This document shows, piece after piece, positions 1-64,000 of a stretch of DNA of 64,000 nt. The notes beneath the pieces are model-generated. The model did not search any database and had not been told where the DNA came from. It saw only the letters and a program-made list of their open reading frames with translations. The stretch covers positions 68,833 to 132,832 of the forward strand of contig JAGQKV010000004.1 of assembly GCA_020429915.1 (NCBI GenBank). The letters are read 5' to 3'. Every line of letters begins with the position of its first letter. Position 1 is the first letter of the stretch. Source of the DNA: Candidatus Omnitrophota bacterium (lineage in GTDB: Bacteria > Omnitrophota > Gorgyraeia > Zapsychrales > Zapsychraceae). The translations under genes and the position numbers were made by a program.

Positions 1-837
1 GCCGCAAATCTGAAACACAAAGTTCAACAGCAATTGGGTGCCGCGTTGCGTGTGCACCACCTCCGGGTGAAATTGAACGCCGAATATTTTCTTCTGGCGG
101 TTGGCAATGGCCGCGCATGATGCGCTGAGCGTGTGAGCGATCTTGACGAATCCGGTCGGCAACTTCTTGATCTCATCGCTGTGACTCATCCAGCAGGTCA
201 GATTGGTGGGAAGATTTGAAAACAGGTCCTTGTTACTGTCCACGAACAGCTCGGCCCGGCCGAATTCCCGCTCCTGGCTGGCCTTGACCTTGCCGCCGTG
301 CATATGCACGATGGCCTGCATCCCGTAGCAAACACCGAGGACGGGAATACCCAACTTAAAAATCTCTTCATTCGGTAACGGGGCGTTTTCGTCGTAAACA
401 CTCAGGGGACCGCCCGACAGGATAATCCCTTTGGGATTGATTTCTTTGACTTCATCGGGCGTGATATTGTAGGCAACGATCCTGCTGTAGACCTTGTTTT
501 CCCGGATCCGGCGGGCGATCAGTTGGGTGTACTGAGAACCGAAGTCCAGGATGATGACGACATCCTTACTCTTGATCTTGCGAACCTTGATGGTGGCGGC
601 AATGCGGCTGCGCACCTTCTTGAGCTTGGGGACCCTCCCCATGCGTTTCTTGGCCTTGCGGGGAGCTTTTTTCACGGCAACGCTCTTTTTTGGGGTTGCT
701 GCCGCTTTACTGGCGGCTTTTTTAACTGCTTTCTTTGCCGTCTTTTTGACCGCTTTTTTCACAGCGGACTTTTTGACTGTTTTCTTCGCCGTACTTTTCT
801 TGACTGTGTTCGCGTTTTTCTGTGCTCTTGGGCCCAT
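1..837 (-). CDS. guaA: GMP synthase (glutamine-hydrolysing), N-terminal part only; gene continues past the window start. Carries a ~90-aa Lys/Ala-rich N-terminal extension.
   Basis: Minus-strand translation gives a class-I glutamine amidotransferase domain (VVIILDFGSQYTQLIARRIRE ... GVCYGMQ ... HPEV). Upstream, in frame, are AKKAVKK-type repeats back to an ATG at 835-837, with an in-frame stop at 859-861. It is missing from the ORF track because the ORF runs off the window edge. Confidence 0.8.
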   Translation of the reverse strand, partial: MGPRAQKNANTVKKSTAKKTVKKSAVKKAVKKTAKKAVKKAASKAAATPKKSVAVKKAPRKAKKRMGRVPKLKKVRSRIAATIKVRKIKSKDVVIILDFGSQYTQLIARRIRENKVYSRIVAYNITPDEVKEINPKGIILSGGPLSVYDENAPLPNEEIFKLGIPVLGVCYGMQAIVHMHGGKVKASQEREFGRAELFVDSNKDLFSNLPTNLTCWMSHSDEIKKLPTGFVKIAHTLSASCAAIANRQKKIFGVQFHPEVVHTQRGTQLLLNFVFQICG

Positions 838-878
838 AAATTGTCCTGGCTTCCTGAATTATGCGCGCTACGTCAACG

Positions 879-2039
879 TCATTTCCCCATACCGACGCCT
901 TGACCGACCTGGAAGACCTTTCCTTCCGTCTGGATCGAGGGCGCGATGATCATTTCCACATCATGCATTTCTTTTATATTCTGGGCTCCCAACGATGCCA
1001 TGGACGTCTTTAAGGCACCGACGAGATTCTGTGAACCGTCATCCACGCGGGCGGGTCCGAACAGGATTTCATCGAGACTGCCGCTGGTTCCCACGCGGAC
1101 ACGGGTCCCGCGCGGCAAATTTGCGTGCGAAGTGGCCATCCCCCAGTGATATCCGCCTCCCGGAGCCTCTTTGGCCCGCGCAAAGGCGGAGCCGACCATG
1201 CAGGCATCGGCACCGGCCGCAAAGGCCTTGCAAATCTCGCCGCCGATGCGCATGCCGCCGTCAGTGATGATAGGGACATATTCGCCGGACCGCTTATAGT
1301 GGTGATCACGCGCGGCGGAACAATCTACGGTAGAGGTAATTTGGGGAACACCGATACCCAGTACGCCGCGGGTGGTGCAGGCGGCTCCGGGGCCGATCCC
1401 GACCAGAAGTCCGGACACGCCGATCCCGATCAGTTCGGTGGCCATCTCGTAAGTCACACAATTACCGATCACCATCGGTATTCTGGACTCACGGAAGAGT
1501 TTTTTAAGATCGACCACCTGGTATTCGGTTGCCACGTGTTTCACGGAGGCGACGGTGGATTGAACGATAAAGATGTCGCAACCGGCTTCCTGGGCGATCT
1601 GGGAATACTTCTCGGCGTTCTGCGGAATACAACTCACAATCGCCGGCACATCGTGAGACTTGATCTCTTCCACGCGCTTGGCGATCAACGATTCCTTAAC
1701 TTTTTGGGTATAAACTTCCTGGACCAGCTTGGTCGCCTCTTCGGGCGAGGCACTGGCTATCTGGCTGAGGACTTCAGACGGATTATCATATCGGGTCTGA
1801 ACCCCGTCCAGGTTCAAAACAGCGATCCCGCCCAATTTGCCCATGGCAACGGCAAAACTTACGTCAACCACTCCATCCATAGCTGCTGCCAGGATAGGAA
1901 CCTCGAAATCCACTCCACCCAATGTCCAAGTGGTGGAGACCTCGTTGGGATTGATAGTTAACATTCCAGGCACAAGGGCGACTTCGTCAAACCCATAGCA
2001 CCTTCTGGCCCGTCTACCTATACCAATCCACTCGGCCAT
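879..2039 (-). CDS. guaB: IMP dehydrogenase family protein lacking the CBS subdomain (386 aa)
   Basis: ORF track. The catalytic Cys loop [11 protein letters not shown] is intact and the fold is an IMPDH/GMPR TIM barrel. There is no CBS insert. It lies directly upstream of guaA with a 41-nt gap. Confidence 0.8.
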
Positions 2040-2236
2040 AACGATCCTTTCCTTGAGTGTTTATATGCACGTAAGTTGTTGATTCTGAGTAAGATTTGGT
2101 CTGAAAACCCGAGATATAACGCCTAAAATAGAATTTGGGGTGCAATTAAAGTAATAATATAGTCACTCTGGCGGGAAATGTCAAGAAAGAAAAACGTTAT
2201 TCGCGATCCACTTAGGCATTTTTGCGGGATGCTGAT

Positions 2237-2274
2237 CAGATCAGCTTAGTTTGCAAGCAAACTAAGCTGATCTG
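2237..2274. repeat. 18-bp near-perfect inverted repeat (2-nt loop) carrying several GATC sites; it overlaps the stop codon of the giant ORF
   Basis: gatcagcttagtttgc / gcaaactaagctgatc is a perfect 16-bp inverted repeat, extended by 2 bp on each side. No U-tract follows it on the minus-strand transcript. Confidence 0.5.
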
Positions 2275-5200
2275 TCTGATCCGATAAAGACTTCGCGTTG
2301 CGGTCCAACGGATCCAGGGAATCGTAACTGATGCCATTTGATTCATCTTCAGCATTTTCAATCATCCCTAAAAGCATGGGAAGACTCGACACCGGGGTCA
2401 CATTGATGATCACCGGCACAAAGCCGTTAAGATTAAGCCGCTCGACGGCTCCGTTAAATTTCGGAAAGATCAGACTTCCATCTCCTTTGCGTTGCAGTTC
2501 AAAGAGATTGGGATCAAGGTCGATACCCCCAACCTCTTTGCCGGCCTCAACGATGACCGCTTCATCGGCAATAACACGCTCCACGGCCGCAATCACCTTA
2601 TTGACATCATCAGTTCCGTTTAACTCTCCCGAACGCAACAATGTCAGATAGCCCTGCAACCGCCGGTATATTTGATGGAAAACATCCGGCCCCTTTTCAC
2701 CGACGCCTTTGGTGGCGAGACCCAGCACAAATTGGACCGGATCAATCCGTGGATTACGGCGCAATACTTCTATATAAATATCCTCCAAAATATTCAGCTT
2801 CTGTGAGACAGGGAAGTCTTCACCAATTAATGCGCCGGTCAGACGACCCCACGCGAAAACGACATTTGGATTTTCCGGTTTCGGCTCCAACCCATTGGTC
2901 ATAGCTGCAGCCATAGACAACTTGACGAGCTGGGTATGGTCATCCTTCAACTGAACAAACTGCGGTTGCGCAAGAATACCGTTGATAATTTGGGTTTCGG
3001 TGGACAAAAACTCATCGGCCTGAGTATAACGTGCATTCAGGAAACCCGTCAGGGACTCCGCAAAAAAGACCAACTCATCCTCAAGGATCTCGAATCCGCT
3101 ATCGGTCTTAATCGCGATAACCCGGTTCAACCATGTCACCAATCGGCTACCGTAAAGTCGCGGGACCACCTTGCCAGGCTCAAAGATCAACATTCCTGGC
3201 CGCAACGCATTCATCCGACTTACGATGCCATCAGCAAAATCATCGAAATTGGCGCCCGCCTTCTGAGCCTCCTCTTTGAATGCTTCTCCCAATTCCCGGG
3301 CAAAGGCCAACTTTTTGGCCGGATTCTGGTTACCCTGAACCAGCCTGACGGCTGTCTCGGTCACTTCGCGAATTCCATCGGGCATAACCTTACCGTCCAG
3401 GCCAAAGCGCAGTTCTATACGTGTAGCGACAAGATCAATCAAATCATCCTCAACTTTTCGGACACGGAAGCCCAACATCTTCTTGTCAGCGATCGGCATA
3501 CCCATCCAGCTGATAGTCCCGTTATTGAACTCCACTTCGTCGGTATCGGACGCGAATGCCTTGATACCGTACTGAGACACAAAGAAGGCATTTACGGCCT
3601 CGACAAGAGCGGCCTTGGCCTGCTCCTTGTCTTTGCCCCACCGCTGGAGCCCCGCCTCAAATGCCTCGGCGAGCCTTGCCCTCACCATATCACGATCGCC
3701 TCCGTTAACGAGGCTTACAGCCTGACGGGCCCGGTCTTTGATACGGACAGCCATGAAACTGTCGACTTCCGCGGACATGGCCGCATCGGCCATAAAGTGC
3801 GCGGCCAATTCGGTCCCCGGCCGGAACTTGACGACCGGATAGGTGGCGCCACGGTCCAAACGGTACATGGCGGCTACCTGATCACGCGAGTAACGCCCTT
3901 CGCTTTCATGGGGACCCAAAATCCACAACCCCAGGGCATGTCCCGCCGCGAGGATAAAGAGCACATCGTCTTCGTCCAAATCGTATTCCGGCAGGCCAAC
4001 CAACACGCGATACGGAATCCCGATAGAATGGCGCCAAACACGGCCGCTGCGCAGGGCCGCCTCGAAGAGAATTTCCCCCACATTCTGAATCAGTTCGCGA
4101 TTGGCCTCCAGCGCGACGCGGTCGAACGAATACTTGACATCCAACGGCTCGAAGATTTCGACAATGGTATCCCCATCTTCCTCACCGACCGTTTCCAGCA
4201 GCGTGTAAATGACCTTGGTCGGCGACGGGACCGATTGACCCTCCGCCAGGACCGCAGCATCTTCATCAAATCCGATTTTACGCAGAGCGATACCCGCTTC
4301 GGCAACCGCGCGGGTAATCATCGCTACCGGCCTTTTCAGACTGGGAAGAACTTTGTCCGCTTTGTAGAAACGCATAACACTCGGATTCTTGTAAAGATCG
4401 GCCGACAGATACCCCTGGGCCAATCGACGCTCATTCAAGGTCACAAAGTCGAGACCGTGACTGATGTATTGCCCAAGGGCCAAATAATTGCCCGGCCAGG
4501 CTGTGTTGATCCCGAACGATGTTCCTTGCGGAACGCCGGCCTCTAACGCAATGGCGATGGCCTGCTCCACACTTTCCGGAATTTTTGCACTGTTAAATTG
4601 CACGGATATGTTATAGCCTTCGGATATCAATCCGGCCACGACTTCCATTTCCAACTTCAGCAAATTTCGCCACTGATCGTCCTTTACCAAGGCATCCACT
4701 CCGGCAAAACCGAGCGCCGGATTCACTTCGGCCTCATCCAGAAACTTTTCGTGTCCGCGCAGACGGACCAAGTCATGAGTATCGAGATCCAGCGTTTCGT
4801 ACACGAGTGACTTGGACTTATCCGTCCCGAAGGCCTCAAGAATGGCCTTCTTCAGAGCAGCCCTGAGTTCGCTACGCGATTGAGTCGTGGTGGTGACATA
4901 GGTTAACGGGTGTACTCCCCGAGCCTTGTAGAACTTCGAGGCACTGAAGGTGCTTTCGAACCCGATCGTAGGCGTACTGACCGCCTCTTCGGAAATAGCC
5001 AGGCTGCTGACCAATTCCGGGACATTGACACGGGTCTCCTTCTCACCGCGATACACGATTTGGCGGTTGAAGTCAATCGTTACCCGTTGTCCCTGCTCAA
5101 GCGTTTCGTCTATGGCGCGCACATTTCGGATAAGCGTCTGGATAACCGGAATGCCGAGTTGCCGCAATGCGTTGACCAAATCGGCCCGACCGACAAATCC

Positions 5201-8200
5201 CTCCACCTCGGGGACGATCACCGCACCCAGACGGCTGAACTTCTCTCGCAAAGATTCATCCACGATCGTATAGTCGGTCGGCTTTCCCTCTTCTTCCTTG
5301 ATCTCAATTTCGACATCGATCCCGTTCATCAAAGCCACATAGTCTCCCACATAAGTGGCGTCGAGATCCGCCGCGCTCTTGATCACATACAGGGGCCGAG
5401 TAGCGGCACCTCGATCAAGCGAGGACCGGAATCCTTGAACCAGGGCCTCCTGTTCGAGATCTTCGCCCTCGTCCGCGACGACCACGCCATGCTTGAGTGT
5501 GGCACTGGCCGAGCGAATGACGGCGGCCACCGTTCCCAGGTAGTCGGTCCCGGCGTATCCTCCGGTCTGCCCGAGGATCATCAGGATTGCCTCCGCCGCT
5601 TCGGGATTGATATTGACCAGATTGACCAATGCCTGGCCGCACAGACCGCACTTCGTTGATGCGTCCACGGCCGCGGCAGCCACGTGACGGATCGAATCGG
5701 TGACAAACGGATGGGCCTCGTTAAAGAGGTACGCCATCATCGGATTGTCGCGATCCGCACCCAATGTCAGCTGGGTGAGGTCATTTGTTCCGAACGACAA
5801 GAAACTTTTGCGCTTGAAGGCCACATCCTCGCCGAAACGCCCCTGGAACCAGGACAGTTGTTCGGCCTCATGTTTTTTCAGGACGGCAATAAATTCATCC
5901 GCCTGGATGACGTTGCTGGGCAATTCTGTCATCTGGCCGACTTCACGCAGGAAGACCGGCTTACCCAAGGATTCGCTCATCTGGCGTTCTTCTTCATTCA
6001 GAATTTCCGTGAGCCGGTTTAACTCATTCGGCGTGGAAACAAACGGGAAAAAGAATCCGATATTCCGGTATCCCTTAGCCACCTGACGCAACAGCATCTT
6101 GATTTCTTCACGAAGGATAATTTCATTCTCCGGTTGCAGCAACCAGCGCGCACCGCGTTCACCGATCATCGTGGAGACTTCGGGCTCCGGATCAAATACG
6201 CGCGAACCGATCAATTCGGCTGCTTCGTTCTTCTTGAAATCGATACTGCGGTAAAGAACTGCATTCACGTCCTGATTATTGGCAGCGGCCATTGTTGAAA
6301 TCGCACCGCCGTGCACAGCTTCGAAAAAGTCATTGTAGGACATATAACCGATCATCTGGCGGGTCGCCGCCGCGATGTCATCGGTGTGGCTGCGAATCAG
6401 ATCGACGTCCCGCCTTTCGAACCGGCCCAGACTCTTCAAGAATGCCTCGGAGCCTACCTCAGAAAAATTCTCGATCTTGGACTCCGTATCATCGGCCGCC
6501 ACGACCACGCCCTGCTCACGAAGTTTATTACGCGCACCGAAATGTTTCTCGAACCGGACGAGCGCCGTGCGCTCCTCATCGCTGAGTTCGTCTCGGTACG
6601 CCGGATTCTCCTGGGCACGCAAATAATCCAGAACAAGCAGGTTGTCATAGGCCCGTCCGAACCGCGGATTAACGTTTTCCTCCGCATAGGCGAACTCGCC
6701 GCGCATCAGGGCAACCCCCGAGAAACCGTTATATCTGGCAATCTTGGACATTTGCAGCATCGGATGCGGCATCCCCATGATGTAACCGATTTTCGTATAG
6801 ATCTCCGGCAGACGGTCCAGCTGGATTTCGATATTGCGTTCGCTGATCGGCAATTCACCGGCGTAAACCATTCCGTACCCAGTCTTTTCGTTGGCGTTAG
6901 CGTCTACCGTAACCACGTTTCCGGATGTATTGATGTAATCGATAATTCTACGGGCTTCTTCGGGGCCCAGCTCCCCTTCCAGCTTATTGACGAAGGTTTG
7001 GATCCCGACGACCGTTGCGATACCCAACTCGCGCGACATGACGGCCGCATGCGAAGTCGCCCCGCCGACGTCGGCAATAACCCCATAGACGTTCTTCGTC
7101 TGCAGGACCGCATTGTAATCCGGAGTCGTCTCGCGGGTCCGGATGATGATCTTTTTACCGCTGCCAGCCAAGGCCTTGATTTCCTCGAATTGGTCGGTGA
7201 GTTCTTTGGTTTCATCCACTCTGTAGATAACGCCCGTAAAGCTGTTACGGGTCGGAATTCCTTGGGCGACCAATTGACCTTTGCGCAACTCGGTGGCTTC
7301 CCCCTGATCATTGACGACCACTTCCTCTACACCCTTGGCTTCCTTCAGGTCTTTTTCTTTGACATAAGTGTAGCTGATGCGGATCAAATCCGGCTCCTTA
7401 ACGTCCGCCAAGACATTCGAAGAGCGGCGTTGAACCGTGATCGGCGTATTGGGACGCCCCAAATTGAGACCGATCCCGCCTTCCATATCAACCAGATGAC
7501 CGTATCCTTCGGCCTTCTTCATGTATTCCCGGGCTACGTCGATAACTTGACTGTCGGTCACCGAATAAATCTCACGCATAAACTCAGGGACGTCCGTGAA
7601 CATCGTTTTGATTTCCGGATCCTCGCTCTTTTCCTTAACAAGGTGAACCAACAGTTTGAGTTGGTCCTTGTCCAAATCGAAAAGATCGAGATCAGCATCG
7701 GTAATCTCAGCGGCGGTGGCATCTACTTTCAATTTGACAAGCCTTTGGATCGTCTCTTGAATGTCCTCAATAGACGCCCCGGCCTTGGCCTTAAATAAGG
7801 GGCCGGAAACCTCTTCCCCTTCCGCCAACCGCAGGTACGGCGCCAGATCCGATTCGGTCATCCCCAAGGCCCGGAAGGCCTCCACGGCATATATGGCCTG
7901 TACGGTCTTTGTACCCAACTGTTTACTGAGAATGTTGACCTGGGCTTCTTCCCCGTTTTCTCCGGGAACGATATGCACCAGGAAGGTATCCGGTGTTGTT
8001 ACCCCCTGGACTATGGACTCGCCCAGTCGCCACGTGAAGGTCATCGTCGCCACACGGCCCTTGTTCAAATATTCCGCCTCGGGCACATTTTGGAACGTAA
8101 AGCCGGTCCAATTGCTGCCGATGTCGTGACCCATAATAACAAAGGAAGTCACAACGTCCGCCATCGGCATGATCGTAACCCCCATCGCGATATTTTCCAC

Positions 8201-10807
8201 GTCAAAGTAAAAGGAGCGGCGGGCCTCAACAACATCGACCATCTCGACAAATCCGTTGCGGCGCAGGGCCTCTCTCAACTTGACGGAGGTAATAATGTTG
8301 AAATTCTTGTCCCGCAGGGCTTCCGCCACCAGCAGATCATCCCGGTTCTTCGAAGCACTCAGCTTCTCGATGATTTGGTCCGATTTCTTTGTTCGCGACA
8401 AAATGTCATCCATGGCGGTAATAACCATCAGCGTGTCGCGGTACTTCAGGACCTGTTCCGTATAAAGGGAGGAAACATCGTCACGCCAGCGGCGGACAAC
8501 ATCGGCTTCGCCGGCTTCCCCCAAATAACTGTCATGCTGTCCGGCATTGGATCCGACCACCACGTCCGTCAAGACCTTGAACACGATTGAGGCGTCTTCC
8601 GCCTTCCCGGAACTGCGGACCGCTACCAATTCCTGACCGGTGATCTCCACCTGTTTGCGGTAGGCCTCGGCGACGTCGCGGGCAATGTCTTCAGGGATAT
8701 CGTAACTCACAATAAGGGCGCGAATGTCGCGCTCCGCCTTGACCCGCCCTTGGTCGTTGGCCACATCCAGGTCATCCAGAATGGCATTAATCTGCGGGAT
8801 CAAATCGGCATGCGCCTTCAAGAATTTTGTTGAAGCCGTCGTCGTCCCCCCGAAGCTACGCAGATTCCCTTCCGGATCCTGAGACCAATACAGCCCTTGC
8901 TGGAATGTCTTTCCTCCGACCAGCTCCTTGCCGCGGATTTCATCAAGCACTGACGACTCGTAGTCCCAAACCACATTTTGCGTCAGTAACTTTTCATAAT
9001 AGTCATCCAAGAAGTTGTCCACGGACGCTTGGATAAGCTCAGTGAGTTGATCTCCCACCAGCTTTTGTTCCACTTCTTCGGCTTGGGCCTCGGCCTGCGC
9101 GAGCGCCGCGCCGACATCTTCAATTGATTCATCGGCCTTAATCTCAGCCGCTTTGTATAATCCGACCAACTCCCGAATCAGCAAATAATCCAGCATATTT
9201 TCTTGGTCCGAACCCATCAATTGGTTCACCAATCCCGCGCCGACAGAAATACTGTTTTCGCCCACATTGGAACTAGCGACCCGGTAGCTGGCGGCATTAC
9301 GCAACAAGATCACCGGTGATCCATTTTTAATGTCGTCGACAGCCAAAAAGGTAACCTCGTCTACCATATCGTAAAGTTTATCAGCGTCTACACCCGCCGC
9401 ATCCAGCACTTCAATCACGCGCGTTTTGCTTAACAAACTTTTGATATTGGGTACCGGATTGAATGTCGAAACTCTCCCTTTTTCAGCCGCACGGCTAATC
9501 CAGCGTTTGACATTAAAAAACAAACCTTCTGTCGCGTCGGTATCCCCCAGACGGATAACACCACGTTTTTTATCCAAATCTTCGGCAATCAATGCGGAAT
9601 CAGGACGCGCAAAATCGAAGGAGACATCGACTTCCCTGATGCCAGCCGTATCCAACAGACGCACCTGGGCCGGCGTCAGCCCCTCCTCCACAATTACCGC
9701 ATTATCGGTAAAATCTGCCCCGCCCGAGAAATAATGACGCGGGATACTGTCGCCGGTGACCGGATCGACGTCTTCCTTAATATAGTTGTAAACGCCTTTC
9801 TTGAAGGACTCGACATATTGCTCATAAATCTTCTGGTTGACCTGACGATCGGCTGTTTCAATCCCGGCCGTCTTGTTCTGCCCGACATAGGCCTTACCCA
9901 TCAAGCTTTCCTTCAGGTTTTCCTTATACCAATCGGCGAGGATCACCGCATGATACACCTGGCGCAGTTGGCTGAAGGTCCGGCCGTGATTGATTTCCCG
10001 TTCGATCTCGGGAATCAACACTTCCCGCACCACATCGGCAGCGGCACCGGTCACGACGTCCGCTTCGGCGACGGTCTGCCCGTGCTTATCAAACGCTTGG
10101 TGATTCTCCAGCGCCAAATAATCCTCTTCGAGCATCACTTTCAGCTTGCTTTCAATGATGACGGCCCGGTTGGCGTGTTCATAAATAACCGCCTTCTCAG
10201 GAACGATCCAGATTTTATTAAAGGTATTCATCGGCACTTCCGTGGTGCCGAAGCGCTCATAGGCGAGTTTATGCACCCGAGACCAAAACTCCTGTCCGGT
10301 CGTCCCTTCAGGGTACATCATCGATGAAGTCAATTGTTTGAGAAGATAATCCTGGGCCAGCAGGTCGCGGCCCATTTCAGTAACACCGAGGTGATTTCCG
10401 ACAATTCTATTTTCTTCATAGGGGGAGAGGTTGACCCACAACTCGTTCTCGGGAACGGTCAGCGCGGCCAGAAAGTACTTGATCATGCGGCTGGATTCGG
10501 TACGGAAGTCCGCTTCTGCCATAGCGGTTTCGCCCTGGTCCACCAAAAAGCTCATCTGCAGCGGATCATCCGGGTGGATGGTGATCCCTTTGATGATAGC
10601 CGGATCGAATTGGCCCGTGGGTTCAACGAGCGTCCCCGGAACGGGTAGGTCGAGCACCGACCCGGCAACCGTTTGTGCGGCGGCGGGCGGCACCACCGAG
10701 GTGGTTAGAAACACGGACAAGACAATAAAGCTTGTCATTTGGCAGATAAAACTTCGTTTAAAGGCAGCGATCTTCATACTCATTCCCCTCTGATGAATAG
10801 CATTCAC
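2246..10807 (-). CDS. giant multidomain protein (2853 aa) with N-terminal signal peptide/TM and an embedded pyruvate-phosphate-dikinase-like module (ATP-grasp, phospho-His swivel domain, PEP/pyruvate TIM barrel)
   Basis: A single uninterrupted 8.5-kb ORF. The N-terminus has a hydrophobic h-region ending AAAQ. Internal motifs: VAVRSSGKAEDAS (PEP/pyruvate-binding domain), GGATSHAAVMSRELGIATV (PEP-utilizer phospho-His domain) and FLSFGTNDLTQLTLGADRDN (PEP-utilizing enzyme signature 2). About 800 aa N-terminal and about 1000 aa C-terminal are unassigned. Confidence 0.75.
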   Translation of the reverse strand: MNAIHQRGMSMKIAAFKRSFICQMTSFIVLSVFLTTSVVPPAAAQTVAGSVLDLPVPGTLVEPTGQFDPAIIKGITIHPDDPLQMSFLVDQGETAMAEADFRTESSRMIKYFLAALTVPENELWVNLSPYEENRIVGNHLGVTEMGRDLLAQDYLLKQLTSSMMYPEGTTGQEFWSRVHKLAYERFGTTEVPMNTFNKIWIVPEKAVIYEHANRAVIIESKLKVMLEEDYLALENHQAFDKHGQTVAEADVVTGAAADVVREVLIPEIEREINHGRTFSQLRQVYHAVILADWYKENLKESLMGKAYVGQNKTAGIETADRQVNQKIYEQYVESFKKGVYNYIKEDVDPVTGDSIPRHYFSGGADFTDNAVIVEEGLTPAQVRLLDTAGIREVDVSFDFARPDSALIAEDLDKKRGVIRLGDTDATEGLFFNVKRWISRAAEKGRVSTFNPVPNIKSLLSKTRVIEVLDAAGVDADKLYDMVDEVTFLAVDDIKNGSPVILLRNAASYRVASSNVGENSISVGAGLVNQLMGSDQENMLDYLLIRELVGLYKAAEIKADESIEDVGAALAQAEAQAEEVEQKLVGDQLTELIQASVDNFLDDYYEKLLTQNVVWDYESSVLDEIRGKELVGGKTFQQGLYWSQDPEGNLRSFGGTTTASTKFLKAHADLIPQINAILDDLDVANDQGRVKAERDIRALIVSYDIPEDIARDVAEAYRKQVEITGQELVAVRSSGKAEDASIVFKVLTDVVVGSNAGQHDSYLGEAGEADVVRRWRDDVSSLYTEQVLKYRDTLMVITAMDDILSRTKKSDQIIEKLSASKNRDDLLVAEALRDKNFNIITSVKLREALRRNGFVEMVDVVEARRSFYFDVENIAMGVTIMPMADVVTSFVIMGHDIGSNWTGFTFQNVPEAEYLNKGRVATMTFTWRLGESIVQGVTTPDTFLVHIVPGENGEEAQVNILSKQLGTKTVQAIYAVEAFRALGMTESDLAPYLRLAEGEEVSGPLFKAKAGASIEDIQETIQRLVKLKVDATAAEITDADLDLFDLDKDQLKLLVHLVKEKSEDPEIKTMFTDVPEFMREIYSVTDSQVIDVAREYMKKAEGYGHLVDMEGGIGLNLGRPNTPITVQRRSSNVLADVKEPDLIRISYTYVKEKDLKEAKGVEEVVVNDQGEATELRKGQLVAQGIPTRNSFTGVIYRVDETKELTDQFEEIKALAGSGKKIIIRTRETTPDYNAVLQTKNVYGVIADVGGATSHAAVMSRELGIATVVGIQTFVNKLEGELGPEEARRIIDYINTSGNVVTVDANANEKTGYGMVYAGELPISERNIEIQLDRLPEIYTKIGYIMGMPHPMLQMSKIARYNGFSGVALMRGEFAYAEENVNPRFGRAYDNLLVLDYLRAQENPAYRDELSDEERTALVRFEKHFGARNKLREQGVVVAADDTESKIENFSEVGSEAFLKSLGRFERRDVDLIRSHTDDIAAATRQMIGYMSYNDFFEAVHGGAISTMAAANNQDVNAVLYRSIDFKKNEAAELIGSRVFDPEPEVSTMIGERGARWLLQPENEIILREEIKMLLRQVAKGYRNIGFFFPFVSTPNELNRLTEILNEEERQMSESLGKPVFLREVGQMTELPSNVIQADEFIAVLKKHEAEQLSWFQGRFGEDVAFKRKSFLSFGTNDLTQLTLGADRDNPMMAYLFNEAHPFVTDSIRHVAAAAVDASTKCGLCGQALVNLVNINPEAAEAILMILGQTGGYAGTDYLGTVAAVIRSASATLKHGVVVADEGEDLEQEALVQGFRSSLDRGAATRPLYVIKSAADLDATYVGDYVALMNGIDVEIEIKEEEGKPTDYTIVDESLREKFSRLGAVIVPEVEGFVGRADLVNALRQLGIPVIQTLIRNVRAIDETLEQGQRVTIDFNRQIVYRGEKETRVNVPELVSSLAISEEAVSTPTIGFESTFSASKFYKARGVHPLTYVTTTTQSRSELRAALKKAILEAFGTDKSKSLVYETLDLDTHDLVRLRGHEKFLDEAEVNPALGFAGVDALVKDDQWRNLLKLEMEVVAGLISEGYNISVQFNSAKIPESVEQAIAIALEAGVPQGTSFGINTAWPGNYLALGQYISHGLDFVTLNERRLAQGYLSADLYKNPSVMRFYKADKVLPSLKRPVAMITRAVAEAGIALRKIGFDEDAAVLAEGQSVPSPTKVIYTLLETVGEEDGDTIVEIFEPLDVKYSFDRVALEANRELIQNVGEILFEAALRSGRVWRHSIGIPYRVLVGLPEYDLDEDDVLFILAAGHALGLWILGPHESEGRYSRDQVAAMYRLDRGATYPVVKFRPGTELAAHFMADAAMSAEVDSFMAVRIKDRARQAVSLVNGGDRDMVRARLAEAFEAGLQRWGKDKEQAKAALVEAVNAFFVSQYGIKAFASDTDEVEFNNGTISWMGMPIADKKMLGFRVRKVEDDLIDLVATRIELRFGLDGKVMPDGIREVTETAVRLVQGNQNPAKKLAFARELGEAFKEEAQKAGANFDDFADGIVSRMNALRPGMLIFEPGKVVPRLYGSRLVTWLNRVIAIKTDSGFEILEDELVFFAESLTGFLNARYTQADEFLSTETQIINGILAQPQFVQLKDDHTQLVKLSMAAAMTNGLEPKPENPNVVFAWGRLTGALIGEDFPVSQKLNILEDIYIEVLRRNPRIDPVQFVLGLATKGVGEKGPDVFHQIYRRLQGYLTLLRSGELNGTDDVNKVIAAVERVIADEAVIVEAGKEVGGIDLDPNLFELQRKGDGSLIFPKFNGAVERLNLNGFVPVIINVTPVSSLPMLLGMIENAEDESNGISYDSLDPLDRNAKSLSDQTDQLSLLAN

Positions 10808-11023
10808 ACGTGTTGAATAATAAACACAAAAATTCCGTCGAAGACAGAATCTCCATGGATTTTCTGAGCTAACTAAAGTTGGTTATGTAAAACGGTGTGA
10901 TTGGGGAATGTTGCCAGACTTGAGTTATGTATAGTATACACTATAAGAAAGCGCTGTCAATAGACGTTTTTCGCTCCTGAGCGGGTTTTGGCGGGAATCC
11001 CCCAAACTTCCGGCGGGCATGAG

Positions 11024-11058
11024 AAAAAGGGGCAGAAAGTTATTTAACTTTCTGCCCC
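11024..11058 (-). terminator. rho-independent terminator downstream of groEL
   Basis: The minus-strand RNA is GGGGCAGAAAGUU-AAAUAA-CUUUCUGCCCC followed by UUUUU. It lies 38 nt after the groEL stop. Confidence 0.75.
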
Positions 11059-11095
11059 TCAATCATTTATGTATAACGGATCGGGTCCGGGTGAT

Positions 11096-13083
<1,988 letters not shown>

Positions 13084-13138
13084 CTGTGTTCCTCCCTTAT
13101 GTATTGGGTTAATCCGACCAAACCGTCGAAATTATGAT

Positions 13139-13165
13139 TAGCACTTGTGTCTTTGGAGTGCTAAT
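13139..13165. promoter_or_regulatory. CIRCE operator (HrcA binding site)
   Basis: Minus strand reads TTAGCACTC-N9-AAGTGCTAA, which is the consensus TTAGCACTC-N9-GAGTGCTAA with one mismatch. It sits between the promoter and the groES start. Confidence 0.8.
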
Positions 13166-13191
13166 TTATCAAAATATCCCCGAAAGTCAAG
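13164..13191 (-). promoter_or_regulatory. sigma70-type promoter of groESL (-35 TTGACT, 16-nt spacer, -10 TAAATT) abutting CIRCE
   Basis: Minus strand reads TTGACTttcggggatattttgaTAAATT immediately followed by CIRCE. Confidence 0.5.
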
Positions 13192-13256
13192 CAATTTTTG
13201 AATTTGTGGCTAAACCTAGTTATTTAAATGACTTGCAGACTTGCTTCAGCAGAGAG

Positions 13257-14033
13257 TCAAGCGCGGATATGGTGATGGTAACACAGAACCAACCCCTTGT
13301 GAACCAGGTGCGTGTCCACAGCCGGCGCGAGCTCGGACAGGAATTGGACCATCAAACGGGCATAGCCCCCCGTCACCACGATCCCCGGCCGCCCTTCGAT
13401 ATCGCGGCTGATACGCCGTACCAGACCGCGGCACATCTCTCCGTATCCGTAAACAAGCCCGCTAAGGATGCTGTGTTCCGTTGTCCGGCCGATCACCGAT
13501 CGCGGCCGGCGAACCTCTTCAATCCGCGGCAACAAGGCCGCTTTACTATGGAGGGATTCCAGGGAAAGACGCATGCCGGGGACAATGATGCCGCCCATGT
13601 AATGCCCGTCGCGGGAAAGGACATCCAGAGTAATCGCGGTTCCGAAATCGATAATAATAGCCGGCTGACCAAAAAGTTTTTGCGCGGCATAAGCGCCGAC
13701 CAACCGGTCGCGGCCCACTTGTGCCGGATCGCGGTACTTGTTGATCAGCGGTACATCCAGTTCCTCGCCGACGAAATGCGGTCGAATCCCTAAGTTCTTG
13801 GTGATCAGATTCCGTACCGACCTGTTCTTGGCGGGAACCACACTGCACACCAGGACCGCGGTCAGGTCATGGTTACCGCGACGGACAGTTGCCAAGACTT
13901 TTTTCATAGCGCCGGTAAATTCCCGCACCGGCTGATTCACATCCACATTTTCGGAGTAATATACGCGCAATCCCTTTAGCAGCGCGATAGACACGGCCGA
14001 GTTTCCTATGTCGACGGTCAGATACGTTTCCAT
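13257..14033 (-). CDS. coaX: type III pantothenate kinase
   Basis: 258 aa. N-terminal LTVDIGNSAVSIAL (ASKHA actin-like fold) and an IIDFGTA motif, typical of the CoaX/Baf family. Confidence 0.8.
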   Translation of the reverse strand: METYLTVDIGNSAVSIALLKGLRVYYSENVDVNQPVREFTGAMKKVLATVRRGNHDLTAVLVCSVVPAKNRSVRNLITKNLGIRPHFVGEELDVPLINKYRDPAQVGRDRLVGAYAAQKLFGQPAIIIDFGTAITLDVLSRDGHYMGGIIVPGMRLSLESLHSKAALLPRIEEVRRPRSVIGRTTEHSILSGLVYGYGEMCRGLVRRISRDIEGRPGIVVTGGYARLMVQFLSELAPAVDTHLVHKGLVLCYHHHIRA

Positions 14034-16069
14034 TTCTTCCTCTTGTGCTTGCTCCGCCCTTTCCCGCTGCTTTTCGGTCGCAGATCGGCGGGATCGACGC
14101 CATGGTCGCGGATTTCCTTAATTTTATCGCGGATCATGGCGGCCTTTTCGAATTGCAGGTTCCGGGCCGCGGCTTCCATCTGCCCCTCCAGCTCGGATAC
14201 GATATTGGAAAGCGTGTATTCCTCTTCCTTTTGTCCCGCGACATGCATGACGGTCTCCTCCGCCTGTTCGTAAGCGATATCCTCAATCCCCTCCCGGATC
14301 ACCTTTTTGATCGTCGTCGGGGTAATGTTGTGTTCCTTGTTGAATGCCAGCTGAATCCGGCGGCGACGCTCGCACTCGTGGATGGTGGCCTTCATGGCCA
14401 GGCTCACCGTATCCGCATACATGATAACCAAGCCTTCCACATTGCGCGCCGCGCGACCCGCGGTCTGAATCAGGGAAGTCTGCGAACGCAGAAATCCTTG
14501 CTTGTCCGCATCAAAGATCGCCACCAGAGATACCTCGGGCAAATCGAGGCCTTCCCGTAGCAGGTTCACACCGACGAGGCAGTCGAATTTTTTGGTGCGC
14601 AACCCTTTTAAAATGGCGGAACGTTCGATGGTATCAATATCCGAATGAAGATACTTTACTTTGATACCCTGCTCGGCCAAATAGTCACAGAGGTCCTCCG
14701 ACATGCGTTTGGTAAGAGTCGTGACCAGGACCCGCTGATCAAGGGCCGCCCGGTTGGCCACCTCCGCAACCAAATCGTCCACTTGCCCGGCCGTCGGCCG
14801 GATTTCAATGGGCGGATCGACGATACCGGTCGGACGGATGATCTGCTCGGCGACATGCGGGCCGCTTTTCTTGCGTTCATACGGTCCGGGGGTAGCCGAC
14901 ACGTAAATGGCCTGCGCGACAATCTTCTCAAACTCGGTAAATTTGAGCGGGCGGTTATCGAGACAGGACGGCAACCGGAAACCGTACTCCACCAGCGTAT
15001 TTTTACGCGCCTTGTCCCCTTCGTACATGCCGCTAATTTGCGGGATCGTCACATGTGACTCGTCGATCAAGGTGACAAAATCCTCTGGGAAATAGTCGAT
15101 CAGACAAAACGGACGGCTGCCCGGAGGCCGTCCGGACAGGGCCTGCGAATAGTTTTCAATACCGTGGCAGTAACCCATCTCACGCATCATTTCCATGTCA
15201 TAACGTGTCCGCGAATTTAACCGTTGGGCCTCGGCGAATTTGCCCTGGTCTTTGAGAAAACGCAACCGCTCCTTGAGTTCCGCTTCTATCTGGACCATCG
15301 CCTCCTCGATCCGCGGAGGCGAAATCAGGTAGTGTTTGGCCGGATAAATGGCGGCCTGCTCCAGCACCTGAATCTCATTTCCCGAGACCGGTTCAATTTG
15401 GGTAATCCGTTCAATCTCGTCGCCGAAGAATTCGATACGCAGCGCGTCCTGGCGATAGGCCGGATAGACTTCTATCGTATCGCCGCGCACACGGAGTTTC
15501 CCCCGGGTAAATTCGTAATCGTTGCGCTCATACTGCATGTCCACGAGTTTAAGAATCACCTCGTCCCGGTCCATCTCTTCACCGGTGTTCAGGTACAGCA
15601 AGAACTGCTGGTAGTCTTCCGGCGAGCCCAGATTGTAGATGCATGAAACGCTGGCCACGATAATAACGTCGCGGCGCGTCATCAGTGAAGTGGTCGAAGA
15701 CAGCCGCAGGCGATCCAGACGGTCGTTGATGGAGGCGTCCTTCTCGATATAAATGTCGGTTTGCGGGATGTACGCCTCCGGCTGATAATAATCATAGTAG
15801 CTGACAAAATACTCGACGGCGTTGTGTGGAAAGAATTCTTTAAACTCACTGTAGAGCTGCGCAGCCAGGGTCTTGTTGTGCGAGATCACCAGCGTCGGAC
15901 GGTTGATTTTTTCCACCACATTAGCCAGCGTAAAGGTCTTGCCGCTGCCAGTAACCCCCAGCAGCGTCTGATGCGGCCGTTTCTGCTCGATGCCCTGAAC
16001 CAGATTTTCCACGGCATCCAGCTGCTCGGTGACCGGCTTGAACTTGCTTTTAAGGAGAAACTTTTCCAT
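14018..16069 (-). CDS. uvrB: excinuclease ABC subunit B
   Basis: 683 aa. Helicase motifs GVTGSGKTFT and FVSYYDYYQPEAY are present. The C-terminal UvrC-interaction helix is followed by a basic tail. Confidence 0.95.
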   Translation of the reverse strand: MEKFLLKSKFKPVTEQLDAVENLVQGIEQKRPHQTLLGVTGSGKTFTLANVVEKINRPTLVISHNKTLAAQLYSEFKEFFPHNAVEYFVSYYDYYQPEAYIPQTDIYIEKDASINDRLDRLRLSSTTSLMTRRDVIIVASVSCIYNLGSPEDYQQFLLYLNTGEEMDRDEVILKLVDMQYERNDYEFTRGKLRVRGDTIEVYPAYRQDALRIEFFGDEIERITQIEPVSGNEIQVLEQAAIYPAKHYLISPPRIEEAMVQIEAELKERLRFLKDQGKFAEAQRLNSRTRYDMEMMREMGYCHGIENYSQALSGRPPGSRPFCLIDYFPEDFVTLIDESHVTIPQISGMYEGDKARKNTLVEYGFRLPSCLDNRPLKFTEFEKIVAQAIYVSATPGPYERKKSGPHVAEQIIRPTGIVDPPIEIRPTAGQVDDLVAEVANRAALDQRVLVTTLTKRMSEDLCDYLAEQGIKVKYLHSDIDTIERSAILKGLRTKKFDCLVGVNLLREGLDLPEVSLVAIFDADKQGFLRSQTSLIQTAGRAARNVEGLVIMYADTVSLAMKATIHECERRRRIQLAFNKEHNITPTTIKKVIREGIEDIAYEQAEETVMHVAGQKEEEYTLSNIVSELEGQMEAAARNLQFEKAAMIRDKIKEIRDHGVDPADLRPKSSGKGRSKHKRKKWKRI

Positions 16070-16124
16070 GGGAATCGCGGCCGGCGCACCCTGCGGCCCG
16101 CCGCTGCCTTTGCCGGAACGGCGT

Positions 16125-16580
16125 TTATTTGAGAGCGTTGTTCACGGCCTCAAAGATTTGCGCGGCCGCGCGGGGGTGTTTGTAATTCTTCGTCTTCATG
16201 AAGGTCATCGAATTGATGGTCACGAAACGCAGCTCCATTTCCGTTTGCTTCGGCTGACTGGTGCTGCGCAGGAACACGTTGGCCCGGTGATAGCGCGTTC
16301 CGAGAATGTAAGGATGTTCTTTAATATCGGTAAACAGCAGGAGTTCGCGCCCGCCTTCATCCCGAATCGAGCTGTGTTCATACACGGTCGGGTCCGTCTC
16401 GTCGACCACGGTCCATCCTTTCGCGTTAAGGACCTGCTTGACCGCTTCCAGGGTGTCATCAAAATTGGCGTAGATGACCTGCGTTTGCGGATGATCGTCC
16501 TTGATATAACTCGGAATGTTAACCGTCGTGCAACCGCTGAGCAAAACGGCCAGCGCGAACAACCAGCTTGTTTTTTTCAT
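16125..16580 (-). CDS. hypothetical lipoprotein
   Basis: Signal peptide followed by the lipobox LLSGC. No recognisable domain. Confidence 0.5.
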   Translation of the reverse strand: MKKTSWLFALAVLLSGCTTVNIPSYIKDDHPQTQVIYANFDDTLEAVKQVLNAKGWTVVDETDPTVYEHSSIRDEGGRELLLFTDIKEHPYILGTRYHRANVFLRSTSQPKQTEMELRFVTINSMTFMKTKNYKHPRAAAQIFEAVNNALK

Positions 16581-16589
16581 CCTTTGCCC

Positions 16590-16904
16590 TTAGCAAATCT
16601 TGCCGTGTTTGTAGGGGCGGCTCAGATTCTTGATCGACTTCTTGGCGATCTCCGCTTCGATGTCAATCTTCAATCCTCCGCATAAATCGAACAGGCGGAT
16701 AAACGTATCGGCAATTTCCTCACGGAAATTGTCATGGTCCTCTTGCCGGTAACCCTCCATGGCCTCCCCGATCTCGGTGACCACCAGCATCAGGGCCTCG
16801 CCGATGTTGCGTTCCTGATCCCAGAATCCCTTTTCCCGGGCAATCCCATGGCAAATTTCACACATTTCCGTAATCGTTTTCCCTTTAAGTTCGGTTTCTT
16901 GCAC
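16590..16904 (-). CDS. MazG-like nucleoside triphosphate pyrophosphohydrolase (small all-alpha NTP-PPase)
   Basis: 104 aa. EALMLVVTEIGEAME and EEIADTFIRLFDL motifs are typical of the MazG/HisE superfamily. Confidence 0.6.
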   Translation of the reverse strand: MQETELKGKTITEMCEICHGIAREKGFWDQERNIGEALMLVVTEIGEAMEGYRQEDHDNFREEIADTFIRLFDLCGGLKIDIEAEIAKKSIKNLSRPYKHGKIC

Positions 16905-17607
16905 AGAGGACCTCCATATCGTTGGGTAGGGTTGAATGAACGGTAATAGCCTTCTTGGTTACGGGATCCCTCCACTGCAGGGATGCGGCGTGCAATGCCG
17001 GCCGCCGGAATTTCACCGGATACTTGCGGGCGACGGAATACTTGCGGTCGCCGACCAAAGGATGCCCGAGCTCGCTGAATTGAATGCGGATCTGGTTGGT
17101 CCGCCCGGTGACCGGCCGAACCTCCAATAGACTGAAATCTTTAAACTCGGTGATCACCTGATACAGCGAAACGGCCGGTTTGCTTTTTGAGAACCGGCTA
17201 TATTTTATCCGATCCGGCTGCGAAATGAAACCCTCAATTTTGCCTTTCTTGCGTTTTAAACGCCCCTGAACGGCCGCCAAATAGACCTTCTCGATTTCCC
17301 TGCGGCGGAACAGCTCCATCATCCGCTGTTGCGCTTTCTTTCCGACCGCGTACATGATCACGCCGCTGGTGTCCCGGTCGATCCGGTGACAGGGGTACAG
17401 CCGGGACTGGCCGGCCCTGTCACGGTGCTGAAAATTTACGATATCCGTCAGACAGGGCTTGTCGTCGCCCGGGGCCGGAATGACCAGCACACCCGCCGGT
17501 TTGTCGAATATGATGATGTCGTTATGACGGAAAAGGACGGGGACGGCCTTGGTTAAGGCCCGAGATAAAGAATCTTCGCGTGGGGGTTTATTCTGACGGG
17601 GACTCAT
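16885..17607 (-). CDS. RluA-family pseudouridine synthase
   Basis: Catalytic motif HRIDRDTSGVIMYA. The fold is RluA/RluD-like and no S4 domain is visible. Confidence 0.8.
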   Translation of the reverse strand: MSPRQNKPPREDSLSRALTKAVPVLFRHNDIIIFDKPAGVLVIPAPGDDKPCLTDIVNFQHRDRAGQSRLYPCHRIDRDTSGVIMYAVGKKAQQRMMELFRRREIEKVYLAAVQGRLKRKKGKIEGFISQPDRIKYSRFSKSKPAVSLYQVITEFKDFSLLEVRPVTGRTNQIRIQFSELGHPLVGDRKYSVARKYPVKFRRPALHAASLQWRDPVTKKAITVHSTLPNDMEVLCARNRT

Positions 17608-17767
17608 TCTCCGGATAAAATTTGTCCTCGATCATGGCGATCAGATAGTTCAATTTACGGATCAAGATGATCGGGAACACGATAAACCACACCAACAGGC
17701 AGGTTTGCAGGATCATGGCCAAAAATAATTGGCCTTCGCTAAGGGGGACATTCAGTGTAGATTCCAT
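17588..17767 (-). CDS. possible small hydrophobic membrane protein (59 aa)
   Basis: ATG at 17765-17767 and stop at 17588-17590. The sequence MESTLNVPLSEGQLFLAMILQTCLLVWFIVFPIILIRKL contains one predicted TM helix. It is below the ORF-track size cut-off and overlaps the rluA start by ~20 nt. Confidence 0.3.
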   Translation of the reverse strand: MESTLNVPLSEGQLFLAMILQTCLLVWFIVFPIILIRKLNYLIAMIEDKFYPENESPSE

Positions 17768-17803
17768 GGGGTATTTCCTGGCCGGACCGGAACGGCCGAA
17801 CCG

Positions 17804-18172
17804 TTATTTGGATTCGAGATAAGAGCTGACATAGTCCGCGATGCTTTCGGCATCGCGCTGGGCGATCTCGCTGAAGAAAATAGCGATGTTGTGATCATCG
17901 CTCGCAGCGATCTGCTCGGCCCGCACGACCACGCCCTGAGCCATGATCTGCTTGGTCACGTCCTTGCCGTTCTTGCGCAGCGGCAGCAGCAGGCAGACCT
18001 TCAGTTTGGTCATAGGCTCAATGTAGCGGTTGACTTTGCAATACAGACCGGAACGGCTGATATTGGCCGTTTCAGTGACCATATCACCGTTATTCTGAGA
18101 AATCCGTATGGGGATGTTGTTGCCTAAGCGGGGGTCTTTTCTGCGTTCGTGCGGTGGAGGTGATGTTACCAC
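17804..18172 (-). CDS. PilZ domain protein (c-di-GMP receptor)
   Basis: RRKDPR ... NISRSGL matches the PilZ motif RxxxR...(D/N)xSxxG. Single-domain, 122 aa. Confidence 0.75.
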   Translation of the reverse strand: MVTSPPPHERRKDPRLGNNIPIRISQNNGDMVTETANISRSGLYCKVNRYIEPMTKLKVCLLLPLRKNGKDVTKQIMAQGVVVRAEQIAASDDHNIAIFFSEIAQRDAESIADYVSSYLESK

Positions 18173-18244
18173 AACTATACCTCATTATCCCGTTTCGGGC
18201 GTTTGGCGTTCGCACCCGCGGCTAGCTGAGCGGATCAGGGAAGA

Positions 18245-18409
18245 CTATTCCTTCCCTTCCTCCTCCTGAGCCTTAAGCTTGGCTTCAAACGCCCTGAAGG
18301 CGTTCTTATTTAAGAAGTACTTCCCGTTGCGGTAATATCTTCTGGATCGCTTCAATGTCGTTCCCGTTTGTGCGCACTTTTTGCTGATATCTTCTTTTTC
18401 GTCGGCCAT
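18245..18409 (-). CDS. possible small basic protein (54 aa) between the two PilZ genes
   Basis: ATG at 18407-18409. Sequence MADEKEDISKKCAQTGTTLKRSRRYYRNGKYFLNKNAFRAFEAKLKAQEEEGKE. It is below the ORF-track cut-off and has no recognised family. Confidence 0.3.
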   Translation of the reverse strand: MADEKEDISKKCAQTGTTLKRSRRYYRNGKYFLNKNAFRAFEAKLKAQEEEGKE

Positions 18410-18446
18410 AACGTCTTCAGTCTCCTGTCAGTTCTCCGGCGGCGGC

Positions 18447-18788
18447 CTAAATGGCAGCGGCCACCATGCCGCGGATCTTTTTTTTCTCTTCTGGAATGAT
18501 TTCCGGATCGGCAAATGTGACGCCCGCCTGGTATTGATCGCTGTACGGGATTTGCGATACCCATACGATCCGGCCCCGGCAGTCTACATTTTGACCCGGT
18601 CTAAGTGCAATGTTAAGAACAACTTCAGTACCAAGAGGCAGGAATTCCGGAAGCCTCAGGCGCAGGCCGGACTCCGATATGTCGTAGGCCACGGTACCGG
18701 CGAAATGACCGGGGTCTAATAATTCGTAGCGCACCGGCTCTTTAAATGTTATCCTTTTAGCAAGGCGTCGTTCTTCGGCAGTCTTCAT
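18447..18788 (-). CDS. PilZ domain protein (c-di-GMP receptor)
   Basis: RRLAKR ... DISESGL matches the PilZ motif. 113 aa. Confidence 0.75.
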   Translation of the reverse strand: MKTAEERRLAKRITFKEPVRYELLDPGHFAGTVAYDISESGLRLRLPEFLPLGTEVVLNIALRPGQNVDCRGRIVWVSQIPYSDQYQAGVTFADPEIIPEEKKKIRGMVAAAI

Positions 18789-18833
18789 AGTCGCGCAACC
18801 TCTTGCTCTTTACATGCCTTGAATTTAGTCTGC

Positions 18834-18861
18834 ATTATAGCACAAACGGTTTGACAGACAA
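18834..18861 (-). promoter_or_regulatory. candidate promoter of the PilZ gene (-35 TTGTCT, 16-nt spacer, TGcTATAAT extended -10)
   Basis: Minus strand reads TTGTCTgtcaaaccgtttgTGcTATAAT, about 46 nt upstream of the ATG at 18788. Confidence 0.4.
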
Positions 18862-18877
18862 CGCTTTTTTTGTCACC

Positions 18878-18908
18878 GTTTGAACCCCCCGGGAGAGCTC
18901 GTTCAAAC
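18878..18908. promoter_or_regulatory. 8-bp inverted repeat GTTTGAAC-N15-GTTCAAAC in the divergent pilZ/exeA intergenic region
   Basis: Perfect inverted repeat between the two divergent promoters. It is a possible regulator binding site. Confidence 0.3.
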
Positions 18909-18973
18909 CTTTAACTTCTTACATCACAAGGGATTAAGATCTCACACCCGAAGCACAATTCTGCAAATCTGGG

Positions 18974-19002
18974 TTTACCCGCCCCCGCCCGCGTGATATA
19001 AT
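18974..19002 (+). promoter_or_regulatory. candidate exeA promoter (-35 TTTACC, 17-nt spacer, TGaTATAAT) ending 8 nt before the ATG, which implies a leaderless or very short-leader mRNA
   Basis: tttaccc gcccccgcccgcgTGaTATAATtcgagcaaATG. There is no SD between the -10 and the start codon. Confidence 0.4.
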
Positions 19003-19010
19003 TCGAGCAA

Positions 19011-19829
19011 ATGTACAAAGAATTCTACAATTTCCGTGAGAATCCGTTCAACATCACCGCCGATCCGGATTTCTTCTTCTCAAGCGTTCAACACAAGGAA
19101 GCCATGACCCACCTTGTCTATGGCATCCAGCAACGCAAAGGGATCATTGCCATCACCGGGGAGATCGGAACCGGCAAGACCACACTCTGCCGCACAGTTC
19201 TTAACCAGCTGGATGAAACCATCAAGACCGCGCTGATCCTCAATCCGAATTTTTCCGACCTTCAACTCCTGCGGCTGATATTACAAGACCTGGGCATCCG
19301 CACCTCCGCCCGCAGTAAATACGATATGATCGATGCCCTCAACGAGTTCCTATTGGAGGAAACCAGCGCCGGGAACAATGTGGTGGTCATAATAGACGAA
19401 GCGCAGAATCTCAAAGTCAGCCAGCTGGAGCAGGTCCGCCTGTTGTCGAACCTGGAAACAGAGAAAGAAAAACTGCTGCAAATTGTCCTGGTCGGTCAGC
19501 CGGAGCTCATCGACAAATTGAAGCTCAACCAGTTGCGTCAGTTAAATCAGCGCATCGCCGTCCGCTATCACATCAGCTCCCTGACCCTGGACGAGATGAA
19601 GAACTACATCCGCCACCGCCTTGAAAAGGCGCAGCCCCCCGCAGATGAAGACCACCGCATCCGCTTTACGGATGAGGCTCTGGAGGCCATTTTTCATGTC
19701 TCACGCGGAACCCCCCGCATGGTCAATGTCCTGTGTGACCGGGCCTTGCTGGCCGGATATGCGGCCGAGACGTTTATCATAGACCACAACATCATTCATC
19801 GTTGCTCAAGGGAGGTCGGACAAAAATGA
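19011..19829 (+). CDS. exeA: ExeA/GspA/MshM-family AAA ATPase
   Basis: N-terminus MYKEFYNFRENPFNITADP, Walker A ITGEIGTGKTT, and ExeA-like length (272 aa). Confidence 0.8.
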   Translation: MYKEFYNFRENPFNITADPDFFFSSVQHKEAMTHLVYGIQQRKGIIAITGEIGTGKTTLCRTVLNQLDETIKTALILNPNFSDLQLLRLILQDLGIRTSARSKYDMIDALNEFLLEETSAGNNVVVIIDEAQNLKVSQLEQVRLLSNLETEKEKLLQIVLVGQPELIDKLKLNQLRQLNQRIAVRYHISSLTLDEMKNYIRHRLEKAQPPADEDHRIRFTDEALEAIFHVSRGTPRMVNVLCDRALLAGYAAETFIIDHNIIHRCSREVGQK

Positions 19830-20383
19830 GTATCATCAATGATGCCCTGAAACGCGCACAACAACGGATGAAAAAAGGCGGCGAGGACACGCCGCCCGAG
19901 AACAGCTCGGTGCAGGATCTCACACGCGAACAGAAACCGCCCTCCGTTCAGCATCCTCATCCCCACGCTCATCCACATCCGCGTCCCAAACCGGAAGGCG
20001 ATAAACCGTCTCTAAAGAAGAAAAAAGTCTGGTACCGGACCGTCTCGGCACTGGTCGTGACCTTTTTCTTTATCACCGGCATCCTGCTGGCCACCCTTTT
20101 CTTTTTAATGAAGCGCTCCGCCACGGAAACCGATCCGACCGCGGTGCTGCGCCGTGAATACATGCCCAAACCGCTTAAGCGGAACTTTAAACCCGGTGAA
20201 CTCGTCCTGTCGGGCACATCATTCGTGGAAGACAAGCGCGTCGCCCTGATCAACGACGGCATCTATGAGGTTGGGGATATCGTGGAAGGCTACCGGGTTA
20301 CTTCGATAGAGCTTAAGGAAGTACAGCTGGAAAATCTGCGCGGCGACAATGCGATCGTCCTGCGGACCCGTAGCAATAATTAG
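19826..20383 (+). CDS. ExeB/GspB-like partner protein (N-terminal SIINDALKRA motif, His-Pro repeat, TM, C-terminal periplasmic domain)
   Basis: The ORF was trimmed to MSIINDALKRAQ, matching the GspB N-terminal motif. It has a 4-nt overlap with exeA. It carries an HPHPHAHPHPRP repeat and one TM helix. Confidence 0.6.
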   Translation: MSIINDALKRAQQRMKKGGEDTPPENSSVQDLTREQKPPSVQHPHPHAHPHPRPKPEGDKPSLKKKKVWYRTVSALVVTFFFITGILLATLFFLMKRSATETDPTAVLRREYMPKPLKRNFKPGELVLSGTSFVEDKRVALINDGIYEVGDIVEGYRVTSIELKEVQLENLRGDNAIVLRTRSNN

Positions 20384-20386
20384 GCA

Positions 20387-21475
20387 CTACGCCATATACT
20401 TGCGAATGGCGGACTTGATGATATCGTCGCCGATGCCCTCGACGACCTTGACCTTACCGAGCGAAGTCACCAAAACGAAACGGTTCCTGCCGGAAACAAA
20501 TTTCTTGTCATGACGCATCACACGCATGATGTCAGCCACCTTCTGCCGACTGACTCTCTCAGGCAGCCCTATATGATCGATTAAGGAATTGATACGCTGC
20601 ACCGTGGGAGATTTAATCATTCCCAATTGCATGGAGATATCCGCCGCCATGCGCATTCCGATCGCGATCGCCTCACCATGGTCATATTGACGAAATCCTC
20701 CGACCGCCTCAATGGCATGCCCGATGGTATGTCCGAAATTCAGGATACTCCGGATCCCCTTGGTCTCCTTCTCGTCAGCCAGCACAACATCCGTCTTGAT
20801 CTGACTGCAGCGCTGTACGATATGCAGTAATGTCCTGCGGTCCCACGCAAAGACTTTCGGGAAATGCTTTTCGATGTAGACAAAGAGTTCTCTGTCCCGG
20901 ATGATGCCGTACTTCACGGCCTCCGCGAATCCGTTGCGTAGCTGGCGCGGCGGAAGCGTCCTGAGCAGGGCGGTGTCGCTAAAGACCATTTTAGGCTGAT
21001 GAAATGCCCCCATCAGATTCTTGCCGATGCTCAGGTCGACCCCGGTCTTCCCTCCGATCGACGAATCGATCTGCGCCAGGAACGTCGTCGGCACCTGGAC
21101 ATACGGGATGCCCCGCTTGTACGCAGCGGCCACGAAGCCGGCCAAATCCCCGATGACGCCGCCGCCGAAAGCGACGATAAAAACCTGCTTCATGACGTCA
21201 TAACGGGCAATCTGTTCAATCAGGTCGACCGCGACCGCCGCCGATTTGCTTTTTTCTCCGTCCGGGACAATCAACTCTTTGACCGCAAAACCGGCCTCAC
21301 GCATAGTGCGCGTCAGGACGCGGCCATGAAATTTCTTGATCACCGGTGAAGTAATAACGACCGCATCGTGACCGATCTTAAGGGACTTTAGGGTCCGGCC
21401 CAGATCCGGCAGGCAGTCATGGCCGATGCGGATCTTGTAGGGGTTTGCTTTGAGGGTCATCGCCACCGTTCTCAT
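20387..21475 (-). CDS. aroB: 3-dehydroquinate synthase
   Basis: 362 aa with the NAD-binding GGGVIGDLAGFVAA motif and a conserved DHQS core. Confidence 0.9.
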   Translation of the reverse strand: MRTVAMTLKANPYKIRIGHDCLPDLGRTLKSLKIGHDAVVITSPVIKKFHGRVLTRTMREAGFAVKELIVPDGEKSKSAAVAVDLIEQIARYDVMKQVFIVAFGGGVIGDLAGFVAAAYKRGIPYVQVPTTFLAQIDSSIGGKTGVDLSIGKNLMGAFHQPKMVFSDTALLRTLPPRQLRNGFAEAVKYGIIRDRELFVYIEKHFPKVFAWDRRTLLHIVQRCSQIKTDVVLADEKETKGIRSILNFGHTIGHAIEAVGGFRQYDHGEAIAIGMRMAADISMQLGMIKSPTVQRINSLIDHIGLPERVSRQKVADIMRVMRHDKKFVSGRNRFVLVTSLGKVKVVEGIGDDIIKSAIRKYMA

Positions 21476-22098
21476 ACGTGGACTCCCAGGACGGTCATCG
21501 TGGCCTCAACCGCCGGCAACACAATCCGCTGAAACAGGCCGAGCGGCAGCAGGGCAAACACGATAAATACCCCGTAGGGCTCCAGCCGGCTGTATGCACG
21601 GGCCTGCCGGTTAGGCAATAGCCCCATGACCAATCGTGACCCGTCAAGCGGCGGAATGGGCACCATATTGAAAAAGGCCAGCACCAGATTTATGTAAATG
21701 ACGATAAACAAAACGGTCTCCACATACGGGTGAGGACTGAGCTGCAAGAGCAGACTGGCCACAAGGGCGACGACGACATTAACCGCCGGACCGGCCATGC
21801 CGACGTAAATAATCCCCCGTTTGGGATTTCGCAGACGGGCAAAATTGACAGGTACCGGTTTGGCCAGCGCGATCGGCGGGAACGGACTTCCCAACAGGCG
21901 CAGTCCGATCAGTAAAACCGGCAGCAAAACGGTGCCGAACAAGTCCACGTGCCTGATCGGATTGAGGGTCAACCGCCCCATAGACTTGGCCGTGGGGTCA
22001 CCGAGCCGGTTGGCAGTCCACGCGTGCGCGTACTCGTGAATCACAAAGGAAGGAAACAGGATAATCAGGATCAAAAGGATTTCGACAGTACCCGGCAC
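21472..22098 (-). CDS. M50-family (site-2 protease-like) zinc metallopeptidase, membrane
   Basis: HEYAHAW (HExxH) lies in the first TM region. Multiple TM helices and an LDG motif are present. Confidence 0.75.
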   Translation of the reverse strand: MPGTVEILLILIILFPSFVIHEYAHAWTANRLGDPTAKSMGRLTLNPIRHVDLFGTVLLPVLLIGLRLLGSPFPPIALAKPVPVNFARLRNPKRGIIYVGMAGPAVNVVVALVASLLLQLSPHPYVETVLFIVIYINLVLAFFNMVPIPPLDGSRLVMGLLPNRQARAYSRLEPYGVFIVFALLPLGLFQRIVLPAVEATMTVLGVHV

Positions 22099-22119
22099 GC
22101 AGACCTCTTGGAACGTGAT

Positions 22120-23004
22120 TTAAAGGACGAGTTGAATCCGCGACACAACGACCACGGGATGATCAAGCCCGGCAGCGGGGTCTTGCTTAAGGTGGCCTTC
22201 AATCTTGACGCGATAGTTGACGAACGGCTTCAACAGCTGGCTGAAACCGTCCAGATAGTAGGTTCCGTCACCGTTGTTGACCAGCGTGTATTCGAATCCG
22301 TTTTCCGCGGTGTTTTCTGTGAGGACGCCGGTGAAAGCGGTCTGCATCGTCGGAGTGGGTTCCGGTTCGGGTTCCGTGGACATCTCCAACTCTTCTGCCG
22401 GCGGCTTCGGGGGGACAGCCTTCTCTAACACGGCCAACTCTTTGGCGTCGAGCCAGCGGTCGGCCTGCACATCGGAAGAAACAAAATCGATAAAGTCTTC
22501 TCTGATCCAGCCGTACGTTTCCGGAATAGGACGGATGCGCAACCATTTTTCGTCGGAACCATCAACAACCAGGACGCGATCGCCTTCGTTGGCCTGTCCC
22601 AGGACCGAAAAATTAATACCGGCACCGCCGCGCACATTGACCCGGTCTGCGGTCACCTCCCCCACCTGCGCGCTGATCATACGCACATATTCGCGCGTTA
22701 GATAGCTCTTGGCGTCTTTGGGTAGGCGGACTTTGTACCAGCTGAAACTCTTCTCCTCGACAATAACGGCCTGGTCCATTTTGGCCTCGCCGAGACTCTC
22801 AAAGTTCCGGCTCTGGCCGGCGCGGATATTAACCGATTTGACGTTGATCTTCCCGGCGAAAGGAAAAAATTCCTGCTGGGCGCACGACGGGCCCGGAACC
22901 CCCAGCAGTGCCGTGGTCAACATTAGTGTGCAGATAAGGTGGATACGGTTACGCGCGGGGAAAGGCGGGCGATGCGGAATCTTACTTGCCCTTCTTCTCG
23001 TCAT
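22120..23004 (-). CDS. secreted protein with two bacterial SH3 (SH3b) domains; start uncertain
   Basis: Repeated VN(I/V)R.G.....LG....V.V motifs, a short signal peptide MLTTALLGVPGPSCA, and an Ala/Pro/Glu-rich linker. The ORF-track ORF is longer (to 23076), but its N-terminus is Arg/Pro-rich shadow. Confidence 0.6.
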   Translation of the reverse strand: MTRRRASKIPHRPPFPARNRIHLICTLMLTTALLGVPGPSCAQQEFFPFAGKINVKSVNIRAGQSRNFESLGEAKMDQAVIVEEKSFSWYKVRLPKDAKSYLTREYVRMISAQVGEVTADRVNVRGGAGINFSVLGQANEGDRVLVVDGSDEKWLRIRPIPETYGWIREDFIDFVSSDVQADRWLDAKELAVLEKAVPPKPPAEELEMSTEPEPEPTPTMQTAFTGVLTENTAENGFEYTLVNNGDGTYYLDGFSQLLKPFVNYRVKIEGHLKQDPAAGLDHPVVVVSRIQLVL

Positions 23005-23194
23005 CCTTGGCCTCGGCCTTTTTCTTGCGACCGGCTTTGACCTTGACGATTTTGGTCTTGGGAAGTCCGACCACACTCATGTCGTCGCTCCACTTCCCTT
23101 TCTTCATCAGGTCCTTGATCCGTTCGATGCGTGTCAGAACAGTGCGCTGTTGCGCTCCGGCAGAATCAACCTTTAACGATGGGTGTAATGACAT
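22982..23194 (-). CDS. small basic hypothetical protein (70 aa, Lys-rich C-terminus)
   Basis: ORF track. It has plausible codon usage and is packed between the SPOR and SH3 genes. No family recognised. Confidence 0.4.
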   Translation of the reverse strand: MSLHPSLKVDSAGAQQRTVLTRIERIKDLMKKGKWSDDMSVVGLPKTKIVKVKAGRKKKAEAKDDEKKGK

Positions 23195-23195
23195 T

Positions 23196-23795
23196 TTAAA
23201 ATCTCCTCACTAGGCAGTCTTTATAGCGTTCACTAAGTCTCCGGGAATAATTCTTGGCTTCCGCGGCCTGGTTGAACTGGCCTACGGTCACGATGGCGTA
23301 ATCCCCTTTGCGCAGAACAAATGTTTCGTAGCCCTTGTCCTTCAGCCACGAGGCTTCCCGTTGCGCGGAGGTATCCTTCTTAAACGAGGCCACCTGGATC
23401 GTGAATTTATCATCGTCCACAACCTCTTCCGGCAATTTGATTTGCATCACCTCTACGCGCTCCGGCTCCGGTTCGGGGACGGCCGCCAACTCCTCCGGCA
23501 ACTCGAAAACCTCGGTTTTCTCCGGCACAGAGCTGACTATTATAGCAGGTTCCGCCGCAATGTCAGCAACAATTTTCGGGTCCTCCGAGACGGAATCGCC
23601 CCCTCCCCGGCCCTGCCGGACCCCCAGACAAAAGCACGTGACGTTGGTGATAATCAGAAATAGGCAGATCCCTACGATATGTTCGGTCTGCAGGCGGATC
23701 GTGCGGGGCTGGAGATAGCTTAAATTGGGATGGTATTCAGGCCGCTTCCCGTGGGGAAACAGCTCAAATTGGTTATGAATATTACTATCAGACAT
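23196..23795 (-). CDS. SPOR-domain protein (DedD/FtsN-like septal peptidoglycan-binding protein)
   Basis: An N-terminal cytoplasmic segment, one TM helix, an acidic linker, then a C-terminal SPOR domain (FTIQVASFKKDTSAQREASWLKDKGYETFV). Confidence 0.7.
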   Translation of the reverse strand: MSDSNIHNQFELFPHGKRPEYHPNLSYLQPRTIRLQTEHIVGICLFLIITNVTCFCLGVRQGRGGGDSVSEDPKIVADIAAEPAIIVSSVPEKTEVFELPEELAAVPEPEPERVEVMQIKLPEEVVDDDKFTIQVASFKKDTSAQREASWLKDKGYETFVLRKGDYAIVTVGQFNQAAEAKNYSRRLSERYKDCLVRRF

Positions 23796-23811
23796 GTGTC
23801 CAATTATAATA

Positions 23812-24879
23812 CTACTGTTTCATCGAACACAAGTAATTTCTGAATTTTTTCTGCCGCGTAAGTTCTATAAATGCTTCCACCACCTTAGGATCGAACTGCG
23901 TACCGCTGTGGAGCTTGAGTTCCCGGAGCGCATCCTGGAAGGTCAGTTTTTTCTTATAGGGCCGGTCGGAAATCATAGCCAGGAAAGAATCCACAACCGC
24001 GATGATGCGCGCCCCCTGCGGGATCTGCTCCTTGCGCAACCCGGACGGATAGCCTGATCCATCGTATTTCTCGTGATGATAAAGAATGATCGGCAAAACC
24101 GGTTTGAGAAAGTCGACCGGTTTAATCAATTCCACAGCGCGGGCGGGCTGATCGCGGATCAGCTTAAACTCCTCCGGGGTCAGCTGACTGGATTTCGATA
24201 AGACATCGTACGGGATATCAATGGCACCGGCATCGCGCAAAATACTGGCATGATACAAATTGTTCACCTGGTCAGAAGATACGCGCAGTTTCTCGCCGAG
24301 CATACTGACGATATTGAAATAATTTGAGGTGTTTTTCTTGATCGCCGACGAGCCCTGCTGCTGCAACAACCCCCCGATAAACTTGATGCTCTCCAGGATT
24401 GTCTTCTGCTGCATTTCATAAAGTTGCAGGTTCTTAATCGCCGTAACGGATTGTTCGGTTACGACAGAAAGCATATCCCGGTCGAAATCGTTGAACGGAT
24501 CCTCCCCCCGCTTGCGCTTTACGTAAATCGCACCGACGATATCGTCGGCAACGAGCGGAATTCCGATCAGACTTTTCTCAAACACGGAAAATCCCTGCAG
24601 CATCCGCTCTTCTTTGGGCGTGAGTTCGTTCAAATCCTTACGTTTATCCAGCAGAATATTGATGCGGTTGTCGAATACGGCTTTGAGGATGACCCGTTTT
24701 TTGCTGGGATCGAGCAGGAGTATCGTCGACGAGCTCGTCTTGATGAATTGACACAGCAGCCGGGTCAGACGCAATATCAACTCGCGGACGTTGTAAGTTG
24801 AGTTGACCAGGCGGTAAACCATGTGCACCGCCGAAAGGACCAACTTATACTTTTTTGAATGGATTGAAGAGTTTTTCAT
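23812..24879 (-). CDS. GAF domain / HD-GYP domain c-di-GMP phosphodiesterase
   Basis: HD-GYP signature HHEKYDGSGYP, with an N-terminal GAF-like domain. Confidence 0.8.
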   Translation of the reverse strand: MKNSSIHSKKYKLVLSAVHMVYRLVNSTYNVRELILRLTRLLCQFIKTSSSTILLLDPSKKRVILKAVFDNRINILLDKRKDLNELTPKEERMLQGFSVFEKSLIGIPLVADDIVGAIYVKRKRGEDPFNDFDRDMLSVVTEQSVTAIKNLQLYEMQQKTILESIKFIGGLLQQQGSSAIKKNTSNYFNIVSMLGEKLRVSSDQVNNLYHASILRDAGAIDIPYDVLSKSSQLTPEEFKLIRDQPARAVELIKPVDFLKPVLPIILYHHEKYDGSGYPSGLRKEQIPQGARIIAVVDSFLAMISDRPYKKKLTFQDALRELKLHSGTQFDPKVVEAFIELTRQKKFRNYLCSMKQ

Positions 24880-26059
24880 GTTCGTCCAATGCGGAGCGGT
24901 CGGTCATGCCCGCGATGTAATTGCATATGATGGGTCGCGCCCTGATTTGCAGCTCCTTCAACTCCTGCCCGCCCATCTCATCGAGCATTGTCTTGCCCGC
25001 GCGCGGCCAGTACCGGTAGGGCAGCTGGTCCGGATTCTCCAGATAGGCCATGAAGATGCCCCGGATAACCCGCCGTGCTTTTTCCGTCATCCGCAAGACT
25101 CGATAATGCGAATAGAGCTTGTCCATTAACAGTTTTTGCAAAAAGTTTCGCCTCTTTTTCATCGTCGGAGAAAAATCGATCAGAGGCTCAGGCAACTCCT
25201 GCAGGTGATATTTCTTGACCTCTTCCGAACTCTGCAGTGCCGCTTTTTTCAGCTGTGCCAGGGAATTCTCCAGCAAGTCTCGCGTTTGCGTATCGATGAG
25301 AAACTTAACGACCTGGTATTTCAGCATCTCCTTGTTCGTCGGATCCAGCTGCGCGTCGATCTTCTCGTACGAATCCCGCCACAGATCGCTGTCCATCAAA
25401 TCGTCCTTGGTGATGCATCCTGAAGTTAATCCGTCGTCGATGTCATGCGACAAATACGCCAGTGCGTCAGCGATGTCGACCACCTTCGCTTCCAGGGTGG
25501 GGCCGATATTCTTGTATCGGTCCAATTCACCACTGATATCGTAGGTGGTTTCATGTTTCAGTATCCCCACGCGGACTTCTTCGGTCAAATCCAATCCGTT
25601 GAATTTCGGATAGCGTTTCTCGAATTCGGTGACAATTTGATAGCTGCGGAAATTATGGTCGAATTGCTGTCCGGCCTCCTTCATCAGATCGTTAAGCGCC
25701 TTTTCTCCGGCGTGCCCGAAGGGGGGGTGGCCCAGATCATGCGCCAAAGCGATAGCCTCGATCAAATCTTCGTTGAGACGCAGGCTGCGGCCGATGGTGC
25801 GGGCGATCTGCGCGACCTCGATGGTGTGCGTGAGCCGGGTCCGATAGTAATCTCCTTCGAGGATGACAAAGACCTGCGTCTTGTACTCCAGCTTACGGAA
25901 GGCCTCGGAATGGACTACCCGGTCCCGGTCGCGCTGGTAACAGGTGCGCACGAGGTGTTGGGAGTTGTCATGTTCGCGGCCGTTGGAGTCCTTACTACGC
26001 ATGGCGTAGGGCGCCAGCGTCCGGTCCTCGAGGGCTTCAATATCTTCTCTGGTATGCAT
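24845..26059 (-). CDS. dgt: dGTPase-family (Dgt-like) deoxynucleoside triphosphate triphosphohydrolase
   Basis: QRDRDRVVHSEAFRKLEYKTQVF and HDLGHPPFGH HD motifs. Confidence 0.85.
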   Translation of the reverse strand: MHTREDIEALEDRTLAPYAMRSKDSNGREHDNSQHLVRTCYQRDRDRVVHSEAFRKLEYKTQVFVILEGDYYRTRLTHTIEVAQIARTIGRSLRLNEDLIEAIALAHDLGHPPFGHAGEKALNDLMKEAGQQFDHNFRSYQIVTEFEKRYPKFNGLDLTEEVRVGILKHETTYDISGELDRYKNIGPTLEAKVVDIADALAYLSHDIDDGLTSGCITKDDLMDSDLWRDSYEKIDAQLDPTNKEMLKYQVVKFLIDTQTRDLLENSLAQLKKAALQSSEEVKKYHLQELPEPLIDFSPTMKKRRNFLQKLLMDKLYSHYRVLRMTEKARRVIRGIFMAYLENPDQLPYRYWPRAGKTMLDEMGGQELKELQIRARPIICNYIAGMTDRSALDEHEKLFNPFKKV

Positions 26060-26531
26060 CGACGAGCCTCTTGTGGACCTCTTTCAATGATTGAGAAATC
26101 ACCTTGGTGTCTGCCGTGACCGGCATAAAATTGACATCACCTTGCCAGCGGGGAACGATGTGCATATGAACATGCCCCGGAAAACCGGCACCAGCCTGCT
26201 TGCCCAGATTGATACCGATGTTCAGCCCCTGGGCGGATACCGCATCGCGCAACAGCGCCTTGCCGATTTCCATGGCCTCGTAGAAATCGGCCCGCTCGGC
26301 CGCCTTCATTTTAGCGGTGTCATTGACGTGACGGTAAGGGACAATCATCAGATGACCGTTGTTGTAAGGGTAGATGTTAAGAACGGCGTAACAGTATTCG
26401 CGACGGAAGATCACGAAATGACTACGGTCCCGGCGTTTTTCCTTGGCGATGTTGCAGAAGACGCAGCCCGTCTGCTTACCGACAAGACTCGTCACGTACT
26501 TCGATCGCCACGGCGCCCACAGCTTATCCAT
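26037..26531 (-). CDS. HIT-family nucleotide hydrolase/transferase
   Basis: Histidine triad HVHMHIVPR and an N-terminal CVFCNI motif. The start was reassigned to MDKLW. Its ATG overlaps the upstream stop as TAATG. Confidence 0.7.
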   Translation of the reverse strand: MDKLWAPWRSKYVTSLVGKQTGCVFCNIAKEKRRDRSHFVIFRREYCYAVLNIYPYNNGHLMIVPYRHVNDTAKMKAAERADFYEAMEIGKALLRDAVSAQGLNIGINLGKQAGAGFPGHVHMHIVPRWQGDVNFMPVTADTKVISQSLKEVHKRLVDAYQRRY

Positions 26532-27013
26532 TACATTTTCACTTTCACTATTTTCGGAAAGATTTGTTTGTCCTTGATGTCGATGATGCCGTAAGAACAA
26601 TAGGGCGCCAGAACCATGTCATTCGGACTACCCGGGTTGAAATAAAGGACCTTATTGATGGTTTCGTTGCAGGGGATGTGGGAATGACCGAAGATCACGA
26701 TATCCACTTTACTGCTGCGAAACTCCCGGATGGCATTGTTAAGTGTATCTTTCGGCGGACCGTAGCTGTGGAAAAGCCCGATCATAAAATCTTCGCATTT
26801 AAAAATCTGCCGCTGGGGCAAGATATCGCGAAGATGGGAATCGTCCATGTTCCCCACCACCGCCTTTACTTTAGTGATTTTCTGAAAAACTTCAAGTTCT
26901 TTTGTCGTGCAGAAATCGCCCGCGTGGATGATCATGTCCACCTTCTTGAAGTCATTCAGCATTTGCCGGGGAATATCGAGGGAATGCGTGTCCGCCACCA
27001 CACCTATTTTCAT
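26531..27013 (-). CDS. YfcE/MJ0936-family metallophosphoesterase
   Basis: GDxHG-type motifs: VVADTHS, HAGDF, GNMD and GHSHIP. Confidence 0.8.
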   Translation of the reverse strand: MKIGVVADTHSLDIPRQMLNDFKKVDMIIHAGDFCTTKELEVFQKITKVKAVVGNMDDSHLRDILPQRQIFKCEDFMIGLFHSYGPPKDTLNNAIREFRSSKVDIVIFGHSHIPCNETINKVLYFNPGSPNDMVLAPYCSYGIIDIKDKQIFPKIVKVKM

Positions 27014-28647
27014 CGCAAAATACTGGGTTTGTCGAATAATGTTACCAAGGCCTTGATTTCTTCCTCATTCCAAATCCAAAACCGCTCCTGCAGCGCCCTG
27101 AGCCGGGTGTGCTGGTCAAGCTCGGACAGGGATATCATCAGGCATTTTTCCGGTTTCCTTTCAAGCCTTTTGGCCTCGGCCACGATCGCGCTGACGTCCT
27201 GCTCCTTAAAGCCGTCCTCCTTGAGCACGATCAGCCATGTCGAATTGTCGGTATGGGCCTGAATGACGTCGATGAGCAGGCCGTGCTCATCGGCAACGGT
27301 CGCCGGGCTCAGATCACGGAAACTCGGCAGCCGGTATTTTCGGCCGTTCAGATCGAGCGATTCGTTGACAAGACAATTCAGCAGCTCCAGAATCCGGGAC
27401 GAGAAGGCCTTTTGGGACGTATCCTGAAAGTTTTCGACGTACAGCTGGAATTCCGCCCGGAACTGCTGCCGCTGTTTATCCGGGGTGAGCTCGATTTCAT
27501 TGAGGCGCCGCTGGAAAACAAATTTGATCCAATAACGAAACAATTTGTCTTTAAAGTAATGTAGCTTCCCGTTGCGGAAAATGATCCCTTCATCCTGCAG
27601 CCGGCGCAGCGACTTGGTCAACTGGGCCTTATTGATGTCTACCTCGTCGAGCAACTCCTCATTTCGCTGCAAACCGTTGGCCAAAGCTATCAAAACCGGG
27701 CCGGCTACCCGGTTACCTTTACCTAAACACAACTCGTTCATAATCAGTTCGAAGTGTCGGCTGATAACTCCCCAACGGTCGAACAATGTGTTCTCGACCG
27801 CCTTCGCGATCAGGGGAAGATAGATTTCTGATTGCTGGAATCTGGCGCGCAGATTCATCACCTCCCGGCAGACAAGCTGCAGATACAGCGGATATCCGCC
27901 GGTAAACTCCGTCAGAAAGTGGCAAAGTTGATTGCCGATTTTGTGCCCCTCCAGAAGATGTTCGATGAAATCCTGACTGTGACGGTGGTCAAAGGCATCC
28001 ATCTCGACCATTTCAAAGTTACCGAACAAGAGCGACAACTTTTCCGCGAGAATTTTCTGAGCCGAATACTTGTATGAACTGGAAAGGATATAGAGACAAT
28101 TCTTCTGAGTCATGATCTTGGAACTCAAGCTCGTGAAGACATCCGGCACCCCAAACTCGTCCAGCACCTGAAATTCATCGAAGATCAGGACGCAAAATTG
28201 TCCCGACTCGTAGGTATATATTTCGGGAACCGTCATCAGCCCGAAAAACGAGGAAGCCATCTTCCCCTTCCCTAAGTTCAGCTGGATATTCCGGATCACC
28301 TCGACCGTCTCCGGCAGATACGGCTTGGCCTCTTCCAGCAGCAGGTTGAGATCATCATGGACCGGCTGGCCTCTGTTCTTCAGAAAGTGATACAGCAGGC
28401 TGGCGCTGAACTTCTGGAAGAAATAGAAAATATCTTTGTTCTCAAGATCAAGATAGACCGGCGTCACCTTGCTGTCGTCAAGATTGTGCAGAAACTCCTG
28501 CAAGACGGCGGTCTTCCCCACGTGCCGGTATCCGATCAGGGCCACATTCTGGCGATACCCTTCCTTAAGCCCGCCGACCCGTTTTTTCAGCAGGTCAAGG
28601 ATCTCTCCCCGGCCGTGGAAATGATGTTCAAATTCGATTTCACTCAT
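27010..28647 (-). CDS. AAA+ ATPase of the archaeal-type ATPase family with a DUF234-like C-terminal domain
   Basis: Walker A GYRHVGKTA and Walker B VLIFDEF. 545 aa. It has 4-nt start/stop overlaps with both neighbours. Confidence 0.65.
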   Translation of the reverse strand: MSEIEFEHHFHGRGEILDLLKKRVGGLKEGYRQNVALIGYRHVGKTAVLQEFLHNLDDSKVTPVYLDLENKDIFYFFQKFSASLLYHFLKNRGQPVHDDLNLLLEEAKPYLPETVEVIRNIQLNLGKGKMASSFFGLMTVPEIYTYESGQFCVLIFDEFQVLDEFGVPDVFTSLSSKIMTQKNCLYILSSSYKYSAQKILAEKLSLLFGNFEMVEMDAFDHRHSQDFIEHLLEGHKIGNQLCHFLTEFTGGYPLYLQLVCREVMNLRARFQQSEIYLPLIAKAVENTLFDRWGVISRHFELIMNELCLGKGNRVAGPVLIALANGLQRNEELLDEVDINKAQLTKSLRRLQDEGIIFRNGKLHYFKDKLFRYWIKFVFQRRLNEIELTPDKQRQQFRAEFQLYVENFQDTSQKAFSSRILELLNCLVNESLDLNGRKYRLPSFRDLSPATVADEHGLLIDVIQAHTDNSTWLIVLKEDGFKEQDVSAIVAEAKRLERKPEKCLMISLSELDQHTRLRALQERFWIWNEEEIKALVTLFDKPSILR

Positions 28648-29324
28648 GGCAAATAGTAAAGCGGATTATCTCCCTTATCGTTCTTACGAATCTGAAAATG
28701 CAGGTATGCCAATCGGTCATGCTCACCCACCCGGGCGATAGGATCATGTTTGAATACATAATCTCCCAATTTGACCAGGACCTCGGCGTTTTTGGCATAC
28801 ACGGAATAAAAACCGTCCTGATGATCGATCACCACGGTATAGGCCTGGCCGGGGATGTAATCGGCAAGCACGACTTTCCCGGAACGTGCGGCCCGCACCA
28901 CCTCACCGCGCTGCGCCTTGATATCGATTCCCGGCGAGGCGATACCGTCTTTACGCTTCTGGTGAAAATAGTGGATGACCTGACCGCGCAACGGCCACAC
29001 AAAATCATCCTTCGTTTCTTCATCGTCGATGTATATCTCTTTGACGGCATCGGCCCCGGGAATGAATACCAGCTGGTTGACCTCGATCTCGGCAATGTTG
29101 GGAATATTATTCGATCGCACAATCTCGTCGATAGTTACATTGTAGGCCTTGGCAATCCGCCAAATAGTCTCTTTCTTGTTAACCTTGTGGTAGATGCCTT
29201 CCGGCTTGAGATTGGGCGGGGGTAAAACGAGCGTCGGCGGGGCCGGCTGGGTCGTCCGGCACCCGGACAAAGGGGCGACCATAACCAGAACGAGAATAAA
29301 AAACTTTCGGTTGGCCATCATCAT
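28644..29324 (-). CDS. NlpD-like lipoprotein with LysM and M23 peptidase domains
   Basis: Lipobox LSGC, LysM segment (YHKVNKKETIWRIAKAYNVTIDEI) and an M23 core (DHQDGFYSVY ... LHFQIR). The start was taken at MMMANRKFF. Confidence 0.8.
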   Translation of the reverse strand: MMMANRKFFILVLVMVAPLSGCRTTQPAPPTLVLPPPNLKPEGIYHKVNKKETIWRIAKAYNVTIDEIVRSNNIPNIAEIEVNQLVFIPGADAVKEIYIDDEETKDDFVWPLRGQVIHYFHQKRKDGIASPGIDIKAQRGEVVRAARSGKVVLADYIPGQAYTVVIDHQDGFYSVYAKNAEVLVKLGDYVFKHDPIARVGEHDRLAYLHFQIRKNDKGDNPLYYLP

Positions 29325-29977
29325 GCGTGTTCGACCTTCATCATCGGGTTGATGATACCTTTGAATTCCGTCACGGCCCGCGTCACGTCTTCGGCCCGGC
29401 AGATGGCCCGGCAAACAGCGAAATGGGTTACACCGACGGCCAAAAGCTTGTCGATATTTTCCGCGGTTATCCCTCCGATTGCGTACACGGGCACCGGGGT
29501 CTCCCTCACCACCTGTTCCAGCAGTGTCAAATCCATAGGTGAGCGATCGGGCTTGGTCAGGGTCTTGAACACTGATCCAAAACCGATATAATCAGCCCCC
29601 TCCGCCACGGCGCGCCGGACCTGCGCAATGGTCTGACAGGAAGCCCCAATGACATATTTGTCTCCCAGCAGGCGCCGGGCCTCCGGCAACGGAAGGTCTT
29701 CCTGACCGAGATGAACACCGGCGGCCCCAACGGCATGGCATATATCGGCCCGGTCGTTGACAATAAACGGTGTCCGCGGATTCATGCCGGCCAGTATCTC
29801 CCGGGATAGCCGCAGGACGTCTCGACCTTCTCCGCCTTTGTAACGCAGCTGCAGGGGCGCCGCCCCGGCACAGCCGGCCGTGCGGGCGATCCGCGGTAAC
29901 TCCGCCGGATCATTCACGGCAGCATCCAGGATCAGGTACAGATTAGATTCGGCTAATAACCTTTTTTTCAATGGCAT
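29321..29977 (-). CDS. thiE: thiamine-phosphate synthase
   Basis: TMP-TENI fold motifs LYLILD, VQLRYK and AIGGI. The ORF was trimmed to MPLKKRLL. Confidence 0.8.
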   Translation of the reverse strand: MPLKKRLLAESNLYLILDAAVNDPAELPRIARTAGCAGAAPLQLRYKGGEGRDVLRLSREILAGMNPRTPFIVNDRADICHAVGAAGVHLGQEDLPLPEARRLLGDKYVIGASCQTIAQVRRAVAEGADYIGFGSVFKTLTKPDRSPMDLTLLEQVVRETPVPVYAIGGITAENIDKLLAVGVTHFAVCRAICRAEDVTRAVTEFKGIINPMMKVEHA

Positions 29978-30398
29978 ACAGTTGATATCGCAAGCGCTTA
30001 AGCTTACGGGCCGCAGGGGCCGTAAACAGCTTGGCGCATTCTTCCAATACGCGGACCGATTCCTTGGCCCTCTGTGAATTAGCATAAAAGATATCACCGC
30101 CATCCCGCCGGCGAAACTCGGAGGGCGTTGATCCGCGGCCTACGTCCGTTTCAATCGAACGGGCCTGAATCAGGCTTTTGATCTCGAGCTCGACCACGGC
30201 TGTCGTGAGTTTATGGCGGATATCCTTGTATTGCCGGGTCAGCGCCGGAGCGTCCAGATAAAACCGGCACATATCTTCGCACACCCGCAGGGCTTCCTTC
30301 GCCCGGTTGAAATTGGCGTCAATAAGACGGTATATCTTTTGTTGACTTACTCGCGGCACGTCTTCCTGATCTTCGCAATAATCGCAGTCGTTGAACAA
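29943..30398 (-). CDS. hypothetical protein immediately upstream of and overlapping thiE
   Basis: 151 aa. Contains CDYCED and an IYRLIDANFNRAKEALRV segment. It is not confidently assigned. It may be a ThiE-associated domain protein. Confidence 0.4.
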   Translation of the reverse strand: MFNDCDYCEDQEDVPRVSQQKIYRLIDANFNRAKEALRVCEDMCRFYLDAPALTRQYKDIRHKLTTAVVELEIKSLIQARSIETDVGRGSTPSEFRRRDGGDIFYANSQRAKESVRVLEECAKLFTAPAARKLKRLRYQLYAIEKKVISRI

Positions 30399-30832
30399 CC
30401 TTTTTCAAACTGTATGAATTCCACCCGGCCGCCGGCGGCCTTCACCACGTCTTCACCGACGATCCCCTTGCCTTTCCAGTCTGCCCCTTTGATCAAGACG
30501 TCCGGCCGAACAACCTTGATAAGGCTCAACGGTGTCGGAGCGGTAAAGAGACACACATAATCCACGCTTTCAAGCGCGGCTAAAACCCGTGCCCGGTGAC
30601 GCTGCGGATTAAGAGGGCGTTGAAGCCCCTTGATTCTGCGGACGGACGCGTCGCTGTTCAGTCCCACGACCAGAATCCTGTCCTTTTTCTTCGCCTTCTC
30701 CAGATACGCCACATGACCGAAGTGCAGAATATCAAAACACCCGTTGGTAAAGGCGATGACACGCCCTTCCCGGCGGTGACGGGCCAGCCGGGTGATCAAA
30801 GCGGAGGCGGAAACGATCTTATTTTTCGACAT
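30347..30832 (-). CDS. hldE: D-glycero-beta-D-manno-heptose 1-phosphate adenylyltransferase (RfaE domain II / HldE C-domain)
   Basis: Cytidylyltransferase motif GCFDILHFGH. The ORF was trimmed to MSKNKIVS. Confidence 0.75.
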   Translation of the reverse strand: MSKNKIVSASALITRLARHRREGRVIAFTNGCFDILHFGHVAYLEKAKKKDRILVVGLNSDASVRRIKGLQRPLNPQRHRARVLAALESVDYVCLFTAPTPLSLIKVVRPDVLIKGADWKGKGIVGEDVVKAAGGRVEFIQFEKGCSTTAIIAKIRKTCRE

Positions 30833-31406
30833 GCGTCTTTTCGCCGATTTGGTTTTCGACCAATTCGCATATCGTATGATAGATACACATATGTGATTCC
30901 TGAATCCGCGCCGTCGACTGCGAGGGAACGTCAATGTGCACGTCCGCCATCCCCTTCAGTTTTCCGCCGCCGCATCCGGTCAACACGATCGTCTTTAATC
31001 CCTGCTTCCCGGCCTGCTCGATACCGGCAATCACATTCTCCGAATTGCCGCTGGTTGAGAATCCGAAAGCGATGTCGCCGGGGCGGCCCAAGGCTTCGAT
31101 TTGCCGGGAGAAAACGATACGATAATCATAATCATTGCTCAGACACGTCAAGATCGACGAGTCGGTGGTCAGGGCAATCGCCGCCAGGGCCCTGCGCTCC
31201 TTCTGAAACCGGCCGATAAATTCCGCGGCGACATGCTGGCTGTCCGCCGCCGAACCGCCGTTGCCGAAGAAAAGGATCTTGCCGTGCGACTTCAGCGAAT
31301 GGATAATCATCTCCACCGCTTCTACGATCAGTTCCACATTTTGCGTCAAGGTTTCCTGCTTGACGGCCCGTGATTCCTCAAAGATTTCTTTTATGCGGTC
31401 TTTCAT
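30819..31406 (-). CDS. gmhA: phosphoheptose isomerase (SIS domain)
   Basis: 195 aa with FGNGGSAADSQH and FSTSGNSENV SIS motifs. Confidence 0.85.
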   Translation of the reverse strand: MKDRIKEIFEESRAVKQETLTQNVELIVEAVEMIIHSLKSHGKILFFGNGGSAADSQHVAAEFIGRFQKERRALAAIALTTDSSILTCLSNDYDYRIVFSRQIEALGRPGDIAFGFSTSGNSENVIAGIEQAGKQGLKTIVLTGCGGGKLKGMADVHIDVPSQSTARIQESHMCIYHTICELVENQIGEKTHVEK

Positions 31407-31414
31407 AGTCTAAA

Positions 31415-32440
31415 CTAGGCGGCAAACACCTTGGCGATTTCATAAATATCGGGTTCGATCGCCTTGTGCTTGCTTACCGCGTCCTTGATAGGAAAAGCGT
31501 TGAGTTTGTTCTTATGGATGGCCACCATGAATCCGTATTTATCCTGTTTGATCAATTCAATAGCATAAAATCCGAAACGGGTGCTGATGATCCTATCAAA
31601 GGATGTGGGGGCCCCGCCGCGTTGTATGTGACCCAAAACACTCACGCGCGTCTCGAAGCCGGTCTTGCTTTCGATCAGATCGGCAACCATTTCACCGACA
31701 CGGCTGACCCGGTGATTACGGATATTCTCTTCGTGTTCCTGTTGATTTGAATGCCCCTCAATCACGGCGCCTTCGGCAATAACTATGATACTGAATGTTT
31801 TACCGCGCTTATGCCGCGCGCGCAGCGAATCACAGACCAAATCGATATTTACCGGATATTCCGGCACGAGAATAATGTCGGCCCCGCCGGCGATACCGGC
31901 TTCGAGCGCGATCCATCCGGTATACCGGCCCATAACCTCGATAACGATGATCCGATGATGACTCTCGGCGGTGGTGTGCAACCGGTCGATGCACTGCGTG
32001 GCGATATTGACCGCCGTATCGAACCCGAAGGCATAATCCGTTCCGGTCAACGAATTATCCGCCGACTTAGGCACGCCGATGATCGGCAGATCAAACTTTT
32101 CGTACAACTCCAGAGCGATCTTAAGCGTGTCTTCTCCGCCGACCGCAATCAGCGCATCCATGCCGCTACGTTTAAAATTATCGGCGATCTGCTGATTCAT
32201 GCTGTCTTTTAACGGCGGGATAATGCGGCTTGTTCCGAGGATCGTACCGCCCCGGTCCAGAATGCCCGAGACGATTTGCAGGTCGAGTACCCGCATGTCA
32301 TTTTGCGCCAGGCCAGTCCAACCGTTCTTGATACCGGTAACCACATAACCTTCCGAAACAGCCTTGCGCACCACCGCCCGCAGTACTGAGTTCATACCCG
32401 GGCAGTCGGCGCCTCCTGTCAGCACTCCTATTTTCTTCAT
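31415..32440 (-). CDS. pfk: 6-phosphofructokinase with pyrophosphate-dependent signature residues
   Basis: The PFK-A fold starts MKKIGVLTGGADCPGMN. GGEDT replaces GGDGS (Asp at the Gly104 position) and PKS replaces PGT (Lys at the Gly124 position). Confidence 0.8.
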   Translation of the reverse strand: MKKIGVLTGGADCPGMNSVLRAVVRKAVSEGYVVTGIKNGWTGLAQNDMRVLDLQIVSGILDRGGTILGTSRIIPPLKDSMNQQIADNFKRSGMDALIAVGGEDTLKIALELYEKFDLPIIGVPKSADNSLTGTDYAFGFDTAVNIATQCIDRLHTTAESHHRIIVIEVMGRYTGWIALEAGIAGGADIILVPEYPVNIDLVCDSLRARHKRGKTFSIIVIAEGAVIEGHSNQQEHEENIRNHRVSRVGEMVADLIESKTGFETRVSVLGHIQRGGAPTSFDRIISTRFGFYAIELIKQDKYGFMVAIHKNKLNAFPIKDAVSKHKAIEPDIYEIAKVFAA

Positions 32441-32463
32441 AACGTCTCCTTCGTGAGCCCGGC

Positions 32464-33162
32464 TTACGCCCGCGGGCCCTGAAACGGGACCACCGGTCCG
32501 TCAGGCTTGTCAGTACCCGGCCCGGCTGTCTCCGTCTTTTCCGGCGACCTGACCGCGGGCGCCGGCTTGACCGGCACCGGCAGCGGAGCCGGCGGTTTGC
32601 TTCGTTTCTGTTGAATCTTGTTCACGTAAACGGCAATATCGATCTTTTGGCTGCCGCCGATCGTGTCGCGGATCTTCTTGAGCACCTCCGCCTGCACGCG
32701 GGAGGTCACCTCCGGAATCTGCACATCGGATTTTAAAATAATCGGGACCCGGACCCGCAATACGCGCGACTTGACATGGATCACGGGCTTGTTGTCTTTG
32801 ATCTCATCAAATTGCAGAATCGTGCGTTTGACCAGATCCTCCAGGGCAAACAACGACACACTCACCCGGCCGTTGGGATTATCGAATGAGATGACCCGGT
32901 CACGACGAACACCGCTGGCGATCACACAATAAAAAAACCAGTTAAGGCAGATCAACGTTACGGAAAGAGATATCGTAAAGTGGCGCAAATGATCATTGGA
33001 GAACATGAAGTGCAGATAATTGACAAGATCGATGTAGTTCCATCCGAGGGTAATGCCATAGACATCAATCTTAAAGCCTTGCGCGGTGATAAACAAAAAC
33101 AAGCACACAAAAACCGTAAAGGTTACGAAGTACGCTAATCCAAATCTCTTAAGAAAGTTCAT
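32464..33162 (-). CDS. membrane protein with an Asp23/AmaP-like domain and a Pro-rich C-terminal tail
   Basis: Two N-terminal TM helices, a central domain resembling the alkaline-shock-family anchor, then a PAPLPVPVKPAPA tail. Confidence 0.4.
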   Translation of the reverse strand: MNFLKRFGLAYFVTFTVFVCLFLFITAQGFKIDVYGITLGWNYIDLVNYLHFMFSNDHLRHFTISLSVTLICLNWFFYCVIASGVRRDRVISFDNPNGRVSVSLFALEDLVKRTILQFDEIKDNKPVIHVKSRVLRVRVPIILKSDVQIPEVTSRVQAEVLKKIRDTIGGSQKIDIAVYVNKIQQKRSKPPAPLPVPVKPAPAVRSPEKTETAGPGTDKPDGPVVPFQGPRA

Positions 33163-33239
33163 CGGATTCCCCCCTCCGCCGGAAAACTGGTCCGGTGTCG
33201 ATTTCGGCCGTAATCGCTATCCCCTCGCGGCCCGTGTTA

Positions 33240-34595
33240 TTACCCGTCCTGATCCGGTTTCATAATCGTTTCCAGGAAGTGCGTTGTCGCTCCTCCCTGC
33301 AAAAACACGGGATGTCGCAGAATCTCGAGATGCAGTGCAGCCGTGGTCGTGATGGGACTGATGTAAAATTCTTCCAAGGCCCGGATCATTTTACGGACCG
33401 CCTCGTGACGGTCCTCCCCATAGGTGATCAGCTTGGCCACCATCGAATCGTAGTACGGGCTGATCATGTAGCCTGGATAGATGTGGGTGTCGTTACGCAC
33501 ACCGGGCCCCCCGGGAAGATTCAATTGCTCGATCCTACCCGGACACGGAATAAAGTTATTGCTGGGATCTTCCGCATTGATCCGGCATTCAATGGCGGCG
33601 CCTTTGATCTTGATATCATCCTGGCAGTAACCGAGCTTTTCACCGTTGGCGATTCGGATCTGCTCCTTGATCAAATCAAAACCGGTCACCAATTCGGTCA
33701 CCGGGTGTTCCACCTGGATCCGCGTGTTCATCTCCATGAAATAAAATTCCCCGGAGGAATCCAGCAGAAATTCGACCGTCCCGACGCTGTAGTAATCTGC
33801 GGCCTTGGCCGCTTTGATCGCCGCCTCACCCATTTTTTTGCGCAATTTGTCGTCAAGGGCCGGCGACGGCGCCTCTTCGATCAGCTTTTGATGCCGGCGC
33901 TGGACGCTGCAGTCGCGCTCGCCCAAGTGAACGATATTACCGTGCGTGTCCGCGACGATTTGAAACTCGATATGACGCGGGCCCTCGATATATTTCTCAA
34001 TATAGACATCCGGATTCCCGAAGTTCGCCTCAGCCTCATTTTGCGCCACCGTAAACGAACTGGCCAAGGTTACGTCGTTGTGACATACCCGCATCCCCTT
34101 GCCCCCGCCGCCGGCGGAGGCCTTGATGATCACCGGGTACTTAATCAATTTGGCGATTTCAATTGCTTCTTCCTTGCTCTTGATCACACCGTCACCGCCC
34201 GGAGTCAGGGGGACGCCGCATTTCTTCATGGTTTCCTTGGCCGTGATCTTGTCTCCCATAAGGCGAATCGTGTTCGGGGACGGGCCGATAAATCTGATCT
34301 GGCAGGATTCACATATCTCGGCGAAATGTGCATTTTCCGCCAGAAACCCGTAGCCCGGATGAATCGCTTCGACGTCAGTCACTTCGGCTGCTGAGATGAT
34401 GGCGGGAATGTTCAGGTAGCTGTCGGTGCTCGCAGCGGGACCGATGCAGACCGCTTCATCCGCGAAGCGCACATGCAACGATTCCCGGTCGGCTTCGGAA
34501 TAGACGGCCACCGTCTGAATGTTCATTTCCCGGCAGGCACGGATGATCCGCAGGGCGATTTCACCCCGGTTGGCGATGAGAATTTTGGAAAACAT
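33240..34595 (-). CDS. accC: acetyl-CoA carboxylase biotin carboxylase subunit
   Basis: [24 protein letters not shown]-terminus and a 451-aa ATP-grasp fold. Confidence 0.95.
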
Positions 34596-34610
34596 GGCTG
34601 ATAATCTGAA

Positions 34611-35063
34611 TTATAAGGGTTCTACCGAGAACAACGTTTGACCGAACTCGACGGGTTGGGCATTGTCGACCAAGACCTCGGCAACCTTGCCCTTCACTTC
34701 CGACTTGATTTCGTTCATTAACTTCATCGCTTCGACAATGCAAACGACCTGTCCGACTTCGACGATCTGACCGACTTCCACGAACGGCGGCGCTTCGGGT
34801 GACGGGGCCCGGTAGAAAGTTCCGACCATCGGAGACTTGATCTCCAGGTTATTGGAATCGGCGGGAGTGCTTTGAGCGTCCGGATGCTGCGCGGGCGGCT
34901 TGGCATCAATGTGATAGGTGGGAGGTGTTTGGTGGTAGATTTCGGAAACATCCGCGGAGGACTTCTTCAACTTGACCTTCATCCCCTCGCGTTCGATTTC
35001 AATCTCAGCAAGGTCATTCTCGTTCATGAGATTGATCATGGCGCGAATTTCTTTGAGGTTCAT
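34611..35063 (-). CDS. accB: biotin carboxyl carrier protein
   Basis: EAMKLMNEI biotinylation motif and an Ala/Pro-rich linker. Confidence 0.9.
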   Translation of the reverse strand: MNLKEIRAMINLMNENDLAEIEIEREGMKVKLKKSSADVSEIYHQTPPTYHIDAKPPAQHPDAQSTPADSNNLEIKSPMVGTFYRAPSPEAPPFVEVGQIVEVGQVVCIVEAMKLMNEIKSEVKGKVAEVLVDNAQPVEFGQTLFSVEPL

Positions 35064-35626
35064 TCCTTGACCCTTTCGACATATACTCCGGTGCGCGTAT
35101 CTACTTTGATTTTGTCTCCGATATCAACAAACAACGGCACCTGAATCGTGGCGCCGGTATCGATTTCCGCGGGTTTAGTGCCGGCCTTGGAGGTGTCCCC
35201 CTTGAATCCGGGCTCCGTATGCGTTACTTCCGCAAAAATAAAAATGGGCAGTTCGATCTTCAATAGTTCGTCGTTGAAAAACTTGCCGTCGACTTCCAGA
35301 TTTTCCTGCAAGAAACGTTCGGCATCGCCAAGAATATCCTTGGTGACCACCACCTCTTCGAACGTGGTGTTGTCCATGAAGTGATAATCGTCGCCGCTCT
35401 GGTACAAATTCTGCAGTTTACGGTCTTCGAGGAGGACTTCTTCGACCTTATCTGCGGGCTTGATGGTGCGGTCCAGCGTCTGCTGGGTCCGGACATTCTT
35501 GAGTTTAACTTTGGCGAAGGCGCCGCCCTTTCCCGGCTTGACATGCTGACTGTCGGTCACGATGAAGATACTGCCGTCTATTTGAAGGGCCGCACCGGAC
35601 TTGATCTGATTAAGCGATATGCCCAC
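35060..35626 (-). CDS. efp: elongation factor P
   Basis: 188 aa with the KPGKGGAFAKVKLKN loop. Confidence 0.9.
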   Translation of the reverse strand: MGISLNQIKSGAALQIDGSIFIVTDSQHVKPGKGGAFAKVKLKNVRTQQTLDRTIKPADKVEEVLLEDRKLQNLYQSGDDYHFMDNTTFEEVVVTKDILGDAERFLQENLEVDGKFFNDELLKIELPIFIFAEVTHTEPGFKGDTSKAGTKPAEIDTGATIQVPLFVDIGDKIKVDTRTGVYVERVKE

Positions 35627-36662
35627 TTAAAACCTCACATCCTGTTTCTGTTACCAAAACCATTTCTTCCAGCCGGATGCCGAACTTGCCGGCAAAGTAA
35701 ACCGCCGGCTCGACGGTCACCACCATCCCGGCTTTGAGCGGCCGGCGGATCGTGTGAAAAAGCCGCGGGCCTTCATGTATTTCCAGGCCGACACCATGGC
35801 CCAGCGAATGCCCGAAATATTTGGCTAAATTTTTACTTTCCAAATATTTACGGGCCTTTAAGTCGACCTCGGCAATACTCATACCCGCCTTGATCGAAGC
35901 GATAGCTCGACGCTGAGCTTCACGCACATGGGCCTCTGTCTCTTGGACAAGATTGGCTATTTTACCTAAAAAGAACATACGTGTCAAGTCGGTCATATAG
36001 CCCCCGAAACACACCCCCATATCGACTAGTACTGGCTCGTTATCTCTTATTTTCCTAGGAGTTACGTTCGCATGAGGGTAGCTGGAATTCGGGCCGGAAG
36101 CGATGATCGGAGGGAAGGAAAAGCCCACTTTGCGGCGGCGGACAAAGCCCTCCAGCTTGGCAAAAACAGCCTCCTCCGTAATATTAGGCTTAATATATCT
36201 TTTTAGGAGCCGGAGCGCTTCCCGGTGGATCTCCAGGCCGTCACGGATGGCCTGTACCTCCTCGGGTTCCTTGATCTCCCGCAAGGACTCCACCAGATCA
36301 TTGGCCGGCTTTAGCTTGATGCCCTTGGGACACGCCTGCTTCAGGCGTTTATGTTGCGCCACGGTCCAGTGATGCTCATTGATACCGATATGGGTCGCCT
36401 TGTGCCGGGCCGCCAGATCAAAAATGGTATTGAAGACCGACTTGGAAAACATGACGGGGGTGACGCCCTTGACTGCGGCGCGGACTTCATGGATGTAGCG
36501 GAAGTCAGTGATGTAATACGTCTTTTTGGCTGTGATAAAAAGCCAGGACTCACTGACGGGATACCGGGTGAGGTAGGTCGCATTGACGGCATCGCTGACG
36601 ATCAACGCGTCGATCTTGTAGGGCGCCAGCAGCCGGCGGACTTTTTGCATGCGGTTGGTCAT
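35610..36662 (-). CDS. M24-family Xaa-Pro aminopeptidase/dipeptidase
   Basis: Creatinase-like N-terminal domain and a pita-bread catalytic domain (HGLGHGVGLEIHE). Confidence 0.8.
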   Translation of the reverse strand: MTNRMQKVRRLLAPYKIDALIVSDAVNATYLTRYPVSESWLFITAKKTYYITDFRYIHEVRAAVKGVTPVMFSKSVFNTIFDLAARHKATHIGINEHHWTVAQHKRLKQACPKGIKLKPANDLVESLREIKEPEEVQAIRDGLEIHREALRLLKRYIKPNITEEAVFAKLEGFVRRRKVGFSFPPIIASGPNSSYPHANVTPRKIRDNEPVLVDMGVCFGGYMTDLTRMFFLGKIANLVQETEAHVREAQRRAIASIKAGMSIAEVDLKARKYLESKNLAKYFGHSLGHGVGLEIHEGPRLFHTIRRPLKAGMVVTVEPAVYFAGKFGIRLEEMVLVTETGCEVLSGHIA

Positions 36663-36699
36663 AATATTCCGGCGGCATTCGCCGCAGTTGGATTAGAAG

Positions 36700-37140
36700 T
36701 TAGTCACGGAGCATGTTCATAAGGCCCCGTAGTCCGAGGTAATAGCTGTCCACGCCGAACCCCGATATCTGGCCGCGGCACACCGGCGCCGACAGGGACG
36801 TATGCCGGAAATCTTCGCGCGCGTAGATATTGGACAGATGCACCTCCACGGTTGGGACCTTGACGGCGGCAATGGCATCGCGGATGGCCACACTCGTATG
36901 GGTATAGGCCGCCGGATTGATCAGAATCGCATCCACCCCGTTGGCCGGGGCGTTCCCGATGGTGTCGACAATCTCTCCCTCATGATTGGACTGAAAGAAG
37001 TCCGCCGCGAAACCGCCCTCGGCCGCGTCCTTGCCGAGCACGGCGTTGATCTCCGCCAGGCTCGTCGCCCCGTAAATATCCTCTTCCCGCTTGCCGAGTA
37101 AATTTAGGTTCGGCCCGTGAATAACCAGTATTTTCTTCAC
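36700..37140 (-). CDS. aroQ: type II 3-dehydroquinate dehydratase
   Basis: [17 protein letters not shown]-terminus; 146 aa. Confidence 0.9.
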
Positions 37141-37451
37141 CGTTCTTCCTCCCCCAGGAATCCGTCGGCCTTGATGACCTCGGTGTATTTAATTTGCAAC
37201 TCATATATCGACGCCGTAAGCAAGCTGTCTTCCTGTTCGTTCAGATTGCCGCGGGTCTTGGCCTGCAGCATCACCAGCGTGTCGATCAGAATGCGGGCTT
37301 GATCCAGGTTCTTTTCCGTACGGCCGCTAATCGGGCTCGGTGTTTCGCCGAGAAAAATGAGCGCCTGCAGTCCGAGGCTGGTGATGTAATTGACAAAATT
37401 GACGTCCACGTTCCGCTGCTTGTCTTCGTGGGCGCCGGACAGGTGATCCAT
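37137..37451 (-). CDS. hypothetical protein (DUF1844-like)
   Basis: 104 aa with an [17 protein letters not shown]-type motif. It has a 4-nt overlap with aroQ. Confidence 0.4.
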
Positions 37452-37563
37452 AACGACGACGGCTCCGTTAAAATTGCTAACCCTTTGGTTACATTGAAGT
37501 TGGAAACGAACTTTAGACTAACACCTTAAACTCGGCTTGTCAAACCCCCAAAACTTCGATACC

Positions 37564-38280
37564 TCACTCCTCAGGCATCTCCTCCCCGACGACAGTCACC
37601 ACGATCCGGATACTAAAGGTCAACTCCGGATAAGGTAAATTTTTTGGAAATGGCCTGAAGGGAAAGGAATCCTGCACGCTTCGCAGCCCCATTTCTTTCA
37701 GTAAATCACTAGCCTGTGTATTCTGTTCTATAATGCGGATGCCTTTAAGTTCCCCTAAGGAACTAACGATAAAGGATATCCGCATGTATCCCTGCTCATT
37801 ACTCACGTAGGTCTTAATATACTGCAAAGCCTTGGCATTGATCAAACTGCGTAAGGCTGAATGATAATCATTGTAAACCGGATTCTGAATTTTCTCCGAA
37901 GGCACGAGTTCGACAAATGTCTTGCGTTGTCCATCCAGCGTTTTAACGCCAGGGACCCGCTTTTTGTCCAGTGAAACAGGGCGAGAGAACTTCGAGATAT
38001 CTTTAACTTCCTTGTCGAAGACAGTGAAATGGTCGCTTTCTTTGTCTAACACTTTCACGTCCCGGCGGATCTGCTTTTCCTTCGCAATGCTGACCTCCTG
38101 TTTGGGTTTGGGTTCCGGCGGCGGCTCCACCTTAACGGTCTTGACCTTTTGATAGGTTACTTCCATCGTCTTCTTCGGCGGCGGGATCTTGAATTTTCGG
38201 TCGGAATTAAGCGATTTGATCACTGCGAAATGGACGAGACTTGAGGTCAAAAGACAACAGTAAAAGAGAGTGTTTCGCAT
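37564..38280 (-). CDS. TonB-family protein (N-terminal TM, Pro/Lys-rich linker, C-terminal TonB-like domain)
   Basis: VEPPPEPKPKQE linker and a C-terminal beta-alpha-beta domain. Confidence 0.5.
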   Translation of the reverse strand: MRNTLFYCCLLTSSLVHFAVIKSLNSDRKFKIPPPKKTMEVTYQKVKTVKVEPPPEPKPKQEVSIAKEKQIRRDVKVLDKESDHFTVFDKEVKDISKFSRPVSLDKKRVPGVKTLDGQRKTFVELVPSEKIQNPVYNDYHSALRSLINAKALQYIKTYVSNEQGYMRISFIVSSLGELKGIRIIEQNTQASDLLKEMGLRSVQDSFPFRPFPKNLPYPELTFSIRIVVTVVGEEMPEE

Positions 38281-38332
38281 AGAAGTCGATCGGGATCGCC
38301 GTCCCGGGGCTATCCTCAGCGGTAATCGGGTC

Positions 38333-39001
38333 TCAGGATTTGGAAAAAACTTCCTTTAACAGATACGTAAAAAAGCGGATCGTATCGCGGACGGGGCGGA
38401 TATGACTGGCTTCCCCCTGGTAAATGGTCTGAATCGGTACGGCATGAATCGCGAAGCCTTTCTTGGCACTCTTGATCAAAATCTCCGACTCAATCTCGTA
38501 GCACCCGCTGGTGAGCTTGATTGTCTTGAGGACCTCGCGTCCGATGTAGCGGAAACCGCACTGGGAGTCGGGCACCTTCTGACCGCAAACCGTGGAAATC
38601 AGGAAAGACATAAAGCGGTTGGTATATAACCGGACAAACGGCATATCCTTGGCGTTGACCATCCGGTTGCCGTTAATGATCGTATCCGGTTTCACATGCG
38701 GTGAACTGAGGAATTGATCCAGGTCCGCCACGGCGTGCTGTCCGTCGCCGTCCATGCAGATGACCCCGTCAAATTTCTCCCCCAGCACATATTGAAATCC
38801 CTTTTGCAGGGTGGCGCCTTTACCCTGATTGCGCTGATTGGAAAGGACCACCGCCCCCGCCTCACTGGCCTGCAAAGCGGTATTGTCAACGCTGCCGTCG
38901 TCCACTACGACCACATGCAGCCCCTTGGCTTTGACGGCGCCGACCAAGGCCGCAATCGTCTTTGATTCGTTATAGGCCGGAATAAGTATGCAAACGTTCA
39001 T
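38333..39001 (-). CDS. family 2 glycosyltransferase (polyprenyl-phosphate sugar transferase-like)
   Basis: ILIPAYNES and VVDDGSVD motifs, plus a DGD motif (MDGDGQH). Confidence 0.8.
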   Translation of the reverse strand: MNVCILIPAYNESKTIAALVGAVKAKGLHVVVVDDGSVDNTALQASEAGAVVLSNQRNQGKGATLQKGFQYVLGEKFDGVICMDGDGQHAVADLDQFLSSPHVKPDTIINGNRMVNAKDMPFVRLYTNRFMSFLISTVCGQKVPDSQCGFRYIGREVLKTIKLTSGCYEIESEILIKSAKKGFAIHAVPIQTIYQGEASHIRPVRDTIRFFTYLLKEVFSKS

Positions 39002-39003
39002 AA

Positions 39004-39240
39004 TCAGCTGTCGCTTACCGAAAACAGGGCCGCCCCCACCGGGACTTGATCCCCCTCCGCGACGAATGTCTCCGCAATCCGGCCGGCGGCCGTACTGGCC
39101 ACATTGAAAGTAGCTTTGTCGGTGACGACCTCCACCACATCGTCGTCCACGTTGACCGGGTCGCCGGGTTTTAAATGAAAACAGGCCACTGTGGCCTCAG
39201 CGATTCCCTCGCCCAATTCAGGCAGCGTTACGCGTACCAT
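39004..39240 (-). CDS. standalone lipoyl/biotinyl-attachment domain protein (~78 aa)
   Basis: Hybrid-barrel motif VVTDKATFNV with a modifiable Lys. The ORF was trimmed to MVRVTLPELGEG. It lies directly downstream of lipB and overlaps it. Confidence 0.6.
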   Translation of the reverse strand: MVRVTLPELGEGIAEATVACFHLKPGDPVNVDDDVVEVVTDKATFNVASTAAGRIAETFVAEGDQVPVGAALFSVSDS

Positions 39241-39886
39241 GGTACACTCCTTTGTTGTCTGCGTAGACGCGGAAGAACTCATCGCGCACCTTCGCCATGA
39301 CGTCATTCATATCCAAGTTACGTCCTATTATATGAGAAATTGAACTCATTTCAACGTTTAAGCCGCACGGCTTGATCATGCGGAACAGACTTAAGTCGGT
39401 ATTCACGTTGATCCCGATTCCGTGATAAGTAATCCATCGCTTGACCCCGATACCGATCGATACCAATTTGTCCGGCCCGACCCATACCCCGGTCTGACCG
39501 GGCTCCCGCCGGGGCTCAATATCAAACCGACGCAGTACGGCCATCGCCACATCCTCCAGCAGACGCAAATGCCGGTGCAGGTCCCGGCCGTATCGATTCA
39601 GATCGACAATCGGGTACACCACCAATTGGCCGGGGGCGTGCAGAGTCACGTCACCTCCCCGGTCGACCTTGACCAGCTGGACCCCGGCCTTTTCCAATTG
39701 CTCGGGTGACCACAGAACGGTCCCGGGTTTGGTCATCCGGCCCAGGGTCAGGACAGCCGGGTGCTCACAAAAGAGCAGCTGCGACGGGGCTCCCGCGCGC
39801 ACCTCATCGACGGTCTCCAGCTGCCGCCGGTACGCTTGCTGATAATCGATCAAACCCAGATGTGTCACTTGTAATGGGTCGCTCAT
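39218..39886 (-). CDS. lipB: octanoyltransferase (lipoyl(octanoyl) transferase)
   Basis: LipB core GVWV...KLVSIGIGVKRWITYHGIGINV; 222 aa. Confidence 0.85.
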   Translation of the reverse strand: MSDPLQVTHLGLIDYQQAYRRQLETVDEVRAGAPSQLLFCEHPAVLTLGRMTKPGTVLWSPEQLEKAGVQLVKVDRGGDVTLHAPGQLVVYPIVDLNRYGRDLHRHLRLLEDVAMAVLRRFDIEPRREPGQTGVWVGPDKLVSIGIGVKRWITYHGIGINVNTDLSLFRMIKPCGLNVEMSSISHIIGRNLDMNDVMAKVRDEFFRVYADNKGVYHGTRNAA

Positions 39887-40036
39887 AAGGCCCTGTCTCC
39901 GCCGGAGATTGTGTCATTAAAAATTAACCCCGCCTATCATATCAGATAAACGGGGCTAATGTAGAAGTGTTTTAAATCGGCACCTACGACATATCAACCT
40001 CGGTTTTTTTGCCAGGCGATTTGTGATTGTGCACCG

Positions 40037-41104
40037 TCAATAGTCAGCGGAACGCTTGAGCAGCTGTTCGAATTCCTGCAGATTCTTCACCTGCATGATG
40101 GCATCCTCATAGGTAATAATGCCTTGTTCGTAAAGGACCTTCAGGGACATGTCCATCGTATGCATGCCGTACTGCACACCGGTCTGTATAGCCGTCGGGA
40201 TTTGCTCCACGGCACGCTCCCGGATCAGATTCCGTACCGCCGGTGTGGCTACGAGGACCTCTGAAGCCATGACCCGGCCCTGCCCCGAAGCCCTGGGCAA
40301 CAGGGTCTGAGAAACGATGCCTTGCAAAGCCGCGGACAACTGCAGGCGGACCTGTTGTTGTTGATGCGCCGGGAATACGTCGATGACACGCTCAATGGTC
40401 TGGGCGGTATCGGGGGTGTGAAGAGTGGCCAGAACAAGGTGGCCTGTTTCCGCCGCCGTCAGGGCAGTTGAAATCGTCTCTAAATCCCGCATTTCCCCGA
40501 CGATAATAACATCCGGATCCTGACGCAGACAGCGTTTCAGGGCTTCCGAGAAGGAATTGGTGTCGCTGTAAATCTCGCGCTGTTTGATAACAGCCCGGTT
40601 ATTCCGGTGAACATACTCAATCGGGTCCTCGATACAGATGATCATGCACGAGCGCTCGGCATTGATGACGTTGACCATCGATGCCAAGGTGGTCGTCTTC
40701 CCGGACCCGGTGGGACCGGTAATAAGAACCAACCCGCTGGGCTTGCGCGCGAAATCCAGAATGGCTGGCGGCAACCCCAAATCATCAATGGTCGGGATAA
40801 AGCTCGGGATACGCCGTAGCGCGGCCTCGACCGACCCCTTCTGCATGTGTACATTAACCCGGAATCGCTCCAACCCCTCCATAGACAGCGAAAAATCCAA
40901 TTCGCGGTCCTGCTCAAACTTTTCTTTTTGAGTATCGGTGAGGATTCCGTAGATACACTTTTTCAATTCTTCACGAGTGAGCGTTGATCCGTCCGTCAAC
41001 ATAAGCTTTCCGTCGATGCGCAGAATTGGCGGGCTGTTCTCGGTAAGGTGGAGATCGGACGCCTTACGGTCAATACACAGTTTGAGAAGCTCTTTTAGAT
41101 CCAC
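40037..41104 (-). CDS. pilT: type IV pilus retraction ATPase PilT
   Basis: GPTGSGKTTT Walker A and the PilT motif AVRNLIRE; 355 aa. Confidence 0.85.
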   Translation of the reverse strand: MDLKELLKLCIDRKASDLHLTENSPPILRIDGKLMLTDGSTLTREELKKCIYGILTDTQKEKFEQDRELDFSLSMEGLERFRVNVHMQKGSVEAALRRIPSFIPTIDDLGLPPAILDFARKPSGLVLITGPTGSGKTTTLASMVNVINAERSCMIICIEDPIEYVHRNNRAVIKQREIYSDTNSFSEALKRCLRQDPDVIIVGEMRDLETISTALTAAETGHLVLATLHTPDTAQTIERVIDVFPAHQQQQVRLQLSAALQGIVSQTLLPRASGQGRVMASEVLVATPAVRNLIRERAVEQIPTAIQTGVQYGMHTMDMSLKVLYEQGIITYEDAIMQVKNLQEFEQLLKRSADY

Positions 41105-41135
41105 GGGAGACTCCTAGGTAGAACGTTAGATGGAA

Positions 41136-42314
41136 TTAGGAGTTATTCTTGATCCACTCGGCGATACGCTTGACGCCCTCTTCGATCCGTTCGTTAGAGG
41201 TGGCATAACTCAAACGCATGTAACCGGGAGCGCCAAATCCTTCACCAGGGATAATCGCAACGTTGACCTCCTCGATGATGCGTTTGGCGACGTCAAAGGA
41301 AGAACCTAACTTGGAGAAGTCACAGAAAACGTAGAATGCTCCTTGCGGTTTAATATAGCTAACTTCGGGAATGCTGTCAAACAGAGATGTGATTAAGTCC
41401 CGACGCGCCTGGAAAATATCCCGCATAGCGTCTACTTTTTCCTTAGGTTCCCGGAGGGCTTGCAGAGCGGCTGCCTGGCTGATGGAGCAGGGGTTGGAAG
41501 TGGAATGATCTTGCAGTTTTTTAACGTATTCCATGATCTCTGCGTTGCCCGCCGCGTATCCGATTCGCCATCCGGTCATGGAATAGGCCTTGGATACGCC
41601 GTTAACGGTAAAGGTGAGTTGGTAGATATCCTCGTTGAGTGAGGCTATCGAGGTGTACTCAGGAATGTCATAGATCAGCTTTTCATAGATTTCGTCACTG
41701 ATGACCCAAATCTTGTTCCTGACACAGATTTCGGCCAAGGCTTCCAACTCCTCTTTGGAGTATACCATACCCGTTGGGTTGGAGGGAGAGGCCAGAATGA
41801 GCAGCCGGGTCTTGTCGGTCACGGCCGCATTCAGCAAATCGGGGTTAAGTTTAAATTCCGTAGCGGCCGTGGTCTCCACGAACTTGGGCGTGGCACCGGC
41901 GATCTTGACCATTTCTGGGTAACTAACCCAATACGGCGTCGGAATAAGGACTTCATCCCCTTCGTCGCAGAGCACCTGGATGAGATTGAATATCGAATGC
42001 TTGGCCCCGCACCCTACCACGACCTGTGAGGCCTTATAATGCAAGCCATTCTCTTCTTTGAACTTACGAACGATTTCTTCGCGTAACTGGGGGGTGCCGA
42101 CGCTCGGCGTATACTTGGTCTGGCCGGCGGTGATGGCCTGGATGGCGGCTTCCTTGATGGTATCCGGAGTATCGAAATCAGGCTCGCCTCCGGCAAAATT
42201 GACGACATCCTTGCCCTGCGCCTTCAATTCCTTGGCCTTGGCCGTGATGGCGAGCGTGGATGATCCGAGGACTTGACTGATTCTCTTATTGATGCTCAGC
42301 GCTGTCGTCTCCAC
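41136..42314 (-). CDS. aspartate/aromatic aminotransferase (PLP class I)
   Basis: STLAITAKAKELKAQGKDVVNFAGGEPDFDTPD N-terminus and the SKAYSMTGWRIGY PLP-Lys region. The ORF was trimmed to the GTG at 42312-42314, right after the rplQ stop. The longer ORF-track N-terminus is Pro/Arg-rich shadow that overlaps rplQ. Confidence 0.8.
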   Translation of the reverse strand: METTALSINKRISQVLGSSTLAITAKAKELKAQGKDVVNFAGGEPDFDTPDTIKEAAIQAITAGQTKYTPSVGTPQLREEIVRKFKEENGLHYKASQVVVGCGAKHSIFNLIQVLCDEGDEVLIPTPYWVSYPEMVKIAGATPKFVETTAATEFKLNPDLLNAAVTDKTRLLILASPSNPTGMVYSKEELEALAEICVRNKIWVISDEIYEKLIYDIPEYTSIASLNEDIYQLTFTVNGVSKAYSMTGWRIGYAAGNAEIMEYVKKLQDHSTSNPCSISQAAALQALREPKEKVDAMRDIFQARRDLITSLFDSIPEVSYIKPQGAFYVFCDFSKLGSSFDVAKRIIEEVNVAIIPGEGFGAPGYMRLSYATSNERIEEGVKRIAEWIKNNS

Positions 42315-42315
42315 T

Positions 42316-42921
42316 CTATTTCCCTGATGATTTGCGGTTAAACATTTTCCGGATACCGCCGACGATTTTCTTCTTATCTTTGCCCTTATCCTGGCTGATG
42401 GCCCCTTGAGAGTCATCCTTAATGGAGTCCCTCTTCTTGTCCTTGACTTCGGCGCTCTCTGCCTGGGCTGCTTCCTGCGGTTTGGCCTCGATCGCCTTGG
42501 AGGCCTTGACCTCCTTGGACTTGTCGGCGGCCACCGAGGATTTGGCCTTGCTGATGATGGTGCGCGATTTGTCGACCAACTCCAGATAGGCCAATTGCGC
42601 ATTGTCGCCGCGTCGGTTGTTGGCCAGGATGATCCGGGTGTATCCGCCGTTACGCTTTTCGAAGCGCTTGGCGACGTTATTGAAAAGGTCGCTGACCACA
42701 CCGTGGTCGCAGATAATGGCAAACGCACGCCGCTTATCGGCTAATGTCCCCTTTTTGCCCATGGTGATTAATTTGTCCACCAGCTTGCGCGCCTCTTTGG
42801 CCTTGGCCTTAGTGGTGCAGATTCGCTCCTGGATCAGGGTGGCCTTGGCAATATCGCGGATTGTGGCCTTGCGATGTGCTGTTTTTCGGTTTAGGGTGTT
42901 GCCTGCAATTTTATGTCTCAT
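42316..42921 (-). CDS. rplQ: 50S ribosomal protein L17 with ~75-aa Lys/Ala/Glu-rich C-terminal extension
   Basis: L17 core plus the tail AKSSVAADKSKEVKASKAIEAKPQEAAQAE... Confidence 0.9.
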   Translation of the reverse strand: MRHKIAGNTLNRKTAHRKATIRDIAKATLIQERICTTKAKAKEARKLVDKLITMGKKGTLADKRRAFAIICDHGVVSDLFNNVAKRFEKRNGGYTRIILANNRRGDNAQLAYLELVDKSRTIISKAKSSVAADKSKEVKASKAIEAKPQEAAQAESAEVKDKKRDSIKDDSQGAISQDKGKDKKKIVGGIRKMFNRKSSGK

Positions 42922-42931
42922 GATCCGTTCT

Positions 42932-43933
42932 CTACATTTCGTCTTTTTTAACCTGCCGCAGTTTCTTCTGGTCGACCTTCATACCCAGGCTCAGCCCCAT
43001 GACCTTCAGCAGTTCATTGATTTCCGTAAGGGATTTTTTCCCGAAATTGCGGAACGTCAGCAGTTCGGATTCCGTTTTCTTGACCAACTCGGCGATTGTC
43101 TTAATGTTGGCGTCCTTCAGACAATTGGCGCTACGCACCGACAGTTCGAGTTCCGAGATCGGCAAACGAAGCTTTTCGTAAAGCGATTGCTCTTCTGCTG
43201 AGATTTCCTCTTCTTCTTCCTCTTCCTCCGGCAATTGCCCGTAGCACACAAAAACATCCAAATGGCGTTGCAGAATATTGGCCCCGTACAACAAGGCCTC
43301 TTTCGGATTGATCCCTCCGTTGGTGCGGATTTCCAGGATCAAACGGTCGTAGTCGGTACGCTGGCCGACGCGCGTGTTTTCCACCTGAAAATTAACCTTG
43401 GTGATCGGCGTAAAAATCGAGTCGACCGCGATCCAATCGACGGTCGCGTCCTTTTTGTTCATTTCGGCCGGCACATACCCGCGACCGCGGGAAACTTCCA
43501 TCTCCACGCTCAAGTTAGTCTCACGCGAGAGAGTGGCGATCTGCAGGTCGGGATTAAGTATCTCAATAGTCTCGTCGCAAATAATATCCGCCGCCTTGAC
43601 GTCACCCTTCTTTTCAGCCTTGATATAAATCGGCTTGGGAACCTTGGAGTGCGAACGGATAACCAGTCTCTTGATATTGAGGATCATCTCTGAGACAGAT
43701 TCCATCACACCCGGGATCGTCGAAAACTCATGACGGGCACCCTCGACTTTTATAGATGTGACGGCGCTTCCTTCGATAGATGACAGCAGAATGCGACGCA
43801 GGGAATTGCCCAAAGTAACCCCATATCCTTTTTCGAAAGGCTCGGCGATAAATTTTCCGTAAGTATCGGTATATTCCGCTTCAACACAATCCAGCCTTTT
43901 GGGCATTTGAAAATCGCGCCACTTAACTCCCAT
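42932..43933 (-). CDS. rpoA: DNA-directed RNA polymerase subunit alpha
   Basis: 333 aa with NTD and CTD; acidic EEEEEEE linker. Confidence 0.95.
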
Positions 43934-43964
43934 AGATTCCTCCTTGCAGGGTCAATAAACCTGA

Positions 43965-44576
43965 TTATTTCGAGTAAAGCTCAACGATCAGCTGCTCGTT
44001 GATGGGGAATTGAATGTCTTCCCGGACCGGCAATTTGAGCACAGCCCCTTTATAATTCTTTTCGTCAAGCTTGACCCATCCCTTACGGGTCAGGTCTTTG
44101 TTGCGCTCGAGTATCGCGTCAAAGAGCGCCTTGGTTTTGTCCTTGATTTTCAGCTCAATCTCATCGCCTTCCTTGACTTGGTAGGAGGGAATGTTCACCC
44201 GTTGGCCGTTCACTTTTACCAGACCGTGGCTGACAAACTGACGCGCTTGCGGCCGGGTGGTGGCGAATCCCATACGGAAAATCACATTATCCAAACGACG
44301 TTCGAGCAATTGCAACAACACACTACCGGTAATCCCTTTGGAACGGGCCGCCTTTTCGTAGTAGCGGCGAAACTGGCGCTCGAGCACTCCGTAGATGCGC
44401 TTTACCTTTTGCTTTTCTCTCAGCTGCAACCCGTAGTCGGACAACTTTACCCGGCGACCTTGTCCATGCTGACCCGGCGCATACGGACGGATATCAAAAT
44501 CATACTTTTTCGGCCCGAAGAGGTTGACCCCTTCGCGTCGGCATAAGCGATATTTCGGTCCGGTGTATCTAGCCAT
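43965..44576 (-). CDS. rpsD: 30S ribosomal protein S4
   Basis: MARYTGPKYRLCRREG N-terminus. Confidence 0.95.
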   Translation of the reverse strand: MARYTGPKYRLCRREGVNLFGPKKYDFDIRPYAPGQHGQGRRVKLSDYGLQLREKQKVKRIYGVLERQFRRYYEKAARSKGITGSVLLQLLERRLDNVIFRMGFATTRPQARQFVSHGLVKVNGQRVNIPSYQVKEGDEIELKIKDKTKALFDAILERNKDLTRKGWVKLDEKNYKGAVLKLPVREDIQFPINEQLIVELYSK

Positions 44577-44596
44577 TAATCATTCTCCCTTTCGCA

Positions 44597-45013
44597 CTAT
44601 ACGCGTCGTTTCTTACGCGGCCGGCAACCATTGTGCGGCAACGGCGTAATGTCCTTAATTGATGTTACGTTCAGTCCGGCGGCCTGGATGGCGCGAATAG
44701 CCGACTCTCGCCCGGAACCGGGCCCCTTAACCAGCACATCGACCGTCTTCAATCCCAAATCCTTGGCTTTCTTGGCCGCGTCACTGGCCGCCACCTGCGC
44801 CGCGAACGGCGTCGATTTCTTGGATCCGTTAAAACCGACGACACCCGGAGTGGACCAAACGATGGTATTGCCTTCCTTGTCGGAAATCGACACGATGGTA
44901 TTATTGAATGTGGCCAAAATGTGCGCCACACCCGAGGTTACCCCCTTCAGCGCCTTCTTTTTCTGTTTTTCTCTTTTCCGTGCAGCCTTGGTGGTCGGTT
45001 TTGGTTTAGCCAT
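44597..45013 (-). CDS. rpsK: 30S ribosomal protein S11
   Basis: ORF track; S11 core. Confidence 0.95.
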
Positions 45014-45040
45014 GAAATACGGTCCTCTTAGTGTTTAGCG

Positions 45041-45415
45041 TTATCTTTTCTTGGTCTTCGCGCCGATCGATGGTTTACGCCCCTTACGAGTCCGGGAGTT
45101 GGTTTTGGTCCGCTGCCCCCGTACCGGCAGGCCGCGACGGTGACGTATGCCACGGTAAGTGCCTAATTCCATCAGACGCTTAATATTTTGATTCACTTCG
45201 CGACGCAGATCACCCTCGGTCACGTATCGGTTTTGGATAATATTCGTCAACCGGCTGACTTCCTCATCTGACAACTCCTTGGCCCTGCGACTGGGATCGA
45301 TATTAGCCTCCCGCAGGATGTCTAGGGAACGTTTCGGTCCGACGCCGTAAATATACTTCAATGACGCTTCGATTCTCTTTTCTTTGGGAATGTCTACCCC
45401 GAGTATTCTTGGCAT
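45041..45415 (-). CDS. rpsM: 30S ribosomal protein S13
   Basis: [11 protein letters not shown]-terminus. Confidence 0.95.
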
Positions 45416-45421
45416 ACCTCT

Positions 45422-45538
45422 TTATCCTTGTCTTTGTTTGTGCTTGGGGTTGCTGCTGCAAATGACGCGCACGACGCCCTTACGCTTGATAATCTTACAA
45501 TTACCGCAAATTCTTTTGACTGACGATTTTACTCTCAT
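45422..45538 (-). CDS. rpmJ: 50S ribosomal protein L36
   Basis: Hand-translated [38 protein letters not shown] (38 aa, Zn-ribbon C-x2-C ... C-x4-H). It is below the ORF-track cut-off. Confidence 0.9.
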
Positions 45539-45539
45539 A

Positions 45540-45758
45540 CTATTTCATCCTGTACGTTATTCTCCCCCTGTTCATATCGTAAGGGGAGAGTTCCAATTTC
45601 ACCCGGTCTCCGGGTAGGATCTTGATATAGTGCACCCGAATCTTTCCGGAGATATGCGCCTCGACCATGTGCCCGTTTTCCAGTTCCACCCGGAACTTGG
45701 CATTGGGCAAGGCTTCCTTGATCACACCCTCAACTTCAATCAGATCTTCCTTGGCCAT
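45540..45758 (-). CDS. infA: translation initiation factor IF-1
   Basis: [30 protein letters not shown]. Confidence 0.95.
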
Positions 45759-45759
45759 G

Positions 45760-46527
45760 CTATGATCGATATTCGGTTAAAACTTCCGGACCCGCGTCCG
45801 TAATTGCCACCGTATGTTCAAAGTGGGCCGAAGGCTTGCCGTCGGCCGTACTGACGGTCCAGCCGTCATCCAGGATCTTGGTTTCCCATCTTCCCAGATT
45901 GACCATCGGTTCGATCGCGAAGACCATACCTTCCTTAAGTACCGGCCCTTGGTGCGGCGGCCCGTAATTCGGAATCTCCGGATCTTCGTGCAAATTCTTA
46001 CCGATGCCGTGCCCCACAAAATCTTTCACGATCGAAAAATTATTCGATTCGACGTAACGCTGGATGGCGGCCGAAATATCCGACAGATGATTATGCGGCC
46101 GGGCTTCCTCAATGCCGCGATACAGCGCATCTTGTGTGACGCTCAGCAGCCTTTGTAATTCCGGCGTAATCTTTCCGACCGGAAGCGTCATGGCAGTGTC
46201 GGAATAATAGTCCCTATAAATGATGCCGACATCCACGCTGACAATGTCTCCGTCCTTCAATATGCGGTCCCCCGGGATCCCGTGTACAACCTCATGATTG
46301 ACCGAGAGGCAGACACATCCGGGAAAGCCGCGGTATCCCTTGAAAGCCGGAATGACTTTGTGCTGGGCAATTAGTTTTTCGGCATTTTCATCGACTTCTT
46401 TAGTCGTGATGCCGGATTTTAAAGAGCTGCTAAGTTCATGAACGATCTCTGCAAGGATGCGCCCACCCTCACGAAGAATGGCCAACTCGTCCTTAGTCTT
46501 GATACTAATTGAGCTTGGCTTGTTCAT
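45760..46527 (-). CDS. map: methionine aminopeptidase type I
   Basis: M24A motifs. The start is probably at [11 protein letters not shown]. Confidence 0.9.
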
Positions 46528-47164
46528 CAAAAAATTCAATCAGTTCTTTCTCCAAATCTTCGGAATCCTTGGCGCCGTTCATTTTCGTCAAAATACCCTT
46601 ATCTTCATAATACTGCACGATCGGCAGGGTATTTTCGAGGTAAACTTTCATCCGCTTGCGGACGGTTTCCTCATTGTCGTCAGGACGCTGAATCAAAGGC
46701 TCCCCGGATTCGTCGCAATACCCTTCCCGCTTCGGCGGTCGGTTGGTGATGTGATATACCCGGCCGGACTTGGGGGCCACCCGGCGTCCTGTGATTCGCC
46801 TGATAATTAAGTCGAGATCCGCGTCCAGGTACAACGCGGCACCCAACGGGCGTCCGATCTGGTTGAGCAACGTGTCCAGGCTTTCGGCTTGCGCGCGTGT
46901 TCGCGGATAACCGTCGAGCAGATAACCGGTCTTTTCGGGCGCGGCTTTTAACTTATTGGCCAGCAGCTTGGTCACCAGATCGTCGGGGACGAGCTCACCT
47001 TTTTCCACGTAACTTTTGGCTTCCAAGCCGAGTTCGGTCTGCTGCTGCATTTCTTCGCGCAATAAATCTCCCGTGGAAATATGCAAAAGATCACGGCCGT
47101 CTTTTAACAAGCCGGCCAAAGTTCCTTTCCCCGCTCCCGGAGGCCCCAAAAGGACGATGTTCAT
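46505..47164 (-). CDS. adk: adenylate kinase
   Basis: GPPGAGKGT P-loop; 219 aa. Confidence 0.95.
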   Translation of the reverse strand: MNIVLLGPPGAGKGTLAGLLKDGRDLLHISTGDLLREEMQQQTELGLEAKSYVEKGELVPDDLVTKLLANKLKAAPEKTGYLLDGYPRTRAQAESLDTLLNQIGRPLGAALYLDADLDLIIRRITGRRVAPKSGRVYHITNRPPKREGYCDESGEPLIQRPDDNEETVRKRMKVYLENTLPIVQYYEDKGILTKMNGAKDSEDLEKELIEFFDEQAKLN

Positions 47165-48510
47165 CTACGCCCTTTCAAATGCCCGCGCTTGGTAAATCCA
47201 TCATAGTGGCGCATCACCAAATGAGATTCAATCTGCTTCATGGTGTCAAGCATCACGCCGACCGTGATCAGAACCCCGGTGCCGCCGAAGAACGACGCCA
47301 CCAGATAGGGTACTTTGAACGAGGCCATGATCGCATCCGGCATAATCGCGATGATACAAATAAACGTCGCACCAGCCAATGTGATCCGCGTCATGACAAA
47401 ATCCAGATAATCGGCTGTTTGCGCTCCGGGACGAACACCCGGAATAAAACCGCCGTGCTTCTTCATATTATCGGCCACATCAATTGGATTAAACACAATG
47501 GCCGTATAGAAATAGCAAAAGAACACAATCAGAAACGCATAACATACATAGTACAACCAACCGCCTCGTGAAATAAATCCCGCCAGCCCCTGAAAAGCTT
47601 GATTCGGGATAAAGCTCGCTAATGTGGCGGGAAACAAAATAATCGACTGCGCAAAGATAATCGCGATGACGCCCGACGTATCCACCTTTAACGGAATATA
47701 AGAACTTTGCCCCTGCGTGGTCTTGTTGTGCCCCACCACCCGGCGCGCATACTGAACCGGAATCTTGCGTTGCGCCTGCGTGATCAATGTGATCCCGATA
47801 ATAACGCCAATAAGAAAGGCGATCATAATCAACAGGGTCAACGGCTGCAACTGAGTGACACCGCTGGTACCGGGCGCCAGCATCTTGGACAAGGTGGTCA
47901 TCGCTGTCGGTGCCGCCGAGATGATCCCAGCGGTAATGATCAACGAGATCCCGTTGCCGATGCCCTTTTCCTGAATCTGCTCACCCAGCCACATCAGGAG
48001 CATCGTCCCGCTGGTCAGCGTGAGCACCGTCACCACACGGAAACCCCAGCCGGGATGATCCACGAGTTGAAATCCCTGAAAAGCCTGCGGGCTCTCCAGC
48101 CACAGCGCGATGAAGAAAGACTGGACCAATGCCAGCCCCAAGGTTCCGTACCGGGTGTACTGGTTGATCTTTTGGTATCCGGTCTGCCCTTCCTTTTGCA
48201 ATTTCTCCAGAGCCGGTATGACGGCGGTCAACAATTGCATAATGATCGAGCTGGAGATGTACGGCATGATACCCAGAGCAAAGATCGTCATCTTCTCCAG
48301 GGCCCCCCCCGAAAAAAGGCTCATCAGACCGAAAATCCCCCCGTCAGGAGAATTGGCATTCTTATCAAAGAACTCACCCAATACGGCCGCATTGACTCCC
48401 GGAGTGGGAATATAGCAACCGACACGGTAAACCGCGATGATCCCCAGCGTGAAAAGGATCTTGTTTCTCAGGTCGGGGATCTTAAAACAGTTGGCGAAAG
48501 AAGCTAACAT
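47161..48510 (-). CDS. secY: preprotein translocase subunit SecY
   Basis: 449 aa, 10 TM helices, conserved SecY motifs. Confidence 0.95.
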   Translation of the reverse strand: MLASFANCFKIPDLRNKILFTLGIIAVYRVGCYIPTPGVNAAVLGEFFDKNANSPDGGIFGLMSLFSGGALEKMTIFALGIMPYISSSIIMQLLTAVIPALEKLQKEGQTGYQKINQYTRYGTLGLALVQSFFIALWLESPQAFQGFQLVDHPGWGFRVVTVLTLTSGTMLLMWLGEQIQEKGIGNGISLIITAGIISAAPTAMTTLSKMLAPGTSGVTQLQPLTLLIMIAFLIGVIIGITLITQAQRKIPVQYARRVVGHNKTTQGQSSYIPLKVDTSGVIAIIFAQSIILFPATLASFIPNQAFQGLAGFISRGGWLYYVCYAFLIVFFCYFYTAIVFNPIDVADNMKKHGGFIPGVRPGAQTADYLDFVMTRITLAGATFICIIAIMPDAIMASFKVPYLVASFFGGTGVLITVGVMLDTMKQIESHLVMRHYDGFTKRGHLKGRR

Positions 48511-48522
48511 TCGTTCAGGCCC

Positions 48523-49002
48523 TTATGATGCCGCCTTGGATTTCTCTTTGGCTTCCTTCTTTGCGGCAATTTCCACCTTGCCGCCCGCTTTCTCGATTTT
48601 TTCCCTGGCTGACTTTGAGACGCTCTCCGCCTGCACGATAAGAGCCGTTTTCAGCTCACCGTCGCCGAGGATCTTAAACGGTTTGTTCAGGCTGCTGATC
48701 AGTCGCTCTTGTTTGAGCAGTTCCGCCGTAACCACTGTATCTTTATCGAATCGTTCGAGACTACCCACGTGTACGATCTGGTTGAGAATCGGACGATGCG
48801 ACCGGAATCCGACCTTTGGCAGACGGCGAATCAAACGGATTTGTCCACCTTCCGAGGCCTTGGCGCACCATCTTCCGGAACGGGAACGCTGACCGTTCTC
48901 GCCGCGCCCGCTGGTCTTGCCGCGGCCCGAACCGCGCCCGCGACCGACAATACGTTTGCGCTTGCGGGAACCCTTGGGAGAATTGAGCTGACTTAAATTC
49001 AT
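48523..49002 (-). CDS. rplO: 50S ribosomal protein L15
   Basis: Gly/Arg-rich N-terminal region ([15 protein letters not shown]). Confidence 0.9.
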
Positions 49003-49712
49003 GATTTTATTTCTCTCGCCGTCTTGAGTCGTGTTAAACCATCAAAAGTCGCCTTGACCACATTAATGGGATTGTTGGACCGATGGCATTTCGTTAAAAT
49101 GTTGTGAATACCGGCCCCGTCACACACCGCACGGACCGGACCCGAGGCGATAACCCCGGTACCTTCGCCGGCCGGTTTAAGCAACACTTCGGCGCCGGAA
49201 CATTCACCGATAATTTCATGCGGTATCGTGGTTCCCCGCATGGGAATTTTGATCATATTCTTTTTAGCGGTGGCCATGGCCTTGCGAATCGCGATGGAAA
49301 CTTCGCTGGCCTTGGAGAGGCTGTAACCAACCTTACCCATGGTATCACCGACCACAACAAGCGCGCTGAAGGACAACTTCTTGCCCCCTTTAGTTACCTT
49401 GGTAATCCGCTTGATTTCGATAACCTTTTCGAGAACTTCCGGAGCGTTCGGATCTTTGATGACGGTTCCTTCAGGAACCCGCGGAGCATTGCGGCGTCCG
49501 CCACGACCCGGCCTTCCTTGTCCGCCGGACTTACCATCGGATTGACCCGCCTTTTGTGCATCCGCACCTGCCGCATTCTCCGGCGAGTCGGCGCTTGACT
49601 CCGCAGCGGATGATTTCGTTTCCGGTGATTGAGCCTCGGCAGCGGCTTGATTTGCCCCGGCTTCCGGCTGTTCGTCTACGCTCTCGTTCTTTTCTTCGTT
49701 CTCTTTATTCAT
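48999..49712 (-). CDS. rpsE: 30S ribosomal protein S5 with ~85-aa acidic/RGG-like N-terminal extension
   Basis: S5 core ([21 protein letters not shown]). The ORF was trimmed to MNKENEEK, because the longer ORF-track version would overlap rplR. Confidence 0.85.
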
Positions 49713-49716
49713 ACGA

Positions 49717-50085
49717 TTAAAACTCCAAGCCGCCTTCACGGGCAGCATCGGCAAAGGCCTTGACCCGTCCGTGGAAGCGGTAGCCGCCGCGGTCGAAACA
49801 TACCTTGCTGATTCCGTTTTCCTTGGCCTTTGCGGCTATCGCTTGACCCAGTTTGGCTGCCGCCGCAATATTGCCACAATTTTCGACACTCGATTTAATA
49901 CCCTTGTCCAACGTCGTCATTCCCAGCAGCACTTTACTGTCGATGTCATTGATAATCTGCGCCGATAAATTACGCAGACTGCGATGCACATACAAACGCG
50001 GACGCTCATCCGTACCGATGATTTTTTTGCGAATCCGGGCGTGACGGTACAGCCGTTGCTTTTCTCTTTGACTGATATTTTTCAT
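49717..50085 (-). CDS. rplR: 50S ribosomal protein L18
   Basis: ORF track; L18 core. Confidence 0.9.
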
Positions 50086-50624
50086 TACTTGGATACCGAT
50101 TTACCTTGTTTTCTTCTCACAATTTCACCCACGTAACGCAAACCCTTGCCCTTATACGGCTCAACCTTCTTGAGCGCGCGCAGCGATGCCGCCACTTGGC
50201 CGACCCGTTCGGTATCGATTCCCTCAACCGTTATGGAAGTCTGGCTGGGCACGGTGACTTTCACGTCGTCGGGAACGTCGTATTCAACCGGATGGCTGAA
50301 ACCGAGATTCATGACAACTTTTTTACCTTGCAACTGAGCACGAAAACCGATCCCCTGGATCTCGAGCTCCTTCTTGTGACCGTCGGTCAGGCCTGTGATC
50401 ATGTTGGCCAAATGGGCGCGGACGGTCCCGTGATTCGCACGGTGCTGCTTGGCATTGGACTTTCTGGTGATTGTCACCTTGCCGTCCTTGAATTCGACAC
50501 TGATTCCGTCCGGGATACGACGCTGCAATTTGCCTTTAGGGCCTTCCAGCTTCATCATGCCCCCGTCGATACTAACCTTGACGTTGGACGGAATGTCTAC
50601 GGGAAATTTAGCTAGTCTTGACAT
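50085..50624 (-). CDS. rplF: 50S ribosomal protein L6
   Basis: MSRLAKFPVDIP N-terminus. Confidence 0.95.
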   Translation of the reverse strand: MSRLAKFPVDIPSNVKVSIDGGMMKLEGPKGKLQRRIPDGISVEFKDGKVTITRKSNAKQHRANHGTVRAHLANMITGLTDGHKKELEIQGIGFRAQLQGKKVVMNLGFSHPVEYDVPDDVKVTVPSQTSITVEGIDTERVGQVAASLRALKKVEPYKGKGLRYVGEIVRRKQGKSVSK

Positions 50625-50630
50625 AATTCC

Positions 50631-51026
50631 TTACCAAATGTAGCACAACACTTCGCCGCCGACATTCATCTGCCGGGCCTCGCGGTCATCCACCACTCCT
50701 TTTGAAGTGGAAATGACCGCCGTGCCCATGCCGTTCAGTACTCGCGGCAGTTCATCTTTAGGTTTATAAACTCTCAAACCGGGTTTTGAGATGCGCTTCA
50801 GCCCGGTGATCGTCGCCTTACGATTTTCGTATTTCAGATAGACCTTATAGGAACCTTGCACATTGGTCTTCATGATACGGAAATCTTCAATGTAACCGTG
50901 GTTCTTGAAAATTTCCAAAATCTTTTCGGCCGTTTTCGAGGCCGGAACGTCTACGGTTTCCTTGCGGACCTGGACGCCGTTACGGATGATGGTAAGCAGA
51001 TTACTGATTGGATCGCTCATTGACAT
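50631..51026 (-). CDS. rpsH: 30S ribosomal protein S8
   Basis: MSMSDPISNLLTIIRNG. Confidence 0.95.
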   Translation of the reverse strand: MSMSDPISNLLTIIRNGVQVRKETVDVPASKTAEKILEIFKNHGYIEDFRIMKTNVQGSYKVYLKYENRKATITGLKRISKPGLRVYKPKDELPRVLNGMGTAVISTSKGVVDDREARQMNVGGEVLCYIW

Positions 51027-51042
51027 ATTAGTTTCCTCAAAA

Positions 51043-51228
51043 TTACCAGCTGGCTTTTTTCACGCCCGGTATTTCGCCTCTCCAGGCCAATTCTCGAAAG
51101 CAGATGCGGCACATATTGAATCGTCTGAGAAACCCCTTGGGACGTCCGCAAATCTTGCAGCGATTATATTGTCTCACCGCGAATTTAGGTTTTCGTTCTG
51201 ATTTAATGACTAACGCTTTTCTTGCCAT
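51043..51228 (-). CDS. rpsN: 30S ribosomal protein S14 type Z (zinc-binding, 61 aa)
   Basis: CKICGRP ... CRICFRE double C-x2-C motif. Confidence 0.9.
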
Positions 51229-51241
51229 GTTCGTCCTTAGC

Positions 51242-51808
51242 TTATGCCAGTTGTTCCTGCGGCTTGCGGGGCTTCACGAAAGGCATGCCGAACAATCTCA
51301 GCAGCTCCATTGTGTACTCCTGCGGCCCTTTGTTAAATACGAATGTGATGTCCATACCCTGCTGATACTGGATTCGCCCCGCGTCGATCTCCGGAAAAAT
51401 CGATTGATCGGAGATGCCGAGAGTATAGTTTCCTTGCCGGTCAAAGGCCTTGCGTGACACACCGTTAAAGTCACGAATACGCGGCAGACAGAAGTTAATC
51501 AGCCGGTCCATGAATTCGTACATCGTCGCCCGGCGCAAAGTAACCTTACAACCGATAGGCATCCCTTCACGCAGCTTGAAATTCGAGACGGCGATCTTGG
51601 CACGAGTCACCACAGGTTTCTGTCCGGTAATCTTGGTGAGATCGGCCACGGCGCTGTCCAAAATCTTCATGTCACCGATAGCGGCACCGACACCCATATT
51701 AATGACGATCTTATCCAGCTTCGGAATATCCATGACGTTCTTGATTCCGAATTTTTCCTGCATCGCCTTAGTGTGCTTTTCCTTATATTCGTCATGTAAA
51801 CGTGCCAT
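51242..51808 (-). CDS. rplE: 50S ribosomal protein L5
   Basis: ORF track. Confidence 0.95.
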
Positions 51809-51809
51809 C

Positions 51810-52121
51810 TTAAATCACTTCTCCGCTTCTTCTGCTGATGCGCACCTTTTTGCCGTCTTTTAATGTCTTGGCTCCGAAGCGCGTCGGCTTGTTGCTTTTC
51901 TTGTCGATCAGCATGATATTCGAAATGTGGATCGGCTTGGCGATTTCGACAAACCCGCCCTGCTGGTTTTCATTGGTACGGCGCTGGGCCTTCTTGACCA
52001 TGTTGATGTTCTCGACAATCGCGTAATTCTTTTCCTTAAGAATTTTGAGAACCTTTCCGGTCTTCCCCTTATCTTTGCCGGCAATTACTTTGACTTGATC
52101 GTTCTTTTTTATCCGCAGCAT
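51810..52121 (-). CDS. rplX: 50S ribosomal protein L24
   Basis: KOW motif ([14 protein letters not shown]). Confidence 0.95.
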
Positions 52122-52490
52122 TTATACTACCTCAGGTGCTAGTGAAATAATCTTCATGTAATCCATGTTACGCAGCTCGCGGGCGACCGGTCCGAAGACG
52201 CGGGTGCCTTTGGGGTTGCCGGCATCGTCAATAATCACGACGGCATTGGTGTCGAAGCGAACATACGTGCCGTCATTACGTTTGATCGGCGACTTCGTAC
52301 GAACGATGATCGCCCGCGCCTTGGTCCCTTTTTTAACGGCTGCTTCCGGAGCTGACTCCTTAATGTTGACCCGGATGACGTCCCCGATACGTGCGCAACG
52401 GCGACCCTTGGCATTAAGTACACCGATCATCGAAGCCTTACGGGCCCCGGAGTTATCGGCAACATCTAAAATCGTTTTCATGTAAATCAT
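52122..52490 (-). CDS. rplN: 50S ribosomal protein L14
   Basis: ORF track. Confidence 0.95.
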
Positions 52491-52499
52491 GACGGCACC

Positions 52500-52772
52500 C
52501 TATGCTACTGCTTTGTTCACGATCTGCTTGATAATCCAGCGCTTGTCTTTGGACAACGGCCGGGTTTCCATGATCTGCACCACATCACCGATCTTGGATT
52601 CATTCTTTTCGTCATGGGCCTTGAACTTGTTGGCCACGCGGACGATCTTGTGATACTTCGGGTGCTTGATCGATGAGCGAATCTGTACGACCCGAGTCTT
52701 GTCCATCTTGTCGCTGACAACGGTACCCTGTAAGAATCGGCGTCTACTTGTTCGCGCTTGTGCTTCGCTCAT
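52500..52772 (-). CDS. rpsQ: 30S ribosomal protein S17
   Basis: ORF track. Confidence 0.9.
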
Positions 52773-52959
52773 TGATTTCTCTTTCCTTTAAAATGGTTAA
52801 AATTCGCGCAATATCCCGGCGCAGCTCGCGAAATCGGGAAGGCTTTTCGACTCGGCCGACACGGTTGAGGTTTCTTAAGTCGAACAATTCCTTCTTGAAG
52901 GACCGTTCCTTCGCGATGAGGTCCTGAGAACTCAATTCTCGTAATTCCTTGGCCTTCAT
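52744..52959 (-). CDS. rpmC: 50S ribosomal protein L29
   Basis: [14 protein letters not shown]. Confidence 0.9.
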
Positions 52960-53375
52960 TACATGCCACCCCGCTTGACAAATTTGGTTTTAACCGGCAG
53001 CTTGAAAGACACCAAACGCAGCACAGTCTTGGCAAAATCTTCGGGAACCCCGCTCAGTTCAAAGATAACTTTGCCGCGACGAACGACGGCTACCCAGTGA
53101 TCCAGATCACCCTTCCCTTTCCCCATGCGGGTTTCGGCCGGCTTCTTGCTGACCGGCTTACTCGGGAAGACATTGATCCATAACTTACCAGCGCCCTTCA
53201 TCTTACGCGCGACTACGATACGACAGGCTTCCATATGGGTTCCGCGGATATAGCCGTTTTCCAGCGCCTTCAGGCCGTATTCCCCGAAGGTAACCCGATC
53301 GCCGACGGTAGCGATACCCCGTCGCTTACCCTTCAGCGACTTGCGGTATTTGGTTTTTCTTGGCATTAAAAGCAT
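52959..53375 (-). CDS. rplP: 50S ribosomal protein L16
   Basis: MLLMPRKTKYRK. Confidence 0.95.
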   Translation of the reverse strand: MLLMPRKTKYRKSLKGKRRGIATVGDRVTFGEYGLKALENGYIRGTHMEACRIVVARKMKGAGKLWINVFPSKPVSKKPAETRMGKGKGDLDHWVAVVRRGKVIFELSGVPEDFAKTVLRLVSFKLPVKTKFVKRGGM

Positions 53376-53377
53376 GA

Positions 53378-54109
53378 TTATGACCCTTCGTTACTAGTAG
53401 CCGGTTTCGGCGCCGCAGATCTGCGCGGCGGACGTTGTTGTTGTGTCGGCCTGCTCTCAGTTTCTTCCTGTCGGTTGATGCCTCCGATAACTTCACCCTT
53501 GTTGATCCAGACCTTGACGCCCAAAATCCCGTAAGTTGTCAGCGATTCCGCAAATCCGTAATCAATATTGGCCCGGTAGGTCTGCAGCGGCAATTTGCCT
53601 TCCAAGTAGCTCTCCGTCCGCGCCATTTCCACCCCGTTCAAACGTCCGGCGCACTGGATCTTGATCCCTTTTGCGCCGGCCTGCAGAGACTGATCAATCG
53701 CCCGCTTCATGGCGCGCCGGAAGGCGACGCGCTTAGCCAACTGGAAAGACACATTTTGAGCCACCAGCTGCGCATCTAAAGAGGGATTCTTGATTTCGCG
53801 GGTTTCGATCGCGATTTCTTTCGTGGAAATCTTACCCAGATCGGCACGCAGCCGCTCGATGTCGGCGCCGCGCCGTCCGATGATCACACCCGGGCGGGCC
53901 GTATGGATAATCACTTTGATCTTGTCCGCCAAACGCTCAATGACAACTTTGGCCACAGAGGCCTGGGCAAATTTATTCTTGATGTACTGGCGGATCTTGT
54001 AATCCTCCACCACAAACTTTCTGAATTCACCCCGGTCGGCGAACCACAGGCTACGCCAATTTTGGATGTATCCGATGCGTAAACAGATTGGGTTGACTTT
54101 TTGGCCCAC
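53378..54109 (-). CDS. rpsC: 30S ribosomal protein S3
   Basis: MGQKVNPICLRIGY with a Gln/Arg/Pro-rich C-terminal tail. Confidence 0.95.
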   Translation of the reverse strand: MGQKVNPICLRIGYIQNWRSLWFADRGEFRKFVVEDYKIRQYIKNKFAQASVAKVVIERLADKIKVIIHTARPGVIIGRRGADIERLRADLGKISTKEIAIETREIKNPSLDAQLVAQNVSFQLAKRVAFRRAMKRAIDQSLQAGAKGIKIQCAGRLNGVEMARTESYLEGKLPLQTYRANIDYGFAESLTTYGILGVKVWINKGEVIGGINRQEETESRPTQQQRPPRRSAAPKPATSNEGS

Positions 54110-54122
54110 TTAAAATGACTCC

Positions 54123-54458
54123 TTATTTGGTTACCAGATCCAGTTCGACGGTTAAATGTGTCGTCCGCTTAATTATCCCTGTGGCCCGGCCGAAGGCGGC
54201 TGCCCGGTATCGTTTCCAGGACGGTCCTTGATCGGCGGTTATCTTCGAGATGTACAGCTGATCTTCGCTGAGACCCTTCTGCTTCGCATTGCTGATGGCC
54301 GAACTCAATGCCTTGGCCACCATCTTGGATGAACCTTTGTTGATGTGTGTCAACATCGCCAGCGACGGCAGGACCTTACGGCCGCGGATTAAATCGATAA
54401 CAGGCCGGACCTTGGTCGGCGAAACTCTGGAATATCTGACTTTAGCGCGTGATATCAT
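54123..54458 (-). CDS. rplV: 50S ribosomal protein L22
   Basis: ORF track. Confidence 0.95.
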   Translation of the reverse strand: MISRAKVRYSRVSPTKVRPVIDLIRGRKVLPSLAMLTHINKGSSKMVAKALSSAISNAKQKGLSEDQLYISKITADQGPSWKRYRAAAFGRATGIIKRTTHLTVELDLVTK

Positions 54459-54468
54459 GTTGCTACCC

Positions 54469-54756
54469 TTACGTCTTCTGCGGTGCTTTTTTGGCCTTCA
54501 CACCGCCGTGTTTACGGAACGTTCTGGTGGGGGCAAAATCCCCGAACTTGTAACCCACCATATTTTCCGTGATAAATACCGGGACATGCTTGCGTCCGTC
54601 ATGAACAGCCACGGTGAAACCGACGAAGTCAGGCGTAATCGTTGAGCGGCGTGACCATGTTTTGATGTGTTCACGTTTGCCCGATTCCATCTGACGACGC
54701 AATTTTCTTTCCAACGACGGGTCCAGGAAAGGCCCTTTTTTAACTGAACGTGCCAT
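54469..54756 (-). CDS. rpsS: 30S ribosomal protein S19
   Basis: The ORF was trimmed to [12 protein letters not shown] (canonical start). The longer ORF-track N-terminus overlaps rplB. Confidence 0.9.
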
Positions 54757-54757
54757 G

Positions 54758-55597
54758 CTATTTTGCCCCTCTGCGTCTGACGATGTACTTGTTGGAATAC
54801 TTTTTGATTTTGCGCGTCTTATAGCCTTTTGTCGGCTTACCCCACGGGGTAACCGGGTGGGGATTCCCTTGCGGAGCTTTACCTTCACCCCCGCCGTGCG
54901 GGTGGTCCACCGGATTCATAACTACCCCGCGAACACCTCCGCGGCGCCCCATCCAGCGCATCCGTCCGGCCTTGCCCAGAGTGCGCGTTTCATGCTCCAC
55001 GTTGCCGACCTGACCGATGGTCGCACGGCAATCCAGGTGGATCTTGCGGACTTCGCTGCTCGGCATACGGATGAAGGCAAAATCCCCTTCCTTGGCCATG
55101 ATCTGAGCTGAGGTACCGGCCGAGCGGACGATCTGTCCGCCACGCCCCGGCTTTAACTCGATATTATGCACGGCAGAACCCAGCGGGATGCGACGAAGCG
55201 GCATGCAATTTCCGACGCGAAAATCGATATTTTGGTCCATGGTGCTGACAACTTTGTCTCCGACTTTGAGATCAATAGGGGCCAGGATGTACGCCTTTTC
55301 CCCGTCCTCATACTGAATCAACGCAATACGCGCGCTACGGTTGGGATCGTACTCAATCCCCAGCACATCGGCAGGAGAATCCAAACGACTACGTTTAAAA
55401 TCGATCAAGCGGTACATCCTTTTGTGACCGCCGCCCCGATAACGACACGTTATACGGCCGTTGGAATTACGCCCGCCCGTCTTTTTGATGGCCTTCAACA
55501 GAGACTTCTCCGGCTTGGACTTGGTAATCTCCTTGAAATCCGAAATCTTGGTATGGCGCAACGTTGGCGTTGTCGGTTTGAATTTTCTCAGTCCCAC
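54758..55597 (-). CDS. rplB: 50S ribosomal protein L2
   Basis: ORF track. Confidence 0.95.
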
Positions 55598-55598
55598 C

Positions 55599-55877
55599 TT
55601 AAGTCACCTCTATTTTGTCGCCCTCTTTGAGGGTCACGATGGCCTTTTTCCACGGCGCCGTGCTGCCCTGTTCCTGACGGACGCGGCGCAGCTTCCCACG
55701 CATGTACAACGTATTGACTTTCGTGACCTTAACTTTGTATATCTCTTCGACGGCCTGCTTGATTTCAATCTTATTGGCCTTCGAGTTGACCTGAAAGAGG
55801 TACTGGTTCAACTTTTCCAAGTCAGTTCCTTTTTCGGTCCTGACCAATGATTTGATAATATCGTAACAGGTTTTCAT
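55599..55877 (-). CDS. rplW: 50S ribosomal protein L23
   Basis: ORF track. Confidence 0.9.
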
Positions 55878-56533
55878 GCTGCCTCTTGCTTCGCGGTTGC
55901 TTGCGTCTCGCCCTTGACGCGCTGAATCAGGTCTGTCATGGCCGTTTTACTGACCAAAACGAACTTGTGCTTCAGAACATCAAGCGCATTCATGTCTTGG
56001 GATCGGACCAGGTCAAATGAGCGGATATTCCGCGATACCCGGCGAACCGTATCGTTGCTTCCTTCCAACGCGGCCACAATCTTGCCATCCATTTTGAGAT
56101 TACTCAAGATGGCCGCGAACTCCTTAGTCTTCGATAATTCTGCGGTCAGATCTTCGATACACAGCAGACGGCTTTCCTTGTGACGCACTTTAAGACTCTC
56201 TGCCAAGGCCAGCAACCGGACCTTCTTCGGCACGGAATATCCGAAATCACGCGGGTGCGGTCCGAATACAATGCCGCCACCCTTCCACAAGGGGGAGCGT
56301 GAGGACCCGGCGCGTGCACGACCGGTACCTTTTTGCCGAAACGGCTTCTTGCCTCCGCCGTTTCTGTCAGCACGTGTCTTGGTCGAGGCGTTGCCCTGGC
56401 GCAATGATGCCTGGTACATCACCACCGCCTGATGGATGACGTCTTGGTTGACATGGCTACCGAAGATTTCATCCGGCAGTTCGATGCTTCCGCTTTCCTG
56501 ACCTTCTTTGTTATATATCGCTAGCTTAGCCAC
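55874..56533 (-). CDS. rplD: 50S ribosomal protein L4
   Basis: ORF track. Confidence 0.95.
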   Translation of the reverse strand: MAKLAIYNKEGQESGSIELPDEIFGSHVNQDVIHQAVVMYQASLRQGNASTKTRADRNGGGKKPFRQKGTGRARAGSSRSPLWKGGGIVFGPHPRDFGYSVPKKVRLLALAESLKVRHKESRLLCIEDLTAELSKTKEFAAILSNLKMDGKIVAALEGSNDTVRRVSRNIRSFDLVRSQDMNALDVLKHKFVLVSKTAMTDLIQRVKGETQATAKQEAA

Positions 56534-56535
56534 CG

Positions 56536-57513
56536 TTATTTACCCTTCTTCTTAGCACCGGCCTTCGCCTTGCTTTGTTTCATCGGGTTGACCTTGTGCT
56601 GAACAACAGCCTTAACTTCATTGAGGTCACGCCATTTCTTCTTGCGGGAAATATGTACCGTGACGATCCCGTTCTTGTGTCCGGGAACGGCGCCTTTCAG
56701 CAAGGCAATATTACGGTCGGCATCGATGTCCATCACGCGCAAGCCTTGCGTGGTGGTCCGCTTGTTACCCATCTGACCCGGCATCGTCCGTCCCTTCAAC
56801 GTTCTGGAAGGATCGGCACTCATCCCGATCGAACCGACCCGACGGTGATGCATGGAACCGTGTCCTCCGGGGCCGCCCGACCAACCGTGGCGTTTCATAC
56901 CACCCTGGAATCCCTTTCCGATCGACGTTCCGGAGACATCAACGTAGTCACCCGGTTTGAACACACGCGCGCTGACAGGCATCCCCACCTTGTAAGGCGA
57001 CGTATCCGACGAACGAAATTCGCGCAGGATGCGACGCGGTTCGGTCCCCTGCTTCTTGAAGAAGCCGAGCTGCGGCTTTCCGATCCGGCTTTCCTTAACG
57101 TCACCGTATCCGAGAATAACGCGTCCGGTTTCCTCACGCACATCAACGACCGTACACGGTCCGACTTCGACAATCGTGACGGGTATGACATTTCCGTCCT
57201 TGTCAAAAATCTGTGTCATGCCCAGTTTGCGGCCGATCATCCCGGTTACGGTATGCTCTTCCGGCTCCTTAAGCTCCTGCGCAATCGACTCGGGTTCCGC
57301 TTCGGCGGCCGGGGCCTCCTGAGCGTCTTCCACTTTGGGTGATTCCTCGGCCGCAGCCGCTTGCGTCGACTCTTCGGCTTCGGCCGCGGACTTGTCCGCC
57401 GCTTCCTGAACCACAGAGGCTTCTTCCTTGGGCGTCGCAGCCTGGGGCTGTTCTTGCTTAGCCGCGGCTTCCGTCGATTTTTCTTGCTCTTCTTTTTTAT
57501 CGTTCTCGGACAT
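56536..57513 (-). CDS. rplC: 50S ribosomal protein L3 with ~90-aa acidic Glu/Ala/Gln-rich N-terminal extension
   Basis: The L3 core starts at [12 protein letters not shown], preceded in frame by [22 protein letters not shown]... The start is 44 nt after rpsJ, so the extension fills the normal intergenic position. Confidence 0.85.
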
Positions 57514-57557
57514 GTTACACCGTTATTGTACTCAGGGCCGACTTGACGGAACTGAGA

Positions 57558-57860
57558 TTACTGTTTAATTTCGACATCCACACCGGCCGGCAGATTCAAT
57601 TTGCGCAGCGCCTCGACCGTCTTGGCCGTCGGCTCGAGCAAATCGATCAGCCGCTTGTGGGTGGCCAAACCGAATTGTTCTCGTGACTTTTTATCGATAA
57701 CCGGAGACCGCAGAACCGTATACAGCTCTTTCTTCGTCGGCAACGGCACCGGTCCGGAGATTTTCGCTCCGGTCCGGATGGCCGTGTCCACGATTTCCTG
57801 AGCCGACTGGTCGATCAGCCGGTGATCAAAAGCCTTGAGTTTTATCCTAATTTTTTGCAT
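57558..57860 (-). CDS. rpsJ: 30S ribosomal protein S10
   Basis: [13 protein letters not shown]. Confidence 0.95.
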
Positions 57861-57883
57861 GACGTTACCGTCTTTCTCGAGTG

Positions 57884-59077
57884 TTATGCAATGACGTCGT
57901 GAATAACGCCCGCCCCTACGGTACGGCCGCCTTCGCGGATCGCGAAACGTAATTCTTTTTCCATCGCGATCGGAACAATCAGTTCCACTTCAATTTCTAC
58001 GTTATCGCCCGGCATGACCATTTCCGTACCTTCAGGCAGCTTGGCCGATCCGGTTACGTCTGTCGTCCGGAAATAAAATTGCGGACGGTAACCGTTGAAA
58101 AACGGTGTGTGACGTCCGCCTTCTTCCTTTGTCAGAATGTATGCTTTGGCCTTGAACTTTGTGTGCGGGGTAATCGAACCCTTGGCCGCGAGTACTTGAC
58201 CGCGTTCGATGGAGTCTTTATCGACACCACGCAACAGCAAACCGACGTTGTCCCCGGCTTGACCTTCGTCCAATTCCTTACGGAACATTTCGACCCCGGT
58301 CACGACCGTTTGGGAAATATCTTTCTTCATCCCGACGATATCGACTTCTTCCCCGACCTTGACCTTTCCACGTTCGATACGTCCCGTCGCAACGGTACCG
58401 CGACCGGAGATGGAAAAGATGTCTTCAACGGCCATCAGGAACGGTTTGTCGAGCTCGCGCGGCGGTTCCGGAATAAAAGCGTCAACCGCATCCATCAGTT
58501 CCAGGATCGGCTTGATCTTTTCGTCGTCGTCCGGATTCTCGAGGGCCTGCAGGGCGCTACCACGGATAATCGGCGTATTGTCGCCGTCGTATTCGTACTT
58601 CGTCAATAATTCACGCAGTTCCAACTCAACCAAGTCGAGCAGTTCGGCGTCTTCAACCTGGTCGCATTTGTTCATGAACACAACGATAGAGGGAACGTTA
58701 ACCTGACGAGCGAGCAGGATATGCTCCTTGGTTTGCGGCATGGCACCGTCGGCTGCGGACACGCACAAAATCGCACCGTCCATTTGAGCCGCACCGGTAA
58801 TCATGTTCTTGATGTAGTCCGCGTGACCCGGGCAGTCGATGTGAGCATAGTGACGCTTATCCGTCTCATACTCCAGGTGAGCGATGTTGATCGTAACCCC
58901 GCGCTCTTTTTCTTCCGGCGCGTTGTCGATCATGTCGTAACCTTTCGCTTCTGCCTGTCCTTTTTTCGCGAGAATGGTGGTAATCGCGGCACTCAACGTC
59001 GTCTTACCGTGATCGACGTGACCGATCGTTCCGATGTTCAAGTGCGGTTTGTTTCTGACGAATTTTTCTTTAGCCAT
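57884..59077 (-). CDS. tuf: elongation factor Tu
   Basis: [10 protein letters not shown]; 397 aa. Confidence 0.98.
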
Positions 59078-59135
59078 GGGTCAAGTTCCTCCTTCTAAAT
59101 ATTTACGAATTGCGCATTCTTCTGTATGAAATCTG

Positions 59136-61226
59136 TTACGTCTTCTTTCTTCCCTCAACGATCTTATCGGCCACGTGTTGGGGAACTATATCGTAAAAGG
59201 CCGGCTCCATGCTGAAGGAGGCGCGCCCTTGAGATAGCGATCGGATCGCGTTGACATAGTTGAACATTTCAGCCAGCGGGACATGGCAGCGCGTCGTCTT
59301 CAGGTTTGCGCGCATACCGGTCTCGAGGATGATAGCCCGGCGAGTATTGATGTCACCCATAACGGCGCTATAAAACTCTTCCGGAGATTCCAGTTCGACG
59401 ATCATGATCGGCTCCAGGAGCACCGGCTTACCGGCTCTCAACCCTTCCTTAAGGGCCTCCTTGGCTGCCATTTGAAACGCAAGCTCGCTCGAGTCGACTT
59501 CGTGGAAAGACCCGTCGTACAACGTCACCTTGAAGTCGGTCACCGGATAACCGGCAACCACGCCGCCGGTCGTGGCACCTTCCTGGAAACCTTTTTCGAT
59601 CGGCTTGAAATATTCGCGGGGAATAGCACCCCCCTTGATTTCGTTGACGAAGACAAATCCGTCGCCCTTATTGTCAGACGGTTCGATATTGACCACGACG
59701 TGCCCGTATTGACCGCGGCCGCCGGTTTGGGAAATGAATTTCCCGTGAATGGCCTTGGCGGGTTGCGTGATCGTTTCCTTGTAAGCAACTTCGGGACGGC
59801 CGACATCAGCCTCGAGATTGAACTCCCGGCGCATACGGTCGACGATGATCTCCAGGTGAAGTTCCCCCATACCGGAAATGATGGTCTGCGCCGTTTCCTG
59901 GTCGTAGGATACGGTGAGCGACGGGTCTTCATCGAGAAACTTTTTGAGGACCAGCCCCATTTTGTCCGAGTCCGCCTTGGTCTTCGGTTCGATGGACATC
60001 GAAACGACCGGCTCCGGAATCCTCATGTTTTCCAGCAAAATCTTATGTTCGGAATCACAGAGTGTGTTTCCGGAACGCGTGTCTTTCAACCCGACCAGAG
60101 CGACAATCTCGCCGGCCTCTGTCCGGGGAACGATTTCCTGCTTGTTGGAATGCATGACAACAATCTTGGAAACGCGTTCCTTCTTCTGTTCCGAAGAATT
60201 CCATACCTGCGCACCGGACTCCAATTGACCGGAATAAATCCGCGTGTAAAAGAGCTTCCCGACATACGGATCGGTGGCCACCTTGAAAACCAAGGCGCTG
60301 AACGGTTCTTTCGGATCCGCATGACGCTCCGCCGTTTCTTCGTCTTTCCCGGGAATAAGCCCCTTGACCGGAGGGACATCCAGCGGGGACGGAAGATAAT
60401 AGGTCACCGCGTCCAAAAGCAGCTGAACCCCTTTATTACGCAAAGCTGTTCCGGTGAGAACCGGCAAAACCTTATTGGCGATAACCGCGCGGCGAAGGGC
60501 GGCCTTGATATCCGCAACGGATATTTCCTGGTCCTCGAGGAATTTCTCCGCAATCTCATCATCCGCGTCCGCCAGACCTTCCACCATATTGTGGCGCGCT
60601 TCTTCGACCTTATCTTTCCATTCGGCCGGGACCTCACGTTCCTCAATGCCGGAACCGTCATCAGTGGTGTAAACGTAATACTTACGTTCTATCAAATCAA
60701 ATAACCCTTGGAATTGATCCTCGGTTCCGTCCGGCAACTGCAGGGGCACGGCATTGGCACCCAAACGGTCGCGGATTTCTCCCAAGACACGCTCAAAGCT
60801 CGCGCCGAGGCGGTCAAGTTTATTAATGAACGCGATCCGCGGCACTCCGTAGCGGTCGGCCTGACGCCATACGGTTTCTGTTTGCGACTGAACCCCGCTG
60901 GTCGCGCAAAGCACGACCACCGCGCCGTCCAAAACCTTGAGAGACCGCTCCACTTCGATAGTAAAGTCAACGTGTCCAGGCGTGTCGATGATATTCAGCT
61001 TCTTGCCTTTCCAGAAGGTCGTGGTGTTGGCAGACGTGATGGTGATCCCGCGCTCTTGCTCCTGCTCCATCCAGTCCATGGTCGCATTACCTTCGTCGAC
61101 CGTGCCCAGCTTATGAATAACGCCGGTATAGTACAGGACGCGCTCGGTCGTCGTGGTTTTACCTGCGTCGATGTGAGCAATAATCCCGAAATTTCGATAA
61201 TCTTTTAGTGGTGTTTTCTCTGCCAT
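59136..61226 (-). CDS. fusA: elongation factor G
   Basis: [12 protein letters not shown]; 696 aa. Confidence 0.98.
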
Positions 61227-61273
61227 TTTTCCCTCTGATATTTAAAGGCTTTCAACCTTTTATGCTGTTCGGA

Positions 61274-61744
61274 TTACCATCTCAGGTGGGCGAAGGCCTT
61301 GTTTGAATCGGCCATCTTGTGAGTATCATCCCGTTTTTTAACGGCCGCGCCTTCTCCTTTATACGCCGCGACCAGCTCATCCGCCAGCTTGATTTCCATG
61401 GGACGGCCCTTTTTCTTGCGGGCGAAATCCCGAATCCAGCGAAAGGCCAGGGCATTCCCGCGCGCTACGGGAACTTCGATCGGAACTTGGTAAGTAGCAC
61501 CACCGACACGTCTGGACTTGACTTCCAGACGGGGACGGACGTTATCGATGGCCTTGTTGAAAACCTTCAAGGGATCGCCATCCTGAACCTTCTGCTCAAT
61601 AATGTCAAATGCGCCATAAACGATGCCTTCCGCAACCGTTTTCTTTCCCGTCAACATCAGCGTATTGATGAACTTCGCCACCAGGCGGCTATTGTATTTT
61701 GGATCTGCGAGTATCTCTCTCTTTTCTGCCCTGCGTCTTCTCAT
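61274..61744 (-). CDS. rpsG: 30S ribosomal protein S7
   Basis: ORF track. Confidence 0.95.
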
Positions 61745-62121
61745 TATCCTTGTTGTTCCTTCTTGGCTCCGTACTTTGATCTTGATTTTTTCCGCTTACT
61801 AACACCCGCCGTGTCGAGCGTCCCGCGAACGACGTGGTAACGCACACCCGGCAAATCCTTAACCCGACCGCCTCTGACGAGTACGATAGAGTGTTCCTGA
61901 AGGTTATGGCCTTCACCCGGGATGTAGGACGTGATCTCGTACTTGTTCGAAAGACGGACACGGGCGACCTTGCGCAGAGCCGAATTCGGCTTCTTGGGCG
62001 TCATGGTCTTGACCTGAAGGCAGACACCGCGGCGGAACGGACAATTGGTTAACGCCGGGGATTTACTCTTGCTCTTCTTGGTCTTTCGGCTCTTCCTGAT
62101 CAGTTGTTGTATCGTCGGCAT
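61744..62121 (-). CDS. rpsL: 30S ribosomal protein S12
   Basis: [11 protein letters not shown]-terminus. Confidence 0.95.
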
Positions 62122-64000
62122 ATTTCACCACTTCTATGTTGTCGTAGTAATGTAATCCGGTTCCCGCGGGTATTAAATGACCCACGATTACGTTCTCTTT
62201 AAGTCCACATAAAAGGTCAACTTTACCAGATGAAGCCGCCTCTGTCAAGACTCTTGTGGTCTCTTGGAAGCTTGCCGCAGAGATGAAACTCTCTGTGGTC
62301 AAAGACACTTTCGTGATTCCCAGCAGCAGCGGTGTCGCCTGGGCCGGCTTGCCTTTTTTGGCCAGCACGCGTTCGTTCGCTTTGCGAAACGCGATGCGAT
62401 CCACCTGCTCTCCGATCAGGAATTCACTGTCACCCGGATCTTCGATTTTGACTTTTTTCAGCATCTGGGAAATGATCAACTCGATGTGCTTATCGTTGAT
62501 CTTGACCCCCTGCAAACGGTAGACTTCCTGGACTTCGTTCAGGAGATACTCCTGCAGAATTTTATCCCCGCACACGCGCAGAATATCGTGCGGAACCACC
62601 GGCCCGTCGGTGAGCTGTTGTCCGGCAAAAACACGGTCACCACGATAAACGTTAGGGTGTTTACCGTGCGGGATCGTATATTCCGCCGTCATTCCCGTCG
62701 AGCTCTTAACGATGATCGTACGGCGCCCCTTCTTGTCTTCACCGAACTCGACGCTGCCGTCGATCTCGCTGATAACCGCCGGATCTTTCGGTTTGCGCGC
62801 TTCGAATAGCTCGGCGACACGCGGCAGACCACCCGTGATATCACGCGTCTTACCCAGGCCGCGCGGAATCTTCGCAATCAGATCCCCGGCATTGATCGTT
62901 TGTTTATCCTGGACGAGAATGTGTGCTCCGATCGGAATAGAATAGATCCCGGCAACTTCATTCTTCTCGTCGGTGATGATAATCTGAGGGTGATATTCCT
63001 GCTTGTGCTCGACGACGACACGCTCGGTAACACCGGTAATCGGATTTTGCTCCTCCTGAACGGTGACTTCGTTAATGATGTCTTCCGAAGTGACCGCCCC
63101 GCGGACTTCCGTGATGATCGGAATCGTATACGGGTCCCATGTTACGAAGATTTCGTCCTTCTTGATGTTGCCTCCGTCAGGGTACTTGATAACCGCCCCT
63201 TGCGGAAGTTGGTAGCGCTCAAACTCACGGCCGTATTCGTTGTTGATACTGATCGAACCGTTACGGTTGAGTACGATAAACTCGCTACCCTTCTCGACGA
63301 CGCGCAACTGGTGGTACTTGATCTCCCCGGCATTCTTCGATTTGTAGAATGACTGTTCAATCGCGCGCGACGCAGTCCCTCCGATGTGGAACGTCCGCAT
63401 CGTCAGCTGCGTCCCCGGCTCACCGATACTCTGCGCAGCGATTGTCCCGACCGCCTCTCCGACCTCAACGTAACGCTGCGTTGCCAGGTTTCGCCCGTAG
63501 CACTTCACACATACGCCGCGATCGCTTTCACAGGTTAAAACACTGCGGATGCGGACCTTCTCGATACCGAGGTGTTCAATCAGCTCTGCCTTTTCTTCAG
63601 TAATCAGGTCACCTGATTCGACGACCTTCTGGTCGGTGACGACGTCGACGATACTGTCGAGCGCCACACGCCCCGTAATGCGTTCCTTAAGACTGACAAC
63701 GAGTTCGTCCCCTTCCACAATGGCGGCAACCGTGATCCCGTTGATCGTACCGCAGTCGGCTTCGGTAACGACGATTTCCTGCGCCACGTCCACCAGACGG
63801 CGGGTCAGGTAACCCGCATCGGCTGTCTTCAGAGCCGTGTCGGCGAGACCTTTGCGCGCCCCGTGAGTGGAGATGAAGTATTCCAAAACCGTCAACCCCT
63901 CACGGAAACTGGCGGTAATCGGATTCTCGATAATTTCACCGGAAGGCTTGGCCATCAGCCCGCGCATCCCGGACAACTGACGGATCTGCAAGCGCGATCC
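62063..64000 (-). CDS. rpoC: DNA-directed RNA polymerase subunit beta-prime, C-terminal part (gene continues past the window end)
   Basis: [27 protein letters not shown] (region G), an acidic C-terminal tail, and a stop at 62063-62065. Confidence 0.9.

Follow-up and report, generated by a model that had tools for sequence, protein, structure and literature searches.

Substrates of dedicated secretion and sorting systems, such as the CTD proteins of type IX secretion, combine a Sec leader and a conserved C-terminal signal with variable cargo. Exclusion of cysteine is an established signature of exported proteins (Daniels et al. 2010, PMC2823432). For the phylum Omnitrophota, West-Roberts et al. 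(2023 preprint, 10.1101/2023.11.21.568195) report giant proteins with pyruvate-phosphate-dikinase and glycolytic domains in parts predicted to be extracellular, and a 2026 preprint (10.64898/2026.06.07.730766) describes signal-peptide-bearing "multi-enzyme metabolic clusters." In view of these two preprints, the assumption of a first-pass annotation that the protein analyzed here has an architecture not described before is not supported. We propose, with moderate confidence, that this protein belongs to an Omnitrophota-specific family of modular, Sec-exported "bracketed cargo" proteins and carries a competent PEP-synthase-type cargo together with a dead dimer partner.

The gene and its context

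The window, i.e., the whole 64,000-nt stretch of Omnitrophota DNA that was analyzed, contains an uninterrupted minus-strand ORF (2246..10807) of 2,853 codons when counted from a GTG in the open reading frame analysis. The chance of a stop-free run this long is (61/64)^2853 ~ e^-137, so that the ORF does not represent a chance product. Most likely, the true start is the ATG at 10777, which is located 7 nt downstream of a GAGGGG ribosome-binding site (10785-10790) and defines a coding sequence (2246..10777, minus strand) of 2,843 aa plus stop, the GTG at 10807 being only a mechanical extension of the ORF. Residue numbers given here follow the 2,853-codon ORF from GTG 10807, and the leader therefore spans aa 11-44.

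The product starting at the ATG is 100% identical to a database protein (P0001, MCA9393282.1), which GenBank lists as hypothetical and assigns to a Candidatus Omnitrophica MAG. It is found in three independent GenBank MAG entries and was called on 24 or more contigs, which were assembled independently, with different assemblers, from different samples. Recovery of the identical ORF from separate samples excludes an assembly chimera, a question raised by the first-pass annotation, and together with the end-to-end orthologs it confirms that the 8.5-kb single ORF reported there is a real gene. An artefactual ORF, produced by chimeric assembly or by reading through separate genes, has only the unusual length in its favor; given the repeated recovery, the end-to-end architecture common to orthologs, and the even GC content over the gene region, it is vanishingly improbable and in practice already refuted.

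The gene is predicted to have its own near-consensus promoter of the sigma-70 type (TTGACA-16 nt-TATACT; 10933..10960, minus strand), preceded by the terminator hairpin of groEL (11027-11060); the call is a consensus match only (11/12 positions), and such sites in the region are not above shuffled expectation. The neighboring genes (groESL, guaB-like, guaA, and dnaE) have housekeeping functions, and their inspection revealed no secretion system beside the gene. No conserved neighboring partner gene was seen over 79 loci of the family.

The dikinase and its degenerate second copy

Pfam, NCBIfam, and PDB matches delimit an apparently active, PEP-synthase-type dikinase (aa 604-1789; 5441..8998, minus strand). 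Large insertions interrupt its ATP-grasp (PPDK_N) domain; the swivel domain carries the catalytic His1253 in GGATSH, and the PEP-binding TIM barrel contains MTELPS, GTNDLTQ, DRDN, and the catalytic Cys1723 (KCGLCGQ). The earlier claim of three dikinase modules in the correct order was borne out by Pfam (PPDK_N, aa 651-977, E 9e-28; PEP-utilizers, aa 1220-1304, E 2e-14; PEP-utilizers_C, E 1e-37), and the three motifs quoted in its support are present. VRSSGKAED lies at position 730, GGATSHAA at 1248, and GTNDLTQ at 1673.

The module had been called PPDK-like. We rejected a PPDK identity and assigned it as PpsA-like instead, with NCBIfam scores of 293 and 271 bits for PpsA models versus 63 bits for the PPDK model; the best PpsA match is spread over six stretches. 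PEP synthases were also matched in the PDB (2OLS, E 1e-37; 8A8E). A homolog search, proposed earlier as a check on whether the module is ever encoded alone, found no close stand-alone form, the nearest being ordinary PpsA proteins of ~800 aa at about 160 bits. Like PpsA (pyruvate,water dikinase; TIGR01418 / NF005057; 2OLS, 8A8E), the window dikinase has all three domains in this order and retains the catalytic residues, His in GGxTSHAA and Cys in CGQ, as well as NDLTQ, ExP, and DRxN, the ligands of PEP and Mg; its best database and PDB matches are PpsA proteins. It differs from PpsA in scoring far below the equivalog cut-off (293 vs 598 bits), in the length of the catalytic region (~1,190 aa instead of ~800 aa, because of the large insertions), in its cysteine content (0.17% compared to a median of 1.25% in stand-alone PpsA proteins), and in being fused to a dead second swivel/TIM copy, a signal peptide, and N- and C-modules.

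This second, degenerate swivel and PEP-binding TIM-barrel copy (aa 1790-2190; 4238..5440, minus strand) shows VEGFVGRADLV in place of the catalytic His motif and NERRLAQ in place of NDLTQ. It was recognized by a profile of 11 orthologs, which matched the PEP synthases 8A8E (E 3.8e-20) and 2OLS (E 5.3e-12, chain residues 396-694). Dikinase and second copy are conserved as a single unit (q604-2190) in all orthologs, and the copy also recurs behind the dikinase-like domain of the paralogs P0026 and P0044. We regard it as a probable pseudo-enzyme partner of the active barrel. The ~1000 aa downstream of the dikinase, previously listed without a family, thus begin with ~400 aa of degenerate enzyme.

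The presence of a dead copy within the same protein, the score under the PpsA equivalog cut-off, and the loss of canonical motifs (by regular expressions) from the dikinase-like domains of the distant paralogs P0012, P0018, P0026, and P0044 would also fit an enzyme fossil, no longer catalytic, that a surface protein or adhesin reuses for structure or for binding a ligand. However, all catalytic motifs (RSS..ED, GGATSHAA, M.ELPS, GTNDLTQ, DRDN, and GLCGQ) are strictly conserved in the orthologs P0002-P0011 (44-84% identity), with the His, Cys, and Mg/PEP ligands, singled out for checking by the first-pass annotation, invariant down to 44% identity. Further, the sole two cysteines in 2,809 mature residues are those of the catalytic KCGLCGQ motif. 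We therefore consider a non-catalytic role very unlikely.

Family-wide modules and variable cargo

The dikinase is preceded by a family-wide N-module (aa 45-375, ~330 aa; 9683..10675, minus strand), recognized by the conserved family motifs LDLPxPG … WVNLSPYE … GRDLLAQDYxLKQL … NTFNKIWIVP … PEIEREINxG..F..LRQ … RxYFSGG, for which Pfam and NCBIfam contain no family. The N-module matches 7,984 cluster representatives (50% identity), invariably at the N-terminus. All 80 of the loci listed come from MAGs labelled Omnitrophota, generically, or "uncultured Planctomycetales," several of them sharing one genome. The suggestion of a fusion typical of giant-gene lineages was therefore correct.

Near the other end, paralog conservation defines a C-module of ~70 aa (aa 2751-2821, VGGIDLDPNLFELQRKGDG…NGFVPVIINVTPVSSLPMLLG; 2345..2557, minus strand) with the consensus GGIDLNP…GFxPVIINxTPxxxLPLLLG, which is 34-62% identical to its paralogs (mean about 46%) and always located 0-93 aa from the C-terminus. 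It was present in 115 of the 120 best matches, with the N-module N-terminal and the C-module C-terminal, and in 186 of the 230 retrieved proteins; those that lack it are shorter, as expected if they were truncated at contig ends. The C-module had no Pfam match, and no known C-terminal sorting domain in Pfam or NCBIfam matched it. AF2 predicted no autonomous fold for the C-module alone (pTM 0.18), as would fit a docking or sorting peptide. The protein ends with an acidic tail (aa 2822-2853, …DQLSLLAN; 2249..2344, minus strand), identified by comparison of family tails (median length 33 aa, mean net charge -3.1), with an [EDQ]x[LIVM]S.L(N)-type ending in 26 of 180 members.

Two further regions, neither with a Pfam match, separate the modules from the enzyme unit. 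The linker (aa 376-603; 8999..9682, minus strand), whose conservation extends no further than close orthologs and a few paralogs, contains degenerate copies of a D-x-A-M linker motif (DFAR 397-400, DSAL 403-406). BLAST delimited a lineage-specific region (aa 2191-2750; 2558..4237, minus strand), which by itself returns P0001 and P0002 only, with no relative beyond the closest ortholog; in a wider BLAST the match in P0003 and P0004 reaches on to q2303-2346, and the region is missing in the orthologs P0007 and P0010, which continue directly into the C-module. The D-x-A-M motif occurs in it exactly at aa 2341-2344 (nt 3776-3787) and loosely, as DEAV, at aa 2748. The first-pass annotation had described flanks without a recognizable family, ~800 aa of them upstream of the dikinase. 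The upstream part amounts to about 600 aa. No Pfam family covers the modules, but the description is not supported for the termini, which are family-wide, nor for the pseudo-enzyme copy.

By its sequence the gene thus encodes a member of the "bracketed cargo" family, thousands of paralogs of which frame other enzymes of central metabolism. The cargo between the modules includes PGK, enolase, GAPDH, PGI, PGM, UGPase, TIM, PEPCK, glycogen enzymes, and response regulators, among others, and some paralogs carry response-regulator receivers and DnaJ domains. Whole ATP/NAD-dependent stretches of glycolysis with intact catalytic motifs are also found (P0026: enolase SHRSGETED, GAPDH SCTTN), some polypeptides spanning most of the trunk from FBA to pyruvate. 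Searches for a structural or named relative of the N- and C-modules found none. From their position, their conservation, and the absence of catalytic-looking invariant residues, we infer that both modules could be common handling parts, by which the proteins would be recognized, anchored, or assembled in the cell envelope or a surface coat, while the middle of the protein would be exchangeable cargo.

Cellular location and comparison with known systems

The Sec-type leader (aa 11-44; 10676..10777, minus strand; N-terminus MKIAAFKRS-FICQMTSFIVLSVFLTTSVV-PPAAA|QT) comprises an n-region (MKIAAFKRS, +3), an h-region of ~20 residues, a helix-breaking PP, and an AxA|Q site (AAA|Q), with predicted cleavage at A44|Q45. 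Within the family, n-regions have a mean net charge of +2.4, alignment position A34 is conserved in at least 90%, and the commonest cleavage-site matches are AxA|Q (31), VxA|Q (30), SxA|Q (16), and GxA|Q (9). A small exported SH3 protein encoded in the same window has a site of the same type (SCA|Q).

With 2 Cys in 2,809 residues, both within KCGLCGQ, the mature protein is strongly depleted compared to 23 cytoplasmic proteins of the window (1.05% Cys; binomial p = 6e-11), a within-organism comparison of these 23 and 3 exported proteins from one 64-kb window. The mature parts of the two other predicted exported proteins contain no Cys. Mature chains of 180 family members hold 152 Cys in 366,677 residues (0.04%); 106 of them have none at all, and the remaining cysteines are mostly catalytic (KCGLCGQ, SCTTN). 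Leaders contain Cys in 94 of the 180 members. The near-total lack of cysteine in mature chains (0.04% vs 1.05%) supports export and suggests that the family works outside the cytoplasm. The signal peptide noted initially is backed by the leader features and by this cysteine exclusion, and export is predicted.

Against export count the need of a PEP synthase for ATP or AMP + Pi, unexpected outside the cytoplasm, the whole stretches of ATP/NAD-dependent glycolysis with intact motifs in paralogs, the normally cytoplasmic receiver and DnaJ domains of others, and the housekeeping gene context without an adjacent secretion system or a conserved partner gene. Additionally, the h-region of ~20 residues has sufficient length for an uncleaved anchor. 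The protein might be a cytoplasmic, membrane-tethered enzyme scaffold, whose N-terminal hydrophobic segment is such an anchor or otherwise no export signal. The cytoplasm-type, nucleotide-dependent cargo with intact motifs, including most of the FBA-to-pyruvate trunk, the receiver and DnaJ domains, and the housekeeping context with a strong predicted promoter would suit such a scaffold; published reconstructions take Omnitrophota glycolysis as ordinary metabolism, and West-Roberts et al. (10.1101/2023.11.21.568195) suspected their own extracellular prediction to be wrong. We nevertheless consider a scaffold rather unlikely. The hydrophobic core is flanked by positive charges on its N-terminal side only, a pattern that predicts an N-in/C-out orientation, and the PP…[AVSG]xA|Q site is conserved. 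There is no second transmembrane segment to return the chain: a further strongly hydrophobic segment is absent in 156 of 180 complete family members, and the only other hydrophobic stretches of the window protein are a buried ATP-grasp strand and the proline-rich C-module. The ~25-fold Cys depletion is limited to the mature chain, cytoplasmic neighbors and stand-alone PpsA being normal. Further, a leaderless PFK of normal size is encoded in the same window, showing that glycolytic enzymes of the ordinary cytoplasmic kind, lacking the bracket, are also made by this organism.

All evidence for export (leader, Cys exclusion) would apply equally to a prey-directed effector, delivered after Sec export onto or into prey by a further system (e.g., the phylum's T2SS/Tad-like machinery), where the enzymes would use the prey's ATP, NAD, and metabolites, draining or converting the prey's pool of metabolites to the benefit of the predator. 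Under this reading the cofactor problem would disappear. Substrates of dedicated secretion systems have a similar layout, with conserved ends and variable cargo between them, and epibiotic predation is known from Ca. Velamenicoccus archaeovorus, which empties the cells of its prey. N-modules are 60.0% similar within and 55.2% between genomes, as expected for a shared genome-specific receptor, but the difference is slight, and the sampling of the loci had been guided by their similarity to the query. We regard delivery to prey as unlikely, with no adjacent secretion or injection genes, no conserved neighbor over the 79 loci, and cargo enzymes of the housekeeping rather than a toxin-like type. 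The toxin or adhesin considered in the first-pass annotation found no specific support.

For the bracketed, Sec-exported protein that we favor, the long hydrophobic signal peptide would direct the nascent chain to the Sec translocon and be cut at AAA|Q; judging from leader hydrophobicity and chain size, translocation of the 2,843-aa protein would probably be co-translational. The nearly Cys-free mature chain would present the N-module first, then its cargo, then the C-module without a fold of its own, and the acidic tail last. Here the cargo would catalyze pyruvate + ATP <-> PEP + AMP + Pi, drawing its nucleotides from the periplasm, the surface coat, or the predator-prey interface. The fused dead copy of the enzyme's own swivel and TIM-barrel half may replace the dimerization partner, so that a tethered monomer could still form the native barrel-barrel interface. 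Topology predictions made previously for larger relatives agree with export.

These relatives, the archaeovorins and "multi-enzyme metabolic cluster" giants (10.1101/2023.11.21.568195; 10.64898/2026.06.07.730766), come from the same phylum as the window protein, likewise have a signal peptide, and place, by prediction, domains of cytoplasmic type (sugar metabolism and PPDK-type) outside the cytoplasm; their cargo is similar to that of the family, with PGM, PGI, TIM, FBA, starch synthase, and receiver domains. The giants range from 10,000 to 147,000 aa and have numerous transmembrane helices, arrays of HEAT/TPR, and T2SS-like loci next to them, whereas the window protein is 2,843 aa long, has a single enzyme unit and no membrane segment other than its leader, and is encoded among housekeeping genes. 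PPDK and glycolytic domains in giants are thus already noted in the preprints; the N-module/C-module bracket and cysteine exclusion are not mentioned in their accessible text.

By analogy, the family resembles type IX secretion CTD proteins in its N-terminal Sec leader, very diverse cargo, conserved C-terminal element, and many paralogs per genome. It differs in that the C-module matches no known C-terminal sorting domain in Pfam or NCBIfam and is not predicted by AF2 to fold alone, whereas the T9SS CTD is a beta-sandwich; T9SS substrates have no counterpart of the 330-aa conserved N-module, and phylum and cargo type also differ. With the Cys-excluded exported proteomes of Daniels et al. (2010, PMC2823432) the family shares the strong depletion of mature exported parts relative to cytoplasmic proteins of the same organism. 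Those proteomes belong to Gram-positive bacteria, while the depletion described here occurs in a PVC-related candidate phylum and affects enzymes that are cytoplasmic everywhere else.

The giant gene and its dikinase

The uninterrupted giant ORF reported in the first-pass annotation was confirmed on the minus strand at 2246..10807, with 2,853 codons counted from a GTG. Translation likely starts at an ATG 10 codons further in (10777, minus strand), which has a GAGGGG ribosome-binding site 7 nt upstream and gives a protein of 2,843 aa, hereafter the window protein (residues are numbered from the GTG). Upstream of the gene lie a near-consensus promoter (TTGACA-16-TATACT, 10933-10960) and, upstream of this promoter, the groEL terminator hairpin (11027-11060). 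GC content is even across the region. The ATG-start product is exactly P0001, deposited as GenBank MCA9393282.1 ([quoted passage not shown]). Since the identical product was recovered from 24 or more contigs assembled independently (ENA and Logan samples) and from 3 GenBank MAGs, the alternative that the ORF is a chimera or other assembly artefact is excluded.

The neighbours of the giant gene are housekeeping genes, with groES-groEL upstream and guaB-like, guaA, dnaE, hup, hisS and aspS downstream, followed farther along the window by ribosomal protein operons, secY, tuf, fusA and rpoC. Scans of the window for Rfam families and tRNAs gave no matches. Two small PilZ-domain genes (17804-18172 and 18447-18788) lie on the upstream side of the giant gene at a distance of roughly 7 kb and are not adjacent to it. 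Additionally, the minus strand at 40037-41104 encodes an isolated secretion ATPase of the PilT/GspE type (PF00437, E 9e-47), roughly 30 kb away from the giant gene; among the scanned window ORFs of at least 250 aa, it was the only recognised component of a secretion system.

Pfam bears out the three dikinase domains in the order described previously: the ATP-grasp domain PF01326 PPDK_N (aa 651-977), the swivel domain PF00391 PEP-utilizers (aa 1220-1304) and the TIM barrel PF02896 PEP-utilizers_C, matched in two stretches to aa 1726. These are the only Pfam domains in the window protein. The previous label of pyruvate phosphate dikinase (PPDK) has to be replaced by that of a PEP synthase-like (PpsA-like) enzyme. 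The PpsA models of NCBIfam rank first (NF005057 with 293.1 bits, cut-off 598; TIGR01418 with 271.5 bits, cut-off 739.75), far ahead of the PPDK model TIGR01828 (62.8 bits, cut-off 843), and the closest solved structures are the PEP synthases 2OLS and 8A8E (E 1e-37 for PpsA, compared to E 2e-7 to 2e-6 for PPDK structures). All NCBIfam scores fall below the equivalog cut-offs because insertions break the PpsA-model match into 6 stretches. Therefore, we refer to the protein as PpsA-like and not as a PpsA equivalog.

The catalytic elements are all present, namely the ATP-grasp motifs VRSSGKAED and AGQ, the phospho-His motif GGATSHAA with the catalytic His H1253, the PEP/Mg ligands MTELPS at 1626, GTNDLTQ at 1673 and DRDN at 1685, and the catalytic Cys C1723 in GLCGQ (motif KC1720GLC1723GQ). 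In alignments and a motif scan, these elements aligned to 2OLS and 8A8E and were invariant in 10 orthologs of 44-84% overall identity, including the His and Cys residues that the first-pass annotation had singled out for a check. Because of this invariance, we consider the module most likely to be an active enzyme of the pyruvate,water dikinase type, neither a PPDK nor a fossil, and the same conservation of catalytic motifs argues against a non-catalytic domain. An enzyme of this type would interconvert pyruvate, ATP and H2O with PEP, AMP and Pi. The nearest stand-alone relatives of the dikinase are ordinary PEP synthases of about 800 aa from other phyla (about 160 bits and about 30% identity over aligned stretches). 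A dikinase-only, word-prefiltered search, which recovered just one ortholog, found no closely related stand-alone protein that shares the insertions.

In the orthologs, aa 604-2190 are kept as a single block. A profile of aa 1790-2200 built from 11 orthologs matches the PEP synthases 8A8E (E 3.8e-20) and 2OLS (E 5.3e-12) and spans a further swivel and PEP-binding TIM barrel. This second copy carries VEGFVGRADLV in place of the His motif and NERRLAQ in place of NDLTQ, and therefore cannot be catalytic. The duplication is visible just with the ortholog profile; when aa 1780-2280 were compared directly with the dikinase by BLAST, the matches were weak, collinear and non-significant. PEP-utilising enzymes dimerise via the TIM-barrel domain, and we infer that the dead copy provides a dimer interface within the single chain. 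Such a fused copy would be a clear example of an enzyme with its own pseudo-dimer partner.

Conserved ends and exchangeable cargo

A search with the whole protein returned a handful of full-length orthologs, followed by more than 100 Omnitrophota proteins, 1,600-5,000 aa long, in which the match covers just 12-14% of the query (50-60% identity). Among the orthologs, P0003 (3,431 aa) has an insertion of about 1,000 aa between the N-terminal conserved region and the remainder, and P0007 and P0010 are without aa 2190-2750 entirely. Pairwise alignments placed the regions common with the paralogs at both ends of the protein: aa ~14-370, comprising the leader and about 330 conserved residues (N-module), and aa 2757-2821 (C-module), which reads GGIDLNP…GFxPVIINxTP…LPLLLG and leaves 32 aa to the end of the window protein. 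Among the 120 matches listed, the N-module was found at residues 1-64 in all 120, and the C-module no more than 93 aa from the end in 115. We refer to Omnitrophota proteins built in this way around a varied middle as the bracketed family. The C-module was present in 186 of the 230 family proteins fetched; the proteins lacking it are shorter, consistent with genes interrupted by the end of a contig. The flanks of the dikinase, described before as having no recognisable family, thus hold two family-wide modules in addition to the pseudo-duplicate.

An exhaustive phmmer search with the N-module against 1.84 billion cluster representatives gave 7,984 matches at E<=1e-3 and 6,178 at E<=1e-30, and the module was N-terminal in every one among the matches listed. 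Thousands of such genes exist, and the sequence of the window gene was already public, annotated as a hypothetical protein. When one genome per species was scanned, at least 573 N-module loci were found. The best 80 of these, several of which come from the same genome, belong to MAGs labelled as Omnitrophota/Omnitrophica or as named genera thereof, or to MAGs with generic or "uncultured Planctomycetales" labels. The last label is carried by many of the family-bearing MAGs (loci L010-L012, L016-L019, L022, L032 and others), which are probably automatically named Omnitrophota bins. In the window itself, the giant gene was the sole tblastn match to the N- and C-modules. N-modules were more alike within one MAG (60.0%) than between MAGs (55.2%) while the cargo differed (loci L004-L082), in a small sample chosen by query similarity; the cause may be mild concerted evolution or co-adaptation to a genome-specific partner that the paralogs share.

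Neither module corresponds to a Pfam or NCBIfam family, and Pfam searches at E<=5 with the N-module, the linker, the 1780-2760 region and the C-module gave no matches. A profile search with the C-module returned just 41 short fragments (56-119 aa) and no named family; most of the fragments come from contigs no longer than a few kb. By itself, the C-module adopts no fold in AF2 (pTM 0.18) and gives no structural lead; this prediction fits a peptide that may be ordered only on a partner. The last 113 aa had no Pfam or NCBIfam match to known C-terminal sorting domains (T9SS CTD, PEP-CTERM, LPXTG, GlyGly-CTERM). Unlike the sorting-signal layout of motif, transmembrane segment and basic tail, the tail of the window protein is acidic after the hydrophobic stretch. 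A C-terminal transmembrane anchor was rejected, as the segment has 3 prolines and is followed by the acidic tail. The C-terminal tails of the family are acidic on average (mean net charge -3.1). The window protein ends in …DQLSLLAN (nt 2249-2272), and 26 of 180 members end in [EDQ]x[LIVM]S[LYAV]L(N) by strict pattern.

Between these ends the cargo differs by paralog. It includes PGK, PGI, UGPase, PGM, enolase, TIM, GAPDH, FBA and PEPCK, malate synthase/isocitrate lyase, the glycogen enzymes glycogen synthase, phosphorylase and branching enzyme, and also PfkB kinases, GNATs, response-regulator receivers, DnaJ and LysM. Two paralogs from other Omnitrophota, P0026 (4,729 aa) and P0044 (4,793 aa), combine enolase, a dikinase-like domain, GAPDH, TIM and PGK in one chain, with FBA in addition in P0044, so that most of the glycolytic trunk is carried between the same N- and C-modules. 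P0026 retains the enolase motif SHRSGETED and the GAPDH motif SCTTN, and P0044 retains SCTTN and the enolase motif KxNQIGT; a regular-expression search did not find the canonical His motif in the dikinase-like domain of either protein. The bracketed family evolves by insertion and deletion of modules between fixed ends.

A short motif, D-x-A-M-[LVTI]-[AST], occurs 465 times in the 230 family proteins, about 9 times as often as in shuffled sequences (51.6 ± 7.1). The window protein has D-x-A-M at aa 2341-2344 (nt 3776-3787 of the minus strand) and looser versions of the motif at aa 397-406 and aa 2748-2751. The residues around the motif are not conserved, and its copy number rises with protein length. 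Frequent positions are the linker directly following the N-module and the stretch 7-30 aa ahead of the C-module. The motif may represent a processing or docking site between modules. The idea that it is left over from internal start codons and their ribosome-binding sites was rejected, since the codons spell no Shine-Dalgarno sequence and the flanks are not conserved.

Evidence for export

In a rule-based check, the N-terminus of the window protein showed the features of a Sec signal peptide of the SPase I type, with a positive n-region, a hydrophobic h-region and small residues at -3/-1, followed directly by the N-module. The leaders of 180 complete family members have an n-region with a mean net charge of +2.4 and a hydrophobic core, then P or PP; the commonest cleavage-site matches (slash marking the cut) are AxA/Q (31), VxA/Q (30), SxA/Q (16) and GxA/Q (9). 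A further strongly hydrophobic segment is absent from 156 of the 180 members, and in the window protein the only strongly hydrophobic segments beyond the leader are a buried ATP-grasp strand and the proline-rich C-module. A Tat signal was rejected, as the twin-arginine motif is missing and the core is very hydrophobic.

The strongest new evidence for export is the cysteine composition. Exclusion of cysteine is an established signature of exported proteins (Daniels et al., PMC2823432). Of the 2,809 residues of the mature window protein, 2 are Cys, and both belong to the catalytic KCGLCGQ motif, compared to 1.05% Cys in 23 cytoplasmic proteins from the same window (binomial p = 6e-11 for the window protein) and a median of 1.25% in stand-alone PEP synthases. 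Across the family, 152 Cys were counted in 366,677 mature residues (0.041%), and 106 of 180 members have none. The remaining family cysteines are mostly catalytic (KCGLCGQ, GAPDH SCTTN). In contrast to the mature chains, the leader contains Cys in 94 of 180 members.

The window also encodes two small predicted exported proteins on the minus strand, an SH3 protein (22120-23076) with an SCA/Q site, the same site type as in the family leaders, and a LysM-M23 lipoprotein (28644-29414) with an LSGC lipobox; the mature parts of both contain no Cys, which matches the cysteine exclusion of the giant protein. A leaderless phosphofructokinase of normal size (341 aa; PF00365, E 8e-105; 0.88% Cys) is encoded at 31415-32440 on the minus strand. 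The organism therefore makes ordinary cytoplasmic glycolytic enzymes without the bracket.

Judged from these sequence features, the best-supported reading is that the window protein would be exported through Sec and its leader then cleaved. The N- and C-modules would act as handling, anchoring or assembly parts common to the bracketed family, and the middle would be exchangeable enzymatic cargo, here a probably active PpsA-type dikinase with a built-in pseudo-partner. A scaffold tethered to the membrane on the cytoplasmic side would agree with the cytoplasm-type cargo, but it conflicts with the charge distribution of the leader, the conserved cleavage site and the cysteine purge. The weak point of the export reading is biochemical, as the dikinase needs ATP (AMP and Pi in reverse) and the paralogs need NAD and ADP. 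Delivery of the family onto or into prey cells would solve this cofactor problem, and a shared genome-specific partner would fit the N-module likeness of 60.0% within compared to 55.2% between genomes in the small, similarity-selected sample. This alternative has no direct support: secretion genes are not adjacent at the window locus, and a conserved upstream partner gene, sought across 79 loci of the family, was not found. The biggest cluster of upstream flanks covers 11 of the 79 loci (e.g., L017 1-3000) and consists of a long ORF, acetyl-CoA-carboxylase carboxyltransferase-like, directly before the family member. This suggests that the ORF is possibly another member of the family and that family genes can lie in tandem.

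Extending export of the window protein to the family, we tentatively raise a broader idea, which we regard as rather doubtful at present: Omnitrophota might export much of their central carbon metabolism via this phylum-specific bracket, resulting in nucleotide-dependent metabolism outside the cytoplasm. The exported set would then comprise the glycolysis/gluconeogenesis trunk, glycogen and nucleotide-sugar enzymes and the PEP synthase of the window, at work in the periplasm, a surface coat or a predator-prey junction, and the D-x-A-M motif that recurs in the linkers would indicate where proteins of the bracket system are processed or docked. In that case, part of what published Omnitrophota reconstructions assign to cytoplasmic pathways would be exported enzymes.

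Should export of the family hold true, textbook-cytoplasmic enzymes that need ATP, AMP/Pi or NAD would act outside the cytoplasm across an entire phylum of ultra-small and possibly predatory bacteria, and the source of the cofactors would become the question. Export would also offer a concrete route to study how Omnitrophota cells feed on others. Genome-based metabolic reconstructions are at risk, since a KO-based "glycolysis present" may rest on exported fusion proteins. The two conserved unannotated modules are natural candidates for structural work and for the search for a new sorting or assembly pathway. If the family is cytoplasmic instead, the near-total cysteine purge and the conserved leader need a new explanation.

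Relation to known giant proteins of Omnitrophota

Giant proteins of this phylum have been described before, and the statement in the first-pass annotation that the window protein is "not a described architecture" was too strong, as the general phenomenon is already published. West-Roberts et al. 2023 presented the Archaeovorins and noted that PilZ genes adjoin giant Omnitrophota genes, and a 2026 preprint (10.64898/2026.06.07.730766) reported "multi-enzyme metabolic clusters" with signal peptide and transmembrane topology in proteins of at least 10 kAA. Seymour et al. 2023 (PMC10066038) handled glycolysis as ordinary Omnitrophota metabolism and called giant ORFs poorly understood. In the accessible literature, with Kizina et al. 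2022 (V. archaeovorus proteomics) outside its coverage, we found no description of a mid-size (1.6-5 kAA), leader-only family, the N/C bracket, the cysteine exclusion or the pseudo-duplicate. Of the first-pass interpretation, the real ORF, the intact dikinase and the Sec-type leader stand, whereas the PPDK label, the unrecognisable flanks and the undescribed architecture do not.

Archaeovorins are giants of tens of thousands of residues that contain numerous transmembrane helices and HEAT/GT/TPR arrays, and their genes have a T2SS/T4P-like locus upstream and PilZ genes downstream. In contrast, the window protein has 2,843 aa and no internal transmembrane segment, and its gene lies among groES-groEL and guaB-like/guaA/dnaE. 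Because it differs in size, transmembrane content and neighbourhood, we do not file it as an Archaeovorin. The window gene belongs, as a variant not described before in the literature covered, with the large, predicted exported enzyme-bearing proteins of Omnitrophota, an already known kind. What is surprising, on family-level evidence, is that catalytically intact cytoplasm-type enzymes appear to be built for life outside the cytoplasm.

Follow-up and report, generated by a model that had tools for sequence, protein, structure and literature searches.

The locus raises the question of whether four tightly packed genes, for an ATPase, a phosphoesterase, a HIT protein and a dGTPase, form an anti-phage module or an ordinary nucleotide operon. 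They lie in the window, a stretch of 64,000 nucleotides that belongs to a MAG of the uncultured phylum Omnitrophota. The initial annotation had described these genes as a translationally coupled array and had likened it to nucleotide-depletion and signalling-type anti-phage modules, with a housekeeping nucleotide-salvage operon as an equal alternative. We found that the array is real: all four open reading frames are present on the minus strand where it had placed them, and a separate set of gene calls for the same contig in ENA agrees. The array and its immediate neighbours are as follows.

28644..29324, minus strand: LysM and M23 peptidase protein, NlpD-like (Pfam LysM and Peptidase_M23; gene call of 226 aa)
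27010..28647, minus strand: P-loop NTPase (the ATPase), 545 aa (AAA_14 and AAA_16)
26531..27013, minus strand: YfcE/MJ0936-type metallophosphoesterase, 160 aa (TIGR00040)
26037..26531, minus strand: HIT protein of the Ap4A-phosphorylase branch, 164 aa (PF01230; HVHMHIV motif)
24845..26059, minus strand: dNTP/dGTP triphosphohydrolase (dGTPase) of TT1383-like housekeeping type, 404 aa (NF002326)
23812..24879, minus strand: GAF-HD-GYP phosphodiesterase, 355 aa (PF13487; HHEKYDGSGYP motif; weak GAF matches)
23196..23795, minus strand: SPOR-domain protein (PF05036)

Reading the junctions from the sequence, we observed that the tightly coupled run begins with the NlpD-like gene, whose stop codon overlaps the ATPase start in an ATGA at 28647–28644. 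The ATPase and YfcE genes share an ATGA at 27013–27010 (4-nt overlap), and YfcE and HIT share a TAATG at 26533–26529 (1-nt overlap). All of the array's junctions had been described as overlaps of these two kinds, which is correct for this pair of junctions but not for HIT and dGTPase, which overlap out of frame by 23 nt (ATG at 26059, TGA at 26039–26037). The dGTPase start at 26059 is genuine, because the alignment with TT1383 begins at query residue 3. As had been noted, the array runs directly into the GAF-HD-GYP gene, which the dGTPase gene overlaps by 35 nt (ATG at 24879, TAA at 24847–24845). The SPOR gene begins 16 nt past HD-GYP and is part of a clade-level synteny block. Gene calls in the surrounding 21 kb place overlaps at 14 of the 24 same-strand junctions and reveal an unbroken overlap chain of ten genes (gmhA-rfaE-thiD2-thiE-nlpD-ATPase-YfcE-HIT-dGTPase-HD-GYP); overlaps therefore do not single out the four genes. 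GC content is even across the locus, and no tRNAs were found there.

The gene identities first given for the array proved correct by Pfam and NCBIfam matches and by structure. YfcE scored 108.7 bits against TIGR00040 (cut-off 56.25), and its translation contains the metal-binding motifs DTH, AGD, GNMD and GHSH (D-x-H, GD, GNxD and GHxH in the family); its closest solved relatives are the PDB entries for MJ0936 and 2kkn. The HIT protein matched PF01230 at 55.4 bits, with the H-x-H-x-H-x-x motif present as HVHMHIV. The solved structures nearest to it are 6af2 and the Ap4A phosphorylase Rv2613c, 3ano, and it scored below the cut-off of the ATP adenylyltransferase equivalog NF052622 (141 bits against 290). 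The HD-GYP protein scored 139.8 bits against PF13487 (HD_5; cut-off 27.2), with the HHE...DG.GYP motif intact. The dGTPase carries HD and HD_assoc domains in Pfam. It exceeded the cut-off of the NCBIfam housekeeping equivalog NF002326 (428.7 bits against 390) and fell below those of the anti-phage models NF041026 (225.6 against 400) and NF003701 (192.6 against 383). Among solved structures, Thermus TT1383 is the nearest to it (2dqb; 295 bits, query residues 3–397 aligned to chain residues 4–374). The proposed comparison of defensive with housekeeping dGTPases thus comes out, by these cut-offs, on the housekeeping side. The PADLOC dGTPase model nevertheless matched this protein strongly (300.8 bits) and the PADLOC ThsC model matched the HIT protein weakly (37 bits), so automated defence finders could flag the locus.

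The ATPase matched AAA_14 and AAA_16 above the Pfam cut-offs. It scored 27.9 against ATPase_2 (PF01637), for which the cut-off is 33.2 and to which most of its homologues have a precomputed match. A profile search matched it to 2fna (E=4.5e-8), and the best PDB matches of its AF2 model (pLDDT 84.5) were two archaeal Walker ATPases, PABY2304 and SSO1545, with Orc1/Cdc6 next, so that its designation as archaeal-type is borne out by structure. Avs3, a STAND immune protein, and CED-4 are also among the fold neighbours of the model in the PDB. Pfam and the predicted model together place a P-loop NTPase first, then a winged helix at about residues 298–360, a helical linker and a C-terminal domain at about 425–545. 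This last domain, of roughly 120 aa, has a predicted alpha/beta, restriction-endonuclease-like fold, and in a fold search it weakly matched PD-(D/E)xK nucleases such as MspJI (E=7e-4). The C terminus had been called DUF234-like; this holds at the level of the fold, through that weak match, but not at the level of the family, as PF03008 (DUF234) gave no match to the ATPase even at E<=10.

Homologues of the ATPase comprise 214 representatives at 50% clustering (E<=1e-30). Members as distant as 24% identity retain the full length of about 540 aa, and the family spans deep Omnitrophota clades; every member bearing a source name is from Omnitrophota, and no relatives were found on plasmids or phages. 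In an alignment of 130 representatives, the Walker A lysine was retained in all 130 and the Walker B DE in 114, and these family-wide motifs suggest an active NTPase. The same alignment revealed no conservation of the nuclease-like residues D460 and K476: the D460 column is a gap in 91 of the 130 representatives, K476 is a lysine in 41, and the acid at K-2 is absent. The D...(D/E)xK catalytic residues of PD-(D/E)xK nucleases are thus not conserved, and the C-terminal domain is probably catalytically dead.

Within the window's clade, the genes sit in a 17-gene housekeeping block (accC-x232-pfk-gmhA-rfaE-thiD2-thiE-nlpD-ATPase-YfcE-HIT-dGTPase-HDGYP-SPOR-SH3-M50-aroB). This block was colinear in all 80 species loci over the stretch that each contig covers, with none out of order. 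Among species loci long enough to decide, YfcE was present in 78 of 78, HIT in 71 of 74, dGTPase in 69 of 71 and HD-GYP in 67 of 69, and a dereplicated set had YfcE, HIT and dGTPase all together in 60 of 62 loci of the clade. The 17-gene surroundings are kept as well as the four genes: the NlpD-like gene lies directly upstream of the ATPase in 69 of 70 loci of the clade, and tblastn found the SPOR gene in 58 of 66. The overlap of −4 recurs at the NlpD-like/ATPase junction in 32 of 76 loci and at the ATPase/YfcE junction in 52 of 79. ATPase identity (mean 48.6%) lies inside the range of its neighbours and tracks the identity of housekeeping genes (Spearman rho 0.59). These sequence comparisons mark the locus as a core one, fixed in place and passed on vertically.

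Across the rest of the phylum the composition of the array changes. We annotated metagenome loci by tblastn with a chosen query set, so that counts for the cassette (the genes between ATPase and HD-GYP) cover the query genes only. Outside the window's clade, 37 dereplicated loci contained HD-GYP in 33 cases, HIT in 30, dGTPase in 25, YfcE in 9 and ThyA in 5. The initial annotation had proposed testing whether the four genes co-occur as a unit. They do so in the window's clade, but YfcE (9 of 37) and dGTPase (25 of 37) are often missing outside it, and what stays with the ATPase throughout is the GAF-HD-GYP gene, which had been set outside the unit. In 93 of the 99 dereplicated loci HD-GYP is found downstream of the ATPase, and it is the most persistent partner of the ATPase across the phylum. 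Because HD-GYP is kept while the cassette in between varies, the persistent unit is ATPase...HD-GYP and not the four-gene set. The upstream heptose/thiamine block was found in 13 of 41 loci outside the window's clade (not dereplicated), and all 19 loci that lack it still have HD-GYP downstream of the ATPase, including cluster 9, where the surroundings are response-regulator and OmpA genes. The ATPase and HD-GYP genes are directly coupled by a 4-nt overlap in two loci (L095 and L096), an overlap of the same length joins ATPase and HIT in another (L093), and the ATPase/YfcE pair survives a synteny break in two more (L073 and L080). One clade has a thymidylate synthase gene (ThyA) inserted in the cassette. 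Two cluster-18 loci lack dGTPase and HD-GYP, and one family member (L086) stands alone without these partners. The ATPase–HD-GYP linkage exceeds residual synteny. Part of it could nonetheless be inherited order rather than selection, because deep regional synteny persists in several clades.

Three other explanations bear on this arrangement. The genes may form no functional unit at all, being neighbours through inherited order in small, packed genomes in which start–stop overlaps are a genome-wide habit. The frequency of overlapping junctions around the array is consistent with this, as are the equal conservation of the entire 17-gene block, the persistence of the upstream block in several deep clades and the lack of any excess of promoters or terminators delimiting a sub-operon. 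We nevertheless regard it as unlikely, since HD-GYP still follows the ATPase in loci whose flanks have both been replaced, the two are directly coupled in some loci, and ATPase/YfcE, which outlasts breaks in synteny, is the most constantly overlapping junction. Still less probable is a role for the ATPase in replication or the cell cycle as an Orc1/Cdc6-like factor, with replication or division coupled to dNTP supply and to Ap4A and c-di-GMP levels. In structure, only the archaeal ATPases match it better than Orc1/Cdc6 proteins do, it has a predicted winged helix, and division proteins (NlpD and SPOR), ThyA and a dNTPase are encoded nearby. However, the likeness to Orc1/Cdc6 is generic to the AAA+ clade (query-normalised TM-score 0.35–0.38, identity 12–13%), origin-like repeats and replication genes are absent nearby, and NlpD and SPOR are missing from the cluster-9 neighbourhoods.

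On the anti-phage explanation, a STAND-like sensor ATPase would detect infection and unleash the dGTPase, HIT protein and phosphoesterase to deplete nucleotides. That dGTPases can be defence effectors is established (Tal et al. 2022, cited in PMC13276650); the PADLOC matches, the nuclease-like fold of the ATPase C-terminal domain and the resemblance of the ATPase fold to Avs3 and CED-4, two of many such AAA+/STAND proteins, point the same way. We consider this explanation very improbable. The dGTPase satisfies the housekeeping equivalog and not the curated anti-phage models, and it was found not in a variable, defence-island or mobile context but at the same position of the colinear block in 69 of 71 species loci. 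The locus is single and fixed across 80 species, with core metabolism genes on its flanks, its divergence is congruent with that of housekeeping genes, and its ATPase has no plasmid or phage relatives among those found. Moreover, the ATPase lacks a sensor repeat domain and its family has not conserved the nuclease catalytic residues, some clades carry a biosynthetic ThyA within the cassette, and whole clades dispense with dGTPase and YfcE.

The housekeeping alternative is thus the better reading. The array is probably this lineage's version of an Omnitrophota core operon, passed on vertically, for nucleotide and second-messenger turnover, with a P-loop/winged-helix partner, and not an anti-phage system. 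Downstream of the ATPase and on its strand comes a cassette of nucleotide-enzyme genes, usually overlapping or near-abutting, whose content varies; it draws on YfcE phosphodiesterase, ThyA, Ap4A-phosphorylase-type HIT and TT1383-type dNTP triphosphohydrolase, with HD-GYP almost always last. In the window the operon lies inside a longer chain of overlapping housekeeping genes. The enzymes would turn over dNTPs, dinucleoside polyphosphates and a cyclic-dinucleotide messenger in the ordinary way. The ATPase may bind DNA as a nucleotide-dependent switch, regulating nucleotide and second-messenger homeostasis or working together with it, and it may act most intimately with the HD-GYP enzyme. One possibility is that this process is tied to the cell cycle, because NlpD, SPOR and ThyA genes adjoin. 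That no such four-gene unit is a described system was rightly stated, and we know of no description of the ATPase...HD-GYP operon of Omnitrophota.

The dGTPase belongs to the same HD-domain dGTPase/SAMHD1 superfamily as anti-phage dGTPases, but it is nearest to the Thermus TT1383 dNTPase and not to E. coli-type Dgt, and it resides in a fixed core locus. Like STAND/Avs proteins, the ATPase combines a P-loop NTPase and a winged helix with an attached nuclease-like domain. Unlike them, it has a degenerate nuclease motif, it lacks a TPR, WD40 or LRR repeat sensor in Pfam and in the model, because the NTPase, winged helix, linker and small C-terminal domain fill all 545 aa, and its locus is not variable, mobile or island-borne. 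The HIT protein and phosphoesterase resemble Ap4A phosphorylase Rv2613c and YfcE/MJ0936, respectively, and their sequences contain the catalytic motifs, although the HIT protein, at 141 bits, scores under the cut-off of 290 for the actinobacterial equivalog. PF13487 and its motif liken the HD-GYP protein to GAF-sensor HD-GYP c-di-GMP phosphodiesterases with an RpfG-type catalytic domain, of which it would be a further member; to our knowledge, HD-GYP proteins have not been described as conserved genetic partners of an Orc/STAND-like ATPase. The best structural matches of the ATPase, in P-loop and winged helix, are the ATPase_2/DUF234 proteins PABY2304 (2qen) and SSO1545 (2fna). DUF234 has been assigned a PD-(D/E)xK-like fold (PMC3424549), and the C-terminal domain of the ATPase is likewise weakly PD-(D/E)xK-like. 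The ATPase differs from these proteins in scoring under the PF01637 gathering threshold, in lacking a PF03008 match and in having nuclease residues that are unconserved across its family. We know of no report of ATPase_2/DUF234 proteins that are single-locus and phylum-wide with a constant GAF-HD-GYP linkage. By contrast, the family of the window ATPase occupies a single locus throughout the phylum and is constantly linked to a GAF-HD-GYP gene.

The array and the gene it runs into are as follows:

27010-28647, minus strand: ATPase, 545 aa
26531-27013, minus strand: YfcE-type metallophosphoesterase, 160 aa
26037-26531, minus strand: HIT protein, 164 aa
24845-26059, minus strand: dGTPase, 404 aa
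23812-24879, minus strand: GAF-HD-GYP protein, its gene overlapping the dGTPase gene by 35 nt

The first four ORFs lie exactly where the initial annotation had placed the array, on the minus strand, and gene calls on an identical ENA metagenome contig agree. The initial annotation had also described the four genes as joined by ATGA and TAATG overlaps. Reading of the sequence confirmed ATGA at ATPase/YfcE and TAATG at YfcE/HIT, but revealed a 23-nt out-of-frame overlap at HIT/dGTPase; the alignment with Thermus TT1383, which begins at residue 3, shows the upstream ATG of the dGTPase gene to be genuine. The junction of the ATPase gene with the NlpD-like gene on its upstream side is also ATGA, and gene calls gave an unbroken overlap chain, gmhA-rfaE-thiD2-thiE-nlpD-ATPase-YfcE-HIT-dGTPase-HD-GYP. 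This chain extends beyond the four genes, and 14 of 24 same-strand junctions in the 21 kb around the array overlap (gene calls); the coupling is real but delimits no four-gene unit. Scans for consensus promoters and terminators at sub-operon boundaries found no excess over shuffled controls, and Rfam, run on the window and four deep loci, revealed no riboswitch or known RNA family. Across species, long out-of-frame overlaps are kept (window 26037-26059, 24845-24879 and 29943-29977; loci L004-L083, which carry ATPase relatives). In these loci, thiD2/thiE overlap by 35 nt in 45 of 64, HIT/dGTPase by 23 nt in 28 of 71 and dGTPase/HD-GYP by about 41 nt in 40 of 69, the last value depending on the start choice made here.

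Every enzyme of the array belongs to a known family and has intact catalytic motifs. YfcE scored 108.7 bits against TIGR00040 (cut-off 56.25), and the HIT protein is a PF01230 member whose nearest solved structures are 6af2 and the Ap4A phosphorylase Rv2613c. The HD-GYP protein matched PF13487 at 139.8 bits with its HHEKYDGSGYP motif intact. The dGTPase, which contains HD and HD_assoc domains, is of the housekeeping type: it cleared the housekeeping equivalog NF002326 (428.7 versus 390) and fell below both anti-phage dGTPase models (225.6 versus 400; 192.6 versus 383). Among solved structures it comes nearest to TT1383, a dNTPase of T. thermophilus (295 bits over the full length), with E. coli Dgt at 66 bits. 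A protein search with the dGTPase returned Omnitrophota orthologues only.

The ATPase matched Pfam AAA_14 and AAA_16 over threshold and ATPase_2 just under it, and residues 298-360 matched a winged helix. From 17 homologues, AF2 produced a model (pLDDT 84.5) whose best matches were PABY2304 and SSO1545, both archaeal Walker ATPases, followed by Orc1/Cdc6, with Avs3 and CED-4 lower in the list. When modelled separately (pLDDT 83), the last 162 residues weakly resembled PD-(D/E)xK nucleases (MspJI, E=7e-4, then VC1899, AspBHI, AF1548 and Can2), which agrees with the published assignment of DUF234 to this superfamily (PMC3424549). The DUF234 HMM gave no match to the ATPase. We rejected an active C-terminal nuclease: D460, K476 and E482 are kept in the window's clade, but conservation of D460 and K476 breaks down in a wider set of 130 family representatives. 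All 130 have the Walker A lysine, and 114 retain DE at Walker B. This pattern of kept Walker motifs and unconserved D460 and K476 suggests that the protein is probably an active NTPase with a catalytically dead nuclease-like domain.

The window comes from an Omnitrophota MAG. Full-length homologues of the ATPase, about 545 aa long, number in the hundreds, every source-named one being labelled Omnitrophota or Omnitrophica. A scan with one genome per GTDB species found a relative in 197 species; the best 80 of these 197 loci, at 41-69% ATPase identity, were compared by tblastn with 17 window proteins. The block accC-x232-pfk-gmhA-rfaE-thiD2-thiE-nlpD-ATPase-YfcE-HIT-dGTPase-HDGYP-SPOR-SH3-M50-aroB was colinear, with none of these 80 loci out of order. 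Counting only loci whose contig reaches far enough, presence among these best 80 of 197 was as follows:

YfcE: 78/78
HIT: 71/74
dGTPase: 69/71
HD-GYP: 67/69
nlpD: 67/68
rfaE: 64/64
aroB: 58/62

Two species of the window's clade (L073 and L080) have a synteny break directly after YfcE, beyond about 9100, and their loci are without HIT, dGTPase and HD-GYP; past the break, L073 carries an auxin-efflux-carrier-like membrane protein and SmpB. The ATPase diverges in step with the housekeeping genes (rho 0.59), and its mean identity (48.6%) is ordinary for the block. GC content is flat, tRNAs are absent, and no plasmid or phage relatives of the ATPase were found. Together with the colinearity, these observations mark the locus as core and vertically inherited, quite the reverse of a defence island. 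Many contigs with this Omnitrophota-type block were deposited as 'uncultured Planctomycetales bacterium' MAGs (L009, L015, L018, L024 and others), titles that are probably a labelling artefact.

An exhaustive search recovered 214 family proteins at E<=1e-30 (50%-identity representatives). With few exceptions they are about 540 aa long and align end to end, at identities down to 24%; they split into many subfamilies, and the source-named members are Omnitrophota. Exact-protein look-ups showed deep-locus flanks quite unlike the window's (response regulators, ResB/CcsA, PfkB, OmpA and Mur ligases), and nevertheless the same kinds of gene downstream of the ATPase:

Gene order at deep loci carrying ATPase relatives
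L090: nlpD-ATPase-YfcE-HIT-dGTPase-HD-GYP
L093: ATPase-HIT-dGTPase-HD-GYP
L092: ATPase-ThyA-dGTPase-HD-GYP
L091: ATPase-HIT-dGTPase-RadC
L095 and L096: ATPase directly followed by HD-GYP, 4-nt overlap
L086: ATPase without partner

Scanning metagenomes with two deep subfamilies as seeds brought in 80 further loci, annotated by tblastn. Partners were counted after dereplication at 90% ATPase identity, in loci whose downstream sequence runs for 5.5 kb or more:

Partner genes of the ATPase
All loci (n=99): HD-GYP 93, HIT 90, dGTPase 85, YfcE 71, ThyA 5
Outside the window's clade (n=37): HD-GYP 33, HIT 30, dGTPase 25, YfcE 9, ThyA 5

Outside the window's clade, only 13 of 41 loci (counted without dereplication) have the upstream heptose/thiamine block, and HD-GYP lies downstream of the ATPase in 19/19 loci without that block. 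Thus, the conserved unit is an ATPase...GAF-HD-GYP bracket around a variable nucleotide-enzyme cassette. The cluster is phylum-wide and vertically inherited, and its ATPase/HD-GYP linkage outlasts replacement of both flanks. The four genes singled out initially do co-occur as a unit in the window's clade, but elsewhere that composition appears in one locus only. In one deep Omnitrophota clade, the biosynthetic thymidylate synthase ThyA has a place inside the cluster, either separating YfcE from HIT or standing in for them (ThyA-bearing loci: L150, L152, L155, L156, L164, L167-L169, L173 and L175; also L092). A few distant members at 24-25% identity have no usual partners or sit at contig ends (L086, at 3914-5542, L087 and L088); these may be paralogues, or their lineages may have lost the linkage. 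Downstream of the ATPase, L086 has small ORFs and genes for a PRiA4_ORF3 protein and a TPR protein.

Several other genes in the window were recorded. Downstream of the HD-GYP block, at a distance of a few kb, are two small PilZ-domain genes (window about 18447-18788 and 17804-18172, minus strand; L001 19860-20201 and 20476-20844); PilZ domains are c-di-GMP receptors. The region's only plus-strand genes overlap: 19011-19829 encodes an ExeA/GspA-like AAA_22 ATPase with weak nSTAND1 and ATPase_2 matches, and 19802-20383 a 193-aa His/Pro-rich protein with no Pfam match. A 2853-aa ORF (2246-10807, minus strand) has the pyruvate-phosphate-dikinase (PPDK) domains PPDK_N, PEP-utilizers and PEP-utilizers_C only at residues about 650-1730, its large N- and C-terminal extensions having no Pfam match. 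Related locus L091 encodes a PPDK of normal size (909 aa). Very long proteins have been noted for Omnitrophota (bioRxiv 10.64898/2026.06.07.730766).

We consider it likely that the array is a core housekeeping operon and not an immunity system. The anti-phage reading raised initially has one real support, a strong match of the dGTPase to the PADLOC dGTPase model (300.8 bits); this is overruled by NCBIfam's curated models and by the context of the locus, which make defence highly improbable. Defence-finder HMMs would thus flag a core, vertically inherited operon, and dGTPase matches need context before immunity is called. That the genes stay together purely through inherited gene order would fit synteny of the 17-gene block, but the wider family search and the deep-clade ATPase/HD-GYP linkage, independent of flanks, make this unlikely.

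Within a housekeeping operon, the enzymes would have the ordinary task of turning over dNTPs, dinucleotides of the Ap4A type and a cyclic-dinucleotide messenger, and the ATPase–winged-helix protein may be a nucleotide-dependent DNA-binding regulator or partner, tied most closely to HD-GYP. In this particular regulatory role our confidence is low. An Orc-like cell-cycle role, which the Orc1/Cdc6 resemblance might suggest, seems quite unlikely. Omnitrophota are ultra-small, host-associated bacteria, and the cluster could conceivably, though we hold this with considerable doubt, be an undescribed phylum-wide regulatory module. A nucleotide-sensing Orc/STAND-like P-loop protein, with its winged helix and dead nuclease-like ligand-binding domain, would act with an obligate GAF-HD-GYP partner to set DNA-precursor and second-messenger levels. 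The signal sensed might be c-di-GMP, another cyclic dinucleotide, Ap4A or dNTPs, and the module might gate replication or division.

Consistent with the initial statement that no such four-gene unit is described, our searches of the searchable literature, which took in Omnitrophota genomics papers, brought up no account of this cluster. The analysis defines a conserved gene cluster in a phylum for which we know of no isolates, its ATPase keeping GAF-HD-GYP and nucleotide enzymes despite rearranged surroundings. To our knowledge, the ATPase_2/DUF234-like proteins are a group without experimentally established function; the cluster offers a testable hypothesis for one such orphan and a handle on Omnitrophota nucleotide signalling. 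Compared with ATPase_2/DUF234 proteins, the window's ATPase represents a related but distinct, uncharacterised branch.
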